Shown: in pieces, positions 1-64,000 of the stretch | Position numbering within the stretch: position 1 is the first letter of the stretch | Layout of the letters: each line of letters starts with the position of its first letter | NCBI GenBank assembly: GCA_002748835.1 | Contig: PDTL01000013.1 | Span: 26,576-90,575, forward strand | Direction of reading: 5' to 3' | From: Deltaproteobacteria bacterium | Lineage (GTDB): Bacteria > Desulfobacterota > Desulfobacteria > Desulfobacterales > GCA-2748835 | DNA: 64,000 nucleotides | The notes under the pieces: model-generated | The model's database searches: none | The model's input: only the letters and a program-made list of their open reading frames with translations | What the model was told of the DNA's origin: nothing | Made by a program: the position numbers and the translations under genes

Positions 1-1000
1 ACGTCAGGGTATTGTTGAGCGAATACGCAACCGTGAGAGATTGCGTATCTATCGTCATCTCTTGGGAACCTTTGAGATCTGAAGCAATTTGACGATACCC
101 GGGTTGGGGGATACGAAAAAGCGTTGCGCCGTTTTTGGAAAGGTTCATTTTATATCCGTCGATTTTTTCGGATAAAAGAGCGGCCAGCAGTGTTATATCA
201 AGTTGATCACTGGGGTTCCAGCGCAGTTTGGCCCGGCCGTATGAAGTATCCTTTTCATGCCCTGTACCACCAGCGGTTGCATACCCGGTAAAGCCATCTT
301 TATGCGTGTACAGGCCTGCAAGTCCCACAAAGAGCTTGTCAGCCACGACCGGTCCTGAAAGGCTGAACTGCCCGCCGCCAGCCAATTTGTCTCCTGATTC
401 AGCAGACAGAAGACTGCCGCCTTCCACTGCCACCTTTCCCCTGAATTGGTTATCGGGTTTTTGGGTGATAATATTAATGGCACCGGTTTCCGTATTCTTA
501 CCGTATAAGGTTCCCTGGGGGCCGCGCAAAATCTCGATACGTTCAATATCAAGGAGTGCCGTTGTATACCCAAAGGCACCCAGCGCAGGGACACCGTCAA
601 TATACATGCCCATGGATGTGGTAAACCAGGAAAAGGACGGTGCTGAAAGTCCCCGGCTTGTGATATTGTTAAAGCCGCCCATCCCCCAGTCAAATGTGGA
701 GACATTGGGTACAAAATCGACGATGTTCGATAGGGATGCAATTTGTTTGTCTTCCAAGTCCATCTGGCGCAGCACTGTAATGCTGAAAGGGATATCCTGA
801 CTATTTTCTTCCTGTTTATTGGCAGAGACGATGATGGTATCAAGCGCAATTGCCTCGCGTGCACGTTCTGTTTGGACATCCTTTTTCTTGGAAACCGTAT
901 CAGAGGATCCTTGTTTTGCCATTGAAGATGTTGCAAAAATAAAAAAAGACACCACTAGCACGGTGAATCTGACCGCTGTAGACAGTTTCTTTTCTCTCAT
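1..1000 (-). CDS. TonB-dependent outer-membrane receptor, N-terminal 333 codons (gene continues beyond window start)
   Basis: Absent from the ORF track because it has no stop in the window. Manual minus-strand translation from ATG 1000..998 (AGGAG 8 nt upstream) stays open to position 1. It gives MREKKLSTAVRFTVLVVSFFIFATSSMA (signal peptide), then DTIIVSANKQEENSQDIPFSITVL, then IERIEILRGPQGTLYGKNTETGAINIITQKP, the classic plug-domain signature. Track ORFs 193..936(-) and 228..800(+) are other frames of this gene. Confidence 0.85.
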   Translation of the reverse strand, partial: MREKKLSTAVRFTVLVVSFFIFATSSMAKQGSSDTVSKKKDVQTERAREAIALDTIIVSANKQEENSQDIPFSITVLRQMDLEDKQIASLSNIVDFVPNVSTFDWGMGGFNNITSRGLSAPSFSWFTTSMGMYIDGVPALGAFGYTTALLDIERIEILRGPQGTLYGKNTETGAINIITQKPDNQFRGKVAVEGGSLLSAESGDKLAGGGQFSLSGPVVADKLFVGLAGLYTHKDGFTGYATAGGTGHEKDTSYGRAKLRWNPSDQLDITLLAALLSEKIDGYKMNLSKNGATLFRIPQPGYRQIASDLKGSQEMTIDTQSLTVAYSLNNTLT

Positions 1001-1149
1001 TTAACCGTCTCCTTTTTTAACAATGAATGGAATGGATCATTCGCAGCACTGTTCTGGGAAAATAGTACCTGGGCCGCTTTTTCAAAGGGGGAAACAAATT
1101 GCTTTACAACCAAACACTGCGTACTTATAAAAAGGAAGAAGACCCCGTC

Positions 1150-1192
1150 TCAACCCCGAGTGGGAAATCTTCAACCCCAACCGGGAAAATCT
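1150..1192. repeat. Tandem direct repeat (21 + 22 bp) in the divergent TonB-receptor/AraC promoter region; candidate AraC-type operator
   Basis: TCAACCCCGAGTGGGAAATCT (1150-1170) is followed directly by TCAACCCCAACCGGGAAAATCT (1171-1192). The blocks TCAACCCC, GGGAAA and TCT are shared. The repeat lies 39 nt upstream of the AraC ATG. Confidence 0.45.
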
Positions 1193-1230
1193 TGTAGCTT
1201 GCTGAAGTAAAAGGAAAATATTATAAAAAG

Positions 1231-2247
1231 ATGAATGACGCTTTTGCGTATTATGAAAAAGAGGGCATGCGGCTTGGTTTTTTGGGGTGTGAAGACCCTG
1301 CTCCGTCCCCTTTTCTTCGTGAAACACGCTTTGAAGTGAACCCGGAGAAGGGAATGGGATGGGGCAAGATGCTCCAGATTAACAGTGGGCTCTATGTGGG
1401 GCTGTCTAATTTTCAACTAAAAGGGCGTCCAGAAACCTTTCATTACCGGTTAATGGCTCCCACGCAGTTCAATATCCTGCTTTCCGGGCATTTTGATTTA
1501 CAGCTTCCGGGGGCGTCACGGCAGACCCTCGGCCCCGGTGCGGTCTGGTTTGGTCATAGCCACCAGGAAGAAATGGTGTACAGTCAGTTCCATGACGATA
1601 CCATCCGCGGGGTTTCCATTGGCCTGCCTGCGCAGTTTGTTGAAACCTGGCTGGGGAATTCCGGAGACGAGACAACGCGGGGATTGGAACGGCTGATTTT
1701 CGGTAAATCAGGTGCCAGCACCGCAAAACGCCACAACTTTTCGCCTTTGGCAGAAGGCATGCTTTCGTCAGCCAGCCTGATGCAAACCGCCAGAAAACTG
1801 ATTCAGGCAGAACATCAGACCCTTTTCGGAAAACTCCATTTTGAATCCCTGGCCCTGGAGCTGTTGGCACAGCTGTTGACGCTGGAAACGGGTCAGAAAA
1901 CTGCCCCGGCAGACGGGTCCTGTAAGCATAAACAAGCCGTTGAGATGGCCGTGGATATTTTGCGTCAGGAATGGGCCTGTCCACCCACCACCTCCTCTCT
2001 GGCAAGGCGGGTGGGGACCAACGCGTGCTATCTGAAAAAGGGCTTTCGCAGCCAGACCGGAAGGTCTATTGGCCAGTATATCCGTGAACTGCGGATGGGC
2101 CGGGCCTTGGAACTGCTGGCCACAGACAGATACTCAATTCTTGAAATTGCCCATGCTGTGGGCTATTCCAATCCAAGCCAATTCAGTGCCGCGTTCAAGC
2201 GGTTTTACGGCAAGACCCCTTCCTTTTATCTCGCTGAAGTGCCATGA
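1231..2247 (+). CDS. AraC/XylS-family transcriptional regulator
   Basis: 338-aa ORF. The C-terminal double HTH is typical of AraC: SSLARRVGTNACYLKKGFRSQTG ... ILEIAHAVGYSNPSQFSAAFKRFYGKTPSFY. It is divergent from a TonB-dependent receptor, the arrangement seen for PchR/YbtA-type regulators. Confidence 0.85.
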   Translation: MNDAFAYYEKEGMRLGFLGCEDPAPSPFLRETRFEVNPEKGMGWGKMLQINSGLYVGLSNFQLKGRPETFHYRLMAPTQFNILLSGHFDLQLPGASRQTLGPGAVWFGHSHQEEMVYSQFHDDTIRGVSIGLPAQFVETWLGNSGDETTRGLERLIFGKSGASTAKRHNFSPLAEGMLSSASLMQTARKLIQAEHQTLFGKLHFESLALELLAQLLTLETGQKTAPADGSCKHKQAVEMAVDILRQEWACPPTTSSLARRVGTNACYLKKGFRSQTGRSIGQYIRELRMGRALELLATDRYSILEIAHAVGYSNPSQFSAAFKRFYGKTPSFYLAEVP

Positions 2248-2383
2248 GTGCCCCTTTTTATCCAGTCTGTATTCTCAGAAGGGATGAAACGGTGAAACGG
2301 CTTATCGCTTACGTCCTTACCCTCTGAAATCTTGATGCAAATCGCCCCATCCCTTCTGAGATCGCTTCAGCATCAGCCCCCAC

Positions 2384-3964
2384 CTATTCGTAGAGCTTGA
2401 TGCTTTCACCCCGGCGCGGAACCATGGCGGAGAACCCCCTGGCCTTCAGGTGCTCGGCAAACTGAAGGGACTGGTCTTCTTCACCGTGAACCACGGCAAT
2501 GCGTTTGATCCTGAGGTTTCCCTCCTTGAGAAAACGGGTCATTTCTTCCTGGTCCGCATGTGCGCTGAAGCCGGAGAGTTTGACCACCCGGGCATTCAAC
2601 GGGTAGTACTTACCTAAGATTTTCAGCTCGGGCGGCGCACCGCTGCGACCGGACTGCGCGTATGCCAGGCCCTGATCCAGGATGCGCCGGCCCAGGGTAT
2701 GCTGGGCCATGTACCCGACAAGCAGAATCGTGTTTTTGGGATTGTGAATCTTCCAGCGCAGGTGGTGAAGGATGCGACCGGCTTCACACATTCCGGAAGA
2801 GGAAATCACGATGTGGGGCCGGGTTTCCCGCATAATATTCATGGAGTCTTCGACGCTTTCAGTATACTGGATCTCCTTGAACGAGAACGGATTCTTTCCC
2901 TGTTCGAGAAAGGTTTTGTGGGTTTCCCGATCATAGACCTCCGGGTGCTCACCATAGACCTTGGTGAGTTTTGCGCCCAGGGGCGTGTCCACATAAACCG
3001 GCACCCGGGGAACATCGCCGGCCGCATAGAGTTCGTGAAGCACGTAAATCACATCCTGGGTCCGGCCATAGGCAAAGGCTGGAATCAGAACCGACCCGCC
3101 CTTGCTGACTGTTTCGGTGACCACGTTTTTCAGGCGCGCTTTCAAATCATCCACGGTTTCATGATTCCGGCCGCCGTAGGTGCTTTCCATGATCATGAGA
3201 TCGATATCCCGGGCATCTTCCGGAAACTGGAGGGTGGGGTTTTTCAGGATGGGCCGGTCAAAGCGGCCGATGTCTCCGGTGTAGCACACATTACACTGCC
3301 GGCCTTTTTCACGGAACTGAATCAGGCACATGGCAGACCCCAGAATATGACCGGCATCAAAAAAGGTCACGGTCATGCTTTTCCCGATGGTCACGGGCTC
3401 ACCGTAGGGATACCCGTCAAAAAAGGTTAACGCCTTTTGGGCCTCATCCTGAGTGTAGAGGGGTTCTGCTGTTTGCAGATGGTGTTCTTTGAGCAGCTGC
3501 CCGATGACGATTTTATCCAGCGCATGCCGGTTTTTTTTCAGCAGTTTCTTGATGTCACTTTTTTCCCGATGGGTGATTCCCTGTTTTGCGCTTTCCGTGA
3601 GCTTGTACAAATGGCTGCGCAAGGTTTTGTAATTGAGGTAATCGGCATCCGACTCCTGAATGTGGGCGGAATCCATGAGCAGATACCGGCAGGCATCCAT
3701 GGTGGTGCGGGTGGTGATCACCCGGCCGGTGAAACCGTCCCGGGTGAGCAGGGGGATACGGCCGGAATGATCGATATGGGCATGGGACAGCACCATGTTG
3801 GTCACCACCCGGGGATCGATGGGAAAGGTGTTGTTTTTCAGATGGCATTCCTTCTGTCGTCCCTGAAACAGGCCGCAGTCCAGCAATATGTTGTTTTTAT
3901 TAGCGGAAAAGAGATGCATGGATCCGGTGACTTCTCTGACAGCTCCGTAAAATGTAACGATCAT
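2384..3964 (-). CDS. MBL-fold metallo-hydrolase of the beta-CASP (CPSF/RNase J-like) type
   Basis: 526 aa. It has the HxHxDH motif (LSHAHIDHSGRIP), a beta-CASP segment (GDIGRF ... MESTYGGRNH) and the C-terminal SGFSAHADQEEM motif. An AAGGAA RBS precedes the start. Confidence 0.8.
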   Translation of the reverse strand: MIVTFYGAVREVTGSMHLFSANKNNILLDCGLFQGRQKECHLKNNTFPIDPRVVTNMVLSHAHIDHSGRIPLLTRDGFTGRVITTRTTMDACRYLLMDSAHIQESDADYLNYKTLRSHLYKLTESAKQGITHREKSDIKKLLKKNRHALDKIVIGQLLKEHHLQTAEPLYTQDEAQKALTFFDGYPYGEPVTIGKSMTVTFFDAGHILGSAMCLIQFREKGRQCNVCYTGDIGRFDRPILKNPTLQFPEDARDIDLMIMESTYGGRNHETVDDLKARLKNVVTETVSKGGSVLIPAFAYGRTQDVIYVLHELYAAGDVPRVPVYVDTPLGAKLTKVYGEHPEVYDRETHKTFLEQGKNPFSFKEIQYTESVEDSMNIMRETRPHIVISSSGMCEAGRILHHLRWKIHNPKNTILLVGYMAQHTLGRRILDQGLAYAQSGRSGAPPELKILGKYYPLNARVVKLSGFSAHADQEEMTRFLKEGNLRIKRIAVVHGEEDQSLQFAEHLKARGFSAMVPRRGESIKLYE

Positions 3965-4092
3965 GAGGCGTTCCTTGGTACGGGTTGTAAGGCAACAGGT
4001 ACCGTATGTATCCGGTACCGACGGTTGTATAAACAGTGTAGCCGGGAAATGGCGACGTGGGCAAGAAAAGAAAGCGTTTCTTTAGCCGCTTG

Positions 4093-5223
4093 TCAGCTTT
4101 CATAAGACTTCAAGGCGTCTTCCATGCGCTGTATGGCGTCTCTTTCCGCATTGGCTTCCTGAATGATCTGCCAGCGGCAGGTCATGGAAGACGGGACGAT
4201 CTGATAGGCGGTGTCCATGGTTTCGATTGAACGTTTGAGACAGGTGCTGCAGAGACCGCCGGACCGTTCTTTCTGTTTACGGAATGCGGTGTACGGCCTT
4301 TGCTTCCAGATTGCCTGAAAATGTTTCGCCTGGATCGTTCCCCAGCGGATGTGCTTGTTTGGCACCGAACGGCCATGGGCAAAGCGAGGCACCGGTCCGG
4401 TGACGGGCAGGGTTGCCATGACACAGGGTGCCACGGTGCCGTCAGCGCCGATCACTGCGGATTTTTCGATGTTTTCCGCACAGTGGTTAAAGAGCATGAA
4501 CGGGGATACCAGATGAAACCGCAGCACATCTTGCAGACCGTTACTGGCGCGCAGGGTATAGAGCCGTCGTTTTAGATCATCCCAGTCTTCGAGGGTGTCT
4601 GCCAGACAGGCTTCTTTCTGAAGTTCCGGGCGCGCCACAAGAGACAGGGAGCTGAGCACCACCTGATCCACATTCAGCTGCTGCCAGAAGGCCGGATAGG
4701 CTTCTATAAGGGGCAGGCTGGAGCGCAGCAGCATCTGGGCGATATGGATGTGAGGAAACGCGGTGTGCCTAGCTGCTTTGCGTTTCTGAAAGGTGTCGAT
4801 ACAGTGGATGACCTGTTTTAAAGCGGTACCCTGGCGAATGGCGTCGTTTTCTTCGCTGCTGCAGCCGGCAATGGAAAAGGCAATCATGTCAAGGCCCATA
4901 TCCACCAGTGCTTCAATGGTGTCGTCATCGAGCAGCATGCCGCTGGTGGTGGTGCCGACCCTGAATCCTTTTGACTTCAGGGTGTGGATGATGGACAGCA
5001 GCTGCGGATGGGTAAAGGGTTCTCCCCAGCCCTGAAGGTGGATGTATGTTTTGGGATGAAGAAACGGTAGAATGGCGCCTATCTGTTCCGGTGAAAGGAG
5101 CTTGTTTTCCCAGACTACCGCATATGCGGTCTGCGGGCAGTAGACGCAGGCGTTATTACACAGTGAGCTGACTTCGATCTGCAGCCAGTCAAGCCGGGTG
5201 CGTTGCCAGGGTAAGTGCCACAT
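4093..5223 (-). CDS. Radical SAM enzyme with SPASM/twitch-like C-terminal Cys cluster
   Basis: CxxxCxxC motif at IEVSSLCNNACVYCPQ. The C-terminal part has GADGTVAPCVMA ... GGLCSTCLK. I place the start at ATG 5223 (MWHLPWQ) because GGAGGA lies just upstream. The 74 extra codons in the track ORF (to 5445) are basic, low-complexity and lack an RBS. Confidence 0.75.
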   Translation of the reverse strand: MWHLPWQRTRLDWLQIEVSSLCNNACVYCPQTAYAVVWENKLLSPEQIGAILPFLHPKTYIHLQGWGEPFTHPQLLSIIHTLKSKGFRVGTTTSGMLLDDDTIEALVDMGLDMIAFSIAGCSSEENDAIRQGTALKQVIHCIDTFQKRKAARHTAFPHIHIAQMLLRSSLPLIEAYPAFWQQLNVDQVVLSSLSLVARPELQKEACLADTLEDWDDLKRRLYTLRASNGLQDVLRFHLVSPFMLFNHCAENIEKSAVIGADGTVAPCVMATLPVTGPVPRFAHGRSVPNKHIRWGTIQAKHFQAIWKQRPYTAFRKQKERSGGLCSTCLKRSIETMDTAYQIVPSSMTCRWQIIQEANAERDAIQRMEDALKSYES

Positions 5224-5663
5224 AAGACGTCCTCCTTCTCGGGGCCTTGCGGAACCATACATCAAGTGTAGACGCATTCCCGTGCAGATGCCAGCTGTTT
5301 TAAATCCGGTAAAATTGTTTTTCCGCGACCGGCCATTGGACAGTATCCGATAAAGCGCATTTTGACACAGGTTCCGTAACCTGATAACGAAGATGAAACG
5401 TCCGCGGATACGGGTGCCTAACGTGGCGAATATCTGCTGCCGCATAATCCATTAATTCGTGCCGGGCGTGATCGGCACATTTTCCTATGAAAGCATCAGG
5501 TGATGATAAAACGTTTATCGGATATGGAGCAGGCCCGGGGCATGGTTACCAGGCGCGTCTCAATGCGCTCTGGGAAGCCAGGGACCGACAGATCTGCACT
5601 ATGCTGGAACCGCGCCGGGAGACTGTGCGCCGGCCTCAGGGGTGGTGTGTGTAATGACCTTTA

Positions 5664-6776
5664 ATGACAACAGGAAAAAACATGAAAAAGATTAAACGGA
5701 TTCTCATGTGGTATTTCATTCCATTGCTCGGGGTGGTAGCGGTCCTTGCCGTTTACGGCCATTTTAACCCGGAAAAGGTGTTCAACCGGGTCCGGGATGT
5801 GGAACGTGCTGCGGCAAAGCTCACGGAAAAGACCGTGACGGTGAATGGGCTTGACTACTGTTACCTCGAAGGAGGAGATGGCGAGCCGTTGATTCTGGTG
5901 CACGGATTTGGCGCTGACAAGGACCACTGGACCCGTGTGGCCCGGTACCTGACCCGCCATTATCGGGTGATCGCACCAGATCTTCCCGGTTTCGGAGACA
6001 GCACCCAGCGGATTGATCTGGATTATTCCTATGCAGCCCAGGCTCGGCGTCTGCATGATTTCGTGTCCGCATTGGATCTGCCGGCGGTCCATATGGGAGG
6101 CAGTTCCATGGGTGGTGGGGTTGCCGGCGCATATGCGACCCTGTTTCCGGAAGCGGTGAAAAGCCTGTGGCTGGTGGCACCCGGCAATGTGGTGTCGCCG
6201 GAGGACAGTGACTTTTTTACGGTACTGAAGTCCGGTGCGGACAACCCCCTGATTCCGGATTCGCCGGAAACCCTTGCGACGACCCTTGACTATCTGTTTC
6301 ATAAAAAACCGTTCATGCCGCCGGCCATCGTGGGCATGCTCTCAGAACAGGCGGCTGCTGAAAAGGGGATCAGAGAAATCATCTTTCATGCCCTGATTCA
6401 GGAAAAAGAGATCCTCAATACCCAGCTCGGCGAAAGTGAAATTCCCACGCTGGTGTTATGGGGTGAACAGGACCGGGTGATCGACAAGTCCGCTGCGGGT
6501 GTGCTGTGCGGGGCGCTGAAAAAGGCCGTCTGTGTCATCCTGAGCCCGGCCGGTCACCTGCCCATGATCGAGCAGCCCAGCGCTTCGGCAAAAGCTTTTT
6601 TGTCCTTTCAGAAACATCCGCCCCAGGAAACAGCAGCAGAGGATGCCCATGAGGACAGTCTAGACGATCACGGGGAGGATACCGCTGTAAAAACAGATGC
6701 ACACGGACCCAGCGATCACGCCGCACCGAAGGATCCGGTTTCGGCGACAGATACCCATGATGCATATGTCCATTGA
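5664..6776 (+). CDS. Alpha/beta-fold hydrolase with N-terminal membrane anchor and His/Asp-rich C-terminal tail
   Basis: HGFGADKDHW oxyanion region, nucleophile elbow GGSSMGG, and a late GHLPMIE histidine motif. An N-terminal TM helix is present (ILMWYFIPLLGVVAVLAVY). The last ~55 aa are acidic and His-rich (EDAHEDSLDDHGED ... DTHDAYVH). The start could also be ATG 5682. Confidence 0.8.
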   Translation: MTTGKNMKKIKRILMWYFIPLLGVVAVLAVYGHFNPEKVFNRVRDVERAAAKLTEKTVTVNGLDYCYLEGGDGEPLILVHGFGADKDHWTRVARYLTRHYRVIAPDLPGFGDSTQRIDLDYSYAAQARRLHDFVSALDLPAVHMGGSSMGGGVAGAYATLFPEAVKSLWLVAPGNVVSPEDSDFFTVLKSGADNPLIPDSPETLATTLDYLFHKKPFMPPAIVGMLSEQAAAEKGIREIIFHALIQEKEILNTQLGESEIPTLVLWGEQDRVIDKSAAGVLCGALKKAVCVILSPAGHLPMIEQPSASAKAFLSFQKHPPQETAAEDAHEDSLDDHGEDTAVKTDAHGPSDHAAPKDPVSATDTHDAYVH

Positions 6777-6970
6777 AGCGTTAAATCCAAATATTACGAC
6801 AGGCTATACCGTGTCCAAAGGGTTATGGTGTCATGCGGTTGATTGACACGGAAGATAGGGTATATGCCAAGCGGTTTGGTGGCGATTTCAGGATTACCTT
6901 TGGTTACGATGCTGAGACGCGGTTACATCTACCGTTTAAAAAATAGACGATACCAGCGTGAATTGATGCG

Positions 6971-7004
6971 CGGCCAGCCGGTGAGACGGCTGGCCGTTTT
7001 TTTT
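6971..7004 (+). terminator. Rho-independent terminator downstream of the hydrolase gene
   Basis: Perfect 10-bp stem CGGCCAGCCG / CGGCTGGCCG, loop GTGAGA, followed by T8 (6997-7004). Confidence 0.75.
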
Positions 7005-7034
7005 GGGGAAAACGATTTTAAAGCCCGTTTTAAA

Positions 7035-7487
7035 CTACTTCAGAACGCCTTCAAGGAGTTGCATTGCCCCTTCTCCGCCCGATGTGTTCACGTAATTTAA
7101 AACAACCGGGACGAATTTCATCAGGGTTTCCTGGTTCATGCCCAGCTGGTTGAAGCTGCCGAGCAAGCTGGTAAGGCCACTGCTGTTTTCGCCTTTTGTG
7201 GACAGGGCGGCCAGACCCGAGGCCGCACCCATGGCACCGGTGAGTTTGGGGGCGGCCGCAAGCAGGGTGCCCATGTCCGGAACGGCACTGGCAACTGTTT
7301 CAAACCCCTCAGGCGCCAGACGTTTTTTTGCCAGTGAAAAAATGGCACCGGCACCGCCTGTGGCCTGTTTTTCCGTTACACCAATGGAATTGGTGAGCAG
7401 GGAGACGAGGGATCCGGTATCTGCAGTTGCGGAAAAGGGCAAACCGGCGATCAGGGTTGCAATCAGAGTTAGGTAAATACGTTTCAT
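7035..7487 (-). CDS. Secreted small protein, DUF2780 (VcgC/VcgE)-like
   Basis: 150 aa with a signal peptide (MKRIYLTLIATLIAGLPFSATA). The mature part is Gly/Ala/Leu-rich with LVSLLTNSIGVTEKQATGGAGAIFSLAKKRL, a pattern I associate with DUF2780. The family call is from memory only. Confidence 0.55.
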   Translation of the reverse strand: MKRIYLTLIATLIAGLPFSATADTGSLVSLLTNSIGVTEKQATGGAGAIFSLAKKRLAPEGFETVASAVPDMGTLLAAAPKLTGAMGAASGLAALSTKGENSSGLTSLLGSFNQLGMNQETLMKFVPVVLNYVNTSGGEGAMQLLEGVLK

Positions 7488-8392
7488 GTTAGCTCCATAT
7501 TCATGTGTTTGTGTTTAGGGTAGAAACCTTTCAGGTCATGTAGATGACCGGCAGGCGACAGTCAACTCAGGATAAATGGTTTTTATCGCTTTTGCAAGGA
7601 TCTGGGCCTGGTGCGGAGGATGGGCGCCGTCCTGCCACCCATTGCTGCAGCAGGTAGCCGGCCAGGATGAGTGGCAGACCGGCACCGGTGGACGGCAGGA
7701 TGGGCTCGTGTACGATGAACCGGAGACAGATTGAACGCCGTTGTCACGGTTGACCAGATGGCCACACTGCTGATATCGTAGGCAAATGCTTGGTACTGAC
7801 AGGTCATGGGGCTTCCTGGTTGATGGGGATCACGCTTGTTCGATTTTATATGTCATAGGTCTTGATCGGCGCCTGAGGTTATGTTTAGGTTTGTCTGCTC
7901 ATCGTATCCATTACCGGCGGTATTGTGAAGGGAAAAAATAATATAGGGAAAGACAAGCCGGTGATGTAGCAAAAGAGAGGAGTCAACAGGAAAACATCCT
8001 GCAGTTATGATGGATGCAGAGAATGCGGCCATCGTATAAAAATGGGTCGAATGCTATGATTTGGAATTGATTAAATAATATAGATGCGGTATAGAGGCAT
8101 AAGTCTCTGATAGATGAAAGTGAGAAAATCCTTGTTTTAAGGGCTGTTTGCGAACTATTTTGTCTTCAGGTAACCGGTTTCCGGTCGTTGAGCCGTGCGC
8201 TGGTAAGGCTTGATTGTTTCTGCATTTATCCGTTTAAATCAATCTTGACCCGTGACCCGTTGTTTTGGATGCGGGAAAGAAACGTGTTAGATTGCTTTTT
8301 TTTTCTTGGTTAGCGGGTGGGGATGGTATAAACGAAAATCAACAATTCGTTTTTTTGTTTGTTAACCGATTGATGATAATGAGGTAAGGTGA

Positions 8393-8785
8393 ATGGAATT
8401 TACCCTGGATTTTAACAAACAGCAGATGGAATCAATCGAGAACGTCCTGTCTGAGGAACTGATAGACCTTGGTGTACAGAGCGTTGTTTTGATTGATATG
8501 GCCGGAAACGTCGTCGTCAATATTGACAATGGCCAGTCCAATCATGATGTCTATTCTCTGGCAGCCCTTTCTGCGGCAAATTTCGGGGCTGTAAACGCGA
8601 TCGCAAACTTGATCGGAGAACAGGAATTTTCTCTGCTGTTTCACAAAGGAGAAAAGGGTAGCATCCATTTCAGTAAAGTGACCGAAGACCTCATTCTCCT
8701 GTCTATTTTCGGTAAGGATGTTTCGCTCGGTTTTCTGAGGCTTAAAGTCGGTGAAGCCATTCAACGGATTCAGGCGTTGATCTAA
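8393..8785 (+). CDS. Roadblock/LC7 (MglB-like) protein
   Basis: 130 aa with a Roadblock pattern: GVQSVVLIDMAGNVVVNID ... SLAALSAANFGAVNAIANLIG ... ILLSIFGKDVSLGFLRLKV. A GAGGTAAGG RBS precedes it and it lies immediately upstream of an MglA-type GTPase. Confidence 0.75.
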   Translation: MEFTLDFNKQQMESIENVLSEELIDLGVQSVVLIDMAGNVVVNIDNGQSNHDVYSLAALSAANFGAVNAIANLIGEQEFSLLFHKGEKGSIHFSKVTEDLILLSIFGKDVSLGFLRLKVGEAIQRIQALI

Positions 8786-8852
8786 AGTTGATTACTGTTC
8801 GCCCATGGTATCGTGGGCGGCATTTGGACGATAGCCGCTAGGGGGATCTGCT

Positions 8853-9470
8853 TTGGCGTTAATCAATCCGAAAAAGAAAGAAGTGCAGGTTAAGATCGTG
8901 TACTACGGACCTGGAAGAGGCGGGAAAACGACGAACCTGGAATATATCAATAAAAAATTTAAAAGCCGGATCAAGAGCGAAATGGTCACGGTAAAGACCT
9001 ATAATGACCGGACGCTTTTTTTTGATTTTCTGCCTTTCGATATCGGTGTTATCAAAGGATATACCATCAAGATTCAGTTTTACACAGTGCCGGGCCAGGT
9101 GAAGTATAATGCCACGCGCCGCCTGGTCTTGCGGGGGGTGGACGGGATTGTCTTTGTGGCGGACTCCATGGCACTCAGGCGTGAAATGAACATACGGTCG
9201 TTGCAGAACCTGGCGGAAAACCTGAAATCCTTCAATAAGGATATTTCCAAAATTCCCCTGGTGCTTCAATATAATAAGCGTGATCTTGGAAAAGAGGGAA
9301 TTCCCCTTTTGTCTGTGACGCAGATGGAAGCAGATATGAATGCCAAACTGCGTGTGCCGGCGTTCACTGCAAGCGCTGTAACCGGTGACAATGTTGCGGC
9401 TACCATGAAAAAAATTATTTCCTTGACAGTGATGTCATTGAAAAAACAACTTGATCTGGGGGGCCATTAA
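8853..9470 (+). CDS. mglA: MglA-family Ras-like small GTPase
   Basis: KIVYYGPGRGGKTTNLEYI (P-loop), DRTLFFDFLP (MglA-type switch I with intrinsic Arg), YTVPGQVKYNATRRLVLRGVDGIVFVADS (switch II Gln) and NKRD (G4). TTG start with GGGGGA upstream. The N-terminus aligns with the Myxococcus MglA layout as I remember it. Confidence 0.85.
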   Translation: MALINPKKKEVQVKIVYYGPGRGGKTTNLEYINKKFKSRIKSEMVTVKTYNDRTLFFDFLPFDIGVIKGYTIKIQFYTVPGQVKYNATRRLVLRGVDGIVFVADSMALRREMNIRSLQNLAENLKSFNKDISKIPLVLQYNKRDLGKEGIPLLSVTQMEADMNAKLRVPAFTASAVTGDNVAATMKKIISLTVMSLKKQLDLGGH

Positions 9471-10211
9471 GTGCAAGACACGATGAAAGAGGATCTTGAA
9501 GACCGCTTGGATGCTTTTTTCAAAGATGATGAAGACGAACAGCCGGTACCGCCTTTCGGGGCAGCTCAATCCGAGACCCTTCCCCAAAAGGCCTCTGTTC
9601 CCGAGGGACCGGCTCCGGCAAAAAAAAGTGTCAAGCCGCTCGAAAATTTAAAAGCCGTCATTCTTTCCATGGAGTGGGAAATTAATGATGAGATCATGAA
9701 CACCTTTATTGACGAGGTCAATGTTTTGACTCAGCGATATAAAGGAAATCGCATCTATCAGCTGTTTTTAAAGCTTCATGATTCTATCGGCAAGTATATC
9801 AAAATTAAAAAAGCAGCGGCACATCCGTCGTCGATTCAGTTTCTGAACGGCCTTTTCGAGAGTTTTGAGTCTGTGGTGATGAATCCGGAGCAGAAATCGG
9901 CGGAAGCTGAAAAAATTATTTTAAAAGAAGTCAATAATTTTAAAATGTTGAAGAAGCGGATCCTGCTGTCGAAAGGGGGCGCGATGGAGGCCGAAACCGC
10001 CTCAGCTTCAACATCGTCTGCGCCGGCACCCCCTCCGCCGGTTCCCGCGCAAAAGAAAAATCTGTCTGTTCAGGAAGTCGGGCCGACAGCTAAACAGCCC
10101 TCCTTACATCCCGTCCCTCCGATACCCAGGGAAACGCTGGATTATCTGCTTGAAGAAATCAAGCGAACCATACGCGCTGAACTGGAAAAAGTGGTGCAGC
10201 GTCTGGTGTAG
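9471..10211 (+). CDS. Hypothetical protein (acidic N-terminus, Ala/Pro-rich linker, helical C-terminus)
   Basis: 246-aa ORF that abuts the mglA stop (GTG 9471, alternatively ATG 9483). No motif recognised. Coding is supported by operon position and length. Confidence 0.6.
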   Translation: MQDTMKEDLEDRLDAFFKDDEDEQPVPPFGAAQSETLPQKASVPEGPAPAKKSVKPLENLKAVILSMEWEINDEIMNTFIDEVNVLTQRYKGNRIYQLFLKLHDSIGKYIKIKKAAAHPSSIQFLNGLFESFESVVMNPEQKSAEAEKIILKEVNNFKMLKKRILLSKGGAMEAETASASTSSAPAPPPPVPAQKKNLSVQEVGPTAKQPSLHPVPPIPRETLDYLLEEIKRTIRAELEKVVQRLV

Positions 10212-10307
10212 CCGTTATCGGTGTGATACGTCAGGTTCCGACGCATTTTTACAGAAGAACGCTTCGGGCCATGCGGGATAGATGATAGCTAGACGACACA
10301 CCCCTTC

Positions 10308-10799
10308 ATGGCATGGCAGGGTGGGGAGAAGGAAATGGATGTTTTATCAGGGGATATTTCCGGGCATATTTTCAGGCGGTCGTTGAAAGCGGACCTGGGC
10401 GAGGTGTCTCTGGATCGTCAGATGCTGAATGTGATGATGGAGCTTGACGGAAAAAAAAATGGCGCAGCTATTGCTGCGTCGCTGAATATCAGTTTGGCGT
10501 CACTGAAACAGATTTTGATAAAGCTGATGAAGCTCGATTTGCTTGAATCTGTTAATGCGGCGGTGAAAACCGTTCCGACGGAATTTTGGGTTCAGCTGAA
10601 GAACAGCCTTTCTGAAGCAATGGGGCCGCTTGCCGATCTGATCATTGATGACGAGATATTAGATATGGGCGAACATAAAAGCAGTTTTCCGTTTCACAGA
10701 CTCCCTGAACTGGTGGAGCAGTTGGCGAGACAGATTCCGCGTGAAGAAAAACGGATTGTTTTTCAACAGGCGATGATCCGGCAGATTGCCGGTAAATAA
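10308..10799 (+). CDS. Hypothetical protein with a possible winged-helix segment
   Basis: 163 aa. The segment NVMMELDGKKNGAAIAASLNISLASLKQILIKLMKLDLLESV looks like a wHTH. A better start is ATG 10335, preceded by GGAGAAGGAA. Confidence 0.6.
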   Translation: MAWQGGEKEMDVLSGDISGHIFRRSLKADLGEVSLDRQMLNVMMELDGKKNGAAIAASLNISLASLKQILIKLMKLDLLESVNAAVKTVPTEFWVQLKNSLSEAMGPLADLIIDDEILDMGEHKSSFPFHRLPELVEQLARQIPREEKRIVFQQAMIRQIAGK

Positions 10800-10877
10800 G
10801 ATAGATGATGTGGATTGATCCGGGCAGATAGGCAGCAGCGGTCAAACGGATAAGGATACAAGGCAAGGAGATACTGA

Positions 10878-12107
10878 ATGAGCGTCATTTGCGAAGAATG
10901 CGGAAAAATATATCATATTGACCCCCAGAAACTGAGTGAGAAGATAGGAGACGGTAAAAAGGCCAAGTTTCGATGTCGTGTATGCGATCAGATGATTATC
11001 ATTTCCATGGCGGATGCAAGCGCAGATCCGGAGGAAGGTGCGCCGGCCCCCATCCAGGAACACCGGTTTGCCCCTGTTACGCCCCCCCCTCCCTCAAATG
11101 AATCGGCTTTCCCGACAAGTGATACGGCGAATTCAACGGAATCGCCGGAACAGGATCTAACACCGCCGTCCTCTGCTCCCACGACAGCGAAAATGTCTGC
11201 GCAATCGAAATCTGGCGGCAGCATTGGTCTAAGGGGAAAGATGTTTTTTCTCTTTCTCGTGATTCCCCTGTCTCTCATGGCCGCATCCGGTATTTTTACC
11301 CAGAAGCAGATGGACCGGCTGGCGGCTGATCTGACGGAACAGAGTGCGGAGGTGGTTCGAAAACTGGCGATTGAGACCTTTGCGGAAAGAGCCAGAACCG
11401 TTGCTGCCCAGTGTAGGATTTTTCTGGCCAGCCATCCGGATCTGAACCGGGAAGACTTTAACTATGATATCGAATTCAAGCACATTGCCGTACAAAAGCT
11501 TGGAGACAAGGGGTTTACAATTCTTCTGCAGCGGCCGTCTCAGGAACAAAACTGGATCATCTGGGCACACCCAGATGCGCGAGTTGTGGGCATTGCGGAT
11601 CTTTCCATGCAAAAACGGCTGATGGGCGATAATTTTGATGAGTTTTACAAAGTGATCAACCAGAGCAAGGGCGGCAAGCGTGAGGCCATGGGATACTTTA
11701 CGGAACTCAACAGCGATGGGAGGCGTGATAATTTGTTCATGGCCATTACGCCCATTGAGTTTACGCCGTATATGATCGCGAGCGTCGCCTATCTGGAAGA
11801 CTTTGTTGGCAAGGTACAGACCCTGGAAGCAGATGCTGCCAGGCGGACCCGCACAACCCTGAATATTAACCTGATGATTATCATCGGTTCACTGATTATT
11901 ATCGGGCTGTCGATTACAATTTACGGATATCGCCTCACGCAGAATATTAAACGGTTGACGGATGCTGCTGACAGGATCAGTGTCGGAGAGCTGGATACGG
12001 TGATTGAAATCCGTTCAACCGATGAAATTGGTAAGCTGGCAGAATCGATTTCCAGAATGCAGGACAGCCTGCGGCTTTCCATTGAGCGCCTGAGGCGCCG
12101 CCGGTAG
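10878..12107 (+). CDS. Membrane sensor: MJ0042-type zinc ribbon, Pro-rich linker, TM, periplasmic domain, TM, HAMP; no output domain
   Basis: N-terminus MSVICEECGKIYHIDPQKL ... KFRCRVCDQMI has two CxxC pairs. TM1 is FFLFLVIPLSLMAASGIF, followed by ~190 aa extracytoplasmic and TM2 LMIIIGSLIIIGLSITIYGY. The HAMP region is RLTQNIKRLTDAADRISVGELDTVIEIRSTDEIGKLAESISRMQDSL. The protein ends 12 aa later. Confidence 0.75.
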   Translation: MSVICEECGKIYHIDPQKLSEKIGDGKKAKFRCRVCDQMIIISMADASADPEEGAPAPIQEHRFAPVTPPPPSNESAFPTSDTANSTESPEQDLTPPSSAPTTAKMSAQSKSGGSIGLRGKMFFLFLVIPLSLMAASGIFTQKQMDRLAADLTEQSAEVVRKLAIETFAERARTVAAQCRIFLASHPDLNREDFNYDIEFKHIAVQKLGDKGFTILLQRPSQEQNWIIWAHPDARVVGIADLSMQKRLMGDNFDEFYKVINQSKGGKREAMGYFTELNSDGRRDNLFMAITPIEFTPYMIASVAYLEDFVGKVQTLEADAARRTRTTLNINLMIIIGSLIIIGLSITIYGYRLTQNIKRLTDAADRISVGELDTVIEIRSTDEIGKLAESISRMQDSLRLSIERLRRRR

Positions 12108-12351
12108 GTTATCAGATTTTTTAGGCAACGGTTAAGGCTTACTTCATAAACTCAATGCCATGCCGAATTTGAACTGAATCTTCTGCCTCCGATGTCGGCA
12201 GGCCGGTACGGGCCGGCACCGGCAGGTCAGGTGATACGGGGCTTATTCGGTTTGGTTTGTTGAGGGGAATAGTATTTTTCATCCGAGGCCTGCTTCCGAC
12301 GGGCCTCAGGATGGTGGGCGTCAGATTCCTGGCAGGAGTGAAGGAGAAGGA

Positions 12352-13341
12352 ATGATTATTATTCCTAAAGAAGTACCGATTATTTCCGGATTGAACAGTT
12401 ACTATCTTGATGTGGCGCGCCTTTTTGAGCATTATCAGGGTGTCCTTGATACCTTTTGTGTACACTTTCAGGCACCGGTTTCTGAAGGGGCTGTTTTTTT
12501 TGATGACGAAGGGGTGTTGAATGGTATCTACCACGATAAAAACGGGACGCTCAGGGGACCCAAATCCATAGATTATCTGACCAGTTCACCTGCCGTCAAT
12601 TTTAATGTCTCTGTTTATAAACTGCCTGCAGATCGTGTCTATTACTGGGCAAATTTGCCGAATGCAAAACCACTGTACAAGGATCTGACCACGGAGTTTA
12701 CGGATCTTGAAGGCCTGATTCGTAATCTGACCAGCGACAAGGTAACCGGTTACGTGGATGTAACAATCGACGGCGGTACGAATAACGGATTGATTTTCAT
12801 GCTTTATGGGATGTATATCGGCAGTTATGCCTCCTGGGAGCCGGGGATAATCAAGCGGAGTAAAGATTACCTGGAAACAATGATCCAAAAATCCCGTACT
12901 GGCGGCGGTGTGTTTCACGTGCGGAAAATTAGTTTGTCCAGAAAAGGTATTGAAGATGTACCGTCTGTAGATACCCGGTCGCGTGAGGAAGTTCCCGGTG
13001 AAGTCCTTGCCATGCTTGGGCAGATGCTTGCTATTTTTGAACGGTTGATCAACGGTACGAAAAAGGTAAAAATCGATTTTGATACTGCATTGAAACGTAA
13101 ATTCGTAGAAAAAGTCGATCGGTTCGATTTTCTGGATCCATTTGCCGCAGAGTTCAGATACGCTGAAGGCACGGTCGAATTTTTAGGAGACGCGACATCG
13201 GAAGAACTGGTTCAGGGTGTCATTGAATCGATTAGGGAAATTGCTTCTGAAAACGGCATACTGCCCATACTGGTAAAGCATTTAAATCCTTGGGCCGAAA
13301 AATATGCTGAACTGATCGAGGCATATAACATCGCTATCTGA
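12352..13341 (+). CDS. Hypothetical protein with two PATAN/DUF4388-like segments
   Basis: 329 aa. The segments LDVARLFEHYQGVLDTFCVHFQAPVSEGAVFFDDEGVLNGIY and DLEGLIRNLTSDKVTGYVDVTIDGGTNNGLIFMLYGMYIGSY follow the DUF4388 pattern (l..ll..l...k.tG.l.v......g.i.f..G.i). The domain call is an inference. Confidence 0.55.
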   Translation: MIIIPKEVPIISGLNSYYLDVARLFEHYQGVLDTFCVHFQAPVSEGAVFFDDEGVLNGIYHDKNGTLRGPKSIDYLTSSPAVNFNVSVYKLPADRVYYWANLPNAKPLYKDLTTEFTDLEGLIRNLTSDKVTGYVDVTIDGGTNNGLIFMLYGMYIGSYASWEPGIIKRSKDYLETMIQKSRTGGGVFHVRKISLSRKGIEDVPSVDTRSREEVPGEVLAMLGQMLAIFERLINGTKKVKIDFDTALKRKFVEKVDRFDFLDPFAAEFRYAEGTVEFLGDATSEELVQGVIESIREIASENGILPILVKHLNPWAEKYAELIEAYNIAI

Positions 13342-13438
13342 TGCGACGTTCCGGGAGCGGATGCTGCTTTGCAGCTACAGATCTCCGGCACTAGGTTACG
13401 CCGGGGTCTTATTCCTATTCCTCTGAGAAGGAGCGTGA

Positions 13439-14503
13439 ATGAAAAAGAAAGTCCTGATTGTTGATGATGACAAGGTGTTATTGTCGATTTTAAAAAAGAA
13501 GTTTGCAGGATATGCGGATACGTTTGATGTGATGACAGCCATGGACGGCGTTTCTGCAATACAACTTTTGAAAACGACAACCATATCCATTGTGGTTGCC
13601 GATATCCGGATGCCGCGGATGGACGGATTCGGGCTTCTTTCGTATGTCGCTGAAAATTATCCCGATATTCGTGTCATTATCATGACGGCACATGATATGC
13701 CGAAAACGCAAAATATCGTTCTTAAAGGCGGGGCTGTCGCCTACGTCAAAAAGCCGTTTCAGATTGAAGACCTTTCCCGAAAAATTGTTGCGTATCTGGA
13801 AAAGGAGGCTGAGGGTGGACTGCTGAACAATGCATCGCTGGAGACGTTTATTCAGCTGGTCGAGATGGAGGCCAAAACTTGCACGATTCGCGTATTTAAT
13901 GCTGAATCTAATAAATATGGTGTGTTGTTCTTCATGGAGGGTGACATCCTGGATGCCCGGTACCGGGATTGTAATGGAACAAAAGCGGCCTATGAAATTT
14001 TTTCGTGGAGCCATATTTCCTTGTCCATTGAGAATCACTGCCCATTGAAAGCAAAAAGAATTGACGGAGACCTGCAGGCGATTCTGCTCGAAGCCATGCG
14101 GCTGAAGGATGAGCTGGCGGAACGTGAAGCGGGTATGAAAATCGCAATAGAACGGGTTCCTTTGGAAGAAACGGTTCCTGAGGAACAGAATGCCACTGTT
14201 GACGCCGCTGAACCGCAGACAGCTGACGATGAATCTGAAGGCCTGCTGCTTCGCGTTGCCCAGGCCCTGATCGGCAGAAGCGGTGTCATTGATATTTTTC
14301 ACGATGCGTCGTGGGATCCCCTGGTCAGTAATGTTACGTCGCTGGGAGCGCGATTCGGCGCTAAAAACCTGATGGCATGCTATGTCTGTAAGGGTGAGGA
14401 ACAGGATTATATACTGGTTCCGGATGAAACAACGGTGGTGACTTCTGTCAGCCCCCGGTGTGCGCGGGATAATTTGATCAAGGCGATTACAGATGCGGTG
14501 TAA
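13439..14503 (+). CDS. Response regulator: receiver domain plus PATAN (DUF4388) domain plus C-terminal alpha/beta region
   Basis: Receiver: KVLIVDDDKV ... SIVVADIRMPRMDG ... IIMTAH ... YVKKP. PATAN: SLETFIQLVEMEAKTCTIRVFNAESNKYGVLFFMEGDILDARYRDCNGTKAAYEIFSW. The 393-aa antisense ORF 13490..14671 is rejected. Confidence 0.8.
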   Translation: MKKKVLIVDDDKVLLSILKKKFAGYADTFDVMTAMDGVSAIQLLKTTTISIVVADIRMPRMDGFGLLSYVAENYPDIRVIIMTAHDMPKTQNIVLKGGAVAYVKKPFQIEDLSRKIVAYLEKEAEGGLLNNASLETFIQLVEMEAKTCTIRVFNAESNKYGVLFFMEGDILDARYRDCNGTKAAYEIFSWSHISLSIENHCPLKAKRIDGDLQAILLEAMRLKDELAEREAGMKIAIERVPLEETVPEEQNATVDAAEPQTADDESEGLLLRVAQALIGRSGVIDIFHDASWDPLVSNVTSLGARFGAKNLMACYVCKGEEQDYILVPDETTVVTSVSPRCARDNLIKAITDAV

Positions 14504-14542
14504 CCCGCACCCATACAATTCGAATCGGATGCCCCTAGAGAT

Positions 14543-14923
14543 ATGAAAGACCTGTTTAAACATATTCTGGAAATAGATGAAGTCAAAGGGCTTTACTTTT
14601 TTTATCGGGATGGCGGCCTGATGTTTCACCAGGTGGATGCGGACTGGCGCGCCCGGCTCAATGGACAACAATCAGATGCGCTGTTTGGCACTGCTGAAGG
14701 CTGGAATGCCTTTTTAAATGATTTTTATGGTGTGCAGGAAGCGGAGCTGGTGTTTGAGAATATCCGACTCTATTTCAGGCGGGTGGAAACAGGGGTCGTC
14801 TTTATCCTCCTGGACCCGTACGCGACGGCGGCCATGGCTCGGTTGAATCTTGATATTGCCGTTCCGGCACTGAACAAGGCAAAAAAGACAAAAGGTCTGG
14901 GACGGTTATTCAGACGCCGTTGA
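14543..14923 (+). CDS. Small protein, possibly a second Roadblock/LC7-like module
   Basis: 126 aa. ILEIDEVKGLYFFYRDGGLMFHQV ... ELVFENIRLYFRRVETGVVFILLDPYATAAMARLNL resembles the Roadblock beta-alpha-beta layout, and there is a basic tail. This is a weak motif-level inference. Confidence 0.45.
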   Translation: MKDLFKHILEIDEVKGLYFFYRDGGLMFHQVDADWRARLNGQQSDALFGTAEGWNAFLNDFYGVQEAELVFENIRLYFRRVETGVVFILLDPYATAAMARLNLDIAVPALNKAKKTKGLGRLFRRR

Positions 14924-15053
14924 CCGTTACAGCGATGGTGATCTGGCGATTGAGTGCAGTTTGCAGCGGTGGGGTTCTCGTTTATGCGGGCTTTTAGATT
15001 CTGATATCATCAGGGAACGCTTGATTAACCATTTGAAGGAAAGACGTATCACC

Positions 15054-17567
15054 ATGACTGATCCTTCGGGCAGCACATATGATCTTACAAAGAAAATCAG
15101 TGAGGCTGAAGCCTATTTTTCACATGACTTGCTGAATGAAGCCATTGAAGTGTACGAAGACATTTTGTCTCATGCCAATGCGCTGGATATGGACGCTCAG
15201 CAGGATATAGAATCGCGGATTGAGTCAATTCGGGCGACCTTGGATGACAGGGAAAAATTTGATCAGCAAACCCTGACCTCACAGGATGTTTCCGTGATAA
15301 AGGAAACCTGGTCCAATAAGGAGGAAAGCCCTTCCGAGATATTAGTCAGTGCATCCGCGTTCAAAGAACTGGGCCTTTACATTGAGGCGATCGAGCAGTA
15401 CTTCAAGTTGTTTCTCCATGATCACCCCCCTGCGGATGTCATCAGTAAACTTTCCGAGTGCATCAATGATACGCCGACGCCGAAACTGGCCATCGAACAG
15501 CTGAATGACAGCTTGCGTAAAAGCGGTCTGGATGCCGAAAAGTCATCTGAGATCAAATCAAAGTTAGCCGATATGATCGAACGGCTGGGCAAGAAGGATT
15601 TTGTCCAGAGTCTTTATACCAGTGCCAAAGAGACCCGGGATAAAAAACCGGTACAAAAGAGGCGCCTGCCCAAAGATGGGTTGAAAATTGATACCGGGTT
15701 TGAGGCAGAACAAAAAAGGGCGTCTCGGGACGTTACCGGCCTGAAACTGGAAAAAGATGTGGCCCCGGAAGAAGACCCTGCGGGCCTGCTCGACGACGGA
15801 AAGGTTTATGCCAGCAGATATCAATACCTGCTTGAGAAGGAATTTGTCACCAAAGAGCAGCTTCAAAATTCCCTGGTTAAATCCAAATCCATGAGTAAAA
15901 GTGTGGAGCAGGTGTTGATCGACCTCAACAATGTTGATAAGGATGAGATCGGTAAATCCCTGTCCTTGTTTTATAAATGTAAGTTCAAGACCTTTTCTGA
16001 GAATATGCCCATCCCCTTTGAACTGCTGGGGAAACTCAAAAAAGCGTTCCTGCTTCAGAACTGCTGGGTGCCCATCAACTGGAATATTGCAGAAGGGGTC
16101 GTCGAGGTGTTGATCGATGATCCCATGAATCTGATGAAAACCGATGCCATCTCTGCCTTGATTCAGGCCAAGAAAATCAAATACTGCGTCGGTATTCATG
16201 AAGATATCCAGAAGGTCATCAAGCATTTTTACAGCGAAGATGCCCAGGCCTCGTATCAGGCCTCCTCCGTGAGCGCGGATGCGGGTCTGGATATGGTCAT
16301 GTCGGACATCGACTTTGAAGACGAGGAAGATGAAACTGAATCCCTGGCAGAGGCCAGTGAAGGGGACAGCCAGATTGTTCGCCTGGTGGACCAGGTGCTG
16401 ATTACCGCATACCGGAAAGGGGCGTCGGATATTCATATTGAACCGTCCGTTGTATGGAAACGGGTGGGGATCCGGTTCCGGATTGACGGTGTGTGCCAGA
16501 ATATCCTCCAGTTGCCCCTGTCCAATGCCCGGGCGATCATCTCCCGACTCAAAATCATGAGCGGTCTTGATATTGCGGAGCGGCGGATGCCCCAGGACGG
16601 CAAGATCAAGTTCAAGAAAAAAGGGATCAGACCGTTTGAACTGCGTCTGGCGACCCTTCCCACAGCCGGTGCATTTGAAGATGCCGTGCTGCGTATCCTG
16701 GCAGAATCGGGCGCCATGAAACTGGACGAGATGGGGTTGACCGAACGGAATTTTGAGGTCATGAACCGGATTGTCACCCAACCCTATGGCCTCTTGCTGG
16801 TTGTGGGGCCGACGGGTTCCGGTAAAACAACCACGCTTCACTCGGCCCTGGGGCATATCAATAAGCCCGGTGTCAAGATCTGGACCGCCGAAGATCCGGT
16901 GGAAATTACCCAGGCAGGGCTTCGCCAGGTGGAATGCAATCCCAAGATCGGGCTGGATTTTGCCCGGGTCATGCGCGCGTTTCTGAGGGCGGACCCGGAT
17001 ATCATCATGATTGGTGAGATGCGAGACCACGAAACCGCCTCTATTGGTATTGAGGCCTCCCTCACCGGTCACCTTGTGTTTTCGACCCTGCATACCAACA
17101 GTGCGCCGGAAACCATTACCCGTCTGCTTGATATGGGGCTGAACCCGTTGAACTTTTCAGACGCATTTTTAGGCGTTCTCGCGCAGCGGCTGATCCGTCG
17201 GGTCTGTAAAAAATGTCGGGAACAATATCATCCGTCACCGGAAGCGTTTCAGGATATCTGCGAGCTGTTCGGCGGAGAAGAGAAACTTGCGGAACAGGGG
17301 GTGGAGTACACTGAGGATATAACGCTATACCGACACAAGGGCTGTGACGAATGCAACCAGACCGGATACCGTGGCCGGATGGGGATCCATGAAATGATGG
17401 ACGGCACTCCGGAAGTGAAAAAGATGATCAAACGCAGTGCTGCAACAGATGAAATGTTCCGTCAGGCGGCGTCCGACGGGATGCTGACCCTGATTCAAGA
17501 TGGTATTTTAAAGGTGTTTCAGGGACATTCGGATATTGAAGAAGTCCGGCGTGTGGTTGTGAGCTAA
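15054..17567 (+). CDS. PilB/GspE-family secretion ATPase with ~300-aa N-terminal helical/acidic extension
   Basis: T2SSE_N-like region (FVTKEQLQNSLVKSKSMSKSVEQVLIDL ... VEVLIDDPMNLMKTDAI). Walker A is LLVVGPTGSGKTTT, with Asp/His boxes (IIMIGEMRDHETA, GHLVFSTLHTN). A tetracysteine is present (CKKCREQY ... GCDECNQTGYRGRMGIHE). The start is placed at ATG 15054 (GAAGGAAAG upstream). The track ORF opens at TTG 14961. Confidence 0.85.
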   Translation: MTDPSGSTYDLTKKISEAEAYFSHDLLNEAIEVYEDILSHANALDMDAQQDIESRIESIRATLDDREKFDQQTLTSQDVSVIKETWSNKEESPSEILVSASAFKELGLYIEAIEQYFKLFLHDHPPADVISKLSECINDTPTPKLAIEQLNDSLRKSGLDAEKSSEIKSKLADMIERLGKKDFVQSLYTSAKETRDKKPVQKRRLPKDGLKIDTGFEAEQKRASRDVTGLKLEKDVAPEEDPAGLLDDGKVYASRYQYLLEKEFVTKEQLQNSLVKSKSMSKSVEQVLIDLNNVDKDEIGKSLSLFYKCKFKTFSENMPIPFELLGKLKKAFLLQNCWVPINWNIAEGVVEVLIDDPMNLMKTDAISALIQAKKIKYCVGIHEDIQKVIKHFYSEDAQASYQASSVSADAGLDMVMSDIDFEDEEDETESLAEASEGDSQIVRLVDQVLITAYRKGASDIHIEPSVVWKRVGIRFRIDGVCQNILQLPLSNARAIISRLKIMSGLDIAERRMPQDGKIKFKKKGIRPFELRLATLPTAGAFEDAVLRILAESGAMKLDEMGLTERNFEVMNRIVTQPYGLLLVVGPTGSGKTTTLHSALGHINKPGVKIWTAEDPVEITQAGLRQVECNPKIGLDFARVMRAFLRADPDIIMIGEMRDHETASIGIEASLTGHLVFSTLHTNSAPETITRLLDMGLNPLNFSDAFLGVLAQRLIRRVCKKCREQYHPSPEAFQDICELFGGEEKLAEQGVEYTEDITLYRHKGCDECNQTGYRGRMGIHEMMDGTPEVKKMIKRSAATDEMFRQAASDGMLTLIQDGILKVFQGHSDIEEVRRVVVS

Positions 17568-17622
17568 CAAAGAGACATCGCTTTTCATGGGATGCGCAGG
17601 CACAGGTGGTGGAACGGGAACC

Positions 17623-18096
17623 ATGGACAGAATATTTGTAAATGATGAGTTAAATGCGACATTTGTCTGCCCGAAGTGCGGCACCTCCCGAACGGCAAAT
17701 GTGGCGAAATTTGTGGCCCATGAAAAAGAGGTACGCATCCGGTGCAAGTGTAAATGCGGACACCGGTACCCCATTACTCTTGAGCGGCGTAAAAATTTCC
17801 GGAAGCCGGTCAATTTTCCGGGTATGTATTATTATGGACCGTCGTTTTCCGAAAAAGGTCTGATGACTATCCTTGATCTGTCAAACCACGGAGTCAAAAT
17901 CCGTCTGAACGCGAGGCCGACGTTTTCTGAAGGAGACCAGATCCGGATCGAATTTAACCTGGATGACCGCGAACGGAGCCAGGTGGTCCGGGACGTCCGG
18001 ATAAAGAGTATTCAGGACCGGGACCTAGGCCTTGAATTCACGTCGCCTGCTGCGGATAATATTCTGAGAACCTACATTTTTATCAGCAACCGCTGA
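17623..18096 (+). CDS. Zinc-ribbon plus PilZ-domain protein (putative c-di-GMP receptor)
   Basis: FVCPKCGTSRT ... RCKCKCGHRY forms a Cys4 ribbon. The PilZ signatures RRKNFR (RxxxR) and DLSNHGVKI (DxSxxG) follow. The start is taken at ATG 17623. The track ORF begins at 17587. Confidence 0.75.
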   Translation: MDRIFVNDELNATFVCPKCGTSRTANVAKFVAHEKEVRIRCKCKCGHRYPITLERRKNFRKPVNFPGMYYYGPSFSEKGLMTILDLSNHGVKIRLNARPTFSEGDQIRIEFNLDDRERSQVVRDVRIKSIQDRDLGLEFTSPAADNILRTYIFISNR

Positions 18097-18103
18097 TCAA
18101 CAC

Positions 18104-18703
18104 CTAACCCCGATACCGCACTTTTACCTTAAAGCGGGCCTTCCATTCAATCCACAGGGGCAGAAGCAGGGAGAGTGCCTGCGGACCGAGCTGTTGTGTG
18201 GACGACAGCGACGCGATCAGGGCTTCTGCACCTTGTGCCGCGTATGGGATGATGAGGCTTTCTTTCTGTTGGGCCAGAGACAGGCAGTCGAGCAGATCCT
18301 TTCCGGGTACCATGATATGCCGTCCCAGTCCGGGGCGGACATTTTTAAAGGACCAGGGGCTGTCTGCCGATACGGGGATGTCAAAGGTATCCAGGGGCAC
18401 CTGACGGTCACGCAGTTTCTCGGGCCAGGCTGCGCCTGGGGCATAGGCAAGCAGCATGGGCGGGATGGAAACCCGGCGCGTGGGACGTCCATTCTGGTTG
18501 AACTGGGGCGATCTGAGAATCAGCGCCGGATCCGTGTACAAGCGGGCAAGCCGCTCAATCAACGGGTCTGGTGAGGATTGATCAGCGGACAGTACATCAT
18601 GGCTCACCACAGTGAACCGGCGGTCAAGACCTTTGCGATCTCTCTTGATCAGGGTCAGGTAACTCTCAGAAATGGTTTCCTGTGTTATACCAACTAAAAA
18701 CAT
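18104..18703 (-). CDS. Hypothetical protein (199 aa), last gene of the dynamin-like operon
   Basis: Long ORF with no recognisable motif. It lies 88 nt downstream of the membrane-protein gene on the same strand. Its stop is only 7 nt from the converging PilZ stop. Confidence 0.55.
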   Translation of the reverse strand: MFLVGITQETISESYLTLIKRDRKGLDRRFTVVSHDVLSADQSSPDPLIERLARLYTDPALILRSPQFNQNGRPTRRVSIPPMLLAYAPGAAWPEKLRDRQVPLDTFDIPVSADSPWSFKNVRPGLGRHIMVPGKDLLDCLSLAQQKESLIIPYAAQGAEALIASLSSTQQLGPQALSLLLPLWIEWKARFKVKVRYRG

Positions 18704-18791
18704 AGGCTAAACCCATCGTTGAACGGTGATCAGGGGGATGGCTGAATCCGGAATCTGACACGGCAAGGGGTCTTGCTGGCTTCATCCATCG

Positions 18792-19553
18792 CTATTCGGT
18801 TGTCTCAGTGTCTGTAACCGGTGCCGGCCTGCCGGTAAGTGACGTTCGTTCCGGTGCCCCGGCCAGCCGCTCCGGAAGCCTGCGGATATCCACGGGAACA
18901 CCGTCGGAACGGATGGCGGTATGATCATTGAGAAAGACCATCCCCATTTTATCCATGACATCCCTGCGATAGGCATATTTGAGATCCAGCTCCTGCTTTT
19001 TCAGCTTGTACTGGCTCACGAGAAAGATGATCCCGCCGATGAATCCGCCGGCAAGAAGGATCGCCCCTGTGATGCCGATGTAGGTCAGGGATTTCCCGCC
19101 CAGACCGGCAATCAGCGAAAGGATGACATCCAGCTTGTAGAATATGATGGCCAGCCCCACCAGCACCAGCAGCAGAAAAAGATAGGGCGCATGCTGAAGG
19201 ACCCGTTTCAACTGTCGCCACCGGCCCTTCACGCCGCCGGCCGTGTCCGGGGTGCTGGAGATGTCCACACCGGAGATCGGCTGGCTGTTGTACAGGTAGG
19301 TGTTGAAGCCGACGATGACAATACCGAGCAGAAAGGTGATGAAGATGGGCACGGTAAAGGCGGCAAAAAAATAGGCCTTCCAGGGAAAGGGCATGTTGTA
19401 GGGTTCTAACTGACTGAGAAAACTGATCAGGAAGATGAAGACTTCAATGATCGTAATGAAAATCAGGTAGCCTTTGAAGTATCCCTTGAGTTCAATCTGA
19501 TCGAACAAAGAGGCAATGCCGTTGTGCCGGGGCGCATGTTCAGGGTGTGTCAT
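18792..19553 (-). CDS. Integral membrane protein (about 4 TM helices)
   Basis: 253 aa with hydrophobic spans: YLIFITIIEVFIFLISFL, AYFFAAFTVPIFITFLLGIVIVGF, APYLFLLLVLVGLAIIFY and ITGAILLAGGFIGGIIFLV. Its start is 4 nt after the stop of the dynamin-like gene. Confidence 0.7.
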   Translation of the reverse strand: MTHPEHAPRHNGIASLFDQIELKGYFKGYLIFITIIEVFIFLISFLSQLEPYNMPFPWKAYFFAAFTVPIFITFLLGIVIVGFNTYLYNSQPISGVDISSTPDTAGGVKGRWRQLKRVLQHAPYLFLLLVLVGLAIIFYKLDVILSLIAGLGGKSLTYIGITGAILLAGGFIGGIIFLVSQYKLKKQELDLKYAYRRDVMDKMGMVFLNDHTAIRSDGVPVDIRRLPERLAGAPERTSLTGRPAPVTDTETTE

Positions 19554-19557
19554 GGAC

Positions 19558-20940
19558 TTATGCTTCTTCTTCCGGCAGATTGGAGAGCTCGCTTAATGCC
19601 TCGCGGATATCCCGGGCGCCTTCATCCCTGACCGCGCAGACCCAGCCGTGCTCCAGCTTGACACTGCCCATGGCGTATTTCCCCTTGGTTTTGGCAAGAT
19701 AGTCTCTTGCCAGCTGCCGGACAGCGGCCCAGGTATCCTTGCGGTACTGGGTATCCAGCAGGGTGAGATCATCCAGGTTTTCGAGCTGTTTTGCATGAAA
19801 TTTGTCGCTGCTGAACGTGAAGGGGACCAGCAGCCAGAAGAGAAATATCAGGACGCCAGTGCCGCCGCTGATCATGGAGAGCAGTATCAGATCCGGCACC
19901 AGGCCCAGAAACATGAGCACCACCGTCAGGGTACCGGCGGAAAGTATACTGATGAGAAAACCGATGAGAGAGAATTTGGCCCGGAACCCCTGCAGCCGTT
20001 TCCGGTAGCTGATCAGGGCTTCGAGAAAATGGGCCAGGCGCTCGCTGTGGGTTTCCACAAAGGTCGCCATATGATCCAGTTGATGCCGGGGCGCAACCAG
20101 GATGGCTTTTTTCAGTTCTTCCCGCTGATTATCCAGATATTTCAGATAGGCCTGATCCTTACCTGTTTCGTGGGTGGCATGGGGGGAATAGGTCAGGTGG
20201 ATCATGGGGATATCTTTGCGGCCGGTCATCTGGGAAAGATTCCAGCAAAAGGTGCCGTAGACACGGATCAGGTCAACCAGAGACGCGCATTCATCCACCC
20301 GGTTCAGGACAAAGAGAATCCGGTCTTCAAAGGTCTGGCGGGGCAGGGTTTCCCTCAGGCTCTCGTGCGCTTCCCGGCCCGTACCGGCCTTGTGCGGGTC
20401 AAACAAGACAAGGATCAGGGCCGCGTTTTTGGCGAAATCGCCGATCACCTCCTGATAGTCATACCCCCGTTCCCGCTCAGAGATGCTGTCGAGCATACCC
20501 GGCGTGTCGATGAGGGTCAGTTCTTTTAAAAACGGGGAGTTGACTTTTTTGAGGCAGAAATGGGCGGCAAATCGCTGGCCGTGTTTTTTCAGGTGCGCGT
20601 ACGGGTATTCGGGATCATGGATCAGCGAGTTGCCCTCCCGGGTTTCCATGAGCCTTATCGGTTCTCCTTCGGGCAGGCTGTCGTCATAGGTGAGCACCGT
20701 AAACGAGTCATCTGTCGGCGCCTGACCGGTTGCCTGGATCTGGGTGCCGAGAAGTTCGTTGATCAGGGTTGATTTTCCCGAGGAGTAGTTCCCGATGATC
20801 AGCACCTGGGGCTGCCACTTGATGCTTGATTCCAGGGGCGTGTCCGCATACCGGTATTTCAGCGCCACGGGTGTGAGGCACTTTTCAATCATTTCGAGGA
20901 TTTCGTCTTTCAGGGAATGGTAATAATTGTCTCGATACAT
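19558..20940 (-). CDS. Dynamin-family GTPase with C-terminal transmembrane hairpin
   Basis: G1 is LIIGNYSSGKSTLINELLG, G3 is IDTPG and G4 is NRVD. The C-terminal hydrophobic hairpin is FSLIGFLISILSAGTLTVVLMFLGLV ... GGTGVLIFLFWLLVPFTF. The start is chosen at ATG 20940 (AAGGAC upstream). The track ORF opens at 21033. Confidence 0.75.
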   Translation of the reverse strand: MYRDNYYHSLKDEILEMIEKCLTPVALKYRYADTPLESSIKWQPQVLIIGNYSSGKSTLINELLGTQIQATGQAPTDDSFTVLTYDDSLPEGEPIRLMETREGNSLIHDPEYPYAHLKKHGQRFAAHFCLKKVNSPFLKELTLIDTPGMLDSISERERGYDYQEVIGDFAKNAALILVLFDPHKAGTGREAHESLRETLPRQTFEDRILFVLNRVDECASLVDLIRVYGTFCWNLSQMTGRKDIPMIHLTYSPHATHETGKDQAYLKYLDNQREELKKAILVAPRHQLDHMATFVETHSERLAHFLEALISYRKRLQGFRAKFSLIGFLISILSAGTLTVVLMFLGLVPDLILLSMISGGTGVLIFLFWLLVPFTFSSDKFHAKQLENLDDLTLLDTQYRKDTWAAVRQLARDYLAKTKGKYAMGSVKLEHGWVCAVRDEGARDIREALSELSNLPEEEA

Positions 20941-21131
20941 GCCGTGTGTCCTTAGAACTGTCGCAAACGTTGATAAGCCACGGAACTTTCCGGATAATTT
21001 AAAATATATAGTATAATCCTCACGCAAAGGCAATATTCAACTGGGGAATGGATTCAGGGGTTGTCAAATCCCGGGATCCGAATTACATACTCTGCTGTGT
21101 GGAATCTGAACAGAAGAGGTCGTTACGAGAT

Positions 21132-22385
21132 ATGGTCGTTGAAACCCTTTCAACCGGAGAAGAGCTGCAGCTGGGGGCTGTGACCGACACCAACGCCGGC
21201 GTTATTGCCATGGCCCTGACCGAACAGCTGGGCCTGACCGTGTCCCGCCATTCCCGGATCGGGGATGACGCAGCAGGGCTCACAGGGCTGCTGACAGAAA
21301 TCGCGGGAAGGGCCCATGTCTGCATTGTTACCGGTGGTCTGGGCCCCACCTCCGATGACGTGACCGCCTGTGCTGCCGCAGATGCAGCCCAGGTGCCATT
21401 GAAGCACAGTGACAACGCCCTTGCCTCCATCCGCCGGTATTTTGAAAAACGGGGGCGCTGTCAGACGCAGCGGGATACCAAACAGGCAAAGCTGCCCGAA
21501 GGAGCGGTCTGCCTTCACAATGATATCGGCACCGCGCCGGGATTCCGGCTGGATATCGCCAGCTGCCGGTTTTTCTTTCTGCCGGGTGTGCCGCGGGAAA
21601 TGACCTGGATGCTGGAGACCCATGTGATCGGCGCCATTGCATCGCTGCTGGGGCCGGATCATCCGGTGACCGAACGGCGGCAGCTGACCGTGTTCGGCCT
21701 GCCGGAAGCAGGGGTGAACGAGCGGCTGAGGGATCTCCGGGACGCCGTACCCGGCATTCAGGTGGGCTACCGGGCCGTGTTTCCGGAAATCCAGGTCAAA
21801 CTGGTTTTCCAGGATATCCGGGCTGACCGGGCCAGGGAGAAAGCGGACGCGGCAGCGGTCTTTGCTGCCCGGCAGCTGGGTCCGCATCTGGTATCGGATA
21901 CAGGTGCGTCGCTTCCCGAAGCCCTGGGAAAAACACTCACGCTAGGGGGAAAGACCCTTGCGGTTGCCGAAAGCTGCACAGGCGGACTCATCGGCCATCT
22001 GCTGACAGGCGTGGCCGGCAGCTCGGATTATTTTCTCCTGTCAGCGGTCACCTATGCCAATAGCGCCAAACAGCGCGTGCTCGGTGTGAGCACGGAAACA
22101 CTGGATGCATGGGGCGCCGTGTCCGAGGCGGTGATCCGGGAGATGGCAGAAGGGGTGAAAGCGTTGTCCGGCGCTGACTACGGACTGGCCACCAGCGGGA
22201 TTGCCGGACCGGGTGGCGGCAGCCCGGAAAAGCCTGTCGGCACCGTATGGATCGGTGTGGCAGGACCCGACCCAACGTTGGCAGAAATGTTTCAGATCGA
22301 TTTTCGCAACAGACGCATGAATAAACGTGTATTCGCCTATACCGCACTTGATCGCCTGCGGCGGATGCTTGATTCATCGGTGTGA
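21132..22385 (+). CDS. cinA: CinA-family protein (MoCF-like domain plus nicotinamide-nucleotide amidase domain)
   Basis: MVVETLSTGEELQLGAVTDTNAG matches the typical CinA N-terminus, and GGLGPTSDDVT is present. The C-terminal PncC-type region has LAVAESCTGGLIGHLLT and ATSGIAGPGGG. The start is moved to ATG 21132 from the track start 21048. Confidence 0.85.
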   Translation: MVVETLSTGEELQLGAVTDTNAGVIAMALTEQLGLTVSRHSRIGDDAAGLTGLLTEIAGRAHVCIVTGGLGPTSDDVTACAAADAAQVPLKHSDNALASIRRYFEKRGRCQTQRDTKQAKLPEGAVCLHNDIGTAPGFRLDIASCRFFFLPGVPREMTWMLETHVIGAIASLLGPDHPVTERRQLTVFGLPEAGVNERLRDLRDAVPGIQVGYRAVFPEIQVKLVFQDIRADRAREKADAAAVFAARQLGPHLVSDTGASLPEALGKTLTLGGKTLAVAESCTGGLIGHLLTGVAGSSDYFLLSAVTYANSAKQRVLGVSTETLDAWGAVSEAVIREMAEGVKALSGADYGLATSGIAGPGGGSPEKPVGTVWIGVAGPDPTLAEMFQIDFRNRRMNKRVFAYTALDRLRRMLDSSV

Positions 22386-22461
22386 GCAGATTCACTGAGG
22401 TTGCGTTCAATCAAACTAACAGTTCCAGTCCCGGCGGGGCTGTGAAAGGGCATGAAGACTC

Positions 22462-22803
22462 ATGGAAGAACAGGAACAGACAGAGAAGGGCTCAGTTCCG
22501 GTGGCATCCGGGCTGCTGGAATGGTTTGAAGGCAGAGCGGAAATCATGGGGCTGGATGCAGAAGATCTCGTGGATTACGTGCTTACCGCTTATATGAAAA
22601 AGACCGACCCGAGACGCACCTTAGACGTATCCGGCCGGAAACTGGCAGCCATGGGGGTCAGCAAATCGGAAAGCCAGAAGTTTGTTTCGGTTGTCATCGA
22701 ACGGATTCTCTGGGAACGGTTCAAGACGCGGGGCCGCGAAACCCGTCAGGATCCCGCAGAAATGGTGGGAACGGCATTGCGCCAGTTTCTCGACCAGCTG
22801 TAA
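22462..22803 (+). CDS. Hypothetical protein (113 aa)
   Basis: ORF only. The RBS is weak and no motif was recognised. Confidence 0.4.
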   Translation: MEEQEQTEKGSVPVASGLLEWFEGRAEIMGLDAEDLVDYVLTAYMKKTDPRRTLDVSGRKLAAMGVSKSESQKFVSVVIERILWERFKTRGRETRQDPAEMVGTALRQFLDQL

Positions 22804-22988
22804 CATATACGGCCGTTCGCCTGACGCGGGCGGCCAAAACAGTCGGTTATCATCTATGTGCAGCGTTCGTGGACCTGATACCGGCAACCGCGTGCAACAG
22901 TGGCGACGAAAGCATTCAGGGTACAGTCGGAGCTTTTTGGGTTCAAACGTCCCAAACGATGATTGAGCCAAAGAATCAAAAGCTGAGC

Positions 22989-23306
22989 CTATCCAGGCAG
23001 TGGCAGTTCCACGCCGGTCTTCATAATCTCATTGGCCAGGGGATTTGAAGTTTGAAAATCCGATGCCCTGAAAGGATGAGGTTCAATTCTAGTGTCAAAC
23101 CGTCTTCTGAGTTTCATCAGCTTAACCTGCATATCAAATGTATCATCAAGTTCATTGAAAATGATGGCCAGATCAATGTCACTGTCTTCATTTGCAGTTC
23201 CTTTGGCAACGGAACCAAATATATACCCTTTTTTAACATTGACATTGTTTTGTCTTACAAAATCAAAATATTCCCTGGCTATATTAGCAGCTTTGCTTTT
23301 ATCCAT
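22989..23306 (-). CDS. Minimal nucleotidyltransferase (MNT-type antitoxin-like)
   Basis: 105 aa with the GS...D.D signature of the NTP_transf_2 fold: GYIFGSVAKGTANEDSDIDLAIIF. Confidence 0.8.
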   Translation of the reverse strand: MDKSKAANIAREYFDFVRQNNVNVKKGYIFGSVAKGTANEDSDIDLAIIFNELDDTFDMQVKLMKLRRRFDTRIEPHPFRASDFQTSNPLANEIMKTGVELPLPG

Positions 23307-23681
23307 TTCCTGAAGTCCTCAATATGTTGAATCCACGCTTCTGTGTATGCCGTGGAACATTTTTTATAAAATTCTCTTTTGTAATCATCATAACGCCCCC
23401 TGATGTTGAAAGCGGATATGTATCCAGAATATCTTTTTGTTCATCATCAAGGTGCAAATTTCCCTTTTCAGACAAGCGGACAAGATCGTGAATAAATGGC
23501 GGGGTATTTTCTTTTTGTTTGACATACCAGGCTTTCAATAATTTTTCTAAAACAATGTGTCCGATAAAAAGCGCCCATGTATTGTCCCCTTTTTGGAACA
23601 AGTGGTACATGGCTTTAAAGTCGTCGTCTGAAGTATATCAATCCAGTATTTGATCTGTTCCTTTATATCCATAACGATCAT
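23279..23681 (-). pseudogene. HEPN-domain gene interrupted by two +/-1 frameshifts (cognate of the MNT gene)
   Basis: Three minus-strand frames join into one HEPN-like protein. Frame A (from ATG 23681/23672) reads MDIKEQIKYWID. Frame B reads TSDDDFKAMYHLFQKGDNTWALFIGHIVLEKLLKAWYVKQKENTPPFIHDLVRLSEKGNLHLDDEQKDILDT. Frame C reads ISAFNIRGRYDDYKREFYKKCSTAYTEAWIQHIEDFRKWIKAKLLI, with stop at 23279. The shifts lie near 23625-23640 and 23413-23425. The track shows only the middle piece (23299..23610). Confidence 0.6.
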
Positions 23682-23917
23682 GATACCTATCTTGCAATTA
23701 AATGGCAACTGGAGTTGTGTCTTTTAGATAAACCCTTGATTGATATCTTGAAACCGTAAATATGGAAAGGCAACACTTCATCCGTATCTACCCTTCCAAA
23801 AACCGTTTCAAAGCATACATTCCATCAAAGCCCGGTACCCGGAATACCGGTGATAGTCCTGCCAGTTGTCTCTGCCACGGGTAACGGCAGTTTGGTATCC
23901 TGTAATGCCCGGCAGCC

Positions 23918-25669
23918 TCAGGCTGCGTGGGGCATTTCTTTGGCATATACCACGGACAGCCCGCCCTCGGCGAACTGCTGTTTATAATACCGCCGCCGGG
24001 GTTTTCCGCTGGAGGTTTTTTCAAGGCTACGGGGCGTCACAAACACCACCGTGTTCACAGCGATACCGTGGTTTTTGGAAATGGCACCCTGGACGGTTTT
24101 GACAGCCGTGTCCCAGAATGCGTTGACCCGCTCTGGTTCCGTCCCTGCCTCCGGGGTTTTGCGATCATCCACTTCTGCAATGACCACCAGTGCTTCAGCG
24201 CCATCCATATTCCGGGAAAAAGCAATGCAGGTACCCAGGCGGATGGGGGCACCGCACTGGTGGACGGTCAGCTCGATGTCAGCCGGATAGTGGTTTCGTC
24301 CGGCGATGATAATCATGTCTTTCAACCGGCCGGTCACATAGATTTCACCGGCTGAGACAAACCCGAGATCACCGGTGCGGAGATAGGGCCCTTCGCCCGT
24401 ACCGGCCAGCCGTGCCTGGAACGTGGCGGTTGATTCGTCTTCAAGCCCCCAGTAAAAATCGGGAACACTGGGACCTTTCAGCCAGAGTTCGCCCACCTGG
24501 TCCGGCTCGCATGGCACACAGGTGACCGGGTCCACGGCGATGACCTGATGGTCGGCTCCGGTGGCACCGCAGCTGACCACAACGCGTTCATCCGGCGCAG
24601 CGTCGTCGAGTACCGTTATGGTGTGCTGCTCCAGGGCGTCTGCGCTCAGCCGCAAGACCTTGGGCGGTTCGGTCAGCGGCTTTAAACCGCCGACAAACAG
24701 GACCGACTCGGCGATGCCGTAGCAGGGCATGAAGGCGCTGGGCTTGAAACCATACGGTGAAAACTTTTTCGTAAACCGTTTCAGGGTAGCGGGCAGCACC
24801 GGTTCCCCCCCGTTACCGGCAATGCGCCAGTGGCTGAGGTCAAGCCCTTCACAGGCCTCATCCTTGATACGGTTGATGGCGTATTCATACCCAAAGTTGG
24901 GGCAGGCGGTATTGGCGATTTTGTAATAGCTCATGGCCTGCAGCCAGCGGACCGGTTTGAACAGGAAATCCAGGGGGGACATGAGGGTTGATTCAAATCC
25001 GTGAAACACCGGGCCCAGGATATGGCCGACCAGGCACAGGTCATGGTAGTGGGGAGCCCATACAATACTAGGCTGGTCGGATTTGATGCGGAGCATCTGG
25101 CCCATGACGCGCAGGTTTGCAATGGCATTGGCATGGCTGACTGCCACTCCCTTGGGATGACCGGTGGAGCCGGATGTGAACTGGAGATAGGCAATGGCGT
25201 CCATGTCAGGCAACGGCACTGAGCTGGCATCAGCGATTTGTTCTGTCACAGCGTGCAGGGTGATTGGCAGATCCGGCACCATGGCGCCGACCCTTTTCGC
25301 GATTTCCTCGGTGGTAAGCCCCTGTGTCGCACCACAGGATCTGGCGGTTCCCAGTATTCTGCCAAGGGGATTTTTGCTGCGCGGATTGGGAAGCGGGACT
25401 GGTACGGCCCGGACCCCGGCGAGCAGGCACCCGTAAAAGGCTTTGACAAAATCAAGCCCCGGCGGAAAGGCGAGCAGCACATTGGACCCTTGAAGCCCCT
25501 GATCAATGAGGTCGTTGGCCACCCCCGCACTTTGCCGGAAAAGCTCAGCAAAGGTCCACTCGATGACCGGACCGTCCAGGTCACCATTCTCCATAAAACG
25601 AAATGCCAGGTCATCTGCGTTTCTGACAGCCCGGTCTCTTAAAAAATCGATTATTGTCATCTTGATCAA
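23918..25669 (-). CDS. Fatty acyl-AMP ligase (FAAL-type adenylate-forming enzyme)
   Basis: Motifs YLQFTSGSTGHPKGV, GGEP and YLRTGDLGFVSAGEIYVTGRLKDMIIIAGRNHYPADIE follow the FAAL-type pattern. TTG start at 25669 lies 8 nt after GGAGGA. The alternative start is ATG 25660. Confidence 0.8.
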   Translation of the reverse strand: MIKMTIIDFLRDRAVRNADDLAFRFMENGDLDGPVIEWTFAELFRQSAGVANDLIDQGLQGSNVLLAFPPGLDFVKAFYGCLLAGVRAVPVPLPNPRSKNPLGRILGTARSCGATQGLTTEEIAKRVGAMVPDLPITLHAVTEQIADASSVPLPDMDAIAYLQFTSGSTGHPKGVAVSHANAIANLRVMGQMLRIKSDQPSIVWAPHYHDLCLVGHILGPVFHGFESTLMSPLDFLFKPVRWLQAMSYYKIANTACPNFGYEYAINRIKDEACEGLDLSHWRIAGNGGEPVLPATLKRFTKKFSPYGFKPSAFMPCYGIAESVLFVGGLKPLTEPPKVLRLSADALEQHTITVLDDAAPDERVVVSCGATGADHQVIAVDPVTCVPCEPDQVGELWLKGPSVPDFYWGLEDESTATFQARLAGTGEGPYLRTGDLGFVSAGEIYVTGRLKDMIIIAGRNHYPADIELTVHQCGAPIRLGTCIAFSRNMDGAEALVVIAEVDDRKTPEAGTEPERVNAFWDTAVKTVQGAISKNHGIAVNTVVFVTPRSLEKTSSGKPRRRYYKQQFAEGGLSVVYAKEMPHAA

Positions 25670-26043
25670 AACCGTTATCCTCCATGCTTAAACACAGCGA
25701 AACACTGACCGCAAACCGCAGGTCATCCAGATTCGTTTCCCAGTGACGGATCGTGTTTGTTTATGCTTTTCATTATGCATGTTCAGCGAGGGCTTTCAAT
25801 AGCGCGGGCAACTGGATTAACGGGTTTTACAAATCTTTTATATAAAAAGTCGGGAAGCTTGCGCCGCCAAGGTGCACTGTTTCAGTCGATCCGCTGCGTA
25901 CGGGTGCAGATCCGACCAATTGAACCCAAACAGTGAAATAATCATGGAAAAATATCCACAGATCATATAGATATATTAGTTTATACGCGGATAGAACGTG
26001 ACCTGGAAATCCGGTTTCTCTAACGATAAGGAGGATAACGGAA

Positions 26044-26985
26044 ATGAAATGCCGGGTGTTGATGTGGGCGGTAATCCTGTTCGGATGCATGGGGGGGGAT
26101 CTTTTAGCAGCCGGTGCCATGGCAGATGCGGCAGCGAATGATAACGCTTTGCCAGACCTGTCTGCCCTGGATCGCCGTATCAACAGCGAATTTTCCAATG
26201 CGGACAATGTGTTTGCCATCCTCCCGCACAAACCCAATTACCTGATGCCAGTATCCTGGAACACCCGGCCCAATACGGACCCGTATTCGGATTTGGAACC
26301 TGAATTGTCCTATGAACTGGATCCTGTTGAAGTCAACTTTCAACTCAGCTTCAAGGTGCTGCTCGTAAAAGATCTGTTCCATAACAAGGGCGTGCTCGCC
26401 TTTGCCTATACCAATCAATCCTGGTGGCAGGCCTATAATTCAGATATTTCCAGCCCGTTCAGGGAAACCAACCACGAACCAGAGTTGATGCTGGGCTATC
26501 CGTTGGGGCTGACCATGGGTGATTTTTCCCTGAGCCATGCGGTCCTGGGGCTCAATCATCAGTCAAACGGGAAATCCGGTCTGCAGTCCAGAAGCTGGAA
26601 CCGGATCTATTTATCCCTGCTCATATCCTACAAGCATCTGTATGTTCAGATCCGGCCCTGGTATCGGATTCCGGAAGCAAGAAAGGACTCTCCTACGGAT
26701 CCGGCGGGCGATGACAATCCGGATATTGACGCGTATCTGGGGAACGGTGATCTGCTTTTTATCTTCAAACCCCGGGTGGATCATACGGTTTCCTTGCAGG
26801 TGAGAAACAACCTGCGGTCCGGTCACGAGAATAGAGGCGCGGTTCAGCTGACGTGGAGTTTTCCGCTGCATCATCGTCTCAAGGGGTATGTGATGTATTT
26901 CAACGGGTATGGTGAAAGCTTGATAGACTACAATGATTCGGTGAACCGGCTCGGTATTGGTGTGAGCCTTACGGACTGGCTGTAG
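26044..26985 (+). CDS. pldA: Outer-membrane phospholipase A (OMPLA)
   Basis: Signal peptide, then HKPNYLMP, LNHQSNG (catalytic His/Ser region), SRSWNRIY and NGYGESLIDYN. These match the E. coli PldA motifs as I remember them. AGGAGGA RBS. Confidence 0.85.
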   Translation: MKCRVLMWAVILFGCMGGDLLAAGAMADAAANDNALPDLSALDRRINSEFSNADNVFAILPHKPNYLMPVSWNTRPNTDPYSDLEPELSYELDPVEVNFQLSFKVLLVKDLFHNKGVLAFAYTNQSWWQAYNSDISSPFRETNHEPELMLGYPLGLTMGDFSLSHAVLGLNHQSNGKSGLQSRSWNRIYLSLLISYKHLYVQIRPWYRIPEARKDSPTDPAGDDNPDIDAYLGNGDLLFIFKPRVDHTVSLQVRNNLRSGHENRGAVQLTWSFPLHHRLKGYVMYFNGYGESLIDYNDSVNRLGIGVSLTDWL

Positions 26986-27002
26986 CGGAAGGGACTGCAT
27001 GC

Positions 27003-27407
27003 ATGCGTAGCACAGAACAGATGAAGGCCTATTTTGAAAAGGACCGGTTTGCCGCAGCTGTTGGCGCCCGGCTCATCACCGTTTCTCCGGGATATGCCGA
27101 GGCACGGCTGATGATCCGGGAGGATCACTTCAATGCCGTCGGTCTGGTCCAGGGGGGCGTGATTTTTACACTGGCTGATTTCGCGTTTACCGCAGCCGCA
27201 AACGCCCACGGCAAGGCAGCGATTGCCCTGAACGTGAACGTCTCGTTTGTACGACCGGGCATTAGGGGGGCCCTTACGGCCGTTGCCCGGGAAACCGCCC
27301 GGTCAAGAACCATTGGCAATTATGATGTCACGGTTTCCGACCAGAAGGGAAAAACCGTGGCCCTGTTTCACGGAACCGTCTTTATCCGCAAACTCAATAT
27401 CCCGTAA
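27003..27407 (+). CDS. PaaI-family hotdog-fold thioesterase
   Basis: 134 aa. NAVGLVQGGVIFTLADFAFTAAAN and the overall length are typical of PaaI/PaaD-like thioesterases. Confidence 0.75.
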   Translation: MRSTEQMKAYFEKDRFAAAVGARLITVSPGYAEARLMIREDHFNAVGLVQGGVIFTLADFAFTAAANAHGKAAIALNVNVSFVRPGIRGALTAVARETARSRTIGNYDVTVSDQKGKTVALFHGTVFIRKLNIP

Positions 27408-27454
27408 CCCCTGAACCTAAGATGCAAAGAGGGGATGAAAACCCAATCCACTGT

Positions 27455-28432
27455 CTAGCCTGTTTCCGCATCCAGTTTTTGGTTGAGCCGTTCAAGAAAG
27501 GGATGCACATCCGCGACAATTCCAAGATCTGCTTCACCGAAAATAGCGGCATGGGGATCCGTGTTCACGGCGATCACATAGTCGGACTGCCGCATGCCTG
27601 CAATATGCTGGGTGGAACCGGAAATTCCCAGTGCCAGATACAGACGGGGGGCCACCACCGCACCGGTGATGCCCACCTGACGGCTGTAGGGCATGAACCC
27701 CTGGTCGATCATGGGCCGGGATCCTGCTGCCACGCCCTGATGAAATCGCGAGGCCAGCGTGTACACGGGCTCGAGCGCTTCTGTTGATGTAAATCCCCGG
27801 CCTGCGGCCACCACCACCTGGGCGTCGGAAAGGTCGGATCCCGTCGCTGCCGGCGGAATCGGGGGCAGACAGGTTACCCCGCAGTCATCTGCCGGAATTT
27901 CCAGAATCGTTATTTTTGCCGGGGCAGCGCCTGCTGCGGGCGCTTCCTGGGCCGCAAACGTGCCAGGCTGCAGGGTCAGCACGGTGGGACCGGCTCCGGG
28001 CCGCAATTTTGCCACGCGCTGGCCGCCGAGGATGGCACGCAAAAATATCGGACCTGCTTCGATTCCGTTGATGGCGGTAATGCAGCCCGAACCGAGCCGG
28101 GCGGCAAGACCGGGGCCGAGTTCCAGGCAGGATGGCGTATGCGCCATCAGGAGATAGGCGGGTAGCGCGTCCCGGGCCCAGCTAAGGAGGATGCTCAGCT
28201 GAGCCTGGGGGTGAGATGCGTGGCCGGGGTGGGTTTTAAAAACCGTCACCGGACATCCGGTGACCCCCGCCACAGCGGCTCCTGTTTGTTCCGGTGTGTC
28301 GCTGAAGACCAGGCAGTTGATCTCACCGCCGGTCAGATCCGCGAGGCGGCGTCCTGCCGTGAGCAGCTCTTTTGATGGGGGTGTGAGCCCCTGGGGGGCA
28401 GAGGCGATGAGAATACAGATACGGTCTGTCAT
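27455..28432 (-). CDS. etfA: Electron transfer flavoprotein, alpha subunit
   Basis: C-terminal FAD-binding signature [19 protein letters not shown]. The start is at ATG 28432, preceded by AGGAGG. The track ORF extends to 28528 across the etfB stop. Confidence 0.85.
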
Positions 28433-28446
28433 GGCGGGGCCTCCTT

Positions 28447-29229
28447 TCAGGCGATCAGGTTTCGCTGGCGGGCCAGCGCAATCACAGCATCCGTCTTTTC
28501 TTCGAGTGAACCGTCTATGAATTTGCATTTTCTGCTCGCATCGGGCAGCCGGGTACCTGCGGCGGTCTCGCGCAAATGGGCACCGGCTGGGGGCAGGTCG
28601 GCCTTGATCAAGGGAATGTCCACCCGGTTTGCCGCCACGAGGTTGCGTACGTTCGGATACCGGGGCTGGTATCCGCCGGCCTGCAGCGTGACCAGAACCG
28701 GCAGCTTTGTCAGAATGGGCTGCCGAATGCCGGCTTCCATTTCTTTGAGGATCCGGATGACGGAGCCTGTATCTGTCAGGTCGAGCGCGGTGGCGCCGGC
28801 CACGCAGGGAATTCCCCGCAGGGCGGCCAGCATGGGACCGGTCTGGGCCTGCATCAAGTCTTCGGACAGGATGCCGGTGAGAATCAGATCATAGTCTGTT
28901 GCGCAGGTGGCCGCATGGAGGGCACCGGCCACATCAGAAGGTGGCAGGTATCCGTGTTCAGGACCTTCCACGTGGATGGCCCGGTCTGCGCCCATGCCCA
29001 GGGCTCTGCGCAACACCTCCTGAACCCGCTGGGGCCCCATGGAGATGACATCGATGGTGATGGACGGGTGCGTTTCCTTGAGCTGAATCGCCGCTTCCAC
29101 GGCAATGGTGTCAAAACGGTTCATTTTCCACTCGGCCCCGGGGACCGGTGCAATCCATTCATGGCGGGTATCCGGAACCAGTTGCCCGAAATAGGCGGGA
29201 ACCTGTTTGATGCAGACGAGTAGGTGCAT
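28447..29229 (-). CDS. etfB: Electron transfer flavoprotein, beta subunit
   Basis: MHLLVCIKQVP is the characteristic EtfB N-terminus, and LILTGILSEDLMQAQTGPMLA is present. The start is at ATG 29229 (AAGGAAA upstream). Confidence 0.85.
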   Translation of the reverse strand: MHLLVCIKQVPAYFGQLVPDTRHEWIAPVPGAEWKMNRFDTIAVEAAIQLKETHPSITIDVISMGPQRVQEVLRRALGMGADRAIHVEGPEHGYLPPSDVAGALHAATCATDYDLILTGILSEDLMQAQTGPMLAALRGIPCVAGATALDLTDTGSVIRILKEMEAGIRQPILTKLPVLVTLQAGGYQPRYPNVRNLVAANRVDIPLIKADLPPAGAHLRETAAGTRLPDASRKCKFIDGSLEEKTDAVIALARQRNLIA

Positions 29230-29380
29230 GGGTGTTTCCTTATGGATAAGGGGGCATACATCCGCTGTGAGGAGACCTTTCATGCCTGATGCGTTCGACT
29301 CATGAAAACCGGTATCCGCTGTTAGCGTTGCTTAACATCTGTCATGGGAATAGGTGTACTGGAAACACAGTGGAGATGCA

Positions 29381-29440
29381 AGATAAAAAACGAGCGTTCG
29401 TTCTTTTTATCTTGACAGCCCGCTGTCTCACGGGTAGTCT
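29381..29440 (+). promoter_or_regulatory. Operator-like palindrome abutting a sigma70-like promoter for the phosphatase/ACAD/kinase/SDR operon
   Basis: Palindrome AGATAAAAAACGA-gcgt-TCGTTCTTTTTATCT (29381-29412, one bulged C). It is followed by TTGACA (29412-29417), a 17-nt spacer and TAGTCT (29435-29440), 66 nt upstream of ATG 29506. Confidence 0.4.
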
Positions 29441-29505
29441 TCAGCGAGTCCCAGCAGGATGGACGATTTTCTGAAAACGGTTTTTATGCGGGCGAGGAAA
29501 CAAAC

Positions 29506-30228
29506 ATGGCCGTCTTATGGCTGATCCGTCACGGACAGGCGTCCTTTGGAACATCAGATTATGATTGTCTGTCTGATATCGGCAGGATCCAATCCGCCCT
29601 GCTCGGACGCTATTTTACGGCAGCCGGCATCCGCTTTTCCAGCTGTGTTACCGGTACGTTGAAACGTCAACGGGAAACCCGGAAAATCGCTTTTTCCGAG
29701 CTGCCTGGGGATCACGTTCCGGTTGTCACAACCGATGCCGCCTTGAACGAATATGATTTCAACGCCATCATCCACGATCATCTCACCGCCGTATGCGAGG
29801 CAGATCCGTCACTGGAAGCCTGCCTGCGGTCAGCCGCCACAGACCCCCGGGCATTCCAGAAACTCTACCACCCCATTATCACCCGGTGGATGCAGGGGGC
29901 GGTCGGCGAGGGCGGGGCAGAACCCTATGCGGTGTATCGGCAGCGGGTGCTGGCGGGGCTTGATCGGTCGGCTGCAAAGGATTCGGACGGCCGCGTTGCG
30001 ATTTTCACCTCTGGCGGCGTGCTGACGGTGGCCATGGAAGCGGCCCTGGGCCTGTCTATTGAACGGGCCCGGGATGTGGGATGGCAGGTCCGGAATGCCT
30101 CTATCTCATGTTTTACGCTGAATCCGGCATCGGAGGACAGCGGCGGCCGGAATTTGCGCCTGAAGAGTTTTAATACCACCGCCCACCTTGACGGGGCGGG
30201 CGATCACACCGTGCTTACGTATCGGTAA
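29506..30228 (+). CDS. Histidine phosphatase family protein (phosphoglycerate-mutase-like fold)
   Basis: N-terminal LWLIRHGQASFG (RHG catalytic motif). The 240-aa length is typical. Confidence 0.75.
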   Translation: MAVLWLIRHGQASFGTSDYDCLSDIGRIQSALLGRYFTAAGIRFSSCVTGTLKRQRETRKIAFSELPGDHVPVVTTDAALNEYDFNAIIHDHLTAVCEADPSLEACLRSAATDPRAFQKLYHPIITRWMQGAVGEGGAEPYAVYRQRVLAGLDRSAAKDSDGRVAIFTSGGVLTVAMEAALGLSIERARDVGWQVRNASISCFTLNPASEDSGGRNLRLKSFNTTAHLDGAGDHTVLTYR

Positions 30229-30260
30229 CCCAACTAACCGAAAGAAACAGGGAGGCAGGT

Positions 30261-31469
30261 ATGGATTTTTCAGTGTCGGATCATATCCGGACCATCGTCG
30301 ATATGATCAACGAGTTTGTGGACAAGGAACTGATTCCGCTGGAGCCGGAGTTTACCAGCAAGCCTTTTTCAGAACTGGTGCCGGTTTTGCGTGAAAAACA
30401 GGCGATGGTCAAGCAGATGGGTCTGTGGGCACCAAATTTTCCCAAGGACTGCGGCGGCCTGGGCCTGAGTATGGTCGATCATGGGCTGGTGTCCGAAGCC
30501 CTGGGGCGTACGCCGCTGGGTCATTACACCTTCTGGTGTCAGGCTCCGGATGCCGGCAATGTGGAAATTCTGCATATGCACGGCACAGACGAACAGAAAA
30601 AAGCCTACCTGGAACCCCTGGTCAGAGGGGATATCCGCAGTTGTTTTTCCATGACCGAAGTGGATATGGCCGGATCCAACCCGGTGATGCTCGAAACAAC
30701 GGCTGTAAAGGATGGAGATGCGTATGTGATCAACGGCCACAAGTGGTACACCTCGTCTGCGGACGGCGCGGATTTCGCCATTGTGATGGCCGTGACCAAT
30801 CCAGAGGCGCCGACCTATCTTCAGGCCAGCATGATCATCGTGCCCACGAATACGCCGGGGTTCAATCTGGTCAGAAACATTCCGGTGATGGGCCATTCCG
30901 GTGATGACTATGCCAGCCATGCGGAGATCCTCTATCAGTCCTGCCGGGTGCCGCAGAAAAATCTGCTGGGAAAGGAGGGCCACGGATTTGTCATTGCCCA
31001 GGACCGCCTGGGTCCGGGCCGGATTCACCACTGCATGCGCTGGTTAGGGATTTGCAAACGGGCCTTTGACCTGATGTGCAGCCGCGCCAATACCCGGGTC
31101 ATTGCACCCAATGGACAAACGCTTGCCGATCGTCAGATTGTCCAGCAGTGGATCGCGGACTCGGCAGCGGAAATAGAGGCGGCCCGCCTCATGACCCTGC
31201 ATGCGGCCTGGCAGATTGATACGGTGGGGGCCGCCAATGCCCGGGACAGCATCTCCATGATCAAGTATGTGGTGGCCAACACCATGAACCGCGTGGTCGA
31301 CCGTGCCCTGCAGGTGCACGGCGGACTGGGCATGACCGATGACACCATTCTCGCGTATTTTTACAGCCATGAACGGGCGGCCCGGATTTATGACGGCGCG
31401 GATGAGGTGCATAAATCCGCGTTGGCAAAACGCATCCTCAAATCCTATGCGGGAAAAATCTGTAAATAA
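30261..31469 (+). CDS. Acyl-CoA dehydrogenase of the ACAD10/ACAD11-like subfamily
   Basis: 402 aa. It has the general ACAD layout plus RLGPGRIHHCMRWLG and MIKYVVANTMNRVVDRALQVHGGLGMTDD ... IYDGADEVH, which I recognise from the dehydrogenase domains of mammalian ACAD10/11. GGGAGG RBS. Confidence 0.8.
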   Translation: MDFSVSDHIRTIVDMINEFVDKELIPLEPEFTSKPFSELVPVLREKQAMVKQMGLWAPNFPKDCGGLGLSMVDHGLVSEALGRTPLGHYTFWCQAPDAGNVEILHMHGTDEQKKAYLEPLVRGDIRSCFSMTEVDMAGSNPVMLETTAVKDGDAYVINGHKWYTSSADGADFAIVMAVTNPEAPTYLQASMIIVPTNTPGFNLVRNIPVMGHSGDDYASHAEILYQSCRVPQKNLLGKEGHGFVIAQDRLGPGRIHHCMRWLGICKRAFDLMCSRANTRVIAPNGQTLADRQIVQQWIADSAAEIEAARLMTLHAAWQIDTVGAANARDSISMIKYVVANTMNRVVDRALQVHGGLGMTDDTILAYFYSHERAARIYDGADEVHKSALAKRILKSYAGKICK

Positions 31470-31673
31470 CGGCCATAGGTCGACCTGTTTTTTATCGAGG
31501 TTTGGCCACAACACATCATGAAAGAAACGCATCGGTTCATTGCATCTGTTTATATACTAGTGGACCTGATGCGGGTTGTCTGATTGAATGGCGTCCGTGC
31601 CGCATCAATTCGCGGTAACCGGTGCACGAACAGAGGATGAAGACAACTGAACGGATGCGAAAGGAAGACAGAT

Positions 31674-32741
31674 ATGAATATACTGGATACGGCGAAAGCG
31701 GTCCGGACGGGTGAAGAACTGGATCTTGACACCGTTGAAACCTATTTAAAGGATACGATTCCGGGGCTTTCCGGAGATCTGGTGATCGAGCAGTTCCCCA
31801 GCGGTTTTTCCAATCTGACCTATCTGATCCGGGTGGGGGAGACAGAACTGGTACTTCGCCGTCCGCCCATCGGCGCCAATATCAAAACCGCCCATGATAT
31901 GGGCCGGGAATACCGGGTGCTGACAGCCCTCAAACCAGTGTTTGCCTATGGCCCCACGCCACTGGCTTACTGTGAGGATACCGCGGTGATGGGCTGCCCA
32001 TTTTATGTCATGGAGCGGCTCAAGGGGATTATTTTACGTAAAGACCTGCCGAGCGGCATGCACCTGTCCGCCGATCAGGCCCGGCAGCTGTGCGAAAATC
32101 TGCTCGATGTCCATGTCCAGCTGCACGAGATCGACGTGGCACAGGCCGGGCTCTCTTTTATCGGAAAACCGGAAGGCTATGTCAGCCGCCAGGTGAACGG
32201 ATGGACCGAACGGTACCGGAAAGCGATAACTGACGATGCACCGGCGTTTGAGGAAGTTATCACCTGGCTGGCGGAAAAAATGCCGGCGGATACGAACCGG
32301 CCCGTGATGGTTCACAATGACTATAAGTTCGACAATGTGGTCCTGGATCCCCAAAACCCCATCAACATCATCGGGGTACTGGACTGGGAAATGGCCACCT
32401 ACGGCGATCCCCTCATGGATCTGGGAAATTCTCTGGCCTACTGGATCAACCGGGATGATCCGGCCGAAGCCCAGCGGATCCGTCAGCTGCCCACCACCAT
32501 TGACGGCGCCATGACGCGTGAGGAACTGGTGGCGAGGTATGCAGAAAAAACCGGCAGGGATGTGTCCGGTTTTGATTACTATTTTTGTTTCGGTATATTC
32601 CGCCTGGCCGGGATCGCACAGCAGATTTATCACCGGTATTACCATGGCATCACAAAGGATGAACGCTTCGGCATGCTGATTGGGGCTGTAAAGGTGCTGC
32701 ATCAGATTGCCCGGACCGTCATCGAACGCTCGAAACTGTAG
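31674..32741 (+). CDS. APH-fold phosphotransferase, ACAD10/11 kinase-domain-like (LvaA-like)
   Basis: FPSGFSNLTYLIRVGETELVLRRPP ... AHDMGREYRVLTAL ... FYVMERLKGIILR, catalytic loop HNDYKFDNVVL, and DWEMATYGDPLMDL. Confidence 0.8.
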   Translation: MNILDTAKAVRTGEELDLDTVETYLKDTIPGLSGDLVIEQFPSGFSNLTYLIRVGETELVLRRPPIGANIKTAHDMGREYRVLTALKPVFAYGPTPLAYCEDTAVMGCPFYVMERLKGIILRKDLPSGMHLSADQARQLCENLLDVHVQLHEIDVAQAGLSFIGKPEGYVSRQVNGWTERYRKAITDDAPAFEEVITWLAEKMPADTNRPVMVHNDYKFDNVVLDPQNPINIIGVLDWEMATYGDPLMDLGNSLAYWINRDDPAEAQRIRQLPTTIDGAMTREELVARYAEKTGRDVSGFDYYFCFGIFRLAGIAQQIYHRYYHGITKDERFGMLIGAVKVLHQIARTVIERSKL

Positions 32742-32757
32742 AAAAGGGGGACGCACA

Positions 32758-33516
32758 ATGGTTGATTTTTCTTTGAATGGCAAAGTGGCACTGATTACCG
32801 GTGCCAGTCGGGGCATCGGCGAATCCATCGCCATGACACTCGCAGAAAACGGCGCGCACTGCATCCTGGTGAGCCGGAAGATCGACGGCCTTCAGGCGGT
32901 GGTAGACAAGATTGCCGCTGCAGGCGGCAAGGCAGACGCTTTGCCCTGCCACATGGGTGAGATGGAACAGATTCGCCAGCTCATGGCCACAGTAAAGGAA
33001 CGGTTTGGCAAACTCGATATCCTGGTGAACAATGCGGCGGCAAATCCCTATTTCGGCGATATGCTCGGCGCCGAAGAATGGGCCTGGGACAAGACCTTTG
33101 GTGTGAACCTCAAAGGCCCGTTTTTCCTCACCCAGGCGGCGGCATTGCTGATGAAGGAAAACGGGGATGGCCGGATTGTCAACGTGGCATCCATAAACGG
33201 CGTGCGCCCGGCGTCTCTGCAGGGCATCTATTCGATTACCAAAGCAGCGCTCATCTCCATGACCCAGGCCTATGCCAAGGAACTGGCCAGGTTCGGGATT
33301 CGGGTGAATACGCTGCTGCCCGGCCTGACCGACACCAAATTCGCCAGCGCCCTGACAAGCAACGAAGCCATTATAAACAGCGTCGTTTCCCAGATTCCCA
33401 TGGGGCGGATCGCTGTGCCTGAGGAGATGGCCGGCGCGGTGCTCTATCTGGTTTCGGATGCGTCCGCGTATACCACCGGATCCTGCATCACCTGCGACGG
33501 CGGTATGCTGGCCTGA
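32758..33516 (+). CDS. Short-chain dehydrogenase/reductase
   Basis: TGASRGIG cofactor motif, NNAA, and catalytic YSITKAAL (YxxxK). The start is at ATG 32758 (AAAGGGGG upstream). The track ORF starts at 32707, inside the previous gene. Confidence 0.85.
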   Translation: MVDFSLNGKVALITGASRGIGESIAMTLAENGAHCILVSRKIDGLQAVVDKIAAAGGKADALPCHMGEMEQIRQLMATVKERFGKLDILVNNAAANPYFGDMLGAEEWAWDKTFGVNLKGPFFLTQAAALLMKENGDGRIVNVASINGVRPASLQGIYSITKAALISMTQAYAKELARFGIRVNTLLPGLTDTKFASALTSNEAIINSVVSQIPMGRIAVPEEMAGAVLYLVSDASAYTTGSCITCDGGMLA

Positions 33517-33534
33517 TAACTGAGGAGATATACC

Positions 33535-34374
33535 ATGAAGCATTTTTCGGGAAAAGTGGCTGCGATTACCGGAGCCGGATCCGGTATCGGTCAGGCCCTG
33601 GCCGTGGCCCTGGCAGCACAGGGGTGCCATCTGGCCATTTCAGACCTTGCTCTGGAGCGCCTTGATGAAACAGAGGCCCTTTTGAACGCATCCGGTGTGA
33701 CCGTTTCAAAGCATGTGGTGGATGTGGCGGACCGGGAGGCGATCTACGCCTATGCGGATGCGGTTGTTGAAACCCATGGCCGGGTGAATCTGATTTTCAA
33801 CAATGCCGGTGTGAGCCTCGTGGCGTCATTTAAAGATATGAGTGACGCGGATTTTAACTGGATGATGAATATCAATTTCTGGGGTGTCGTTCACGGGACC
33901 CGGGCGTTTCTTCCCCACCTGCAGGCATCCGGGGACGGTCACATTGTGAATATCTCCAGTTTGTTCGGTTTGCTCGCTGTCCCTACGCAGTCGGCATACA
34001 ACGCAGCGAAATTTGCCGTGAGGGGCTACACGGAAGCCCTGCGCATGGAACTGGAGATGTATGATGCGCCGGTCAGCGCCAGCAGTGTGCATCCCGGCGG
34101 TATTCGCACAAATATCATGGCCGACGGACGGATCGCTACACAGACCGGTCTGTTTAAGGATCGCGAAAAAGCCAAACGGGGATTTGACAAGATCGCCATC
34201 ACAACCGCTGCCGAGGCGGCGGAGATCATCCTCAAAGGGGTGCGGAAAAACAAGCGCCGGATTCTGGTGGGGAAAGACGCTGTGATACTCGATCTGGTGC
34301 AGCGGTTCTTCCCCCAGGGATACCAGAAGCTCGTTACAAAAAATGCCCGAAAAACCTACCTGGATCGTCGGTAA
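33535..34374 (+). CDS. Short-chain dehydrogenase/reductase
   Basis: TGAGSGIGQA, NNAG and YNAAKFAV (YxxxK). GAGGAG RBS. Confidence 0.85.
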   Translation: MKHFSGKVAAITGAGSGIGQALAVALAAQGCHLAISDLALERLDETEALLNASGVTVSKHVVDVADREAIYAYADAVVETHGRVNLIFNNAGVSLVASFKDMSDADFNWMMNINFWGVVHGTRAFLPHLQASGDGHIVNISSLFGLLAVPTQSAYNAAKFAVRGYTEALRMELEMYDAPVSASSVHPGGIRTNIMADGRIATQTGLFKDREKAKRGFDKIAITTAAEAAEIILKGVRKNKRRILVGKDAVILDLVQRFFPQGYQKLVTKNARKTYLDRR

Positions 34375-34380
34375 AATAAC

Positions 34381-34419
34381 AGGCGGCAGCCCATACCCGG
34401 CTGCCGCCTTTGCGTTTTT
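34381..34419 (+). terminator. Rho-independent terminator ending the ACAD/kinase/SDR operon
   Basis: 11-bp stem AGGCGGCAGCC / GGCTGCCGCCT with loop CATACCC, followed by TTGCGTTTTT. Confidence 0.75.
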
Positions 34420-34762
34420 GCTCATTTCTTTTGTTCATTTCTAATGATAATCAAAAAAAATGTTTGAATAATCGTTTTTGAATGATTATAGTTGCATTAT
34501 TGATTTGTTAATGTTAGTTTCCATTCTTTTTTACAGGTAATACGATCTGGAATGAATCATTCGTGATCGAAATTCATTTTATTCCCCATTGACAGGATAC
34601 GGGTCTACCTCAATTTACCGGAGCATCACTGAAATAATCTGGGTTTTTCGTAGATATTCACATGGATGCGAACGGCGTTTTCGTTTAATGCGCGATTGGC
34701 GCGCAGGGAGAAAACAGACAAAAACGAATTGAATTTACAGGATATCGTAAAGGAATTAACCC

Positions 34763-34945
34763 ATGGACGCAGATGCAAAAAAAAGTATGGAAGATCAGGT
34801 GAAAAACATGATCAGCCAATACTTTGAAGACAAGAAACAAGAGCCCAGAAAGAAGTGGTGCCGGCCTGAAAATACCACGGTTGAAGTCATTCACCGGCGC
34901 CGCAGACCGGTAAAAATCGTAGAAACAACTTCCGCCGGGGTCTAA
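34763..34945 (+). CDS. Possible small basic protein (60 aa)
   Basis: ORF with AAAGGAA 7 nt upstream of the ATG. No homology was recognised. It lies in an AT-rich intergenic island. Confidence 0.3.
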   Translation: MDADAKKSMEDQVKNMISQYFEDKKQEPRKKWCRPENTTVEVIHRRRRPVKIVETTSAGV

Positions 34946-35119
34946 CCGCGGTTGTTTAACGGGCTGTGCGGTGCCGTATTGTACCGGTTCAGCGGTCCCC
35001 AGCACTGACACGTAGGGGGTGGACCTGCGGTCAGTAATGACATGTGGTTTTGCTTGAACCGCATCTCTTCTCATCTCTTTATAGTCGACATGAAAAACAG
35101 TGCCGTAAAGGATCATGCG

Positions 35120-35917
35120 ATGACAGGTAAACAGTGCTCGACTTGCGGTTATGTGCGTGACGGTATGGACAACTTGCCGGATTGGAAATGCCCAAGATGC
35201 GATACACTGTATGAACGGCCGCCGGTGCGGTCAGATCGGGGCAGGCGGTCTGAACTAGATTTTACCGACATTCCGATGGATGGCGGCTACCGACGCCGGG
35301 ATGAGAAACGGCGAAATCCCCTGGGCCGGATTTTTTTTATTTTGGTGATGGGCATCGGTGTGATCGGGGGGAGCCTGTACCTGTTTGCAGACAGGGCACG
35401 GTATGTGAATGAAGGGGAGGCCGCTCTGTTTGTGTCACAAGCCTGTGGTGAACCCTGCGATGAACTGGCCGACTTCCTGGTGAAACGGGAGGTGCCGTTG
35501 CGAGTCTATACTGTGGATACCGATCCGGACGCCCGGAGTTTGTTTGATACCTTGAAAGGGGAGACGGTTCCCTTCCTTGTGATGGGGAGATTCCGGATCA
35601 CGGGGTTTGATCTGGACCGTGTTGACCATGCGATTTCCGAAACATTCCAGCCCATGATTGTGGGGGAAAACGGGGCGGTCGACGTGGTGGTATTTCTGAG
35701 CGCAGACTGCCCGGGTTGCCGGAAGATGGAAGCCTTTTTGAAAAAACAGGGTATCGATTATACCGGGTACTGGATTGACGAAGAACCGGCCCATCGGAAA
35801 AAATTTGACGAATACGGATTTAAAGCGGTCCCGGCGGTGATCATTGGCGGTAAACCGGTGGTGGGGTACAATCCACGCGCTCTCAAGAAAATGCTCAGGA
35901 AAGCCGGTCTGATGTGA
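35120..35917 (+). CDS. Zinc-ribbon / TM / tandem glutaredoxin-like membrane protein
   Basis: CSTCGYV ... WKCPRCDTLY (Cys4 ribbon) and TM FFILVMGIGVIGGSLYLF. Two thioredoxin-fold units follow: CGEPC ... TVPFLVMGRFRITGFD, and CPGCRKMEAFLKKQGIDYTGYWID ... AVPAVIIGGKPVVGYNP. The start is placed at ATG 35120. Confidence 0.7.
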   Translation: MTGKQCSTCGYVRDGMDNLPDWKCPRCDTLYERPPVRSDRGRRSELDFTDIPMDGGYRRRDEKRRNPLGRIFFILVMGIGVIGGSLYLFADRARYVNEGEAALFVSQACGEPCDELADFLVKREVPLRVYTVDTDPDARSLFDTLKGETVPFLVMGRFRITGFDLDRVDHAISETFQPMIVGENGAVDVVVFLSADCPGCRKMEAFLKKQGIDYTGYWIDEEPAHRKKFDEYGFKAVPAVIIGGKPVVGYNPRALKKMLRKAGLM

Positions 35918-36131
35918 TTTCCATCATCCCGGAATCTGCCGTGCCAGGTGGTCTGGGAGGATTTTATGCCGCGTTACGGGAGCTGTGTTTCGGTGCGGAT
36001 GCTGTTTCAAAAATGACAGGTGACGATCCTGTTGACTGTGAACAGGCAACGCCGTATAACACTAAAGAATCCTTTTTTTCGCGAACGCAGGGACATTGAC
36101 CCAGGCAACTATTTTTGAAAGGAGTCATCTC

Positions 36132-36392
36132 ATGGCTGAACTGACCGTTTTTCACAGCGGAAATCCCCGTTGAGTTTCCTGCAAAAAGGCTATAGGTGTA
36201 GCCAAGGAAATGGAAACGATGTTCGGAGAAAAAATACGTCTGAACATTTTCACGACAGATTCTGAAGCCGCGCGGAGCTACAATTTCAGAAGCTCGACAA
36301 ACGTCTTGTTTGACGGTGAACTGATTCCACTAGATATCTCATTGGACAAACAAAAAATGACGGATTTTCTTTCGGAAAAGCTGTCAGCATAA
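36132..36392 (+). CDS. Thioredoxin-fold small redox protein with in-frame UGA at codon 14 (candidate selenoprotein, UxxC)
   Basis: ATG 36132 is preceded by AAGGAG. The reading is MAELTVFHSGNPR-[TGA 36171..36173]-VSCKKAIGVAKEMETMFGEKIRLNIFTTDSEAARSYNFRSSTNVLFDGELIPLDI... The TGA is in frame with track ORF 36210..36392. The U-V-S-C sits exactly where the CxxC follows strand 1 in small thioredoxin-like proteins. A SECIS-like hairpin follows. Confidence 0.6.
36174..36211 (+). promoter_or_regulatory. SECIS-like stem-loop immediately 3' of the UGA
   Basis: Lower stem (G)TTTCCT 36174-36180 pairs with AGGAAA(T) 36205-36211. Upper stem GGCTA 36188-36192 pairs with TAGCC 36199-36203. The apical loop TAGGTG has its G residues 22-25 nt after the UGA. 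Confidence 0.5.
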
Positions 36393-36411
36393 CCGGTGAA
36401 AGGGATAAACC

Positions 36412-37848
36412 ATGTTTAAACAACGATGTCCAGGTGTGGCCTGCCTCTTGACGATTCTGGTGTTCCTGTGGATCCCGGTGCCGCTGCTGGCTGAAGGGGT
36501 ATCTGAACTGATTCGTGATGTTGCCGTGACCACGACTGTCTCTGAAAAAGACACCCAGACCACCATCAATGTCACCCTGAATCCGGAACAGATTTTTGCC
36601 ATGGATGATCTGGCTGAGGCCTTTGCAGAAGATGCAGACGGCGAAATCTATGAATTTACATCTGCGGATTTTATCAGAGATATGTTCAGCACACGCCTTT
36701 TCAGGGTACTGCCGTTTCAGCTTCCCGGAACGGGGATCCGTATTGTCCTGACCGATACCGACGGCAACACGCATCTGTTTCACACGCAGATAAAAACCCC
36801 CAAACGGCTTGAAGCGCCCAACGCGGTTCCCTTTGCCGGTGTCAGTTATGACGGAACCTGGGAAGGCAGTGGGGATCATTACGATGTCTCGTTCACCGTT
36901 GAAAACAATAAACTGACCCTTTTCGAGATCACCTTCGGGGTAGACTGCGGAACCGGATACTGGTACCGGCATACCTGCAGAGACTGGAATCCGCGATCAG
37001 TGGCTGACGGTGATTTTTCTTTCTGGACGTGTAATGGTTCGACGCATTTTGAAGGCACCTTTGCCAACGCTCATGAACTGAGCGGAACCCTTGAGTACAA
37101 CGGCAATTTGGGCTGTGTTTACAATGGAACCTTTGCGGCCATCAACACCATCCATCCGCCTCCTGCAGAACCGGACCCCGGCCCGGGAGATCCGGTGGAT
37201 CCGAATATGAAAACCGTCTACATCCCCCACATCACCGGCGGTTATGCGGAGTGGACAGATTACCTTCAGGTTGACAACTTCGGCATTGCCAATGCGCCCC
37301 TTACGCTCACCCTGTACGCCGCCGATGGAACCTCCCTGTACACCGGCAACCATACGGTTCCCCGTTTGGGCAAAAAGATCCTCACCTTAAAGAAGTTTGC
37401 CGGCGCGGCCACTGCAACATCCGGCGTGATTCGATACACGGAACCCAACCTGAAATTTCGTCTGACCCAGGTGATTCTGGCCGGCGGGATCGCGGAATTC
37501 GAACTCACGGATGAGCGGTCCACCGCTCTGGTCTTCATGTACACGGATTCGCTTCCGCTGTTTAACTGCCAGGCAAAAGGACTGGCCCTCACCAACTTTG
37601 GTGCCAATGCCATCAACGTTACCCTGTCAGCCATCGGCGGCGGTGCGACCTTGGCAACGAAAACTGTGACCGTGCAGCCCAACGCCCACCTGGTGGGGGT
37701 TCACGCTGCGTGGTTTCCTGGGGTTGACATCAATTCGGTGAAGTCCATCCGGGCCACGGCACCGTCTAAGTCCATGGCCGGCATTTCCATTTCAGGCAAC
37801 GCCGGGAATACCAAACTGCTGTTTACGCCGGGAATCTCCATGGACTAA
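36412..37848 (+). CDS. Secreted hypothetical protein (478 aa)
   Basis: Signal peptide MFKQRCPGVACLLTILVFLWIPVPLLAEG. The protein is beta-rich and Thr/Gly/Asn-rich, with a Pro-rich hinge (HPPPAEPDPGPGDPVDP). No family was recognised. Confidence 0.7.
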   Translation: MFKQRCPGVACLLTILVFLWIPVPLLAEGVSELIRDVAVTTTVSEKDTQTTINVTLNPEQIFAMDDLAEAFAEDADGEIYEFTSADFIRDMFSTRLFRVLPFQLPGTGIRIVLTDTDGNTHLFHTQIKTPKRLEAPNAVPFAGVSYDGTWEGSGDHYDVSFTVENNKLTLFEITFGVDCGTGYWYRHTCRDWNPRSVADGDFSFWTCNGSTHFEGTFANAHELSGTLEYNGNLGCVYNGTFAAINTIHPPPAEPDPGPGDPVDPNMKTVYIPHITGGYAEWTDYLQVDNFGIANAPLTLTLYAADGTSLYTGNHTVPRLGKKILTLKKFAGAATATSGVIRYTEPNLKFRLTQVILAGGIAEFELTDERSTALVFMYTDSLPLFNCQAKGLALTNFGANAINVTLSAIGGGATLATKTVTVQPNAHLVGVHAAWFPGVDINSVKSIRATAPSKSMAGISISGNAGNTKLLFTPGISMD

Positions 37849-37854
37849 GTCGGG

Positions 37855-38769
37855 GTGATGCGATCACACGTGATTCAGGCAAATCTCCTGCTCACCCTGA
37901 CGGCGGCGATCTGGGGGTTTTCCTTTGTGGCCCAGCGGGTGGGAATGGACCATGTGGGGCCGTTTACGTTTAACGGTGTCCGCTTCTGGCTGGGGGGGCT
38001 GTCACTCCTGCCATTGATCTGGCTTCGCGGGGGCCGCTATCGCTATACCGATGAAACGTCGCAGACCGGCAGCTGGATGCTGACATACCGGCTTCCCCTG
38101 GGCGGTCTGGCGGCGGGTATCGTACTGTTTTCCGGCGCCACGTTTCAGCAGGTGGGGATTCAGTACACCACCGCCGGAAAGGCCGGGTTCATTACAGGGC
38201 TCTATGTGGTGATTGTTCCGTTCCTGGGTCTGTTTTTCGGGCAGCGGGCCGGTATGGCCACCGTTGCCGGCGCCATCCTGGCCGCAATCGGACTCTATCT
38301 GCTGAGCATCAAGGGCGGGTTTACCATGGCGTTCGGAGATCTGCTGGTGCTCATCAGTGCGTTTTTTTTTGCCATTCACATGCTCCTGATCGGCTATCTG
38401 TCTCCGCAGGTGGATCCGCTTAAACTTTCCTGCCTGCAGTTTCTCTGTTGCGGCACCATCAGTCTGGGGACGGCCGTTGCCATTGAAACCGTCACGCTGA
38501 CCGGTATCCGCATGGCCGCCATACCGATTGTGTTCGGTGGTGTGTTTTCTGTGGGGGTGGCGTATACGCTTCAGACGGTGGCCCAGCAGCATGCGCATCC
38601 GGCCCATGCAGCGGTGATCCTGAGTCTGGAATCCGCCTTTGCCGCACTGGGCGGTTGGCTGTTTCTGGGGGAAATCCTCGGCGGCCGCGGGTGGGTCGGC
38701 TGCGGATTCATGCTCGCCGGGATGATGATTTCCCAGATTCCTGAATCCGGATCCGGTGATACTGGCTGA
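37855..38769 (+). CDS. DMT-superfamily (EamA-like) transporter
   Basis: 304 aa with about 10 hydrophobic helices in two repeats. It has a typical EamA N-terminus (LLLTLTAAIWGFSFVAQRVG) and C-terminus (GGWLFLGEILGGRGWVGCGFMLAGMMI). Confidence 0.8.
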   Translation: MMRSHVIQANLLLTLTAAIWGFSFVAQRVGMDHVGPFTFNGVRFWLGGLSLLPLIWLRGGRYRYTDETSQTGSWMLTYRLPLGGLAAGIVLFSGATFQQVGIQYTTAGKAGFITGLYVVIVPFLGLFFGQRAGMATVAGAILAAIGLYLLSIKGGFTMAFGDLLVLISAFFFAIHMLLIGYLSPQVDPLKLSCLQFLCCGTISLGTAVAIETVTLTGIRMAAIPIVFGGVFSVGVAYTLQTVAQQHAHPAHAAVILSLESAFAALGGWLFLGEILGGRGWVGCGFMLAGMMISQIPESGSGDTG

Positions 38770-38946
38770 CGCGGGTCAGGATGGTGCCGGATTCCAGGGA
38801 CTCTGTCGTGGGATCACTTTTCTGAAATAAATCAGCGCCGCTACTGTTTACCGGCATCTTGCGGGCTGCCGGAAACGGGTCTGGCACTGTCATGTATCAC
38901 AAAGGACGCCGCAAGGTGCCTTTGTTCGCGCCTCACAGCCAGGCCC

Positions 38947-39885
38947 CTATTTTGCGCCCGCCTCTTTTGCAAAGCTCAGGTCGACAAATTGCGCCATGTC
39001 GATCTTGCGTTTCATGATTTTCATTTCAGTGTGCATATAGTCCTGGATGATTTCAAGGTCACTCACCACCGGCATCAGTTCGTCTGTTGAAATCCGTTGA
39101 CGCGGGTCGGTGAGTACCGCTTTGATCACGTCCGGGTCCTGGCCGAGAAAATGGGCACCGATGATGGCCGCATTTTCCGGCTGGGCTTGAACTGAACGGC
39201 CGGAACGGACCAGAGAGGTGGTGATTTCCTGTACTGCATCCGGATATTGGCCGATGATTTCATCCCGCATGACAAGCACGCAGCAGGGGTGGCCGGACCA
39301 GAGCTCTTTTGACAGATGGAATTCTTCGGCAAATCCGGCGGCAATGGCCTGGGAACCAATGGGCTCGGCAACGATGAAACCGGCGATTTCGCCTGCTTCG
39401 TCATACTTGAGCGCTTCGTTCATCATCATGGGGGCCACCACTTCAAGGGTCACATCAATACCCGGCATGTTGCTGGTGCCCGGTTTCATCCCTTTTTCAG
39501 CCAGCAGTTTGTGAAACAGCATGTTGTGCACAGAAAGCTGATAGGGGATGAGAATGGCTTTTCCTGCAAAATCCTCGATTTTCTGAATGTTGGCGGCCTT
39601 GTTCTTGACCAGAATACTGCCGGATTTATGGGTGAAGAGGATGAGTTTCACGTTGACACCGGACTTGAACAGATCCATGGCCGTCGGTGCCAGAATGAAA
39701 GCGCCGTCAATGGTTTTTGCGGCAAGGGCGTCGGCAATTTCGTTCCAGCCGTTTTTCGCCACGGTTTCCATGTGGCAGTAGTTGAATACTTCCATTTTTT
39801 TTTTCAGCTTGAGATCGGTCACCCCCAGAATGAGATGATCGGTTATCTTCAGGTGTCCGATTTTGATGACCGGCTTTTCCCCCAT
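38947..39885 (-). CDS. NMT1/NrtA-like (NitT/TauT-family) substrate-binding-fold protein without signal peptide
   Basis: MGEKPVIKIGHLKITDHLILGV ... ILIPYQLSVHNMLFHKLL resembles nitrate/sulfonate/bicarbonate-type binding proteins. The start at ATG 39885 is preceded by AAGGAGAG. No leader peptide is present. Confidence 0.6.
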   Translation of the reverse strand: MGEKPVIKIGHLKITDHLILGVTDLKLKKKMEVFNYCHMETVAKNGWNEIADALAAKTIDGAFILAPTAMDLFKSGVNVKLILFTHKSGSILVKNKAANIQKIEDFAGKAILIPYQLSVHNMLFHKLLAEKGMKPGTSNMPGIDVTLEVVAPMMMNEALKYDEAGEIAGFIVAEPIGSQAIAAGFAEEFHLSKELWSGHPCCVLVMRDEIIGQYPDAVQEITTSLVRSGRSVQAQPENAAIIGAHFLGQDPDVIKAVLTDPRQRISTDELMPVVSDLEIIQDYMHTEMKIMKRKIDMAQFVDLSFAKEAGAK

Positions 39886-40375
39886 GGGCTCTCTCCTTGA
39901 CAAAAGGTCGCGGAACTGCGGTGATGTTGTGGTTGATCGGAAACATAACCGGCTGACGCCGGAGACGTTTCGCTAGATATCGTGCGCCGTGAACGTACTG
40001 GAATCCGAGAAGAAACACGGTTACAGGAAAGTCTTGACACATTACTTACCCGTCATCATATCAAACCCCCTGCGCGATGGCAATACGCAAAATGGGCCGA
40101 TTGCCATGCGGCGAGGGGGCCGTCGTGCACTGAAACGTCCAGCGTCCGTTGCAGCAGATGAATCGATATCACAAGACACTGCATGGGAAAAAGAAAGGGC
40201 GCGGATTTCACGACTTCAGTATTGGTGAGAACGGACGATAGTATCAGAAACGGTTTTTCGAATATCGGCCGTTGCAAGACGTTACCGGTTGCACAGGCAA
40301 TAGGGATATGGATCTATCGGGTGGCGTCAGAGCAAGTGTGTCAAGACATCGATGCCATATGGAGGATGAACGCAT

Positions 40376-41557
40376 ATGCGTGGACAGGATGATCGACTTG
40401 GTGGAACCAGTGGTTTTTTGGGCGCCATCATGGGGCTGGTTTCTCAGCTGCTTGACGGCATTGTCGAGACGCAGGAGCGGCAGGCCGCGGCCATGGAACG
40501 GCGGGCAGACGCCGATGAGCGAACGGTCGCTGCCATTGAGGAGCGAAACCGGCTGGAAGCACGAAAAATAAACGCACTTGAACGGATTGCCGATAAACTG
40601 GGTGAGGGCCGGCTTTCAGCGCCATCTCCCAAATCGCATACGGCCAGGACTGAAGTGGGGACAGACGATCCAGTTGAAGACGGGACCGCTGAAAGACACG
40701 GGGAAGATCTTCATGCCGTTGCGACAGATGATCTGTTTTTCCAGGAGAAGGATTCGGCAGAGGCACTGGATATAGATTCGCTGGTCGATGCGGTGGATGA
40801 CCTTTCCGTGCTGCTGGATGATCCGGCAGTGGTGGCTGCCCCTGTAGATGACTTGGCCGGCCTGCTGGATGCGCCGTCACCGGCCGCTGCACCTGTGGAT
40901 GATCTGTCCTTGCTGCTGGATGAAGTGGATGATCTTGCGGCCCAGATCGATGATGATGAACCCGGTATAACGGGCCGAGAGGCAGATGGGCCGGCTGCTG
41001 AGGGCACCGAAAACCTAGCGGATGTCATGACACAGGCAAATCCGTTATCGGATATGGATGACACAGCCCTTGTCACCAATGATGATATTGATGCGCTGCT
41101 GGCCAGCATGTCAGCTTCGGCGGCTGAACCGGCTCCGGCGGTTCCGGACACAAAAGTCGATTCACCCCCCCAGGCGATGCGAGATGCTCCTACAGACGCC
41201 GTTGACGACCCAATGGACACCGGGAATGAGCCGCCGGCTGAGGAAACAGAGATCGTAGACGATGTGGATGATCTTTCCGCGCTCCTGGATGATCTTGAGG
41301 ATGCCGGTCCGCCAACGGTTGAAGCGGCCCTTGCCGCAGAAAACCTACCAGACCCCCGAGTGGACCCGGATGCGTATAAAACTCGGATGATCAGCCGGGT
41401 GATCGGGCTGCGGGAAGCGGGGCTGACCGCAGCAGAGACCGCAGAACAGCTCAATCAAAAAGGGCTGCCCCCATTGTCCGGCAGCGGGCAGTGGAAAATC
41501 GGCACCATTGAAAAGATCTATCAGTTCATCGCGTCTTCAGCAAAACAGCGAGGGTAA
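40376..41557 (+). CDS. Acidic repeat protein (VDDLxxLLD motifs) with C-terminal recombinase-type HTH-like segment
   Basis: 393 aa with a GGAGGA RBS. An N-terminal coiled coil (RRADADERTVAAIEERNRLEARKINALERIADKL) is followed by VDDLSVLLDD, VDDLAGLLDA, VDDLSLLLDE, VDDLAAQIDD, DIDALLASM and VDDLSALLDDLED. The C-terminus is VIGLREAGLTAAETAEQLNQKGLPPLSGSGQWKIGTIEKIYQFI. Confidence 0.7.
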   Translation: MRGQDDRLGGTSGFLGAIMGLVSQLLDGIVETQERQAAAMERRADADERTVAAIEERNRLEARKINALERIADKLGEGRLSAPSPKSHTARTEVGTDDPVEDGTAERHGEDLHAVATDDLFFQEKDSAEALDIDSLVDAVDDLSVLLDDPAVVAAPVDDLAGLLDAPSPAAAPVDDLSLLLDEVDDLAAQIDDDEPGITGREADGPAAEGTENLADVMTQANPLSDMDDTALVTNDDIDALLASMSASAAEPAPAVPDTKVDSPPQAMRDAPTDAVDDPMDTGNEPPAEETEIVDDVDDLSALLDDLEDAGPPTVEAALAAENLPDPRVDPDAYKTRMISRVIGLREAGLTAAETAEQLNQKGLPPLSGSGQWKIGTIEKIYQFIASSAKQRG

Positions 41558-41564
41558 TCTGTTT

Positions 41565-42011
41565 TTACGCGGGCATGAGGAGCTTGAATCCGGTGGCCGC
41601 ATCTGTACGGCGGACAGCCGTGCAATCGTTGAGCTCAAACAGAATCGCTTCCATGACATGCCAGACCTTGACCCCCTGGCGGATACATCCGGTCACGGTC
41701 TGATCGTTTCGGCCGCAGGCCATGTGCAGGTGGAGGGTCGGGACCCCGGTGTCATCGGGGAACAGGGTGCCGGTGCCGACAATTTCATGGGCGTTATCAA
41801 GCACATGCTGCATGGGATTCACGGGCACACCGCGGGTCGACTCGGGGCCAACCACCAGGCGTGAACCTTCATCTGCACCGCCGACAATGATCAGGCCGGC
41901 AGCGGTAATTTTTTCTGTTTGCGCAAGTTGTTCGATGGCCGCGTGTACAATGTCGCCGTCTTCAAGCCGGATAACGAAGATCCGGCCCCAGGTGGCTGTG
42001 GTATATTTCAT
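41565..42011 (-). CDS. PPC (DUF296) domain protein
   Basis: 148 aa. GRIFVIRLEDGDIVHAAIEQLAQTEKITAAGLIIVGG ... EIVGTGTLFPDD ... LHLHMACG fits the PPC/DUF296 pattern as I remember it. Confidence 0.6.
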   Translation of the reverse strand: MKYTTATWGRIFVIRLEDGDIVHAAIEQLAQTEKITAAGLIIVGGADEGSRLVVGPESTRGVPVNPMQHVLDNAHEIVGTGTLFPDDTGVPTLHLHMACGRNDQTVTGCIRQGVKVWHVMEAILFELNDCTAVRRTDAATGFKLLMPA

Positions 42012-42402
42012 GTGTTCACCTCACAGGGGGCGTTGCGCCGGACCTGTGACCGTTATGCATTCACGGGGGGGGGAATACACCCTGCGATAACACCCGTGTG
42101 CGGGGTTGTTCAGGTTCCAGGTGCGGGCTCGATCCGTTTGTGTTCCAACTGGGTGTTCAGGGTGCGGGTTTGTTTTTCCGGCTGACTGTGGGCCTGAGTC
42201 AGTTTGGCGATGAACCCTTTGCTCACCTGTTCCCAGATTCTCTGAATTTTTATTTCATCCATCATGATACCTCTCTGTCTGTCAATTTTCAAGGACGATC
42301 ACTGTGGTGACGGTCTGCTGAAACCTTTAATATCTTGCAGGGAATTCTGCAGGGAACGTGCCAGAGCGGTTTTGATCGGTGGGGAGCCTGTATCATTTTC
42401 TT

Positions 42403-42426
42403 TGAATAAAACAGCTCTGAGCTGTT
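42403..42426 (-). terminator. Rho-independent terminator of the hemL-mpl operon
   Basis: The minus strand reads AACAGCT-cag-AGCTGTT followed by TTTATTC, about 150 nt downstream of the mpl stop. Confidence 0.55.
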
Positions 42427-42576
42427 ATTTCAATACGCTTCGGCGGATTGATGATAAAAAAAACAGCCCGTCAATATCAAAATGATGGGATGGCCACATT
42501 TTTTTTCGTCAACGTGCCGACACCGCGTCAAAAGACCGGCAGGTGTTGCGGAAAATATTGCCGGGTTTTCAACCGG

Positions 42577-44013
42577 TCAGCGGTGTGAGATCTGTTTTTT
42601 CGCCAACCGCTTCACCAGGCGCGTGTGAATACAGTCAAACCCGCCATTGGACATGATGAGAATCAGGTCACCGGGACGGGCATCTGTTTCGAGTGCATCA
42701 AGGATCGCATCCGTGTCCGGAAAAGACCGGGCATCCTTTCCTCGTGATCGCAGATCGGCTGCCAGCTGCTCAGATGAAAACCGGATATCCTCGGGAATCT
42801 TTGAAAGCAGGGGCGGCTGCCGGATATAGATCCGGTCTGCCGGCTCAAAGGCATGGGCATAGGCGTTTTGAAACACATTTCGCATGCTGGTGTGGGTTCG
42901 GGGTTCGAAGACGGCAACGATCCTGCCGTCTGTGTAGTGGGGAACCACGGCGTTCAGGGTTTCCTTCACCGCCGTGGGATGGTGGGCGAAATCGTCCATT
43001 ACGGTGATGCCGCCCGGTGTGCCCCGGACTTCCTGTCTGCGTTTGACGCCCTGAAACGCCATCAGTCCGGATTGAATTGTGTGTGCAGACAGCCCTATGA
43101 CCTCATGGCAGAGGCTGATGACCGCCAGGATATTGGCGCGGTTGTGCCGGCCCATAAGCGGCGAGACAAAGGTACCAAAGGGCCGACCGTCACAGGTGAT
43201 GTCAATCTGCGTATGCGGGCCGTCGATCCTGACATGTGTGATCTGCCAGTCTGCGTCCGGTGCATTTCCGAAGGTGCGGACCCGGCACCCGGCAGACCGA
43301 ATCACCTCCCGCACATGGGGGTCTGCGGCCTGGGCAAACAGGCGGGCGTTCCGGGGGATACGGGAAACGAATTGTTCAAAGGTCGCTTTGACATGCGCCA
43401 GATCCCGGTAGATATCCGCATGGTCAAACTCGATGTTGCCGAGAATGGCCGCGTGCGGCGGATAATGGAAAAATTTGGCCTGCTTGTCAAAGAAAGCGGT
43501 ATCATATTCATCTCCCTCAATGACCACCGTATCCCCGGCACCTAACCGATAGTTACTGCTAAAGTTTTTCAGAATCCCGCCGATGATAAACGATGGGTCC
43601 TGGCCTGCAAAATGGAGTATCCAGGCCAGCAGGGAAGCGGTGGTGGTCTTTCCGTGGGTGCCGGTGACCAGAAGGATTTTTTTCCCGTCCGCCACAAACC
43701 GGTTGAGCGCCTGGGGCATGGAGCAGTACGGAATCCCTTTTGCCTGGGCAGCCAGCACTTCGGGATTGTCTTTGCCTGCCACGTTGCCCACGATCACCAG
43801 ATCCGGATGATGGGACAGGTGGTCCGGTGTGAATCCTTCCATGAGCGTTACGCCTTTTTCCCTGAGAAAATCGCTCATGGGCGGATAAACAGCCTGATCA
43901 GATCCGGTCACCCGAAACCCCAGATCCTTGAGCATGCAGGCGGTCGCACCCATGGCCGTACCGCAGGCCCCGATCAGGTGGATGGAGGCGACGGTGCCCG
44001 GAAAAAACGGCAT
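42577..44013 (-). CDS. mpl: UDP-N-acetylmuramate:L-alanyl-gamma-D-glutamyl-meso-diaminopimelate ligase
   Basis: IHLIGACGTAMGATACMLKDLGFRVTGSDQAVYPPMSDFL, GTHGKTTT, DEYDTAFFDK, NIEFDHADIY, DDFAHHPTA and the C-terminal LILIMSNGGF track E. coli Mpl closely (from memory). The start overlaps the hemL stop (ATGA). Confidence 0.85.
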   Translation of the reverse strand: MPFFPGTVASIHLIGACGTAMGATACMLKDLGFRVTGSDQAVYPPMSDFLREKGVTLMEGFTPDHLSHHPDLVIVGNVAGKDNPEVLAAQAKGIPYCSMPQALNRFVADGKKILLVTGTHGKTTTASLLAWILHFAGQDPSFIIGGILKNFSSNYRLGAGDTVVIEGDEYDTAFFDKQAKFFHYPPHAAILGNIEFDHADIYRDLAHVKATFEQFVSRIPRNARLFAQAADPHVREVIRSAGCRVRTFGNAPDADWQITHVRIDGPHTQIDITCDGRPFGTFVSPLMGRHNRANILAVISLCHEVIGLSAHTIQSGLMAFQGVKRRQEVRGTPGGITVMDDFAHHPTAVKETLNAVVPHYTDGRIVAVFEPRTHTSMRNVFQNAYAHAFEPADRIYIRQPPLLSKIPEDIRFSSEQLAADLRSRGKDARSFPDTDAILDALETDARPGDLILIMSNGGFDCIHTRLVKRLAKKQISHR

Positions 44014-45299
44014 CAGGCCAGCTCCCTGAAGGTCTCTTTTGCCGCTTCGAGGGTGGCGTCGATATCCGCGTCCGTATGCGCGGCAGAGACAAACCCGGCC
44101 TCGAACTGGGACGGGGCCAGGTAAACACCGCGTTTACGCATACCGGCATACCAGGCAGAGAACCGGTTGAGGTCGGATGTCCTGGCCGCGTCAAAATTGC
44201 GGATGGGACCGGCGGCAAAAAAAAGGCCGGTCATGGATCCCGCCCGGGTGCCGTACACAGGAATTCCCGCCTGGGCAGCCGCCTCGACAAGTCCGTCCGA
44301 GAGAGCGGCGGCTTTTTTATCCAGCGCATCGTAGAATCCGGGTGTGCGGATGGCGTCAAGGGTGGCGATACCCGCTGCCATGGCGAGTGGGTTCCCGGAC
44401 AGGGTGCCGGCTTGGTAAACGGGTCCCACAGGTGCCACATGAGAGAGGATTTCTTTTTTGCCACCATAGGCACCCACCGGCAGACCGCCGCCGATGATCT
44501 TGCCAAAGCAGGAAATATCCGGATCAATGCCGTACACCGACTGGGCACCGCCCAAGGCCACGCGGAAACCGGTCATGACCTCATCAAGGATAAACAGGGC
44601 CCCATGTGCGGCGGTCAACTCTCGGATGGCCTGCAGAAAACCGGGCTCGGGCAGTACCGTCCCCATGTTTCCGGCCACGGGTTCTGCAATCACGGCGGCA
44701 ATCTTTTCCCCCTGTTCGGCCATGACCCGGGCAAGGGTGTCGGTATCATTGTAGGGAAGGGAGAGGGTGGTTTTGGTGACGGCCGCCGGTACCCCTGGGC
44801 TTCCGGGGATGTTCAGGGTGGCAACGCCGGAGCCGGCCGCCACGAGGAGCAGGTCCGCGTGTCCGTGATAGCAGCCGTCAAACTTGATGATGAGATCCCG
44901 TTTCGTATACCCTCTGGCCAGTCGGATGGCACTCATGGTGGCTTCGGTGCCCGAGTTGACCATGCGGACCCTTTCAACAGAGGGGACGCAGTCGATGACC
45001 CGTTTTGCCAGCTGAATTTCAAGTTCCGTGGGTGCGCCAAAGCTGGTGCCTTTTGCCAGGGCTGCCGTGATGGCGGAAATTACATCCGGATGCCGGTGCC
45101 CCAGAATCATGGGCCCCCAGGAACCGACATAGTCAATATAGATGTTGCCGTCTGCGTCATAGAGGTACGCACCGTCCGCCTTGTCGATAAAGAGCGGGGG
45201 AACGCCCACGGATTTACAGGCGCGTACCGGGCTGTTCACGCCGCCGGGGATGAGGGTCGATGCGGTGTCAAAAAGGGTCTGGGATGTGTCTGGGGTCAT
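44013..45299 (-). CDS. hemL: Glutamate-1-semialdehyde 2,1-aminomutase
   Basis: LIPGGVNSPVRA, the GTFxxNP-type segment AGTLSGNPLAMAAG, and the PLP-lysine region FGKIIGGGLPVGAYGG. The start is at ATG 45299 (GGGAGA upstream). The 445-aa antisense ORF 44076..45413 is rejected. Confidence 0.9.
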   Translation of the reverse strand: MTPDTSQTLFDTASTLIPGGVNSPVRACKSVGVPPLFIDKADGAYLYDADGNIYIDYVGSWGPMILGHRHPDVISAITAALAKGTSFGAPTELEIQLAKRVIDCVPSVERVRMVNSGTEATMSAIRLARGYTKRDLIIKFDGCYHGHADLLLVAAGSGVATLNIPGSPGVPAAVTKTTLSLPYNDTDTLARVMAEQGEKIAAVIAEPVAGNMGTVLPEPGFLQAIRELTAAHGALFILDEVMTGFRVALGGAQSVYGIDPDISCFGKIIGGGLPVGAYGGKKEILSHVAPVGPVYQAGTLSGNPLAMAAGIATLDAIRTPGFYDALDKKAAALSDGLVEAAAQAGIPVYGTRAGSMTGLFFAAGPIRNFDAARTSDLNRFSAWYAGMRKRGVYLAPSQFEAGFVSAAHTDADIDATLEAAKETFRELA

Positions 45300-45384
45300 G
45301 AACGTCTCCCTGCGTCGGATCTGTATACCGGCGGCCATCGGATGGCCGCTGGTTCATTTTGTCAGTTGATAGAAAACGCGTGTC

Positions 45385-46215
45385 GTGTATACTGTATCGT
45401 ATGCTGTGAATAGCAAAGCCTCCGACAGGGGTCAAATGCAAAATGGAGTGTTGTGTTTCATGGTCGTTCAGCAGTTGAAAGTGGTTTCAAAATTTTTGCA
45501 CCATGTGCTGGGCGTACGTCCGTGGGCGTTCGGGCTGCTGCCCGATGCGGATGGTTATGTGCGGATCAGGGACCTCTTAAACGCCCTGCACGAGGAAAGA
45601 AAATGGCGGCATGTGCGGGTGGGGATGCTCAAGGAAGTGTGTATCACACTGCCCAACGCGTCGATTGAGATGACAGAGACCTGCATCCGGGCAACAGACC
45701 GAAACCGGCTTGCTTCCGGTAAAACGGCCGAAAACGTACCAAAACTCCTCTATACCTGTGTACGGGCCAGGGCCCATTTTCATGTGGTGAACAAGGGGCA
45801 TTACCCGGCAGGAGATAGACCGGTCCTGCTGTTTGCCGACCTGGATAAGGCAGTGCGCGTGGGCGAACGAAAAGGACAGAAACCGGTGCTGCTCACGGTT
45901 CAGATGGCTGCGGCGGCTGAAGCAGGCGTGGCGATCACGGCCTTCGGAGACGGGATGTTCACCGCACCCTTTCTGCCCCAGGGCACGTTTACCGCACCGC
46001 CCCTGCCCAAAGCGCGGGCGCACAAGCAGCGTCCAGAAAAAACAAAGAAAACCCCGCCCCTCGCGTCGCCGCCCATGGCCGGCGGTTATCTTCCGGATCC
46101 GGACCGGCTGCGTCATCCGCCCGGGCGCACTGGAAAAAAAGGAAAAGACAAAGGCGGGTGGAAACAGGAGCGAAAACGGGTGCGACGGGAAAAAGAAATG
46201 TACGGGACCGGGTAA
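45385..46215 (+). CDS. Divergent Tpt1/KptA-like (RNA 2'-phosphotransferase fold) protein with Lys/Arg-rich C-terminal tail
   Basis: VSKFLHHVLGVRPWAFGLLPDADGYVRIRDLLNAL and LLYTCVRARAHFHVVNKGHYPAGDRPVLLFADLDKAVRVGERKGQKPVLLTVQ run parallel to KptA (SKFLS.VLRH ... LYHGT ... HYVHLS ... PVILTV), but the catalytic positions differ. The start is uncertain (45385, 45436 or 45460). Confidence 0.45.
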   Translation: MYTVSYAVNSKASDRGQMQNGVLCFMVVQQLKVVSKFLHHVLGVRPWAFGLLPDADGYVRIRDLLNALHEERKWRHVRVGMLKEVCITLPNASIEMTETCIRATDRNRLASGKTAENVPKLLYTCVRARAHFHVVNKGHYPAGDRPVLLFADLDKAVRVGERKGQKPVLLTVQMAAAAEAGVAITAFGDGMFTAPFLPQGTFTAPPLPKARAHKQRPEKTKKTPPLASPPMAGGYLPDPDRLRHPPGRTGKKGKDKGGWKQERKRVRREKEMYGTG

Positions 46216-46253
46216 GTGCCGGCCATCGGGATACGATAAATAAGGAGGATGCA

Positions 46254-46475
46254 ATGAAACAGACAAAACGTCTGGTCGGGGTGATCCTGCTCGGATGCAT
46301 GGTCGTCGGGTGCGGGAAAGACACGGATACCCGGAAAACGGCAGACACGGTGGTCGAGGATGTCACGGGGTATACCACCTACAAACAGGGAGAACGGGTG
46401 AAAGAAAAACTCGAGAACCTGGAACTGCAACAACTGGAACGGATCAAGGCAGCCGATCAGATTGCAGACGAATAA
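46254..46475 (+). CDS. Small lipoprotein (73 aa)
   Basis: AAGGAGG RBS. MKQTKRLVGVILLGCMVVGCGKD carries a lipobox. The track ORF starts upstream at 46158, inside the previous gene. Confidence 0.65.
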   Translation: MKQTKRLVGVILLGCMVVGCGKDTDTRKTADTVVEDVTGYTTYKQGERVKEKLENLELQQLERIKAADQIADE

Positions 46476-46685
46476 CCTGTGGGCAAAAAGTCTCACGTGA
46501 AATTCTCTTGATCTTTTTCGGCTGTAATTGTTAAACTAAAAATAGTATAAATGTACGTAATCATGATACGCAAGGGGGTATCAGTTTTGTCTGTTTTGCC
46601 TGTTATCTGCTTTTACGCGTCGTGCGGGTCGGTATGAAAACACGTCTGCGTCAGTTTTTAACTTCCATAAAGTGAAGGTCTTGTC

Positions 46686-49600
46686 ATGTCAAATACGCGT
46701 GTGAATTTGAGTCGGAGGGCTAGGGGTGTTCAGTCTGCGGTAATGATGGTTTTCATGGCATGGGTGCTCGCTGCGGCGCCGGCTGCACTCGCGGATGTGT
46801 CGATTACGGCCACAAACAGTGCTGCCACCAGTCCCTGCGCTGTGGAGACCTATACGGTGAGCGTCACCAATCCTGCGGATGACGATATGACGGAGATGGT
46901 TATCACGGTTGAGGTTCCCGATAACACGTTTGCCTTTGTCGCGGGTTCCGCAACGATCACTACCCCGCAAAACGGGAATCTGGCAGGAAGTGATGCCAAT
47001 CCGGCGATTTCAGGAAACCAGCTTGTGTGGAATCTGGATGATCCTGCCCTGTTTAACGGGAATGTGGCGGTTGCCAAAAATGAAACCCTTACCCTGACCT
47101 TTGACGTCAGCTACAGTTGCACGTCAACCGGCGGTGCGGTCCTCGTGACGCTGGGCGCAGAGCGTCCGCGCGGACAAGCCATGAGCGAAACCAATACCGT
47201 CAATGTGGATGTCTATCCGGGTGCGGTGACCATTAAAAATTCCCCTGAAATTCAGGATGTCACCCTCGAGTCGCTTCCGGACAACGAGGAACCCACCTGG
47301 CAGGTAACCATCGAAAATACCGGTCTGGGAACTATTTACAATATCGTGGTTCGCGACGTTTTTGGGTCTGGGTTAGCGTATATTGATGGCTCTGCGCAGA
47401 TCGGTTCAACCCCGCTGACCCGGTCTGGTGATGACTGGGATCTGTCTCAATTCTCGGCAGACCCGGACGGTAACGGCACCGGCCTTGCGGACCTGGACGG
47501 GGACGGTGAATATGACGACCTTCCACAGGGCGAAACAATTACGATCACTGATGTGCGGGCAACTATAGTCGGCTGCACAGATCTGACCAGCTCTGCGGAT
47601 ATCCGGTACGGCTGCGACGATACAGCTTCAGGGGTCTGTTATGATTCGGCCACTGCCGGAGAAACCGCGTCAGCCAGTGTGGCGGCGCAAGTGGTGGATC
47701 CGGACATATCGATCGCCTTTGACGCGGCCGGGAAACTGGATAATATCAGTTTCTGTGACGGGGCTGATGATGTTACGCTGGCGATTACCAACGAACCTGA
47801 TGGCGGTCTGGCCCGTTATGTTTCCTATAAGGTGGACAGTTTTCCTGCAGGATGGACGGTCACCGACATAAAACCGGCAGGCGTTACCTGGAACAGCACG
47901 GAAGGCCAGTTTGAAAACATACCGGATATAGAAGGCGGCGAGACCGAAACCATTACTTTTGACCTGATCTGGGAAGGCCCTTCCGGTGATCCCTGTAACG
48001 CAGCCGCTGCCAGTTCCGCTCTGTTGATGACAATTCAGTACACCAATGTCTGCGGAACAGCGTTTACGCCGCCCACACAAAACGACACCCTGTCCATGGA
48101 ATCTGGCCTGGGGCGCCTGACCCTGGAGGCCGCTGCAGACATAGGCACGGACCGGGTGAATGTGGGTCAAACAGGAATTTCCATTGATCTGACAGCGACG
48201 GTGGGGAATATCACCGGCCCCAATGCCGGATTCAGTGGCAACACCAATATCACCTACACCCTGCCGCCTGGCTGGGCGGTAACAAATGCTGCCGGGGGCA
48301 CGGTTTCCGGGAATATCAACACCGGTTTGGTCATTACCTGGCCCCATACCTTCGACAGCGCGAATTCCCTGTTTGCCGAGACCATCACCGTGAATGCAAC
48401 CGAAGATCCCTGTGACGCGGGCAGTTTGGTGAACATGGAACTTGATGTCGATGCCATGAATCCCCTAGATTGCAAGGGGTGCACGTATACCCTGGAAGAG
48501 ACGGTGACAGATTCCGTGTTTGTGAATCTGGATTCTGCAACGAATGATCCGCTGGAAGATTCAAGTAAAACCATTACCTATGACAACCCTTTGAATTCGG
48601 CTGCGGGCGAAGCCTGCCGGCAGGCCATTTACACGGTGACCTATAATTTTTCGGCAAATGCGCCGGATACGTGGGCGAATATTGTTCTGACAGAAGAACT
48701 GATTCTTGATCAGACATTTGCAGAACTTGTCAGTGTGACCTATAACAGTGCAGACTATACGTCGTCTGTCGCCACATCCACTTCGGGTACGTCTGTCGAA
48801 TTTGATCTTTCCGGTCTTGAGGGCAGCGCACCGGCCCCCAGTGCCGGTCATGTGCTGGCGGTTCAATTCAAGACAGACAGTGTCAGCAACAGCGTGGGGG
48901 CCGGCGTCCAGTTTTCCCACCTGACGCTTCCGGGTGTTCCCTCTGACTGCAGTTCAGACGATGATTACGAAGAAGGCGTGCCGGTCAGTTTTGGCCGTCA
49001 GACCATGGACATTGCCCTTTCTGGTCCGGATCTGGTTGGACGCTGTGATGTTAAAACCTATCGGATCACGCTGACCAAAAACGATGACTATTACGCCTAT
49101 GATCCGGTGGTGACCCTGAATCTGGATCCGGATGGGGACGGCGAAAGAAACTATGGTTATCTGCCAAACTCGGCCAATCTGGACGGATTTACGGATGAAG
49201 GCGGAAGCCCGGTAACCAACTTTGAACCCACGGTTTCAGGCAATACCCTGGTGTGGGATTTTTCAATTCAGGGGGGGACCGGTGTTGATTATGAGTCAGT
49301 GGACTATATCGAAGTCGATTTGCGGTTGGGCTGCACCGCAGCGGCTGCGGATGGTCTGGAGGCAGACGTTGCTTACAATACCTGGTGTGATAATGATGTC
49401 AAGCCGCCAGTAGAAAGCGATTCTGCCACCTATGCCCCGGATGCCTCATACATCATCGGGCCTGCGTTGACGGTTTATCAGACGCCGGAGAAGTATTATG
49501 CCGAGGCTGGCACGGCTGCATGGGATCTGTATATCACCAATACCGGCAGCGGTGTTGCCTACAACGTGGTGTTGCAGGATGAACTCGGAGGCGATCTGGC

Positions 49601-52600
49601 CTATGCGTCATCCACCTGTAACGGGACGAATCTGGCTGTGGAAACTTCCGGGCAGACCGTGACATGGCGGTTCCAGCTGACCGCAGATCCGGACGGGCCA
49701 GGCGGCCTTGATGACCTTGACGGTGATGGATTTTATGATGACCTGGCACCGGGAAAATCCGCCAAGGTGTCCGCCGTCTTTTCCATTGTCGAGAACGGGT
49801 GCACGGAGATGACCAGCACGATCACCGGGCACAGCAGTTGTGATGTGACGGCGGCAAACCCGCAGACCGCCACATGGAACGGCATAGAATATTGTGACGA
49901 CTCAACGCCGGACACGGCCGAGGCCTTTGTCCGGAGCACGCAGGTGGTGACCGCCAATCAGTTTGCCGGCCCCATGCCCCTGTGCGGATCTCAAACCGCA
50001 TCCTTTATTCTCAAGAATACAGGGCTGGCAACGATCTACGATGTGGATGTCAAGCAGGCCCTCCCTGCCGGCATCAGCTTCCAGAACAGTTCAGCGCTTT
50101 ACGATCTTGATCTTGATGGTGACGGAACGTATGAAACGCAGAACCAACCCCTCGTCGATCCGCCGGAAGGAATCGGAACTGCGGCTGATCCGTACATCTG
50201 GGATGAAGGCGAGATTTCGGCGCTGGCCGCGTTGGCACCCAAGGCGTCCGTTAAAATCCATTTTACGGTCGAATCCACCTGTGGCGCCAGTGGCACCAGT
50301 CTTAATTTTGCGAGCAGTGCTGACTGGGAAACCGCCTGCGGAAGCGGGATTTCATCGACCGCGAAAATCGTCCGGATGGAACTGGCGGACATGGATGTCG
50401 GCGTGACGACGGAAGTCAGAAATGTCACAGCGGGTACGCCATTCACCTCAAATGAGTTCGGCGCAGACCCTGGCGACATGGTGGAGTATCGCCTTACCCT
50501 GACCAACCAGAGCGACGGAACACTCACCGCCGAGAATGTGCGTCTTGCGTGCACCCTGCCTGAGAACGCCATTACAGGGACAGTGACTTCAGCCAACCCG
50601 ACGCCGACAAGTACGAGTCCGCTGTATTGGGATGTGGGGGATCTGACGTCAGGCGCAACCACTCAGTTTACCTTTCAGGTACAAGTCGATGCCTGCGTAG
50701 ATGATGATCTTGAATCCGTGGTTACGTTTGGCTGTAATACCCCCCAATGCGAAGCCGGCAGCAATACAGAGGCCATGACGCTGCATGCAACGCCGGATGT
50801 CTCTACGGATGGTTCGATCACCGTCACGGGCGCGAATTTTACCACGGCCGGCGGGGATGTGACCATTGTGATAGACAATGCCGGCAGTACGGCGTCCAAT
50901 CTGAATCTGAGTTATACTCTGCCGGATGGGTATGTGTATGATCCATCAAACGGGGGCGCCACCATCACCAGCTCCCTGGGAGTGAGTTATGCCGGAGACG
51001 ATGAACCTGCGGATCCGAATGCGGACCCGCTTGTCTTTTCCGGGCTGAATAGTCATACCCTGTCTAACGCCGAAACCCTGACCATCCAGTTCCACGTCAA
51101 GGGCGACGGTAGTGGCTGGGATACAACCGCAGCGAACGACGCAACCGATCCGCTGGATATTGCAACCATTCCGGATACCGTTAACCATTCGGCCGTGTTT
51201 TCGTTTGATAATTCCTGCGGTGATTCGGATAGCGCAACAGCCAACGAAACCATCAATCCGTTGAATCCGGATATTGATATTACCCTGACCGAGGTAAAAC
51301 AGGTTGTGGGCGAAGGTGGCACCGCCACCTGGGTCCTGACCCTGACCAACAAGGGGGATGCCCCGGCATCGAATATTGTGCTGACCAATCTTATCGAATC
51401 CGGACTGACCAACGCGACCGTCACATCGGGTCAGGCCCCGGATTCAGGAACCACCGCCGCCAACGGCACGTGGACAATTCCCGGCCCCATTCCTCCCGGC
51501 GGCACCTGGACGGTAACTATCACTGCGGAGGTGGATACGCCGCCAAGCGGCCCCCTGACCCATACTGCCACAGTGGAAGGGTTTGCAAAGGATGCCGCAG
51601 GCACCACCATCGGCACCTACACCCATGATGAAGCCAAGGCCTATGTGGTCTGTTTCGATATGGACAAAACGGTGGATAAATCAACCGCCAATGTGGGGGA
51701 ACTGCTCACCTATGATCTGACCGCGACGTTCAGTAATACCGAAACATATCAGGATGTGGTGCTCAAAGATGTCCTGCCCGCCCATATGACCTATGTGGGT
51801 GTGACACCCCAGACAGATCATACGGTGGCAGACGGCGGTGTTACGGTCAGCGGCCAGACACTGACATGGTCGCCGGCGTCGTTTACCGGCAGACAGGTGT
51901 TTCATATGAAGGTGACCGCCCGGATTGACAATGATCCGGCAAATACCGGTGCGCCGACGCAGACCACGCTGACAAACACATTTGAAGCCGACTTTGATGT
52001 GGATTTCAACGGAGACATCGTTGAAATAAATCCGGATAATCCGGATGACAAGGCGCGGGTTACTGCGGACACCCTTGTGACAGAACCCAAACTCACCCTG
52101 ACCAAAACCATGACACCGTCTCTGGCGGATGCCGGGGATACCATCACCCTTACCCTGACTGTTGCCAACACCGGTGACGGCACGGCGTATAACGTCGATG
52201 TTTCGGATTACCTGAACGATACGGATGGGGACGGCAATGTATCGTCGGATCCGGATGATAAGGTCATCTTTGTTTTAAACTCTGCCACAGCGGTGACAAC
52301 ACCGCCGGGCTGGACGTTCGCTGACTCCGGCAGTGCGGCTGAGAACTATGCCGTGACCTATACCAGTAACGGAGGTAGCGAAGGCTATATACAGGCAGGC
52401 CAGACCCGCACGTTTGTGTTTACAGCAACCTTGGAATCATCCATTGTTGCCGGTACCACCTATACAAATACGGGGCGCACGGATGGGCATTCGCTCTCAG
52501 ATGGGGATGCTGAACATGACAACCCGGATTTTGACCGGATTCCCACAGACGACGGAACCGCTGATATTACCGTTGCCGCGCCGGGTATCCAGACCAAACT

Positions 52601-55600
52601 CCTGACGAAAACATCAGAAGATCACACGGACCCGGGCGACAGCAATCTTGCTGCAAATCCGCCCCTGGCCATTGGTGAAGTGGTCTCTGTGAAGCTCTAT
52701 TTTTCCTTTCCCGAAGGGTATACCGAAAATGTACTGCTCCGGGATCGCCTGCACAACCTGCTCACCGTTCCATGGGGTGAGTACGTTCCCGGATCCGCCC
52801 GGTTGTCAAAAAATTCGGATGACCTTACCTGCGCTAACGACCCGGGAGGGATCAATAGCGCGGCCACAGGCACCCCGGTGAATGTCAGCGTTAACACAAC
52901 TGCCGATGATACCTATGCGTATATCGATTTAAACCTGGGAACGGTCACCAATGCCAATACCGCGACGGGTGTTACGGAAAGCTTTACCTTCACCTTTGAT
53001 GTGGTGGTCCGCAATGTGGATGTGACCAATGCCGGCGCACAGCTGGTGGATGAAGGACTGATCCGTTACACGCCGGACGGCGGCGCCGATATCTGGGTGC
53101 CAACGGCTCCGGTAACCGCCCATGTGGCAGAGCCCGTCTTGTTCGTTGCCCTGGATGCGTCTCCAGGTGCGGCGGATGGTGGGGAGACGGTCACGTTTAC
53201 CCTCCGCCTGGAGAACCGCGCCAGCGGTGTGAATGGAACCGACGCCTTTAATCTTGAATTTTCCGATCTGCTGCCGGCGGACTTTACCAATCCCGATAAT
53301 TTTACTGTGGTAAGCAACGGCGGCGGCCGGACGCTCACCCCGTGCACAGGGGGAAATTATTTTAACGGAAACCAGCTCTGCGGGACCATTGATCAGCTGG
53401 GACCCGGAGAATATATTGACGTAACTTTTACGGCCGACCTTATTGATGAGGCGGCATATGGGAAAATCATTACCACCGAGGCCACCCTCACCGGGACGTC
53501 TTTGCCGGGTGAACAGGGAACAGGTGACGCGACACCGGGTGCTTCCGGTGCTGAAAATGGTGAGCGTACCGGAAGCGGCGTCAATGCCAATGACCTGTCT
53601 GTATCCGATCCAGCGGTTGTGTCTGTGTCAAAACCTTACATCAGCAAAAAACTGGTGCCGGAAAACCTCTGGTTCGCGATTGGTGAAACCGCATCCTATG
53701 TGGTGACGGTGCCGGTGCCGAAAGGGTCGGCAACCTCTTTTGTGGTCACTGACACACTGTCAGCCGGGCTGTCCTTTGTGCCCGGCACCCTGAGTGTCGT
53801 CCTGCCAGGAGGCATGACGGCATCAACGACGCCTCTGACAGAAGGTAACGCGGCGTTCTTTACCGCTTCAGGAAGTGACTTGACCTTTGACTTTGGTACG
53901 CTCACGGCGTCAGCTGCCGATGATATCGTGATCACCTATGATGTGAATGTGGATAATGTGATCGAAAATCAGGATGGCGATTTTCTGGATAATGCCGTCA
54001 AACTCACCTACACCGATCCGTCAGGCGGCAGTTTTACTGTGGGGCCGACGGTGAGTGTGCCGCGGCTGCGGGTGGGTGAACCAAACCTTGAAGTGGAAAA
54101 GACAATTACCGCAGGTGCCGTGGGATCAAATGGCGGTGACACCGTGTCGTGGCAGGTGGTGGTGCAAAATACGGGACACACCACTGCATACCAGATGAAC
54201 TGGTCCGATGTGCTGCCGGCCGGTCTCTATCAGATTTCGGGACAGGCGCTTTCCGTGATCGGAGACGTGTTTTTAAATGACACCAGCACGTCGCTGAATA
54301 CCTCGCATCTGGCGGTATCCACAACCACCAACCTAGAGGACACGATTTCCCTGCCCCTGTTCCAGATGGCGGCAGGCAGTGAGGTGACCATCACCTTTGA
54401 CGCGGTGATCATGAATTCGGTGACGGGTGGTGAAACCCTGACCAATGCGACCCGGGTGAATTATACCAGTCAGCCGGATGGCGGCCGCGATAATTCTACG
54501 AATCCAGGCAATGTGGACGATGATGACGATACGGACCTGAACAACTATGAAGAAGGCGACGCTGCATCGTTTACGACCGGTCAGAACATTGCCATTGACA
54601 AGATGGTGCTGGGAGACCGGGATATCCCCGTGGGCGGTCTGGCGGTGTTCCGGATCCGGGTCAGCCTGGACCAGGGAACCACAAACGCACTAAAAGTGAT
54701 AGATAAGCTGCCGGACGGTCTGGCCTATGTAAGTAATACCATCACGCCGGGTACCATGGGCATGGTGATCCAGAATACCGGATATACGACGCCAACGGTC
54801 AGCGGGCAGACCGTGACATTTGATTTCGGAGATGTCACCAATCCCGCTGATGGATCTGCGGACAACGATTATCTGGATATTGATCTGTCTGTCAGGGTGA
54901 AGAATATTCCCACAAACCAGCAGGACGTGGAGCTGAAGAACGGTGATGATTCACAATCCTCCGAAACCTGGCTGGAATATGGTCCCACCGCCGACACGGT
55001 CTATGTGGATACGGACCCCGGTACGCCGGGTCATCAGGGTGTCAGTGTCGCTGTGGTGGAACCGAACCTGGTCATCACCAAAACTGCTGCGCCAGTGACG
55101 CCTGCTGTGGGCGCCACCGTGACCTTTACCATACGGGTGGAACACACGGACAGTGCGGCAGACGCCTTTGACGTGACCGTAACTGATACGCTTCCGGCGG
55201 GTCTGACCTATGTCATGGGTTCCACGACGCCGCCTGCAACGGCAGATGAAACGGATCCTACCCGTCCGGTCTTTTCGTTGAATACCATTACCCAGACAGA
55301 AGGATTCAAGGAATTTTCATTTCAGGTGACCGTGGATCCAGGTGCGGCGTCCGGACAAACCCTGACCAATACGGCCAGAGTTGACTGGAGCAGCATCACC
55401 GGTGCAGACGGCACCACTGACAGCGGCCGGAACGGTGACAACTGTCCGGGGCCGACCGGATTGAATGATTATTGCGATACCGATACCGCAGATGTCACCC
55501 CCACTATGTCTGCGATAATCGATGCGACGAAAACCGTTGCCATTGCCGTTGACGCCGACGCCGACGGTGAAGTGGATCCGGGGGACACCCTCGCGTACAC

Positions 55601-58600
55601 GATTACGCTGGTTAATGACGGCCCGGCAGTGAACGGGGTGGTGTTCACAGATACGATTCCAGAACATACCGCCTATGATCCGGGTTCGCTCACCACAACC
55701 CGGGGCACGGCAGATGATTCCGGAAACCCGGATCTGTCCGTTTCTGTGGGCGCAATGGGAACGGGTGAAACGGTGACCATCACCTTCCGGGTTATTGTGG
55801 CTAACGGCACGCCGGAAGGCACCGTCATCCGCAATCAGGGCAGTGTGGACAGTGACGATACGGTACCCGAACCCACGGACGCAGACGGGGATGACACCAA
55901 CGGTGATCAGCCCACGGATATTCCGGTGGGCGGCACGCCCGCCGGCGCAGATCTGTATGCGTGGAAAATCGTGGAGTTGACAACCGATGCAGACGCATCG
56001 GGTACGATCACCCCAGGCGACACCCTGCGCTACTGGATTCAGCTGCAGAACACCGGAGATACGGAACTGAGTGGTGTGAGCCTCTCTGACACCATTCCGG
56101 CAGGGCTGACCTATGTGGCAGGCTCTGAAGAGACCAGCGATCCGTCAAGCACGCTGACCATTACGGGCGATGCGGTTTCGCTGACAAACATGACCCTTCC
56201 TGTGGGCGCATCCGGCGTTATCTGGTTTGATGTGACCGTGGACGGTCCGCCCTTGTATAACACGGATGCGGATCCCGACACGGAAACCTTCGTGAACCAG
56301 GGAACCGCAAACAGCGATCAAACCGATCCGGTCCTGACAGACGCCAACGGCGATCCGTCAGACGGGACCCAGCCCACAACCTTCACGGCTGTGGATGGCT
56401 CGGCAGCCGGATCTCCGGAAATCGACCTCCAGAAACGCTGGAGTCTTTCCAGTGATGTAAACGGAAATGGGGTCGTCAATCCCGGGGACAGCATTGCCTA
56501 TACACTGACCCTCACCAATACAGGGTCTGCGGATGCACAGAACGTGCGTCTTTCCGATCCTGTTCCGGTAAACACCACCATGGTCCCGGGATCAGTGACC
56601 ACCAGCTGCGGTGTGGTAATCGGTGAAAATCCGGTGTCCGTGAATGTGGGGACCCTGGCGCCAGGCAAGGTGGTGAATATCAGCTTCCGGGTGACCGTGA
56701 ACAGCGGCACACCGGGTGGTACCCTGATCGCCAACCAGGCCACAGCCACGGGCGATAACTTTGGCGATACGAAGAGTGACGACAATGGAGATGAAACCGA
56801 CGGCCGCAACCCGACCCTGACGCCGGTGGAAGATCCTGGTACGACCGGGGTGACCTCACCATCCGCTCTGACCAAATTGCTCCATGCCACGTCGGAATCC
56901 GGCAGCCTTGCTGCGAATGTACTCATCGGCGAGATCGTGACCTATCGGGTCTCCGTGACCCTGGCCAAAGGCACCACCCGTCACGCGACCCTGTCAGACA
57001 CCCTGCCGGCAGGCCTGTCCTATCGTGCCGGTACCGCCCGGCTGGCTGCCGTATATGATACGGCCCTGAACCTGTCCGAGAATCCGGGGAACATTAATGC
57101 GGCAGCATCCGGGGCCTTTGTCAACCTGACAGACGGCAGTGACATCACCCGTTCCGGGCAGACCCTGTCTGTTTTTCTCGGGGATGTCCTCAACTCGGAC
57201 AATGATACCAACGCGGAAACCCTGACCCTGGAATTCCAGGCCCTGGTCACCAATGTGAACGGTAATCAGGCCGGCGAAAGCCTGACGGACACGGCCAATC
57301 TCAGTTACCGGGATGCCTTGAATCAGGACCGCAACCTGATCCCTCAAACCCACACGGTCACCGTGACCGAGCCAATGATGGCGGTTTCAAAAACAGCGGC
57401 CCAGGCGGCATTGATGCCAAGCGGTGGAGATATCACCTATACCCTGGTCATTACAAACACCGCTGGTGCCCATTCGGCGACCGGTTATGATGTGATGATC
57501 GAAGATACCCTGGACCCGGCGTTTACCGCCCTGACTGTGGACAGCATGACGCCGGCAGGTGGTGTCTCGGGTGTGACGGATACGACAGCCGGAACCACCC
57601 TGACGGTCTCGGCGGCGGTGTTCCCGGTGGGAGGCACTCTGACCATCGTTTACACCGGTACGATTCCCGGTCCGCTGACCACAGGCGACACCTTTGCCAA
57701 TACGGCCCGCCTGAACTGGACCTCCCTGCCTGGAGAGCAGGGAACCGGCGATGTAACACCGGGTGCAACCGGTGCGGCAGATGGCGAGCGAAACGGCACG
57801 GGCGGCGTAAACGACTATGCGGATCAGGATGCGGTGACCGTGGCCGTGGACACCCTTGTATTTGAAAAATCAGTCAACCCGACCGGTACGCTTCCAGTGG
57901 GCTCGACGGTGACCTATACCCTTGTGGTCACCTTGCCGGCGTGGAACGTGCCGATTAATGATTCACTGATTACCGATGTGCTGGATCCGGGACTGGACTA
58001 TGTTCCCGGCACATTGCTCGTGACCCCGTCCGGTGCGGCTGGTGAGGTGACCTATTCCGCAGATCCGGACTTTACGGTCACAGAAGACAGTCCGGCAGCC
58101 GGTGACGAGACCCTGACCCTGAACCTGGGTGCGGTCACCAATACCGCCGCTGATATCCGGACCCTCACCCTCACCTATGCGGTGCGGGTGGCAAATAGCC
58201 TTGTCAACCAGTCCGGTCATGACCTGAGCAATGCGGCCACCTTTACTGGTCAGCCGGAAGGCGGATCGCTGGTAACCTTGACGGACGCTACCACGGTTAC
58301 GGTGGGGGAACCACTGTTGACCCTGACAAAGGAGATTACCAGTAACACCACAGACCTTGAGGCGGGAGACCGCATTGATTATCGTGTGACCACAGGAAAT
58401 ACCGGGGTCACAACAGCCTATGAAACTGTGCTCACCGATACCCTGCCCACCAGCCTGACCGATGTGCAGGTTGCAAATGTCACCGTAACCGGTGGCGGGG
58501 AAACACCCAGTGTCACCCCAGGTATGGGCGGCTGGACGACCAGCGCCTTTGATCTGCCGCCGGGCGGTCAGGTGGTGATCACCTTTTCAGCAGCACTGGC

Positions 58601-61600
58601 AAATACGGTTATGCCGGGTGAATCCCTTCAGAACGGGGTGAACGCGAGATATACCAGCCTGGACGGTGCAGATGCAAACGAGCGCGATGGCTCGGATCCC
58701 GATCCGGACCAGACCGATGACAGCGTGCTGAACAACTACGGTATTGATGCCCTGTCGCCTGTGGTGATTGTGGCAGACCCGGTGGCGCTGGATAAGCGGT
58801 TTTATCCGGATCCGTCCGTCACCACCTATACCATTGGTGAAACCGTCCGGTACCGGCTGACCGTGACCCTGGTCGAAGGCACCGTGGAAGACCTGGTGGT
58901 AACCGATATCCTGCCGGATGGCCTTCATTTTGTATCCGCCGTTGTGTCGGCCGGTCATACCAACCTGACGCATCACTATACGGCACCGGTGGCCGTAAGC
59001 GGCCAGGAACTCACCTTTGACTTCGGCACGGTGGTCAACCCGGCCAATGGGTCGGATTCAGATGACGTCCTGGTCATGGACATTGAAACCGTGGTGGAAA
59101 ATATCGCCGCTAACCAAGATGGTGTCCGGCTGGGCAACCATGCCGGAATGACCTTCACGGATGCGGACGGCCACCCGGTAACCCGGGACTATGACGCGGA
59201 TACGGGAACACCCGGTGTCCAGCCGCTGGAACTGGAACTGGTTGAACCGGTGCTGGTCATTGAAAAGACCCATAACCTTGAGTATCAGTCCCTTGGCGAT
59301 CAGGTCAGCGTGACCCTGCGAGTGGCCCATACGGCAGAGAGCAGGGCGCATGCGTACGACCTTGTGATCACGGACACCCTGCCCGCAGGGTTGCGGTTTG
59401 TCACCGGCTCTGCTTCTGTGCCCCCGGTGGTTTCAGGAACGCCTGCAACGGGCGAAACCCTGACATTCACCATTACTGACCTTTCCCTGGCCGCCCATGA
59501 GATGGTGATTACCTATCAGGTGAGGGTGAGCCCGGGTTCGGTGGTGGGGACACCACTGGTGAATTCTGCCCTGCTGACCTGGGGCAGTATTCCGGGTGCC
59601 ACAGGCGATCCCACCGGCGGCCGGACGGGCGGCGACTGCGGTGAAACCGCGCCGCTGAACGACTATTGCACGGTGGATGATGCCCAGGTGATACCGATCA
59701 CAACGCTTTTCATCGAGGCGGTAAAAACCGTGGAAGACGTGAACGGCGGTCGGGTGATGCCGGGAGATGAACTGCACTATACCGTGGTGCTGACCAATGT
59801 GCATCCCAGACAGGATGTGACGAAGGTGATGTATGTCGATCCGCTTCCTGTGATGGCCGACTATGTGGCAGGTTCGATGACGCTGGAAGGTGCGAGCCTG
59901 ACCGACGCGGCTGACGGGGATGCCGGAGACTACAATGTCTCGCTGAGTCATGGACTGACCATTGACGTGGGCATCATGGAAAGTGCACAGTCGGTGACCA
60001 TCCACTATCGTCTTCAGGTGCCGATGGACACGCCGGTCGGTGTGGTGATCCGCAACCAGGGGACGGTTGACAGTGCGGAAACGGTTCCAGAGCCCACGGA
60101 CGAAGATGATAACGACGCCAACGGCGACCAGCCCACGGAAGTCGTGGTGGGCGAAGACCCTGTATCGAATATTCGTGTGGAGAAACGGGTCGCCCTTTTA
60201 GACGATATTGTAGCGCCCACGGACGGTACCCTGAATGTGGGAGATACGGTTCAGTACACCATTCTCATTCGGAATACCGGAGACATGCCACTGACAAATG
60301 TGGCCTTTTCTGATGAGATGCCGGCCGGCGTCACCGTGACGGGTGTGTCCAACGCATCCTGGAGTGGCGGACAAACCGTCACAGCGGCGTTTGCCCAAAT
60401 TCCTGTGGGCGGGTCTGAAACAATTACTATCACGGCAACCTTGATCGCTGCCGGTCGCCTTTTGAATCAGGGAGTCGTGACAACGGATGAAACCGGTTCC
60501 CATGAAACGGACGGCAATTCGGATACGGAAGACGGGGACCAGCCCACGGTAATCAGGGTTGAAGAACCGTCCGTTGCCGGAACGCCGGAGATCCGTTTAG
60601 TCAAGACCGATGCCCTGGTAGAGGATCTGGATGAGACCGGATCCGTGACTGTCGGTGATACCCTGCGCTATACCCTGAGCGTCCGAAACACCGGTTCAGC
60701 TCCGGCAACAGCCGTACGCGTACGGGATGCGATTCCGGTCCATACCACGCTCGTGGCGGGATCCGTGTTTACCAGCCAGGGGGCGGTTGTCACCGAGGAT
60801 CCGATGGACGTGAACGTGGGAACCCTTGCACCGGGTGAGGAAGTGATCGTCACCCTGCGGGTGACCGTTGACGCGGGAACGCCTGCGGGTACCCGTGTGT
60901 CCAACCAGGCAGTGGCAAGCACCGCAGAGACGCCGGATATCCCGAGCGACGACCCGCATACGCCGGAAACGGATGACCCCACCGAAACACCGGTGGTGGG
61001 AATGCCGGAACTCCGGATCTGGAAAACAGCGAATAAGGCGGAAGTCGCTCCTGGAAAACGTCTGACCTATACCCTTCATTATGAAAACCTGGGCCCGAGT
61101 AACGCGTCCCGGGTGGTCATCACGGATGAGGTGCCCGGCGGTACCGAGTTCATTTCTTCGGACACCGGCGTGCTGGTGACTGATACCACCGTTCGATGGG
61201 AGCTGGGAACTTTGATCGCAGGATATAGCGGCGCTGTTTCCTTTACCGTACGGGTGGATTCCTCGGTGCCGGATGGCGCGGAAATCGTCAACAGTGCTTA
61301 CCAGATGACCACCTTTCAGACTGAGCCGGTTACCGGGGATCCGGTGACGGTTCCGGTGAATAAACCCAGCCCAATCCGGAAACGGCCGGACCTTTCCACC
61401 TCCGGTAAAACCGTGAGCGACATGAACGGGTGCCCGCTGGAACCGGGGGATACACTGCTGTATACCGTAACCCTGATCAATACAGGAAACGGGATGGCGC
61501 CGTCTGTCTGGTATACGGACCTGCCCGATGCGCTGTCCATTCTGGAGAATGGGTCGGTGACTACCACAAAAGGGAAGGTGAATCGCGGGAACTCACCGGG

Positions 61601-63128
61601 TGAACCGGATATCCGCATCAATGTGGGTAACTTGGCACCGGGAGAGACCTGTACCATTACCTACCGGGTAACCGTGGGCGAAAACGCGCCCGCAGGCAGC
61701 CTGCTGTCCAATCAGGGGATGATGGATCTCGGGGTTTGCTATCCCTCCTTTGTCACGGACAATCCCTTAACGATTGCCAAAGGGGATCCCACGTTCATTG
61801 GTCCGGTGGGCGGCAGCGACGGAGGCATGGCACCGGTTTCCTTTGAAAAACGCGTGATTGATCCGTTAGATAGCTATGCGCCGGGAGATTCGGTACAGCT
61901 GGAAGTACGGGTGACCCATCACGGTGCAGACACCACAGAGGGGATGGTGATTGTCGACGCCCTGCCGGAGTCCCTCATACTGGTAGAAGAGTCCTTGTCC
62001 GCTGTGAACGGCACCGCCCATGCCGGGCCACCGATCCGCTTTTTCGTGGAACCCCTGGCCGCTGGCGCATCAGCGATCCTGACCTATACGGTGATGATCA
62101 GCGAAAGCGTCGTTCTGAACACGGAGATTTTCACCCAGGCCCAGCTCTACTACGGCGGGACCGACTGCAACCGGGTGGAAAGCGACAACCCGGACACCAG
62201 TGCTGAACTAGACGCGGTGCGGATCTTTGTGGGTGAACGAACCCAGGGACCGGATGTGCGGGTGACAAAAACAATTCAGGACCTGGATGCCGGCCTGCTC
62301 TTGAATGGTGACAGGCTCCGGTATCGGATACAGGTCACCAATGCGGGTGACCAGCCGACATCCGTGCTTCACCTGACAGATCTGCTGGCGGAATACCTGG
62401 TACTCAATCCCGGCAGCATCGAAACCGCAGGTATCACCATAGACCCGGCAGATACGGTCATCACGGGTACCATTGCGCCACTGGCGCCGCAGGCCGATGC
62501 CTGGGTCGCGTTTACCTGCAGGCTCGACTTCGCACCGGGAACACCGGCCGGTACAGGAGTGGTAAACCAGGCTGAGGTAATGGATTCAGACGGCGTCCGG
62601 TTTGAATCGGATGATCCGTCCACAGCGGCAGATTTGGATCCCACTGTGCGGCTGCTTGATATGGCTGTGCCTGTGTTGGCGCCGCCCTATGGTACCCTGC
62701 GGGTCGTTTCCGAAAACGACTATCTGGTGTGGGAAATGACCTGGCGTCAACCGAATCCGGACTGGTCCATGATCACCCATGTACGGGCGGAATTGCCGGA
62801 AGGTGTGGATTGGGTGACAGACAGCCTGGAATTTGATGCAGGGGATGCCATGTATGATCCCGTAACCCTACGGATTCGCTGGGCCGTCAATCTGGCACCG
62901 GATGGTCAGCCAGCGACCCTGCGCTACCGTACGCGTCCCCGTGCGGGACTTACAGAGACCGCAACCCAGGCATCCGCCTGGTGGGACCAGAACATGAACG
63001 GGAAGGTGGATGCGGATGAACGGGCGCAATCGCCGGTACTCACCGATGACCCGATGACGGATACGCCACTGGATCCCACCCGCTGGACCGGATGCTGGGA
63101 TTGCAGTGGAGGGATGAAACCCTTCTGA
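46686..63128 (+). CDS. Giant (5,480 aa) secreted DUF11/conserved-repeat-domain surface protein (adhesin-like)
   Basis: Single 16,443-nt ORF with the signal peptide [20 protein letters not shown]. It has dozens of ~100-aa Ig-like modules with the DUF11 signature, e.g. [108 protein letters not shown] and [25 protein letters not shown]. The composition is Thr/Asp/Gly/Val-rich. All internal antisense or off-frame track ORFs are rejected. Confidence 0.9.
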   Translation: [5480 protein letters not shown]

Positions 63129-63147
63129 TAACGTTCATTATGGTAAT

Positions 63148-63174
63148 CAGGTGCCGCCTGAAGTGCGGCACCTG
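63148..63174 (+). promoter_or_regulatory. Perfect 10-bp hairpin between the giant gene and the downstream beta-barrel gene (no U-tract)
   Basis: CAGGTGCCGC (63148-63157), loop CTGAAGT, GCGGCACCTG (63165-63174). It lies 20 nt after the giant-gene stop and is followed by AATGCTT rather than a T-run. Confidence 0.5.
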
Positions 63175-63229
63175 AATGCTTGGGAGATTATTATGACGCT
63201 GCCGGGTTGCCGGCTACCGGAGGAGATGT

Positions 63230-64000
63230 ATGTATATCACAGAACGATGGCGGTTGCGCGAAATCCTTCTCACCCTGATGCTGTTCCTGCTGTCTATGCC
63301 GGCAATGGCTGGCGATTCGATCGGAGTCTATGGTCTGAACGGTTACGGTTATACGGGAGATCCGGTACCGGTGGAGGGCGTCTATCTTCAGATTGGCGGC
63401 ATGATATCGACCTATCATGAAAACAATCTGAAGTGCAGGGACGGACATATTATGGCTGTTCCCTTGAGTATCAGCGCGGGAAACGGCACCCATTGGCAGC
63501 TGGCCGCAGCCACGCACTGGGAACGGTGGAAAAATACGGATTTCGACAATGATGAGGACGGCTTTGGTGATCTGTTTGTGGGCGGGAGCTATCAGATGCT
63601 GCATGCGGATGCCGGGCATCTTCTGGATCTCTCACTGGGCGCCCATTTGCTCGTGCCCACCGGGGACCGGGACAAGGCCATCGGTGATCTTTTTCTTTTC
63701 AATGCAACAGACACCGACGACACCGTAGCCGGTGTCAACCTGCGCATCGGGAAAAGCTGGGGCGACTTGCGCCTGACTGCGGACCTGGGCGCGAACAAGG
63801 TGCATGCCAAAGACGAGGCACTGAAGGATAACAGCTGGACCTTCGGTGCGGCAGCCGCCTATACCGTCTCCGACCATCTGACCGTCTATACGGAAGTGTT
63901 CAACCACCACCACCGGAACCGGGAGACCCCATCAAGCGATTCCAGCTGTTATGACCCGGACCGGAAAGACGACATCCGGGAGATCGCCCTGGGTGCGTTC
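63230..64000 (+). CDS. Putative outer-membrane beta-barrel protein (MetA-pathway/transporter-like), 5' part; continues beyond window end
   Basis: Absent from the ORF track (no stop in the window). ATG 63230 follows GGAGGAG. My translation is open for 257 codons to 64000. It reads MYITERWRLREILLTLMLFLLSMPAMAGDS (signal peptide) ... DGFGDLFVGGSYQML ... LSLGAHLLVPTGDRDKAIG ... WTFGAAAAYTVSDHLTVYTEVF, with alternating beta-strand patterns. The family call is tentative. Confidence 0.6.
   Translation, partial: MYITERWRLREILLTLMLFLLSMPAMAGDSIGVYGLNGYGYTGDPVPVEGVYLQIGGMISTYHENNLKCRDGHIMAVPLSISAGNGTHWQLAAATHWERWKNTDFDNDEDGFGDLFVGGSYQMLHADAGHLLDLSLGAHLLVPTGDRDKAIGDLFLFNATDTDDTVAGVNLRIGKSWGDLRLTADLGANKVHAKDEALKDNSWTFGAAAAYTVSDHLTVYTEVFNHHHRNRETPSSDSSCYDPDRKDDIREIALGAF

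Follow-up and report, generated by a model that had tools for sequence, protein, structure and literature searches.

Nine genes, inherited together in fixed order, form a conserved unit that joins an MglA/MglB switch and PATAN proteins to a PilB/GspE-family ATPase. The copy described here lies in a 64,000-nt stretch of DNA (the window) from a deltaproteobacterium of sulfate-reducer type, where a PilZ gene follows as the tenth. The reading preferred here, in which confidence is slightly better than even, is built on analogy with characterised systems: the MglA/MglB pair, PATAN adaptors and, in this organism, c-di-GMP acting through PilZ would gate a dedicated PilB-type ATPase serving a pilus machine encoded elsewhere.

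Gene Content and Conservation of the Cluster

In the ORF map of the window, ten ORFs follow one another with short gaps on the + strand between 8393 and 18096 (Table 1), as an earlier note on this DNA had claimed, and all ten recur in gene calls publicly available for this DNA (Logan SRR6011892; NCBI MAG tags CSA22_015xx). The likely starts of g3, g4, g9 and g10 were corrected to the positions given in the table, and the gap between g5 and g6 is 244 nt. Profile, PDB and motif searches bore out the gene list of that note and nearly all of its domain calls.

Table 1. Features of the cluster and its upstream region (window coordinates).
Feature	Position	Strand	Description
Upstream region	7488..8392		Intergenic, probable promoter region; 905 nt upstream of g1 (ORF map)
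g1	8393..8785	+	MglB-type Roadblock/LC7 protein, 130 aa
g2	8853..9470	+	Group-1 MglA small GTPase, 205 aa, TTG start
g3	9483..10211	+	Uncharacterised helical protein, 242 aa
g4	10335..10799	+	DUF8082 protein, 154 aa, N-terminal winged-helix-like domain
g5	10878..12107	+	Membrane sensor, 409 aa, zinc ribbon, two TM helices and HAMP
g6	12352..13341	+	Double PATAN-like protein, 329 aa; cluster marker
g7	13439..14503	+	Response regulator: REC (5-116), PATAN (127-226), C-terminal domain of ~90 aa
g8	14543..14923	+	Small protein, 126 aa, possibly Roadblock-like
g9	15054..17567	+	PilB/GspE-family hexameric ATPase, 837 aa
g9 N-terminal extension	15054..15728	+	TPR-like (hhalign to CTPR3), kept throughout the g9 family
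g10	17623..18096	+	Zinc-ribbon and PilZ protein, 157 aa

The marker gene g6 is encoded in 133 species-level genomes of the Desulfobacterales type. All 83 related loci, which come from different species, are colinear for those cluster genes that they contain, so the arrangement lies far beyond chance; all nine genes were found by tblastn in 31 of the 43 well-flanked loci. A neighbourhood not conserved in relatives had been named beforehand as a possible refutation. The order of genes 1-9 is maintained across dozens of related species, and the cluster therefore counts as real; its flanks differ between genomes, which identifies it as a discrete module. In 5 of the 43 well-flanked loci genes 1-8 occur without the ATPase, and switch and motor are therefore separable.

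At 48.9% GC the cluster lies below the rest of the window (55.3%), which might suggest that its genes came together by chance or belong to a mobile or defence island. Such an origin is extremely improbable and is refuted by the synteny. The offset is also a minor one, and 31 of 36 relatives show it too, which fits vertical inheritance. No relevant PADLOC matches were obtained for the cluster, and inspection of its surroundings brought up no repeats, tRNA or integrase.

Upstream of g1, promoter-like sites on the + strand (7750-7779 and 7983-8011) were not above chance, and an Rfam scan of the region found no family. Promoter and terminator scans of the cluster likewise stayed at chance level. 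Relatives of sub-type A, the window's own sub-type, have in common a TTGATT-N17-TAAnnn element that lies some 100-140 nt upstream of g1; no such element is evident at g1 in the window.

The MglA/MglB Switch and the PATAN Proteins

The product of g1 matches Robl_LC7 in Pfam (1.6e-8) and, in the PDB, MglB of M. xanthus (6h5b, E 1.2e-14) and of T. thermophilus (1e-8). It is 51-77% identical across relatives, and a conserved Shine-Dalgarno sequence (AAGGGGT) precedes its ATG. It is the probable GAP partner of g2, the best-conserved gene of the cluster (67-86% identity), which aligns with the PDB MglA 6h17 over residues 1-198 (E 4.4e-53). The GTPase motifs of g2 are G1 GPGRGGKT, an intrinsic Arg in DRT, G3 TVPGQ, G4 NKRD and G5 SAV; the intrinsic Arg and TVPGQ assign it to Group-1 MglA by published criteria (PMC4316618).

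The g6 protein, with 842 homologues of ~327 aa, consists of domain A (~11-113), domain B (~119-192) and a helical C-terminal domain (216-329), and its AlphaFold2 model has a mean pLDDT of 87.7. The window protein itself has no Pfam match, and no PDB relative was found by sequence or by fold. Nevertheless, the earlier description as double PATAN-like holds at family level: 57 of 85 members match DUF4388/PATAN and 15 of 85 match DUF2226. By hhalign, domains A and B match each other (79%, E 1.7e-5) and also the PATAN domain of g7 (59% for B and 23% for A; reversed controls ≤0.3%).

In g7 both domains are recognised by Pfam (Response_reg 7.3e-25; DUF4388 3e-11), and the receiver residues D10/D11, D55, T83 and K105 are present as read from the sequence. 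The C-terminal domain of g7 resembles g8 (hhalign against the g8 family 11.7%, E 0.0025; reversed 0.5%). As to the phosphorylation input claimed earlier, the window has no kinase for g7 in cis; in relatives, a PAS-PAS-DHp protein or hybrid kinases are encoded inside the cluster.

The Sensor and the Smaller Proteins

The sole membrane-embedded protein of the cluster is g5, which has two TM helices (called by hydropathy). A cytoplasmic zinc ribbon (1-43; Zn_ribbon_4 3.2e-5) is followed by a variable Pro/Ser-rich linker, TM1 (122-140), an extracytoplasmic domain of ~190 aa, TM2 (330-348) and HAMP (351-399; 1.5e-12). The protein stops 10 residues past HAMP and has no output domain. Across the family the zinc ribbon is nearly invariant and the linker unconserved.

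The g3 protein has an N-terminal acidic motif (RLDxFF in the window, RLDDLFG in the family); a disordered linker separates this motif from the conserved core, which is helical and ~110 aa long (LSxxWEIxDE...AHPD), and a helix lies at the C-terminus. Neither the protein nor its family profile had a match in Pfam, NCBIfam or the PDB; g3 is nevertheless colinear and present in 53 of the 58 loci with room upstream. For g4, precomputed annotation at four loci gives PF26309 (DUF8082). The winged helix suspected earlier in one of the two unknowns is found here, since 41 of 46 family members match HTH_47 (best E 6e-6); the family also matches winged helices of MarR, TrmB and IclR type.

The C-terminal tail of the g8 protein is basic and conserved (KGLGRLFRRR, with GRFFKKK as the family consensus), and the protein has no match in Pfam or NCBIfam. 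It had been called a second Roadblock-like protein, and by sequence it is possibly one: when the family profile is compared with the PDB, each of the seven best matches is a dynein light chain Roadblock, though with E values of 0.1-0.5, and the hhalign score against the MglB family is not above that of shuffles.

The ATPase and Its TPR-Like Extension

The g9 protein comprises the extension (~1-225), a window-specific insert of ~38 aa, MshEN/N1, N2 and an ATPase core with zinc-binding Cys pairs (T2SSE 1.2e-119; MshEN 8.2e-9 in Pfam). Every catalytic motif of PilB/GspE ATPases is present: Walker A at 585, EDPVE at 613, Walker B at 649 and the His box at 671, with CKKC at 718 and CDEC at 764. In MshEN the canonical c-di-GMP motif is degenerate (NF053729 21 bits, cut-off 38). 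Scores against PilB (TIGR02538, 497 bits, cut-off 675.65) and GspE (TIGR02533, 470 bits, cut-off 630.25) fall below both equivalog cut-offs, which sets g9 apart, as judged from sequence, as a distinct clade.

The N-terminal extension, put at ~300 aa in the earlier note, measures ~255 aa in the window and ~215 aa in orthologues. By hhalign, the g9 family profile matches the designed consensus TPR protein CTPR3 over 108 columns (91%, E 1.1e-6; residues 107-218 in 848-aa numbering, with a second match at 23-143), and reversed, shuffled and other-family controls gave ≤0.5%. The AlphaFold2 model of this region is unusable (pLDDT 43.7). A search with the extension returned 175 cluster representatives among 1.84 billion; in nearly all matches listed it starts no more than ~20 residues from the N-terminus, and among these matches it is confined to the g9 clade, which argues for co-adaptation with the module.

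Absence of Pilus Genes and the Role of the ATPase

As claimed earlier, pilus and secretin genes are lacking nearby: no pilin motif occurs in any frame of the window, the window ORFs scanned contain no T2SSF, secretin or PilMNO family, and there is no PilT gene in the window. Platform protein (PilC/GspF), PilM, pilin and secretin are missing from the window and from the flanks as far as tested. The term orphan is also apt at the level of the locus, as none of 80 loci has another PilB/PilT-type ATPase within 10 kb on either side. The description of the module as self-contained is not supported: the cluster offers its ATPase no platform protein. We know of no function of a PilB-family ATPase without one, and the machine served by g9 is therefore probably encoded elsewhere.

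It is unlikely that g9 is simply the ordinary and only PilB of the organism, moved from pilT/pilC to its regulators, in a standard type IVa pilus system without another ATPase. In its favour, the PilB proteins of Geobacter and Myxococcus are the best PDB matches, the 868-aa ORF has the complete PilB architecture from residue 288 onward (TIGR02538 positions 4-563 of 564) with intact catalytic motifs, and the window is compatible with a pilus locus at another place on the 220-kb contig or in the genome. However, the PilB score is far below its cut-off and GspE is almost equal, also in the PDB (Geobacter PilB 5tsg 363 bits, Vibrio GspE 342 bits), whereas a deltaproteobacterial PilB orthologue should, we infer, be much nearer to the former. 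The family-specific TPR extension, the lack of pilT-like or second pilB-like genes around the 80 loci and the five genomes with genes 1-8 and no g9 also speak against it.

A different possibility, closer to the module as first conceived, is that g9 drives no pilus. It might instead serve some other, unrecognised apparatus as its motor or remodelling engine, or work as a signalling hub that depends on nucleotide, with MglA and PATAN as dedicated control. The lack of filament, platform and secretin genes in the window and the flanks examined, the sub-cut-off scores and the unique conserved extension agree with this, as do g3, g8 and g6's C-terminal domain, all conserved, of unassigned function and without solved relatives. 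It is nonetheless quite unlikely, given that g5 with its two helices is the only membrane-embedded product and that MglA, PATAN and PilZ are regulators known to act on genuine PilB. To our knowledge, all characterised members of the PilB/GspE family act within type IV filament machines, on the polytopic platform protein.

Finally, genes 1-8 could constitute a module for polarity or positioning in general, aimed chiefly at cell pole identity, gliding, division or another organelle, with g9 as one of several clients that happens to sit beside them in most lineages. MglA of Myxococcus acts through several effectors, those of gliding and of the pilus system included (PMC11135422; PMC11580455); some carriers of the cluster are gliding Desulfonema, and loci without g9 exist. 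Against this, g9 adjoins the module in the great majority of loci of both sub-types, even behind an inserted hybrid kinase, and the TPR extension marks its clade. The proposal is accordingly held to be improbable.

The PilZ Gene and the Sub-Types

The g10 protein matches PilZ (3.8e-9, Pfam), with intact RKNFR (RxxxR) at 56 and DLSNHG (DxSxxG) at 85 and four Cys (CPKC 16, CKC 41), and is a predicted c-di-GMP receptor. It is an accessory gene of sub-type A. PilZ is encoded behind the ATPase in 17 of 24 cases, mostly type-A loci, and rsmG takes its place in type B; of the ten-gene unit first described, genes 1-9 are thus conserved but the PilZ gene belongs to the window's own sub-type. The non-PilZ sub-type has an additional PAS-PAS-DHp gene, and at some loci hybrid kinases come in as well. 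All the variable additions (PilZ, PAS-PAS-DHp protein, hybrid kinases, Ser/Thr kinase and cyclase) are signal-input proteins.

Proposed Mechanism and Precedents

In the preferred scheme of a gated, dedicated ATPase, each interaction step is drawn by analogy. MglA would cycle between GDP and GTP under MglB, with g8, g3 and g4 as possible co-regulators or scaffolds and g5 as a possible site-defining membrane receptor. MglA-GTP would bind the TPR-like N-terminus of g9, as with SgmX, and the PATAN domains of g6 and g7 may bind its MshEN/N1 region, as with Synechocystis PilB1, the latter binding being tuned by phosphorylation of the g7 receiver. In sub-type A, c-di-GMP-loaded g10 could provide a third input, on the model of Xanthomonas. 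Once licensed, the g9 hexamer would then dock on a platform of the type IV pilus type whose gene lies elsewhere, and would drive filament assembly, with its place and time defined.

The pairwise links are already in the literature. MglA/MglB genes have been found near PATAN genes (PMC4316618), in Synechocystis PATAN binding takes place at the N-terminal domain of PilB1 (bioRxiv 10.1101/2021.06.11.447907), and PilZ is reported to act on PilB in Xanthomonas (the PilZ-PilB-FimX precedent). In Myxococcus, MglA-GTP binds SgmX, a protein of 14 TPR, which recruits PilB "by an unknown mechanism" (PMC11580455). SgmX is a separate protein, whereas in g9 the TPR-like region is fused to the ATPase itself. 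Full-text literature searches turned up no paper on a cluster of this composition, in agreement with the earlier statement that no characterised system of the kind was known. The combination and the TPR fusion are new; the principle is not. The cluster would represent an uncharacterised variant of the systems by which bacteria set the sites where type IV pili get built.

Organization and Surroundings of the Gene Cluster

The cluster comprises ten successive ORFs which encode, in this order, an MglB/Roadblock protein (g1), an MglA-type GTPase (g2), a helical protein (g3), a DUF8082 protein (g4), a zinc-ribbon/HAMP membrane protein (g5), a putative double-PATAN protein (g6), a REC-PATAN response regulator (g7), a small protein (g8), a PilB/GspE-family ATPase (g9), and a zinc-ribbon PilZ protein (g10). 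The same ten genes are returned by independent gene calls on the same DNA (a Logan contig and the NCBI MAG contig, where CSA22_01560 is g6 and CSA22_01570 is g8), and their agreement with the ORF map confirms the ten-gene list that an earlier note had read from the sequence alone. The long antisense ORFs over the cluster are shadow frames. The likely starts of four genes, revised from the independent gene calls and from alignment with orthologues, are listed in the table; the N-terminus of g9 obtained in this way, MTDPSG..., agrees with the N-termini of its orthologues. The GC content of the cluster is 48.9% versus 55.3% in the rest of the window, and in 31 of 36 relatives the cluster is also lower in GC than its surroundings, by about 2 points on average.

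Coordinates of features in the window and in related loci from other genomes
Feature	Locus	Position	Strand	Remarks
Ten-gene cluster, g1-g10	Window	8393-18096	+	Gaps of 0-244 nt
Intergenic region upstream of g1	Window	7488-8392		905 nt
g3	Window	9483-10211	+	Likely start 9483
g4	Window	From 10335	+	Likely start
g7, C-terminal ~90 aa	Window	14220-14503	+	Outside REC and PATAN
g8	Window	14543-14923	+
g9	Window	From 15054	+	Likely start (ATG)
g10	Window	From 17623	+	Likely start
Dynamin-like GTPase and two family-less proteins	Window	18104-21033	-	Convergent with the cluster; proteins of 199 and 253 aa
5480-aa ORF	Window	46686-63128	+	Single ORF; DUF11 repeats
PAS-PAS-HisKA insert (type B)	L006	5298-6326		Also in 26 further loci
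Hybrid histidine kinase insert	L017	14131-17808		Also L022, L026, L033, L043, L055
Insert between g8 and the ATPase gene	L062	12540-16031		Metallophosphatase, Ser/Thr kinase with Lcl_C domain, second REC-PATAN
Second GTPase set	L002	514-3686		D. olefinivorans
Second MglA paralogue	L012	~1562-2161

Upstream of the cluster lie genes for an AraC regulator, a beta-CASP nuclease, a radical-SAM protein, a hydrolase, and a DUF2780 protein. Downstream, on the opposite strand, two unknowns and a dynamin-like GTPase are followed by CinA, fatty-acid, and ETF genes, a Mur ligase, and others. The two family-less proteins are encoded downstream of the dynamin-like GTPase (Dynamin_N, MMR_HSR1), and this trio was not found beside the cluster in the other loci examined. 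A further feature of the window is an ORF of 5480 aa which looks like a giant surface adhesin; its first 3000 aa contain at least four DUF11 domains, a Cna-B-like "GramPos_pilinBB" domain, and a stretch resembling MG10 of alpha-2-macroglobulin. A defence island was considered and rejected, as no defence signature was detected by PADLOC.

Neither a riboswitch nor any other known RNA was found by Rfam upstream of g1 or anywhere in the window; matches to a sigma-54 promoter upstream of g1 stayed at chance level, and promoter and terminator scans gave no informative signal. An element shared by relatives (L004, L023, L028, L029, L034, L035, L039, L045, L046, and L083) is located about 100-140 nt before the ATG of g1 and consists of a T-rich tract and TTGATT, followed after 17 nt by TAAnnn. 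It looks like a sigma-70 promoter with an UP element and is not evident in the intergenic region upstream of g1 in the window.

Conservation, Sub-Types, and Variants

When GTDB was sampled at one genome per species, the g6 family profile identified relatives in 133 genomes; 80 loci were retrieved, and 83 loci were compared by tblastn with the ten proteins of the window. The carriers are nearly all Desulfobacterales and allied groups (Desulfobacteraceae, Desulfococcaceae, Desulfosarcinaceae, Desulfatiglandales, Desulfonema, and Olavius symbionts); Desulfatiferula olefinivorans (locus L002) was recognized as a carrier in a separate look-up. In all 83 loci, the genes that are present keep the same order on a single strand, and the flanking genes vary between genomes, so the neighbourhood conservation that the earlier note wished to see checked does exist for the order g1-g9. 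Identity to the window proteins ranges from 67-86% for MglA to 24-42% for g3 and 25-38% for g8. The composition is fixed and the genes are co-inherited.

Two sub-types can be distinguished. In type A (27 loci, including the window), g7 directly follows g6 and one or two PilZ genes follow the ATPase gene; PilZ accounts for 17 of the 24 post-ATPase ORFs tested, mostly in type-A loci. In type B (52 loci), g6 and g7 are separated by the gene for a PAS-PAS-HisKA protein of about 345 aa, and rsmG follows the ATPase gene. The inserted protein has a conserved H-box, GGVAHxLNQPL, and apparently no HATPase_c; it may serve the REC-PATAN regulator as a kinase-less partner for phosphotransfer or dephosphorylation. 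Different genes are found in other loci: between g8 and g9, six loci have a gene for a hybrid histidine kinase (PAS-GAF-PAS-HisKA-HATPase-REC, about 1000 aa) and L062 has a three-gene insert, and an adenylate/guanylate cyclase follows PilZ in one locus. Each of the variable genes encodes a signal-input protein, and no pilus component is among them. A second MglA paralogue, 55-56% identical to g2, is encoded about 4 kb upstream of the main cluster in L002 and L012; in L002, it is followed by a protein with PATAN and cNMP-binding domains and by a PilZ protein, making up a smaller GTPase-PATAN-PilZ set.

All nine of the genes g1-g9 were detected by tblastn in 31 of the 43 loci with room on both sides, and in most of the others a single small divergent gene escaped detection at the threshold applied. 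Five well-flanked loci (L003, L020, L063, L068, and L075) contain g1-g8 with no ATPase gene within 10 kb, g8 being truncated or divergent in L003; unrelated genes come next. These loci bear on the reading that g1-g8 constitute a general polarity module with its main targets elsewhere, which is considered improbable. A 773-aa ORF after g8 in L075 was examined as a replacement ATPase and proved to be an unrelated thioredoxin/DsbH-type protein. L047 (CP070694) retains only g5-g7.

The ATPase g9

The protein g9 belongs to the PilB/GspE family by Pfam (T2SSE 1e-119, MshEN 8e-9). It has the architecture N1 (MshEN)-N2-CTD, with Walker A, Asp box, Walker B, His box, and the tetracysteine motif of two Cys pairs. 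It falls below both the PilB equivalog TIGR02538 (497 bits versus a cut-off of 675.65) and the GspE equivalog TIGR02533 (470 bits versus 630.25) and is thus, by these profiles, neither a standard PilB nor a standard GspE. Among solved structures, its scores are similar against Geobacter PilB (363 bits), Thermus PilF (343), and Vibrio GspE (342), and a deltaproteobacterial PilB orthologue would be expected to lie clearly closer to Geobacter PilB than to Vibrio GspE.

A simpler reading, in which the cell has no PilB other than g9, would agree with its family membership. Against it stand the two equivalog scores and the result that no second PilB/PilT-like ATPase is encoded within 10 kb in 80 loci, and this reading appears rather unlikely. 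No pilT, pilC, pilM, or pilin gene was found in the window, and no platform genes were found with precomputed Pfam tables in the flanks of five loci; GspD and GspF are absent from the window ORFs scanned and a prepilin signature from every frame of the window. The earlier statement that the window has no pilus or secretin genes is therefore correct for the ORFs scanned. This gene context is in keeping with the reading that g9 drives something other than a pilus, which we consider improbable. In a stronger version, g9 would not be an accessory of ordinary type IV pili but would power an MglA-gated apparatus or process of its own, with g3, g4, g5, g6, and g8 as the other parts. This version seems quite improbable; if it were true, Desulfobacterales would carry an undescribed self-contained GTPase-controlled machine, and g9 would be a natural "Rosetta-stone" fusion, indicating that MglA-type GTPases act directly on PilB-type ATPases via TPR repeats. 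As a defence protein, g9 was rejected, with only generic P-loop matches to mad8 and mad3 in PADLOC (E 7e-6 or weaker).

The feature which distinguishes g9 is its N-terminal extension. Since the PilB model aligns only from residue 288 of the 868-aa ORF, the extension is about 255 aa long here; it measures about 215 aa in orthologues and is conserved family-wide. Comparison of the g9 family profile with the designed consensus TPR CTPR3 by hhalign gave 91% (E 1.1e-6), with three contiguous repeats and one isolated repeat, and controls (reversed, column-shuffled, and other families) did not exceed 0.5%. Pfam TPR models do not match the extension, and the AlphaFold2 model of the N-terminal 435 aa, built from a two-sequence alignment, failed with a pLDDT of 43.7 (the homologue search for modelling returned one match with the g9 N-terminus and three with g8), so "TPR-like" is the safe wording. 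Searching the extension by phmmer against 1.84 billion cluster representatives retrieved only 175 proteins; in nearly all matches listed, the match starts less than about 20 residues from the N-terminus, the full-length ones being 770-795 aa. On these grounds, the extension is a hallmark of the g9 ATPase clade.

The GTPase Switch and the Proteins g3 and g4

The first gene, g1, encodes a Roadblock/LC7 domain by Pfam (34.6 bits versus a cut-off of 23; 1.6e-8) and matches the M. xanthus MglB structure in a PDB search (E 1.2e-14); it is below the NCBIfam equivalog for Thermus-type MglB (58 versus 200 bits). Only 67 nt separate it from g2, so that MglB is encoded beside MglA. The protein g2 matches MglA in the PDB over its full length (E 4e-53) and is a Ras-like G domain with all of the motifs G1-G5 (GPGRGGKT, DRT, TVPGQ, NKRD, and SAV). 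Group-1 MglA proteins (Wuichet and Sogaard-Andersen 2014) are defined by an intrinsic arginine beside the G2 threonine and by TVPGQ as G3 (PMC4316618). The protein g2 is assigned to Group 1 because it has both, the arginine within DRT at residues 52-54 and TVPGQ at 78-82. Stimulation of its GTP hydrolysis by g1 would be expected of a Group-1 MglA/MglB pair.

For g3, no match was found in Pfam, NCBIfam, or PDB, either with the single sequence or with the family profile. In the family alignment, variable linkers connect three shared parts: an N-terminal acidic motif with RLDDLFG, a helical core spanning about 110 residues, and a helix at the C-terminus. The acidic motif that opens the family is conserved as EVExRLDDLFG and could be a short linear ligand, for example for TPR repeats.

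The protein g4 is listed as DUF8082 in precomputed Pfam tables. The earlier suggestion of a possible winged helix among the two unknowns was right, as 41 of 46 g4 family members match the winged-helix HTH_47. A few members also weakly match the HTH families of eukaryotic NPR2 and NPRL3 (GATOR1 Rag-GTPase GAP complex), which is probably generic winged-helix similarity. NPR2/NPRL3 proteins also pair longin/Roadblock-type domains with small GTPases.

PATAN Proteins and g8

The g6 family, the marker of the cluster, is large and uniform (842 matches, about 327 aa). The window protein itself has no Pfam match; with relaxed thresholds, 57 of 85 family members reach DUF4388/PATAN (best E 1.9e-5) and 15 of 85 reach the archaeal DUF2226. 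An AlphaFold2 model from 85 sequences (pLDDT 87.7) consists of two successive alpha/beta domains, A and B, and a helical C-terminal domain. An all-against-all hhalign of the ten families gave weak signals without sub-domains and became informative once g6 and g7 were split and controls were added: domain A aligns with domain B at 79% (E 1.7e-5), and the PATAN domain of g7 aligns with domain B at 59% (E 9.5e-5) and with domain A at 23%, the reversed controls for the g7-PATAN comparisons being at most 0.3%. The comparison of the cut-out domains together with the family matches to DUF4388 supports the earlier assignment of g6 as a double PATAN-like protein, with two divergent domains recognizable at the family level. 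Foldseek comparison of the model with the PDB found nothing at E <= 0.001 (best 1.1e-3, sliding clamps, TM about 0.12), and a family-profile search against PDB sequences found nothing.

The receiver-PATAN architecture claimed for g7 holds, as both domains exceed their Pfam cut-offs (PATAN, DUF4388, PF14332, 43.9 bits versus 25; REC 87.7 bits), and the active-site residues of the receiver, read from the sequence, are all present. The C-terminal segment of g7 weakly resembles the g8 family (hhalign 11.7%, E 0.0025; reversed control 0.5%), so a g8-like module may be fused to the response regulator as well.

The protein g8, a possible second Roadblock protein, is the least certain entry of the earlier list. 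The seven best matches of the family profile in the PDB are all dynein Roadblock proteins, with the N-terminus in register (E 0.1-0.5), but g8 has no Pfam match and its hhalign score against the g1 (MglB) family, 15.9, does not rise above that of shuffles (up to 20.4). The family closes with a conserved basic tail, KGxGRFFKKK, which is possibly membrane- or partner-binding.

Membrane Sensor, PilZ Protein, and Predicted c-di-GMP Input

The only membrane protein among the ten is g5. Its near-invariant zinc ribbon at the N-terminus is joined by a variable Pro/Ser-rich linker to the first of two TM helices (122-140 and 330-348), between which lies a domain of about 190 residues; the sequence stops after a HAMP domain, with neither HisKA nor HATPase_c detected by Pfam or NCBIfam.

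The PilZ domain of g10 scores 37.3 bits in Pfam (cut-off 22.5), and its motifs RKNFR (RxxxR) and DLSNHG ((D/N)xSxxG) are intact. With its four-Cys zinc ribbon, the protein is as first described, and it is predicted to be a c-di-GMP receptor. The MshEN domain of g9 might in principle serve the same purpose, as in the c-di-GMP-binding ATPases of the MshE/PilB2 type with which g9 shares this N-terminal domain, but its 24-residue motif, RLGxx(L/V/I)(L/V/I)xxG(L/V/I)(L/V/I)xxxxLxxxLxxQ, is degenerate (RYQYLLEKEFVTKEQLQNSLVKSK), and both glycines are replaced throughout the g9 family. Because of this degeneracy and of a score below the cut-off on NF053729 (21 versus 38 bits), c-di-GMP input more likely occurs via the separate PilZ protein than via g9.

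Relation to Known Systems

The mechanism proposed below rests on three experimentally established precedents. The first is the MglA/MglB-SgmX-PilB module of Myxococcus xanthus (PMC7519303, PMC7668184, PMC11580455), which similarly includes a Group-1 MglA with its MglB GAP and a TPR element with a PilB-type extension ATPase at the downstream end; MglC may be compared with the possible second Roadblock-type protein of the cluster. In Myxococcus, SgmX, a TPR protein, is recruited by MglA-GTP and in turn delivers PilB to the pilus machine, "by an unknown mechanism" according to PMC11580455. The Myxococcus genes are scattered, the 14 TPRs belong to a protein of their own, SgmX, and PilB is encoded with pilT and pilC, whereas here the genes form a single cluster, TPR-like repeats are fused to the ATPase, and PATAN proteins and a HAMP sensor are integral. 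Relatives of RomR, RomX, FrzS, or SopA were not recognized among the family matches obtained.

The second precedent is represented by the cyanobacterial PatA-type regulators PixG, PilG, PixE, and LsiR (bioRxiv 10.1101/2021.06.11.447907; PMC11181946), which also combine a receiver with PATAN and are genetically linked to a PilB-type ATPase. Synechocystis PilB1 is bound at its N-terminal domain by the PATAN domain of PatA-type regulators, and PATAN suffices for output (bioRxiv 10.1101/2021.06.11.447907), and g9, like PilB1, has an MshEN/GspE_N domain in this region. Unlike the PatA systems, the cluster has the order REC-PATAN (reversed) with an extra C-terminal domain, a receiver-less double-PATAN protein, and MglA/MglB coupling, and it has no chemotaxis-type CheA/MCP operon.

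The third concerns PilZ. The Xanthomonas PilZ protein lacks the c-di-GMP motifs and needs FimX; g10, in contrast, keeps both motifs, RxxxR and DxSxxG, and has a fused zinc ribbon; there is no FimX, and the gene is confined to sub-type A. The likeness to the PilZ-PilB(-FimX) systems that control the assembly of type IV pili in Xanthomonas and Pseudomonas (PMC5595344; Guzzo 2009 and Llontop 2021 as cited in PMC11580455) lies in a small PilZ protein encoded beside a PilB-type ATPase on which it is presumed to act. In Xanthomonas, PilZ binds PilB.

Two further systems share some of the parts. The actinobacterial conservon CvnA-D (PMC4316618) similarly joins a HAMP membrane sensor, a Roadblock protein, a small wHTH-like protein, and an MglA-family GTPase, but it differs in having a Group-2 GTPase, which has NxFD in G4 and lacks the intrinsic Arg, and, in CvnA, a full histidine kinase, and in containing neither PATAN proteins nor an ATPase. 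With g2 in Group 1 and no kinase in g5, g1-g5 resemble the conservon in composition, not in family membership. In the gliding machine of Myxococcus, the zinc ribbon and disordered linker of GltJ form a switch operated by MglA/MglB (PMC11135422), and g5 likewise has a cytoplasmic N-terminal zinc ribbon and a linker. However, g5 has no GYF domain, its zinc ribbon does not match the GltJ ZnR structure 7zok significantly (E 1.1), and a GltJ-like MglA-binding motif was rejected, as the linker is not conserved across the family. GltJ and the conservon are weaker analogies than the three main precedents.

The association of MglA/MglB with PATAN genes was noted in 2014 (PMC4316618) and, as cited there, in 2006, and the co-occurrence of PATAN with GspE_N in 2021 (bioRxiv 10.1101/2021.06.11.447907). 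The full-text literature covered, to which Makarova 2006 does not belong, yielded no account of such a cluster of nine or ten genes, no description of DUF8082, and no mglBA operon with a TPR-fused PilB. The cluster is not categorically new, because its recognizable parts all belong to known families and its logic matches that of known systems.

Proposed Mechanism

The predicted catalytic and ligand-binding motifs of the cluster proteins are intact. Since the cluster holds a counterpart of each precedent (SgmX/TPR, PATAN-PilB1, and PilZ-PilB), with the TPR element fused to the ATPase, a mechanism can be proposed by analogy. MglA-GTP, set by MglB and perhaps also by g8, g3, g4, and the membrane protein g5, would bind the TPR region of g9. 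The PATAN proteins g6 and g7, the latter under phosphorylation control, would bind the N1 region, and in type A, PilZ would contribute c-di-GMP control. The combined inputs would license the g9 hexamer for a type IV pilus-type platform encoded elsewhere. We regard this licensing of g9 by the GTPase switch, PATAN, and PilZ as moderately probable.

Biological Significance

Three known controls of PilB, namely, GTPase with TPR, PATAN adaptors, and PilZ with c-di-GMP, are united here in a compact operon-like arrangement that is vertically inherited. Direct contacts would be predicted between MglA and the TPR region, PATAN and the N1 domain, and PilZ and the ATPase, and the genes provide a minimal co-evolving protein set for structure prediction, co-purification, and reconstitution. 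Such a set also bears on the question of how PATAN regulators act on PilB in cyanobacteria. Several conserved families with no assigned function are also defined (g3, DUF8082, the double-PATAN protein, and g8).

We know of no work on polarity or pilus regulation in Desulfobacterales. MglA-based spatial control would be extended to these anaerobic sulfate reducers, including the gliding Desulfonema and gutless-worm symbionts, and the main interest of the cluster is that it may offer a compact, co-evolving, and experimentally approachable form of the MglA-to-PilB pathway.

Follow-up and report, generated by a model that had tools for sequence, protein, structure and literature searches.

Breakdown of 4-hydroxyacyl-CoAs through a phosphorylated intermediate is already known in bacteria. 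In mammals the enzymes are fusions, ACAD11 joining a kinase to an acyl-CoA dehydrogenase-fold domain (kinase-ACAD) and ACAD10 arranged as HAD-kinase-ACAD (PDB 2wbi, 8v3u, 8v3v). The levulinate operon of Pseudomonas putida KT2440, lvaABCDE (Rand et al., 2017, as described in PMC12440821, PMC11342911 and PMC6692424), encodes a kinase (LvaA), a phosphate-eliminating ACAD (LvaC) and a short-chain dehydrogenase/reductase (SDR) that makes 4-hydroxyacyl-CoA (LvaD), giving the order activate, reduce, phosphorylate, eliminate; LvaA is only 29% identical to ACAD10/11 kinase domains (PMC11342911). In Burkholderia pseudomallei, a stand-alone kinase (UniProt Q63VL0) and an ACAD each stood in for the corresponding ACAD10 domain in vitro, turning 4-hydroxyhexanoyl-CoA into a 4-phospho intermediate and then a 2-enoyl-CoA (Paquay et al., 2024; PMC11342911). 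A levulinate-induced lva-like cluster of P. citronellolis LA18T, described in 2019, carries a histidine phosphatase gene between its lvaA and lvaC homologues, and its authors had already raised 4-phosphovaleryl-CoA as a possible substrate of the phosphatase (PMC6692424). A different activity has been reported for an ACAD10-kinase homologue from Caldalkalibacillus thermarum, an acetyl-CoA-stimulated 1-O-alkylglycerol kinase in vitro (10.1101/2025.09.10.675409).

A five-gene operon with separate ACAD and kinase genes

The window analyzed here is a 64,000-nucleotide stretch of contig PDTL01000013.1 from a Desulfobacterales bacterium of the sulfate-reducer type. A same-strand set of five genes (29506-34374, + strand) encodes a histidine-phosphatase-fold protein (HisP), an ACAD, an APH-fold kinase and two SDRs (SDR1 and SDR2), and a strong terminator-like hairpin directly 3' of SDR2 (34381-34409, + strand; 11-bp stem with nine G-C pairs, followed by a T-run) marks the end of the operon. 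All five open reading frames of the initial annotation were recovered at the same positions and strand. Its family calls, the partnership of the SDRs and HisP with the kinase-ACAD pair and the linkage to EtfAB held up as well, while its points on a missing lva counterpart of the phosphatase, on phosphatase function and on the other upstream neighbors did not. A split bacterial counterpart of ACAD10/11 is not new: the Burkholderia pair has been tested (PMC11342911), and the lva genes, too, encode separate proteins.

The 402-aa ACAD (30261-31469, + strand; Pfam Acyl-CoA_dh N, M and C domains) matched ACAD11 structures at 304-312 bits and Mycobacterium abscessus 4hr3 at 282 bits in a phmmer search of the PDB; the other 79 ACAD structures matched scored at most 169 bits, leaving a gap of more than 110 bits to ordinary ACADs. 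The block RLGPGRIHHCMR (residues 249-260, window 31005-31040) supplies R249 and H257-C258-M259-R260, the polar R...HCMR helix specific to ACAD10/11/LvaC. In a DGADE motif 3' of this block, Asp378 (codon 31392-31394) sits at the catalytic-base position in place of the Glu of ordinary ACADs. The equivalents of R249, HCMR 257-260 and Asp378 were shown to be essential in ACAD11 (PMC12440821), and we regard the enzyme as a putative 4-phosphoacyl-CoA phosphate-eliminating enzyme.

The 355-aa kinase (31674-32741, + strand; Pfam APH, 179 bits) separates just as sharply, matching 9o56 at 325 bits, the ACAD11 kinase domain at 187 and 3dxp at 170, with the next match at 47 bits. The closest solved relative, 9o56, is probably the C. 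thermarum homologue, judging by matching residue numbers; its R61, E78, D214, K216, N219 and D234-W-E236 align to identical residues here. When the key residues R62, E79, H214-N-D216-Y-K218, N221 and D237-W-E239 were mapped onto the catalytic and CoA-contact residues of C. thermarum and ACAD11, all catalytic positions proved conserved, as were the CoA-contact arginines R78 and R172. The protein is a putative 4-hydroxyacyl-CoA kinase. Score separation and the diagnostic residues, all of those checked being present, bear out the earlier assignment of the ACAD, with its quoted block, and of the kinase to the ACAD10/11 type, and by sequence the two clearly belong to the ACAD10/11-LvaC/LvaA-type families.

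Set against the described systems, the locus shares with mammalian ACAD10/11 both enzyme families and identical residues at all catalytic and phosphate-binding positions, but the mammalian proteins are fused in the order kinase-then-ACAD, whereas the genes here are split and run ACAD-then-kinase, like most bacterial fusions. The Burkholderia pair, likened here by description, also consists of separate ACAD10/11-type kinase and ACAD genes; beyond it, this operon has an anaerobic, Desulfobacterota-type host, a phosphatase-fold gene, two SDRs and a private, divergent EtfBA pair. The likeness to LvaA is likewise one of family description. Compared with lva, the operon has an additional phosphatase-fold protein, second SDR and ETF and is without the LvaE CoA ligase, the sigma-54 regulator LvaR (relatives use TetR) and the LvaB small subunit, no LvaB-like protein being evident. 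LA18T is similar in content, with a kinase, a histidine phosphatase family protein (the phosphatases being likened by description), an LvaC homologue, an SDR and no LvaB; it differs in being an aerobic gammaproteobacterium with a PrpR/LvaR-type regulator, and an ETF is unreported there.

A conserved module and its accessory genes

We compared about 80 related loci from anaerobes of several phyla; cultured relatives with this module include Desulfoluna and Desulforapulum. The conserved unit consists of divergent EtfBA followed by phosphatase-ACAD-TetR-kinase-SDR1, together with a conserved palindromic operator. ACAD and kinase genes are neighbors in 67 of 69 loci, while dozens of bacteria encode the two as a single protein. 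Some loci add beta-oxidation genes (3-hydroxyacyl-CoA dehydrogenase in 24, a long ACAD with Acyl-CoA_dh_C in 11, enoyl-CoA hydratase in nine), and one rearranged locus has the same gene set plus an acyl-CoA synthetase. Natural fusion proteins pair the kinase with ACAD, with SDR1, with an SDR and HisP together, with AMP-binding CoA ligases or with a family III CoA-transferase, which points to CoA thioesters as its probable substrates. No CoA ligase or CoA-transferase is found among the genes of the operon itself.

Synteny and fusions also establish the SDRs and the phosphatase-fold protein as true functional partners, as had been proposed, although not equally. SDR1 (32758-33516, + strand, in a frame open from 32707; Pfam adh_short_C2, 212 bits) is a classical FabG/DHRS4-like reductase; its start codon is most probably ATG 32758, which follows a GGGGG ribosome-binding site, rather than TTG 32707. 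It scores above cut-off for NCBIfam NF005446 (420 bits), and its best PDB match is DHRS4. SDR1 follows the kinase in 33 of 63 related loci and is fused behind it in P0323, P0327 and P0328 (53-56% identity); it is a candidate 4-oxoacyl-CoA reductase analogous to LvaD. Of the two SDRs it alone is conserved. SDR2 (33535-34374, + strand; 279 aa; Pfam adh_short, 169 bits) is absent from the nearest same-order relatives, just two of the 80 loci have it as best match, and its gain here is a lineage-specific addition. Domains weakly similar to it (30-41% identity) are fused before the kinase in P0325, P0332, P0336, P0347 and P0348, and in the P0340 fusion such a domain separates an ACAD fragment from the kinase.

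HisP (29506-30228, + strand; 240 aa; Pfam His_Phos_1, PF00300, 66 bits) forms a distinct subfamily marked by RHGQASFG, FTSGG and a C-terminal TYR. Its AF2 model (pLDDT 92) retrieved histidine phosphatases with Foldseek, at 15-22% identity. The protein has Arg8, His9, Arg54 and Glu82, but when it is aligned with E. coli GpmA and GpmB, Ser169 falls at the second catalytic His, so that one of the four canonical catalytic residues is absent; this Ser is invariant in all 150 of the top cluster representatives of the subfamily. HisP is present in 39 of 63 related loci. Because the second His is missing and about a third of the loci lack the gene, HisP may be no phosphatase and is not essential. A sample of 401 genomes from the phylum includes 39 with HisP; 37 of these also carry the kinase, in 29 cases at most 4 kb away. 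We infer that HisP serves the pathway as a conserved accessory component. Contrary to the initial annotation, a phosphatase in such a cluster has a counterpart in the lva-like cluster of P. citronellolis (PMC6692424), and the proofreading role it offered is a guess about a protein short of one canonical catalytic residue. As a guess of the same order, HisP might hydrolyze or otherwise handle 4-phospho intermediates, a safety valve that would keep CoA from being trapped, comparable to the HAD domain of ACAD10, which has an unrelated fold.

EtfB (28447-29283, - strand; Pfam ETF; best solved match human ETF-beta, 82 bits) and EtfA (27455-28528, - strand; Pfam ETF_alpha and ETF; human ETF-alpha, 127 bits) are divergent from the operon; EtfA probably starts near 28440, since its reading frame overlaps the end of etfB. 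Among the 57 related loci with enough flank, 46 have EtfBA upstream of the module, 44 of them in divergent orientation, which ties it to the operon. Both subunits are closest to classical non-bifurcating ETFs, and the EtfA sequences of the module are very divergent (median identity 37.5%, with no resolved clade). The source genome has two other ACAD-Etf pairs. The other upstream genes that had been linked to the operon are indeed present, a fatty-acyl-AMP ligase of the FAAL type (23918-25669) and a PaaI-type thioesterase (27003-27407), as is an outer-membrane phospholipase A (OMPLA, 26044-26985) that had been overlooked. Since none of the three accompanies the module in any of the 80 related loci, they are probably unrelated neighbors outside the conserved unit.

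A candidate operator without its repressor

The EtfB-HisP intergenic region holds a near-perfect 36-bp palindrome, CAAGATAAAAA-ACGAGCGTTCGTTC-TTTTTATCTTG (29379-29414), with perfect 11-nt arms, which overlaps a TTGACA -35 hexamer (29412-29417). The pattern TCAAGAAAAAA..CGAACGTTCG..TTTTTTCTTGA recurs in the same region of about 18 related TetR-encoding loci, making the palindrome a candidate operator for the module's TetR repressor. In 44 related loci a TetR-family gene (~230 aa) fills the position between ACAD and kinase; here that position is a non-coding gap of 204 nt (31470-31673) with a weak hairpin and T-run at 31470-31482. No TetR remnant was found in the gap, and no orthologue in the 85%-complete assembly, where the best match scored 46 bits and family members score 302 bits or more. 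The locus thus keeps the palindrome and lacks the TetR gene. In relatives, expression would be controlled by a TetR repressor through the conserved palindrome.

A probable 4-hydroxyacyl-CoA route and its alternatives

We consider it likely that the five-gene operon and divergent EtfBA feed 4-hydroxyacyl-CoAs, and probably also 4-oxoacyl-CoAs, into beta-oxidation by the known phospho-elimination route. Family membership, diagnostic residues, synteny and gene fusions are observed; the chemistry is proposed because the published mammalian, Pseudomonas and Burkholderia enzymes carry it out. SDR1, as an LvaD-like enzyme, and perhaps SDR2 would interconvert 4-oxo- and 4-hydroxyacyl-CoA; a pair of SDRs could also serve to invert the stereocenter, given the preference of the kinase family for a single enantiomer. 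The APH-fold kinase would then phosphorylate the 4-hydroxyl at the expense of ATP, and the ACAD, through Asp378, the HCMR helix and bound FAD, would eliminate phosphate to give 2-enoyl-CoA. The published reaction is redox-neutral and requires no electron acceptor (PMC12440821, PMC11342911), and mammalian ACAD10/11 work without ETF; a dedicated ETF is therefore without explanation and counts against this reading, as do the divergence of the module's EtfA sequences, the absence of a CoA ligase or transferase from the operon (the FAAL-type ligase nearby being no conserved companion), the missing second His and incomplete distribution of HisP, and the lack of an evident LvaB-like subunit. In a very reducing cytoplasm this private ETF, found only in the anaerobic clade, may hold the ACAD flavin in the oxidized state that the start of each cycle requires, or return it to that state.

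The ETF is what would favor ordinary beta-oxidation, in which a conventional FadE-like ACAD passes electrons to EtfBA and the kinase and phosphatase are unrelated neighbors: the pair sits beside the ACAD, as in the genome's two other such pairs, and both subunits are nearest classical ETFs. Asp378 in place of Glu, the R...HCMR helix, the score gap to ordinary ACADs, the near-constant adjacency to the kinase and the many fusions make this very improbable. A reading confined to short chains is unlikely for other reasons. Here the module would convert 4-hydroxybutyryl-CoA, derived from succinate semialdehyde, GABA or 4-hydroxybutyrate, to crotonyl-CoA in an ATP-dependent, oxygen-insensitive reaction replacing the radical 4-hydroxybutyryl-CoA dehydratase, with no medium- or long-chain feeder role. 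In its favor, the hosts are strict anaerobes in which C4 compounds are central to metabolism, the module often forms a short unit complete in itself, and mammals, according to literature reviewed in PMC12440821, run the same chemistry on C4-C11 4-hydroxy acids. Yet a long-chain-type ACAD joins 11 loci and a 3-hydroxyacyl-CoA dehydrogenase 24, the neighborhood has no conserved succinate-semialdehyde or 4-hydroxybutyrate dehydrogenase or CoA-transferase, and sequence alone gives no chain-length preference.

Ether lipids are known from sulfate reducers, and the kinase could serve their salvage, or that of glycerolipids, as a 1-O-alkylglycerol or monoacylglycerol kinase, with HisP acting like the ACAD10 HAD domain as a lipid-phosphate phosphatase and the ACAD doing something separate or unknown. 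As in ACAD10 (whose HAD fold is unrelated to that of HisP), the kinase here comes with a phosphatase, and a phospholipase and a fatty-acyl-AMP ligase lie upstream. The shared residue numbering ties 9o56 to the C. thermarum enzyme, an acetyl-CoA-stimulated chimyl alcohol kinase, and alkylglycerol kinase activity is reported for ACAD10 and several prokaryotic homologues (10.1101/2025.09.10.675409). The C. thermarum activity counts against a 4-hydroxyacyl-CoA as the kinase substrate. Gene context argues for acyl-CoA substrates instead: the upstream lipid genes are not conserved, the module has no conserved glycerolipid enzyme, its conserved partners are CoA-ester enzymes (ACAD, ETF, 3-hydroxyacyl-CoA dehydrogenase, enoyl-CoA hydratase), and the known fusion partners of the kinase include ACADs, CoA ligases and a CoA-transferase. 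Acetyl-CoA stimulation is equally explained by a CoA-binding substrate pocket, and we hold lipid salvage to be quite improbable.

What is new here is the conserved unit of about 80 loci, the operator without TetR, the gain of SDR2, the Ser-variant HisP and the fusion partners of the kinase. The operon splits into separate genes what animals fuse as ACAD10 and ACAD11 for burning 4-hydroxy fatty acids.

An ACAD10/11-type dehydrogenase and kinase in one operon

Five genes run on the + strand from 29506 to 34374, and each of the open reading frames that the initial annotation had placed there is present with the expected Pfam/NCBIfam family. The first encodes HisP (29506-30228), a histidine-phosphatase-fold protein of 240 aa (Pfam His_Phos_1), and it is followed by the genes for a three-domain acyl-CoA dehydrogenase (ACAD, 30261-31469), whose Acyl-CoA_dh_N, _M and _1 domains all score above the Pfam cut-offs, and for an APH-fold phosphotransferase, the kinase (31674-32741; Pfam APH, 179 bits). 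Two SDR genes complete the set. SDR1 (32707/32758-33516; NCBIfam NF005446, 420 bits, above cut-off) most likely starts at the ATG at 32758, which has a GGGGG ribosome-binding site ahead of it; SDR2 (33535-34374; Pfam/NCBIfam) is the last gene before a strong terminator-like hairpin (34381-34409) that closes the operon. Upstream and divergently oriented lie etfB (28447-29283) and etfA (27455-28528), and further upstream are genes encoding a PaaI-type thioesterase, an outer-membrane phospholipase A (OMPLA) and a fatty-acyl-AMP ligase (FAAL) (Pfam, NCBIfam). The EtfAB, thioesterase and ligase genes had all been predicted upstream of the operon and were found there.

We compared the ACAD with all PDB sequences. 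Human and mouse ACAD11 score 304-312 bits and Mycobacterium abscessus 4hr3 scores 282 bits, whereas the remaining 79 matched ACAD structures reach at most 169 bits, the score of the best conventional ACAD. The segment RLGPGRIHHCMR (ACAD residues 249-260) places R249, H257 and R260 at mouse ACAD11 R626, H634 and R637, and Asp378 in YDGADEVH, which replaces the usual Glu base, aligns with the DGPDEVH of ACAD11 (D753 in mouse). Rashan et al. (PMC12440821) found all three features, an Arg upstream of the HCMR motif, that motif itself and the Asp base, to be specific and essential for ACAD10/11/LvaC. The initial annotation had assigned the ACAD to the ACAD10/11 type, with clustering among conventional FadE enzymes as the contrary outcome; because both the PDB scores and the Arg/HCMR/Asp residues are of the ACAD10/11 type, the protein does not side with FadE. 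Homology and context provide good support for the ACAD as a putative phosphate-eliminating enzyme converting 4-phosphoacyl-CoA to 2-enoyl-CoA. A search for near-length proteins with the ACAD returned relatives that were all at least 79% identical.

The kinase matches 9o56 (325 bits), the ACAD11 kinase domain (187 bits) and 3dxp (170 bits) in the PDB, and the next match falls to 47 bits. Its catalytic loop HNDYKFDN (214-221; HxDxK...N) and metal motif DWE (237-239) are invariant in a 22-sequence alignment. R62, the beta3 Arg found in place of Lys, and the alphaC Glu E79 align to R61 and E78 of the C. thermarum ACAD10-kinase homologue described in a preprint (10.1101/2025.09.10.675409), with which the residue numbers of 9o56 agree; R61, E78, D214, K216, N219 and D234-W-E236 of 9o56 all align to identical residues in our kinase. 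R78 and R172, invariant in alignment A2, correspond to mouse ACAD11 R86 and R176, arginines that published modelling alone has placed around the CoA moiety (PMC12440821). The gap between 187-325 and 47 bits, together with full retention of the catalytic residues, bears out the earlier assignment to the ACAD10/11 N-domain type, and the protein is a putative 4-hydroxyacyl-CoA kinase, a reading to which homology and context lend good support. In some relatives the kinase gene is present twice in tandem (locus L029, 8869-11065; genome G043, contig C60, 110563-112783; genome G369, contig C2, 204228-206451).

The best solved relative of SDR1 (32758-33516) is DHRS4 (168 bits, PDB). DHRS4 is a peroxisomal carbonyl reductase of mammals and, because ACAD11 is likewise peroxisomal, might be a candidate for a mammalian LvaD-like partner. 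We also considered SDR1 as a 2,4-dienoyl-CoA reductase and rejected this assignment, as a DECR structure appears in none of the 60 best PDB matches. SDR2 is specific to the window, the nearest relatives of the same order having a TetR gene and no SDR2. The supply of 4-hydroxyacyl-CoA to the kinase and ACAD by an SDR is predicted with good support from homology and context.

What the kinase acts upon is a matter of dispute, since close homologues have been reported to use 1-O-alkylglycerol, which would make the enzyme an alkylglycerol kinase of ether-lipid salvage (preprint 10.1101/2025.09.10.675409). The company kept by this bacterial clade makes that reading less likely. A search for longer proteins containing the kinase yielded 76 fusions, most of them ACAD-kinase proteins matching the gene order of the window; others are kinase-SDR1 (53-56% identical to SDR1), SDR-kinase, SDR-kinase-phosphatase, AMP-binding ligase-kinase and kinase-CoA-transferase III fusions. 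In five proteins (P0354, P0349, P0355, P0346 and P0344) the partners include a family III CoA-transferase, AMP-binding CoA ligases, a GDSL lipase and a zinc alcohol dehydrogenase. Fusion partners of these kinds (ACADs, CoA ligases, a CoA-transferase), taken with the beta-oxidation genes that neighbour the kinase, favour CoA-thioester substrates for the bacterial clade over alkylglycerols. Six further fusions from Geodermatophilus/Blastococcus (P0331, P0335, P0337, P0338, P0341 and P0342) join the kinase to an SGL/strictosidine-synthase-like beta-propeller of lactonase-type fold, a hint at gamma-lactones as a possible natural source of 4-hydroxy acids.

A conserved module with a private ETF

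A scan of species-representative genomes recovered 80 loci with a kinase at least 60% identical to ours, in Desulfobacterales, Syntrophaceae, Spirochaetota, Bacteriovoracaceae-labelled MAGs, Syntrophomonas and others. Where enough flanking sequence was available, the ACAD lies directly upstream of the kinase in 67/69, a HisP gene upstream of the ACAD in 39/63, an EtfBA pair upstream in 46/57 (divergent in 44) and SDR1 downstream in 33/63. Some operons are longer: 24 loci add a 3-hydroxyacyl-CoA dehydrogenase gene, 11 a gene for a long ACAD and 9 one for an enoyl-CoA hydratase. One metagenomic locus holds the same parts in another order, its etfB and etfA being separated by an acyl-CoA synthetase gene. 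Of the upstream neighbours that had been proposed as partners, EtfBA held up in this comparison; PaaI and the acyl-AMP ligase did not. PaaI, FAAL and OMPLA were rejected as pathway members, as they stand next to the module in 0/80 related loci. The stretch that encodes them (23918-27407) looks like an independent lipid-related neighbourhood.

In 44 related loci the ACAD and kinase genes are separated by a TetR-family gene encoding about 230 aa. The window lacks it and has in its stead a 204-nt non-coding gap (31470-31673), in which no TetR remnant was found. No TetR orthologue was found in the 85%-complete assembly either, where the best match scores 46 bits vs at least 302 bits for family members. 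A 36-bp palindrome (29379-29414) nevertheless overlaps a TTGACA hexamer, and about 18 loci that do have the TetR gene share its pattern between etfB and hisP. The palindrome is likely a TetR operator, kept here without a repressor gene in the locus. Expression of the operon may be constitutive, or the repressor gene may be in unassembled DNA. The conserved operator offers a handle for finding the natural inducer.

According to two published studies, the ACAD10/11-type reaction runs without an external electron acceptor (PMC12440821, PMC11342911), and the conserved private ETF is therefore unexplained. Both Etf subunits are slightly nearer to classical non-bifurcating ETFs (human and Paracoccus in the PDB), with a lead over bifurcating ones of only 7-16 bits. 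The source genome, a small one, has three Etf pairs, each adjoining an ACAD gene; the other two lie on its contigs C23 (6382-9404) and C26 (43602-49609), the latter with its own TetR-family gene upstream. EtfA sequences of the module are highly divergent (median identity 37.5%), and a quick EtfA tree of 54 rows gave long branches and no resolved clade of module ETFs apart from the genome's two others. Outside the anaerobic clade four contexts were inspected, and ETF was absent from all four. We suggest that the private ETF may hold the flavin of the ACAD in its oxidised state within a reducing cytoplasm, or may take electrons when a dienoyl intermediate escapes.

HisP, a partner with an altered active site

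The fold of HisP, that of branch 1 of the histidine phosphatase superfamily, is clear from PF00300 (66 bits) and from an AF2 model (pLDDT 92, pTM 0.90), which Foldseek matched with a probability of 1.0 to PspA, PGAM5, CobC and dPGM, at 15-22% identity to solved members. Aligned with E. coli GpmA and GpmB, HisP has Arg8, the nucleophile His9, Arg54 and Glu82 in place, matching in GpmA the RHG motif, the Arg of LKRAIHT and the Glu of NERHYG, the proton donor. The second catalytic His, that of the AAHGNS motif of E. coli GpmA, is missing in the same alignment, and Ser169 occupies its column. When 1.84 billion cluster representatives were searched with a profile, 1532 relatives came up at E <= 1e-30; in the best 150 of these, R8, H9, R54, E82 and the Ser at 169 are invariant (150/150). 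The Ser variant also occurs in Gemmatales and in fused HisP forms. We consider the competence of HisP as a phosphatase uncertain.

At the C-terminus (window 30217-30225), the last residue, Arg240, is invariant in this subfamily and Tyr239 is kept in 90% or more of its sequences. Related mutases use their C-terminal tail as a cap over the active site, and the TYR tail of HisP may compensate for the missing His.

HisP recurs with the pathway well beyond the window. Its RHGQASFG / FTSGG / C-terminal TYR signature stands beside ACAD-kinase fusions in a Gemmatales genome and on another contig, and is found inside the natural SDR-kinase-phosphatase fusion, which has an HCMR-type ACAD and a further SDR as neighbours. 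Among 401 sampled genomes of the phylum, HisP is present in 39 and the kinase in 59; 37 of the 39 HisP genomes also have the kinase, with the two genes within 4 kb of each other in 29, counts that are descriptive, as kin are not independent. In the phylum of the 'Solirubrobacterales' MAG, 4/301 sampled genomes have HisP. One family of loci (L095, on G048 C12, and L096, on G086 C56) has EtfBA|HisP-ACAD-TetR or HisP-TetR without an adjoining kinase, a more distant kinase sitting on another contig; the link of HisP to the ETF/ACAD side is therefore no weaker than its link to the kinase. HisP is thus a genuine and widespread, though dispensable, partner of the module.

Relation to the lva pathway

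The lva operon likewise has separate kinase and ACAD genes (PMC12440821, PMC11342911, PMC6692424), and the Burkholderia pseudomallei kinase and ACAD each stand in for the matching ACAD10 domain in vitro (Paquay et al., PMC11342911). Kinase, ACAD and SDR1 are equivalents of LvaA, LvaC and LvaD, co-transcribed by position, the LvaD match being by family only. Unlike the lva operon, this one has no gene for a CoA ligase (LvaE) or a sigma-54 activator (LvaR), its relatives using TetR, and judged by ORF content it has no spare small ORF for the LvaB small subunit. The phosphatase had been thought to have no lva counterpart. This is wrong, since the levulinate-induced cluster of Pseudomonas citronellolis has a histidine phosphatase family gene between its lvaA and lvaC homologues, and its authors raised the question of phosphatase action on 4-phosphovaleryl-CoA (PMC6692424).

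The putative core, a kinase and a phosphate-eliminating ACAD with an SDR supplying 4-hydroxyacyl-CoA, is well supported by homology and context. The pathway is of a known kind, of which the window alone is one further example; its variant features are the Ser-type HisP, the clade-specific ETF and, in this genome, a broken TetR/operator control. A broader reading, which we regard as rather unlikely, is that in strict anaerobes an ACAD10/11-type enzyme needs two conserved helpers, the private ETF and the Ser-for-His HisP, that mammalian and Pseudomonas work has not seen. The ETF would then reset or poise the ACAD flavin, or remove electrons when a 2,4-dienoyl intermediate escapes, and HisP would handle the 4-phospho intermediate, perhaps relieving CoA trapping or serving as a phospho-carrier, a role convergent with that of the unrelated HAD domain of ACAD10.

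The entry of 4-hydroxy fatty acids into beta-oxidation was worked out only in 2017-2025, and debate about the enzymes continues, a 2025-26 preprint having given the same kinase domain to ether-lipid salvage; bacterial gene contexts bear on this debate in favour of CoA esters. Two conserved parts are unexplained, an altered-active-site HisP that recurs across phyla and a dedicated ETF seen only in the anaerobic clade, and the roles of both are testable in simple recombinant systems. If the two-helper reading were true, 4-hydroxy acid catabolism would universally include a phosphatase-type activity as its third component.

Follow-up and report, generated by a model that had tools for sequence, protein, structure and literature searches.

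The interval 36132-36392 on the forward strand of the window (the whole 64,000-nucleotide stretch of DNA analysed here) encodes, with a probability that we place at about 0.92, a cytoplasmic, thioredoxin-fold member of the TsoX selenoprotein family, 86 residues long, with an in-frame UGA read as selenocysteine (Sec). The family is already known, being curated (NF045809 in NCBIfam, PF26315 in Pfam) and described in 2025, and the present gene is a real and ordinary member of it. Given this curation and publication, the present instance brings no new biology, and its main value lies in the correction of the annotation, in which an 86-residue selenoprotein with a recoded UGA replaces a short gene call. 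A candidate UxxC selenoprotein of thioredoxin fold had been proposed for this place in an initial annotation made from the sequence alone, and the proposal is supported by the match to NF045809, by a TGA found at the same column in 62 of 62 sequences, by a conserved hairpin and by the predicted fold.

The coding sequence comprises 86 codons plus the stop. It opens with an ATG (36132-36134), runs through 13 sense codons (MAELTVFHSGNPR) to a TGA at 36171-36173, which is taken as the Sec codon of residue 14, and continues in the same frame for 72 codons to a TAA at 36390-36392. Upon read-through, the N-terminus is MAELTVFHSGNPR-U-VSC-KKAIGVAKEM..., and the whole product can be abbreviated as MAELTVFHSGNPR-U-VSCKK...SEKLSA. 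The HSGNPxU motif is present as H8-S9-G10-N11-P12-R13-U14, where U14 corresponds to the in-frame TGA, and the redox motif UxxC as U14-V-S-C17; Cys17, the resolving cysteine of U-x-x-C, has the codon TGC (36180-36182) and is invariant in the family alignments. The ribosome-binding site read from the sequence, GAAAGGAG (36117-36124, forward strand), lies 7 nt 5' of the ATG at 36132, in agreement with the well-spaced Shine-Dalgarno sequence originally noted there, and a purine-rich block is also found at this place in the homologues (low entropy at codon positions -17 and -16).

The mechanical list of open reading frames gives instead a shortened ORF of 60 aa (36210-36392, forward strand), and a public assembly calls a still shorter product of 57 aa (P0010). 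Both are devoid of strand 1, of the U-x-x-C motif and of half of helix 1. On re-reading the sequence, the positions initially assigned to the two ATG codons (36132 and 36210) and to the TGA between them (36171-36173) are all correct, and the AAGGAA upstream of the 60-aa ORF indeed touches its ATG with no spacer. The statement that gene callers miss such genes also holds for this one, as the available calls are products of 57-60 aa without the active site. The other UGA-interrupted frames that a sequence search of the window returned either had a junk-like composition or were plain upstream extensions.

When queried with U replaced by C, the protein scored 136.5 bits on NCBIfam NF045809 ("HSGNPxU motif (seleno)protein TsoX"), for which the cutoff is 52; the E value is 2.6e-40, and the match covers profile positions 2-82 out of 82. 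In addition, PF26315, named TsoX, is recorded on the identical short product of the same organism, and a search among 5.8 billion proteins returned 105 relatives, all with a precomputed PF26315 assignment. Our local Pfam copy gave no match for the read-through protein; since the precomputed PF26315 annotation exists, this copy is probably older than the TsoX family. In PMC13188914, TsoX is presented with a UxxC motif and one Sec and is credited to Haft and Tolstoy 2025 (mSystems 10:e0141724), and Tso is expanded there as "three selenoprotein operon", meaning several adjacent, otherwise unrelated selenoprotein genes. The literature searched yielded no experimental work on a TsoX protein. The window gene resembles the family in HSGNPxU, in UxxC, in the single Sec, in the length of ~85 residues and in its Desulfobacterota-type host; however, the family owes its name to the adjoining tsoABC, and the window gene has no tsoA, tsoB, tsoC, tsoY or ArsR-type tsoR nearby. 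A further family of UxxC selenoproteins, likewise small, thioredoxin-like and from these lineages, gave a weak N-terminal match to the window protein (E 0.0054), but with 16.8 bits against a cutoff of 105 the protein is not a member of it.

For the comparison at the DNA level, 61 homologous loci were fetched from species-representative genomes, with hosts that are almost all Desulfobacterales, Syntrophales, Desulfobulbales and related MAGs and do not include the organism of the window; together with the window, this makes 62 sequences. All 61 loci align from query residue 1, 2 or 3 (58 of them from residue 1), and thus none starts at the equivalent of Met-27, the start of the shortened ORF. 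On translation, each of the 61 gives VFHSGNPx, a stop and then xxC, so the upstream segment, for which a check of in-frame conservation had been suggested, is kept before the stop in all of them. The stop at the Sec column is TGA in 62/62 sequences, the window included. Along the 13 codons from the ATG to the TGA, the per-codon entropy shows that positions 1 and 2 are nearly fixed and that position 3 varies (e.g., 0.24, 0.00 and 1.94 bits for the three positions of the Pro-12 codon); 5' of the ATG, variation affects every codon position with no periodicity, the purine-rich ribosome-binding site excepted. The preponderance of third-position variation between ATG and TGA is what a translated segment would show. 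The N-terminal peptide and the hairpin of the window gene match the family consensus exactly.

It had also been asked whether homologues carry Cys or Sec at this column. Besides the TGA of all 62 sequences, one true Cys form was recovered among the 77 relatives found in 1.84 billion cluster representatives. This protein (P0110, locus L064) reads HSGSPT-C-TSC, with the Cys encoded by TGT, and its score on the TsoX model is 110 bits; with the UGA forms it makes a classic Sec/Cys pair. A distant CxxC relative, P0173, is consistent with such a pair as well, and matches TsoX along with the TIGR00411 and TIGR00412 families. The Cys form of tsoX (L064, 4877-5137) lies next to genes for a PNPOx-like flavoprotein and an MFS transporter.

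Regarding the machinery for Sec insertion, selA, selB and selD were not among the about 40 proteins scanned in the 64-kb window, and the window has no tRNA genes, hence no tRNA-Sec. From the intact gene, which matches the consensus, and from its hairpin, we infer that the organism probably decodes Sec.

Downstream of the UGA, a SECIS-type hairpin is located at 36188-36203 (forward strand), with the arms GGCUAU (36188-36193) and GUAGCC (36198-36203) enclosing the loop AGGU (36194-36197). The upper stem thus has 6 bp, and the loop begins 20 nt past the UGA. In the minimum free energy (MFE) fold of this sequence, and of this sequence only, the hairpin is further enclosed by a lower stem, GUUUCC (36174-36179) with GGAAAC (36212-36217), so that the two-tier structure spans 36174-36217, with an MFE of -18.6 kcal/mol and a z of -2.45 against shuffles. 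The bSECIS criteria, as given in PMC13188914, are a loop of 3-9 nt, an upper stem of 4-16 bp, a spacing of 16-37 nt and an MFE of at most -7.5 kcal/mol, along with a G in the first two loop positions. The tsoX hairpin lies within all of these limits, with its 6-bp stem, AGGU loop and 20-nt spacing and an MFE of -14.9 for the 60-nt segment. Nevertheless, the window contains 2631 TGA triplets, and 15% of them precede a hairpin that passes these loose bacterial SECIS criteria, with 3.5% preceding one at least as good as that of tsoX. As the hairpin alone is not beyond chance, the case for it rests on the comparison between species.

Over 60 distinct sequences, the upper helix GGCUAU-AGGY-GUAGCC is paired in 98.6% of cells; when the 3' partner is slid by 1-3 columns, 26-47% are paired for the whole structure. 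Two compensatory double changes were found (A-U for G-C in L019, C-G for U-A in L060), so that the covariation is slight and the support comes mainly from conservation. Part of this conservation is forced by the protein, because the hairpin encodes K-A-I-G-V-A. The synonymous sites within it are, however, frozen (Ala GCT in 60/62, Val GTA in 50/62, Ala GCC in 57/62), with a third-position entropy of 0.21-0.40 bits versus 1.6-1.9 at other invariant four-fold codons, which therefore indicates selection on the RNA itself. The third position that falls within the loop is free (1.53 bits), and in nearly all members the second position of the loop is G, followed by G or U. The Cys form (L064) retains the hairpin as GGCCAU-CGGC-GUGGCC via compensatory changes.

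The lower stem is paired in 40.8% of the family, with an alternative register paired in 63%, and was thus ruled out as a conserved part of the element. Consequently, the two-tier stem-loop described in the initial annotation does exist in this sequence, and its upper tier is a conserved hairpin at the distance expected for bacterial SECIS elements, but its lower tier is specific to the sequence in which it was seen. Elements of the bSECISearch type, with E. coli fdhF as prototype, share with tsoX the site in the coding region after the UGA, the 4-nt loop, the 6-bp stem and the GG/GU core; in contrast to the bacterial SECIS model, the lower stem of tsoX differs between species, and the binding of SelB is a prediction. 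Rfam gave no meaningful match, either for the whole window at gathering thresholds or for 36100-36300 at E values up to 10. This absence carries little weight, since no general bacterial SECIS model was found in Rfam.

The TGA might also be a genuine stop, in which case the 13-codon leader (MAELTVFHSGNPR) would end there and the downstream protein would be initiated separately by stop-start coupling. Such an arrangement is compatible with the codon that follows the TGA, which is ATG in 31 of the 62 members and GTG in 3 more, and with the databases, where most relatives are 71 aa long and begin at exactly that codon, as many gene callers annotate the homologues. In the window, however, this codon is GTT, which is no start, and the next in-frame start is Met27, whose product is without the Cys17 motif. 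The same applies beyond the window: 28 of the 62 members have GTA, GTT, GTC, ATA, ATC, ATT, CTG, GCT, GCC or AAT after the TGA, and because these 28, the window included, have a non-start codon there, the stop-start pair fails. Moreover, the structural model assigns the supposed leader peptide, with high confidence, to the thioredoxin sheet as its strand 1, and in the Cys form the frame is open throughout. We therefore consider two separate frames very unlikely.

A pseudogene, in which a nonsense mutation would have inactivated a thioredoxin-like CxxC gene, would be compatible with a single sequence carrying an in-frame stop and with the Sec machinery not seen in the window, but it is at odds with the occurrence of the same TGA in 61 species-level genomes as well as in the window (62/62), with the protein-level constraint on both sides of the TGA and with an N-terminal peptide and hairpin that equal the family consensus exactly; this origin is slightly less credible again than two frames. 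The explanation to which we give the least credence is that UGA has been reassigned in the lineage to a standard amino acid (Trp or Gly), so that the residue would not be Sec. It is true that some metagenome pipelines translate homologues with Trp here, and that the few full-length database entries show Trp at the Sec column (e.g., P0007, P0012 and P0022), but this is a pipeline reading TGA by an alternative genetic code. TGA is the ordinary stop of 10 of the 26 family-supported genes of the window, at places in keeping with full-length family profiles, and the standard genetic code therefore applies. In addition, a reassigned UGA would leave the conserved hairpin at SECIS distance unexplained, and relatives have Cys rather than Trp at the corresponding position. 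A selenoprotein with Sec at residue 14 is thus the reading that we follow below.

The best solved relative in a family-profile search of the PDB is 1nho (MTH895, 85 residues), with a marginal E of 0.015, and the alignment places U-x-x-C on C-P-Y-C, with Cys17 on the second Cys. As a structural model we used an AlphaFold prediction, built with a 90-sequence alignment, for P0022, a full-length homologue with 63% identity to the window protein and with Trp at the Sec column. The model has a mean pLDDT of 89.9 and a pTM of 0.76, and its strands (E) and helices (H) are E3-9, H16-35, E36-42, E57-61, E64-66 and H74-81; strand 1 thus consists of residues 3-9 (AELLVFH), the last three of which open the VFHSGxP motif. 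The top 50 Foldseek matches in the PDB all contain thioredoxin, be it free, mutant, in a complex or as a fusion tag, and the best 20 have TMq values of 0.62-0.74. The predicted TsoX fold is thus thioredoxin-like, with the Sec at the position of the first Cys of CxxC, at the start of helix 1, and it agrees with the beta-alpha-beta-alpha-beta-beta-alpha core of thioredoxin-fold oxidoreductases. The order of strand 1, U-x-x-C and helix 1 that had been proposed from the sequence is borne out by both the P0022 model and the 1nho alignment. The cis-proline that thioredoxins conserve before strand 3, where it faces the active site, is missing: the corresponding family segment, F-R-S-S-T-N-V-L-F, contains no proline and has an invariant T and N, and the Thr of S-T-N aligns with the Pro of S-I-P-T-V-L-F in thioredoxin 1gl8 (profile alignment, E 0.099). 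As an invariant Thr replaces the cis-proline, the chemistry of TsoX may differ from that of a generic disulfide reductase.

Beyond TsoX itself, the closest comparisons are small thioredoxin-like proteins of archaeal type, the MJ0307 family (TIGR00411) and the MTH895/ArsE family (TIGR00412; PDB 1nho). They are similar to TsoX in size, have a thioredoxin fold that likewise does not have the N-terminal extension of E. coli Trx, and carry their redox motif where helix 1 begins. In contrast to both, TsoX has Sec for the first Cys, a two-residue insertion that forms the HSGNP loop before the motif, and the invariant S-T-N in place of the cis-Pro. The scores of the window protein on the TIGR00411 and TIGR00412 models are far under the cutoffs.

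With respect to the genomic context, the upstream neighbour (35042-35917, forward strand) encodes a protein that begins with a zinc ribbon and has a single predicted membrane helix and a pair of glutaredoxin-like domains. Pfam Glutaredoxin matches it in two stretches (E 2.2e-16), and a match to the NCBIfam YruB-type glutaredoxin-like model stays under the cutoff of that model. The order along the product is a CxxC...CxxC zinc ribbon, a strongly basic segment, the hydrophobic helix, and the CGEPC and CPGC motifs. According to the positive-inside rule, its redox domains would face the periplasm, unlike the cytoplasmic TsoX. The downstream neighbour (36412-37848, forward strand) starts 20 nt past the tsoX stop and encodes a 478-aa protein with a hydrophobic N-terminus and with no family match in Pfam or NCBIfam; it is followed by a flanking gene for an EamA transporter (37855-38769). 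No homologue of the window flanking genes adjoins tsoX in any of the 61 loci. Thus, the neighbouring double-glutaredoxin protein to which the initial annotation had pointed does have two glutaredoxin-like stretches, but it is not a conserved partner (0/61 loci).

In the homologous loci, the most common neighbour of tsoX is an ArsR/SmtB-type regulator (17 of 61). A gene for TsoA, with the motif L-U-LAEC, lies directly upstream on the same strand in 14/61, and TsoC was seen beside tsoX in 3 of the 61. The TsoA, TsoC and TsoY proteins of these loci are above their NCBIfam cutoffs, and a start-truncated TsoB is just under its own (752.9 bits vs 805). In L018 (5482-6255) and 13 other loci, a few codons separate the TGA that ends tsoA from the start of tsoX; L018 and L032 have both genes in one frame, so that two UGA-containing genes follow each other directly. 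In the window, no LULAxC or NEPxGxxU motif occurs anywhere, and no Tso family was found among the about 40 proteins scanned. Since the Tso genes and the ArsR-type regulator are absent from the window, its tsoX stands alone, as tsoX does in most loci. A strong terminator was identified at 34381-34409, in a promoter/terminator scan that overall gave no more sites than shuffles, and the same scan gave no terminator-like site between tsoX and its neighbours. Judging from this layout, co-transcription of tsoX with the neighbouring genes is possible.

By the established bacterial Sec pathway, translation would begin at ATG 36132, and the ribosome would insert selenocysteine at UGA 36171 in place of terminating, because the mRNA hairpin at 36188-36203, with its AGGU loop 20 nt downstream, is proposed to recruit SelB carrying Sec-tRNA(Sec). 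In the protein, the Sec14 selenolate would attack an oxidised substrate, Cys17 would resolve the intermediate to an internal selenenylsulfide, and a flavoprotein of the thioredoxin-reductase type would re-reduce TsoX. Natural fusions bear on the last of these steps. In P0166, a TsoX domain (67.9 bits) is fused to a thioredoxin-disulfide reductase (TIGR01292, 369.6 bits vs a cutoff of 343), and the upstream DNA retains HSGDPN-TGA-KPC, which suggests that TsoX may go through a thioredoxin-like cycle and be re-reduced by a flavoprotein reductase. The metagenomic gene for this type of fusion at L063 (190-1424) has its own TGA (HSGDPN-U-KPC) ahead of a full thioredoxin-disulfide reductase, and gene callers start it past the TGA.

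As to the substrate, the partner of the TsoX domain in another fusion, P0154, is an arsenite-methyltransferase-type domain, and this, together with tsoA/B/C/Y and the ArsR-type neighbours elsewhere, points to sulfur or metalloid chemistry. One could go further and suppose that TsoX is a dedicated selenol-based redox partner for such chemistry rather than a general thioredoxin. Several observations would fit this idea: the cis-proline is lost while the HSGNP and STN loops are invariant; an arsenite-methyltransferase-type fusion exists and ArsR-type regulators adjoin the gene in many genomes; and Sec is near-obligate, with one Cys form among 77 cluster representatives. Even so, we hold this specialised role to be rather unlikely. 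In the window, the stand-alone copy may be co-transcribed with the membrane-anchored double-glutaredoxin protein, the secreted 478-aa protein and the EamA exporter, and if this were true, it could belong to an undescribed lineage-specific redox relay. For the study of TsoX in general, the frozen sites of the hairpin, the Cys form that keeps the hairpin, the fusion to thioredoxin reductase and the missing cis-proline may be useful.

Some other features were observed along the window. At 2384-3964 (reverse strand), a 526-aa metallo-beta-lactamase/beta-CASP ribonuclease is encoded, for which the best NCBIfam match is the type VII CRISPR Cas14 model (386.6 bits vs a cutoff of 800), followed by archaeal aCPSF1; no CRISPR repeat family was found in the window by Rfam at gathering score. 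For the 905 nt at 7488-8392, a crude gene map shows no standard ORF of at least 90 codons, and Rfam gave nothing at gathering score. They are followed (8393-9470, forward strand) by adjoining genes for an MglB-like GTPase-activating protein and a small Ras-like GTPase, a polarity pair of the MglA/MglB type. Two small overlapping genes at 22989-23610 (reverse strand) are probably a toxin-antitoxin pair of the MntA/HepT type, as one of them matches the MntA nucleotidyltransferase antitoxin (E 5.6e-12, 45.5 bits vs a cutoff of 60). Finally, a single ORF of 5480 codons occupies 46686-63128 (forward strand), and the DUF11-type repeats (TIGR01451) and isopeptide-forming fimbrial domains (TIGR04226) in its first 3000 residues suggest a giant surface adhesin.

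Follow-up and report, generated by a model that had tools for sequence, protein, structure and literature searches.

The window analysed here, a stretch of DNA of 64,000 nt, contains a gene of 5,480 codons whose product is probably a giant surface adhesin of the fibrillar type, made by a diderm bacterium of the order Desulfobacterales; it is of a known kind but unusually large and carries an undescribed head and tail. As read from its sequence, the giant is one real, secreted, single-gene product made almost wholly of Ig-like DUF11-class modules. The gene (46686..63128, + strand) starts with ATG, shows zero internal stops in the ORF translation and covers 16,443 of the 64,000 nt (25.7%), in agreement with an earlier note on this DNA, which had described a single uninterrupted gene filling about a quarter of the window. 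The ORF assignment is based on the translation, the codon usage and the stop-free length. At the window's own stop-triplet frequency, 5,480 stop-free codons would arise by chance with a probability of about 1e-82. A GAAGG motif lies 9 nt 5' of the ATG, and no N letters occur anywhere within the window. The codon usage is the same as that of the other window genes, and recent horizontal transfer of the giant gene was therefore rejected. The longest direct repeat in its DNA is 52 nt with 73% identity, and the repeat scan found no tandem DNA arrays. Misassembly by repeats is thus unlikely, because the modules are too diverged at the DNA level. Rfam and tRNA scans gave no matches.

The giant protein consists of 13.5% Thr, 9.8% Val, 9.3% Gly, 9.2% Asp, 9.2% Ala and 0.8% Cys (44 residues), and the Thr/Asp/Gly/Val-rich composition reported earlier was reproduced. 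With a mass of about 566 kDa, the mature protein contains 740 Asp and Glu versus 214 Lys and Arg. Lysine is scarce (79 residues, 1.4%) and occurs at a spacing of nearly one per module. The cysteines are strongly skewed, since 27 of the 44 are located within the first 1,360 residues; the earlier description of an almost Cys-free protein therefore holds for the stalk but fails for the N-terminal part.

Pfam DUF11 matched 24 stretches of the giant protein and TIGR01451 matched 23, where the counts are summed over three overlapping pieces and a few stretches are possibly counted double. The PF01345 scores were 157–304 bits per piece, compared with a curated cut-off of 24.6. On these profile matches, the giant protein belongs to the CLIPPER/DUF11 (PF01345) family, and the domain parsing with DUF11/TIGR01451-type HMMs that had been proposed gave matches above the curated cut-offs. 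A self-built HMM detected 34 modules tiling aa 38–5436, 33 of them strongly, consistent with the expected dozens of Ig-like DUF11-class modules. The one weak module (aa ~644–741) falls inside aa 301–780, where three more beta-sandwiches are predicted, and the total would be about 37 antibody-like domains. The giant protein is not uniform along its length: a Cys-rich head of about 1,640 residues without the Lys/Asp/Asn triad is followed by a triad-bearing stalk.

The stalk (aa 1644–5316, 51615..62633, + strand) contains 24 CLIPPER-class modules, as assigned by alignment, profile matches and AF2. When the stalk modules were matched singly, 19 of the 24 matched DUF11, 11 DUF7507, 6 DUF7927, 14 TIGR04226 and 21 TIGR01451. 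DUF11 had been taken as a domain of unknown function, which is no longer tenable: it has been renamed CLIPPER, with a CnaA-like fold and a crystallographic Lys-Asn isopeptide bond (PMC12617251, PDB 9IFR), and this bond gives thermal and protease stability to a Gram-negative fibrillar adhesin (PMC12617251). The full triad of Lys, Asp (in D-x-L-P) and Asn or Asp was present in 22 of the 34 modules, and all 22 are within aa 1644–5316. It is absent from the other 12, which are mostly in the N-terminal part. In the stalk alignment, Lys was conserved in 23 of 24 modules, Asp in 24 of 24, and Asn or Asp in 22 of 24. That a residue as rare as Lys (1.4%) recurs at a single alignment column in 23 of the 24 stalk modules supports the triad reading. 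In 12 of the 22 full-triad modules, the triad Lys is the sole Lys.

The module profile matched 9IFR with an E of 4e-10, and its Lys, Asp and Asn columns aligned to K10, D44 and N101 of 9ifr_A. By offset, K10 and N101 of the 9IFR chain are Lys715 and Asn806, the bonded pair described in PMC12617251. For the D-x-L Asp, counting in this way gives residue 749, against 748 in the paper, a one-residue discrepancy. The isopeptide pilins EbpB, RrgB and BcpA were also matched, and the triad columns were aligned for 9IFR, EbpB and RrgB. The PDB matches of the module profile include 2x9z, 9lj6 and 3kpt, and the best one by sequence is GhpA (9flp, E 9e-29). The structure prediction suggested in the earlier note was done for a representative module (aa 1644–1789), and the AF2 model showed an Ig-like sandwich with 8 strands (pLDDT 81.7). 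Its top Foldseek match in the PDB was 9IFR (E 1.3e-6, TMt 0.74, rmsd 2.7), and EbpB and RrgB came next. This model indicates a predicted CnaA-like Ig beta-sandwich fold for the stalk modules. With both the residues and the fold in place, intramolecular isopeptide bonds should form in 22 stalk modules.

The protein starts with a predicted Sec signal peptide (aa 1–36, 46686..46793, + strand), which was already proposed in the earlier note. By inspection, it has a basic n-region, the sole hydrophobic segment of the giant protein (aa 14–40) and a candidate cleavage site A-L-A|D after A36. The head (aa 37–1643) opens with two Cys-containing DUF11-like modules without the triad (aa 38–316, 46797..47633, + strand; self-built HMM and alignment). 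It continues with a conserved region that is predicted to form three beta-sandwiches (aa 301–780, 47586..49025, + strand; HMMER and AF2), and ends with six more triad-less modules (aa 760–1643, 48963..51614, + strand; self-built HMM and alignment). Most of these six carry 1–4 Cys, and several have DxDGDG loops.

No Pfam model matches aa 301–780, and no PDB sequence relative of this region was found. Its AF2 model is all-beta (pLDDT 82), and the Foldseek matches are strings of Ig-like domains, such as integrin legs, PrgB and AgI/II C123. A thioester domain was considered for the Cys-rich head and dropped, because the model shows three plain beta-sandwiches and no TED family was matched. Scans of the giant protein with Pfam and NCBIfam found no recognised adhesive (ligand-binding) domain. 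When the N-terminal 1,000 aa were used in a word-indexed search, one weak match was the only result. This reflects the sensitivity of that method, as exhaustive HMMER found the head family afterwards; moreover, nearly all word-indexed matches were shorter than about 1,350 aa, and the method may under-sample giants. By exhaustive HMMER, aa 301–780 had 16 library representatives at E<1e-10, including P0067, which is the giant protein itself. P0067 had been taken for a 92%-identical orthologue of 5,480 aa, but it is the same protein residue for residue and gives no independent support. The head region of about 470 aa is thus colinear in only about 16 representatives among 1.84 billion proteins. 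The relatives are colinear matches in proteins of 27–44% identity, and the Cys are near-invariant across the family. The other members belong to gene arrays in which several large CLIPPER genes stand together, one of these with an OmpA domain, and a barrel gene like that of the window is absent beside them. A genome scan queried with the N-terminus of the giant found nothing.

At the other end, the stalk is followed by a divergent Trp-rich last module and a 45-aa tail (aa 5317–5480, 62634..63125, + strand), a part that is colinear with a giant protein of Desulfonema ishimotonii. Even at a threshold of E<=1, no Pfam family was matched by the last 164 aa. The protein ends with TGCWDCSGGMKPF-COOH (63087..63125, + strand), a motif that may serve for sorting or anchoring. 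Pfam, NCBIfam and motif scans found no LPXTG (no LP.TG anywhere), OmpA domain, T9SS CTD or C-terminal hydrophobic helix of the PEP-CTERM type in the giant protein, and sorting by LPXTG or a CTERM helix was rejected by the motif and hydrophobicity checks. An RTX/T1SS giant adhesin was also rejected, as a GGxGxD motif is found a single time, at aa 863 and outside the C-terminal part, and a Sec-type signal peptide is present.

Both genes that the earlier note placed at the flanks were found. Downstream is a gene for an outer-membrane beta-barrel of the PF13557 (Phenol_MetA_deg) type (63233..64000, + strand, cut by the window end; PF13557/OMP_b-brl match). The full barrel (P0086) has 292 aa and its own signal peptide, and no PDB sequence relative of it was found. 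The barrel and its homologues match PF13557 with E from 2.5e-5 to 3.3e-11, and not PorP_SprF. Members of PF13557 are annotated as transporters. The sole homologue in the protein database is from Desulfonema ishimotonii (40–43% identity), and a scan of metagenome contigs found one further copy, in locus L089, where a transposase and the contig end lie upstream. Upstream of the giant gene, after a gap of 217 nt, is a small lipoprotein-like ORF of 73 aa (46247..46468, + strand), whose signal sequence contains lipobox-like LLGC/VVGC. It matches no Pfam family at E<=1 and has no homologue in the compared loci.

The Desulfonema ishimotonii barrel is encoded downstream of a 5,505-aa CLIPPER/SdrD_B giant (upstream of DENIS_2573, BEXT01000001.1), which lies on a contig of 6.6 Mb from the genome of an isolate. 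The two giants are alike in order, size (5,505 versus 5,480 aa), C-terminal motif and downstream PF13557 barrel. Their last ~580 aa, including the Trp-rich last module, are colinear with 34% identity. The Desulfonema ishimotonii protein ends with SPCPDCVPPLKPF, and the ending common to both is C-x-D-C-x3-[LM]-K-P-F. When 1,748 long reading frames plus 87 proteins were checked, a [KR]PF ending was seen in just these two giants. In contrast to ours, the Desulfonema ishimotonii giant has a stalk rich in SdrD_B and an extra SdrD_B domain before the tail. Between giant and barrel, Desulfonema ishimotonii also has a gene for a vWA-like/TSP3/OmpA protein, of which no counterpart is visible in our window.

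The host is a diderm of the Desulfobacterales, as judged from the genes of the window: PldA and an outer-membrane barrel are encoded, the best identity of Mpl to Desulfobacterales genomes is 61%, and the closest relatives are of this order. This agrees with the anaerobe host assumed earlier, as the lineage is one of diderm anaerobes. Among 80 related Desulfobacterales Mpl loci, the aminotransferase is kept in 47 and Tpt1 in 35, and the giant, lipoprotein and barrel genes are absent beside Mpl in all 80.

In the proposed mechanism, the cleavable signal peptide would direct export through Sec. The head, with about 12 Cys-containing beta-sandwich domains that are probably disulfide-stabilised, would be the distal, ligand-contacting end. 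From residue 1644 to 5316, 24 CLIPPER-class (DUF11/DUF7507/DUF7927) domains would line up as a stalk rod, and in 22 of these the first-strand Lys, the Asp of D-x-L-P and the last-strand Asn (or Asp) would build an autocatalytic intramolecular isopeptide bond. With such bonds, the fibre would withstand heat, mechanical pulling and protease attack. If each domain spans 4–5 nm, a fibre length of about 0.15 μm would be expected. At its C-terminus, the fibre might be anchored to the outer membrane by the Trp-rich domain and the CxDC-x3-MKPF tail via the downstream barrel, in the way that PorP/SprF barrels with PorE hold type-B T9SS cargo such as SprB and GhpA; this part is tentative and leans on a barrel-giant pairing from two genomes (n=2). 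A broader reading, which we consider doubtful, is that the Trp-rich domain, the CxDC-x3-[LM]KPF tail and the small PF13557-type barrel constitute an undescribed mode of holding, and perhaps export, in the Desulfobacterales as a T9SS-independent counterpart of PorP/PorE, with the Cys-rich head of about 1,640 aa as a new ligand-binding family. In the Desulfonema version of this reading, the vWA-like/OmpA protein may join the tail and the barrel.

The giant could instead be released from the cell, as a protein that cements matrix or aggregates or as a cation-binding polyanion, with the barrel as an unrelated co-travelling transporter. Such a role would fit a protein without a known anchor signal, with extreme acidity and DxDGDG loops, next to a barrel whose family is annotated as a transporter and whose link to the giant comes from n=2. 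However, only two barrel homologues were found in very large collections, and the one with a readable upstream region follows a homologous giant. Moreover, the rare-residue tail is conserved and no terminator-like site was seen between giant and barrel in a terminator scan that was on the whole uninformative. We regard release as unlikely. A multi-stranded appendage or sheath-like coat, comparable to an S-layer or to the grappling hook that GhpA forms as a heptamer, is less probable still than release as a substitute for a single-chain adhesin. In its favour are GhpA as the best PDB sequence match, the similar size (5,480 versus 5,898 aa), the similar giant-then-barrel order (bioRxiv 10.1101/2024.01.29.577165) and the habit of the related Desulfonema, which is filamentous, glides and attaches to other filaments (PMC6390638). 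Against it, the homology to GhpA is confined to the N-terminal CLIPPER-like domains of GhpA (aa ~40–1100), and the T9SS CTD is missing.

It is very improbable that the gene arose from an assembly error, is chimeric or is a pseudogene in decay without a full-length product. At 90% identity the giant protein stands alone and is known from one 220-kb contig, and in the closest homologous locus (L083) the gene was called as several consecutive ORFs, which shows that genes of this sort are at times broken or wrongly called. On the other hand, the 16.4-kb frame is intact far beyond chance, there are no DNA repeats above 52 nt to collapse, the codon usage is native and the triad residues are conserved. 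Every part matches domain models or conserved family regions, and the Desulfonema ishimotonii relative of similar length is encoded in an isolate genome. The surface adhesin is retained as the best explanation.

An isopeptide-locked CLIPPER stalk in diderms was experimentally proven only in 2025, for one domain of a 2,129-aa protein (PMC12617251), and the gene described here encodes 22 predicted locked domains in one chain, in an uncultured sulfate-reducer lineage. The prediction is easy to test by mass spectrometry because the Lys content is very low. The same rare barrel and C-terminal tail in the cultured Desulfonema ishimotonii provide a concrete testable candidate for how half-megadalton adhesins cross, and are held at, the outer membrane in diderms outside the Bacteroidota. 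If the link between barrel and tail fails, the giant would be remarkable for its size only, and otherwise a usual representative of a common family.

Compared with known systems, the locus resembles the T9SS type-B cargo modules SprB-SprF, GhpA-GhpB-GhpC and PG1035-PorP-PorE, in which a Sec-exported Ig-repeat giant is followed by a barrel gene of about 300 aa (ghpA-ghpB(PorP)-ghpC(PorE), bioRxiv 10.1101/2024.01.29.577165; PorP-PorE-PG1035 and SprF-SprB, PMC9143113). The Desulfonema locus is further similar in having an OmpA-type peptidoglycan binder. In contrast to such cargo, our giant has no T9SS sorting domain at its C-terminus, as NCBIfam yields TIGR01451 and TIGR04226 only, and its barrel is PF13557-like rather than PorP/SprF. 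The T9SS is described as Bacteroidota/FCB-specific (PMC7463736), whereas our host belongs to the Desulfobacterales. The resemblance is one of layout only. The Gram-positive sortase pilins RrgB, EbpB, BcpA and SpaA share homologous isopeptide-forming domains with the stalk, including TIGR04226 in 14 of the 24 modules. In contrast to these polymerised subunits, the giant is one huge chain in a diderm, without LPXTG, a pilin motif or a nearby sortase (none seen among the scanned window ORFs).

With regard to fibrillar adhesins, a signal peptide (by inspection) and a long tandem stalk were found in the giant, and a recognised adhesive domain and an anchor were not. Its likeness to Acinetobacter silvestris B9T28_05395 (9IFR; PMC12617251) comprises the Sec signal, the tandem CnaA-like stalk, the diderm host and the same triad columns. 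The CshA-like adhesive domain, cadherin-like repeats and C-terminal OmpA anchor of the Acinetobacter protein are absent from ours, which has an unannotated Cys-rich head and a short CxDC...KPF tail peptide instead and, with 5,480 versus 2,129 aa, is 2.6 times longer.

The earlier note had claimed a single uninterrupted 16.4-kb gene, and one reading frame was indeed found at 46686-63128 (+), with an ATG start, 5,480 codons, zero internal stops and zero ambiguous bases. From the stop-triplet frequency of the window, the chance of a stop-free frame of this length is about 1e-82. The gene contains no tandem DNA repeats and no direct repeat longer than 52 nt (73% identity), therefore repeat collapse, the kind of artefact that chiefly concerned the earlier note, has no substrate in it. 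Its codon usage is that of the adjoining genes. The encoded protein is about 566 kDa, spans the length of about 37 Ig-like domains and is strongly acidic (740 D+E versus 214 K+R). The described Thr/Asp/Gly/Val-rich composition holds (T 13.5, V 9.8, G 9.3, D 9.2 and A 9.2%). The almost Cys-free character applies to the stalk only; Cys is 0.8% overall, yet 27 of the 44 Cys lie within the first 1,360 residues. The N-terminus looks like a predicted Sec signal peptide, as also proposed before, because it has a basic n-region, the only hydrophobic segment of the protein and an ALA|D site. Transmembrane helix, LPXTG and RTX repeats are absent from the whole protein. Seven DxDGDG-type acidic loops, 5 of them in the head (about the first 1,640 residues), may bind calcium.

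The giant protein matches the Pfam domains DUF11, DUF7507, DUF7927, DUF7933, DUF7619, GramPos_pilinBB and GBS104-like_Ig, and the NCBIfam models TIGR01451 and TIGR04226 ('isopeptide-forming domain'). With a self-trained HMM, 34 modules tile aa 38-5436, with a gap at 312-773. Modules 9-32 (24 modules, aa 1644-5316) were aligned as the stalk. Lys occupies a single first-strand column in 23 of the 24 modules, the Asp of a D-x-L-P motif is invariant, and the last-strand L-x-N-x-A motif carries Asn in 20 modules and Asp in 2. The triad needed for an intramolecular isopeptide bond (Lys, Asp and Asn or Asp) is complete in 22 modules, in 12 of which the triad Lys is the sole Lys in about 150 residues. 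Protein-wide, Lys is only 1.4%, and in the stalk it is nearly confined to the isopeptide position; this depletion may be the outcome of selection against sites cut by trypsin-like proteases.

DUF11 has been renamed CLIPPER and DUF7507 CLIPPER_2 (PMC12617251). The CLIPPER structure 9IFR was solved from an Acinetobacter silvestris adhesin of 2,129 aa, and its isopeptide bond (triad Lys715, Asp748 and Asn806) confers thermostability and protease resistance (PMC12617251). Against solved structures, the stalk-module profile matched the N-terminal Ig domains of GhpA (9flp, 9e-29), EbpB (9lj6, 3e-10), 9IFR (4e-10), and also RrgB, BcpA and other isopeptide pilins. In the HMMER alignment, the triad positions of the stalk (K, D and N) line up with residues K10, D44 and N101 of the 9IFR chain; by offset, K10 is Lys715 and N101 is Asn806, and the D-x-L Asp counts to 749 versus the published 748. 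In the PDB, the fold closest to the AF2 model of module 9 (pLDDT 81.7) is that of 9IFR, and EbpB and RrgB come next. Alignment and predicted model therefore show that the stalk has both the fold and the residues that isopeptide locking requires, and the bonds themselves are predicted to form. The earlier description as a DUF11-repeat protein stands, and its main interpretation has to be brought up to date, since DUF11 is now characterised as CLIPPER.

The nine N-terminal modules have no triad and contain 1-4 Cys each, except the ninth (aa 1517-1643). No Pfam family was found for aa 301-780, the model of which (pLDDT 82) consists of three beta-sandwiches and resembles strings of Ig-like domains in integrin legs, PrgB and AgI/II C123. 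An exhaustive HMMER search with this region against 1.84 billion representatives returned 16 proteins at E<1e-10, the window's own protein among them. The matches are colinear across about 470 residues with near-invariant Cys. By BLAST, colinearity with the giant reaches its first ~1,600-2,200 residues, with 35% identity over 1,448 aa for P0068, 29% over 1,717 aa for P0071 and 26% over 2,150 aa for P0070. Fibrillar adhesins usually have their functional end distal, a logic with which the combination of a conserved head and a variable stalk agrees.

At 90% identity the giant is a singleton, known from one 220-kb contig. A supposed orthologue, P0067 ('92% identical, 5,480 aa'), was rejected, as it is the window's own protein. 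Nearly all matches of the word-indexed protein search were below about 1,350 aa, and the exhaustive search gave relatives of 2,000-3,000 aa; 'no orthologue' results of the former are unreliable for giant proteins.

In the loci of head-family relatives, several large CLIPPER genes form an array, where the stop codon of one gene often overlaps the start codon of the next, and the barrel is absent from all those loci examined. Such operon-like arrays with head-family proteins were seen in L081 (1120-14198) and L090 (1087-21252). In L081, a 2,293-aa CLIPPER/SdrD_B protein before the head-family gene ends in an OmpA domain, which suggests that the anchor and head subunits of such arrays may be fused in the giant's single chain. 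The closest homologous locus (L083, 6384-24298; 35% identity to the head) has consecutive CLIPPER ORFs of 416, 2,765, 939, 162, 1,018 and >2,716 aa, representing either a giant gene fragmented by frameshifts or a true multi-gene array.

Both neighbours named in the earlier note were recovered. Upstream lies a 73-aa lipoprotein-like gene (46247-46468, +) with a lipobox-like LLGC/VVGC, and downstream lies the barrel gene (from 63233, +; 292 aa at full length), which carries a signal peptide of its own and is recognised by models of outer-membrane barrel families. That the envelope is diderm is confirmed by the outer-membrane phospholipase PldA together with the barrel. The nearby housekeeping genes encode Mpl, a class-III aminotransferase and Tpt1/KptA. 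Against 185,579 species representatives, Mpl reaches 61% identity at best, and its best matches are all Desulfobacterales, Desulfobacteraceae, Desulfosarcina or Desulfonema. Among 80 related Mpl loci, the aminotransferase is present in 47 and Tpt1 in 35, and the giant, lipoprotein and barrel in 0. The Tpt1/KptA-like RNA 2'-phosphotransferase (45385-46215, +) has a long Lys/Arg/Gly-rich C-terminal tail and is followed by the giant region, unlike in the 35 of 80 genomes where Tpt1 is syntenic to Mpl and the aminotransferase.

Elsewhere in the window, 29 kb away from the giant, there is a regulatory/motility-type cluster (8853-18096, +). It includes genes for a Ras/MglA-like small GTPase (8853-9470, +) and for a DUF4388-containing response regulator (13439-14503, +). 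A PilB/GspE-type ATPase of 868 aa, extended at its N-terminus by ~290 aa (14961-17567, +), and a PilZ protein (17587-18096, +) are encoded there as well. A 526-aa metallo-beta-lactamase/beta-CASP nuclease (2384-3964, -) scored below cut-off against the type VII CRISPR Cas14 (386 bits versus 800) and archaeal aCPSF1 (305 versus 580) models. Two ORFs, 36412-37848 (+, 478 aa) and 40376-41557 (+, 393 aa), have zero Pfam or NCBIfam matches.

In a 5.8-billion-protein set, the barrel has one homologue only, Desulfonema ishimotonii DENIS_2573 (40% identity), which lies downstream of a 5,505-aa CLIPPER/SdrD_B protein. The last ~580 residues of both giants are colinear with 34% identity, including an atypical Trp-rich final module. 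Both chains share one rare-residue motif at their C-terminal end (...GCWDCSGGMKPF in the window giant, ...PCPDCVPPLKPF in the Desulfonema giant), and the [KR]PF ending is found only in these two among 1,748 long reading frames from all fetched loci and 87 proteins. A third barrel copy, from metagenomes, is uninformative, since upstream of it lie a transposase and the end of the contig. Between the D. ishimotonii giant and DENIS_2573 lies the gene of a 451-aa protein (8598-9953 of locus L088). This protein has a signal peptide and an OmpA domain, and also an acidic repeat that weakly matches thrombospondin type 3 in Pfam; inspection further showed a vWA-like DxSxS motif close to the N-terminus. 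It could plausibly act as a partner that tethers to peptidoglycan.

The observation on the giant is therefore real and correctly described, and the protein belongs, as a very large representative, to the characterised CLIPPER fibrillar-adhesin class rather than being a string of domains of unknown function. It goes beyond the ordinary in its scale (a single chain with 22 predicted isopeptide locks) and in its unannotated, Cys-rich and rarely seen head. A further point is that it lacks any known anchor but has a conserved pairing of tail and barrel in common with a cultured relative. This pairing, seen in n=2 genomes, is the part worth testing. The giant would be held at the outer membrane through its C-terminal tail and the barrel, a tentative proposal made by analogy and with less than even confidence. 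Pfam found neither a T9SS CTD on the window giant nor a PorP/SprF-family barrel; therefore analogy is proposed, not membership. The layout, in which a giant Sec-exported Ig-repeat protein is followed by a small outer-membrane barrel, with or without an OmpA-type protein, parallels that of ghpA-ghpB(PorP)-ghpC(PorE) (bioRxiv 10.1101/2024.01.29.577165) and the PorP-PorE-PG1035 and SprF-SprB complexes (PMC9143113).
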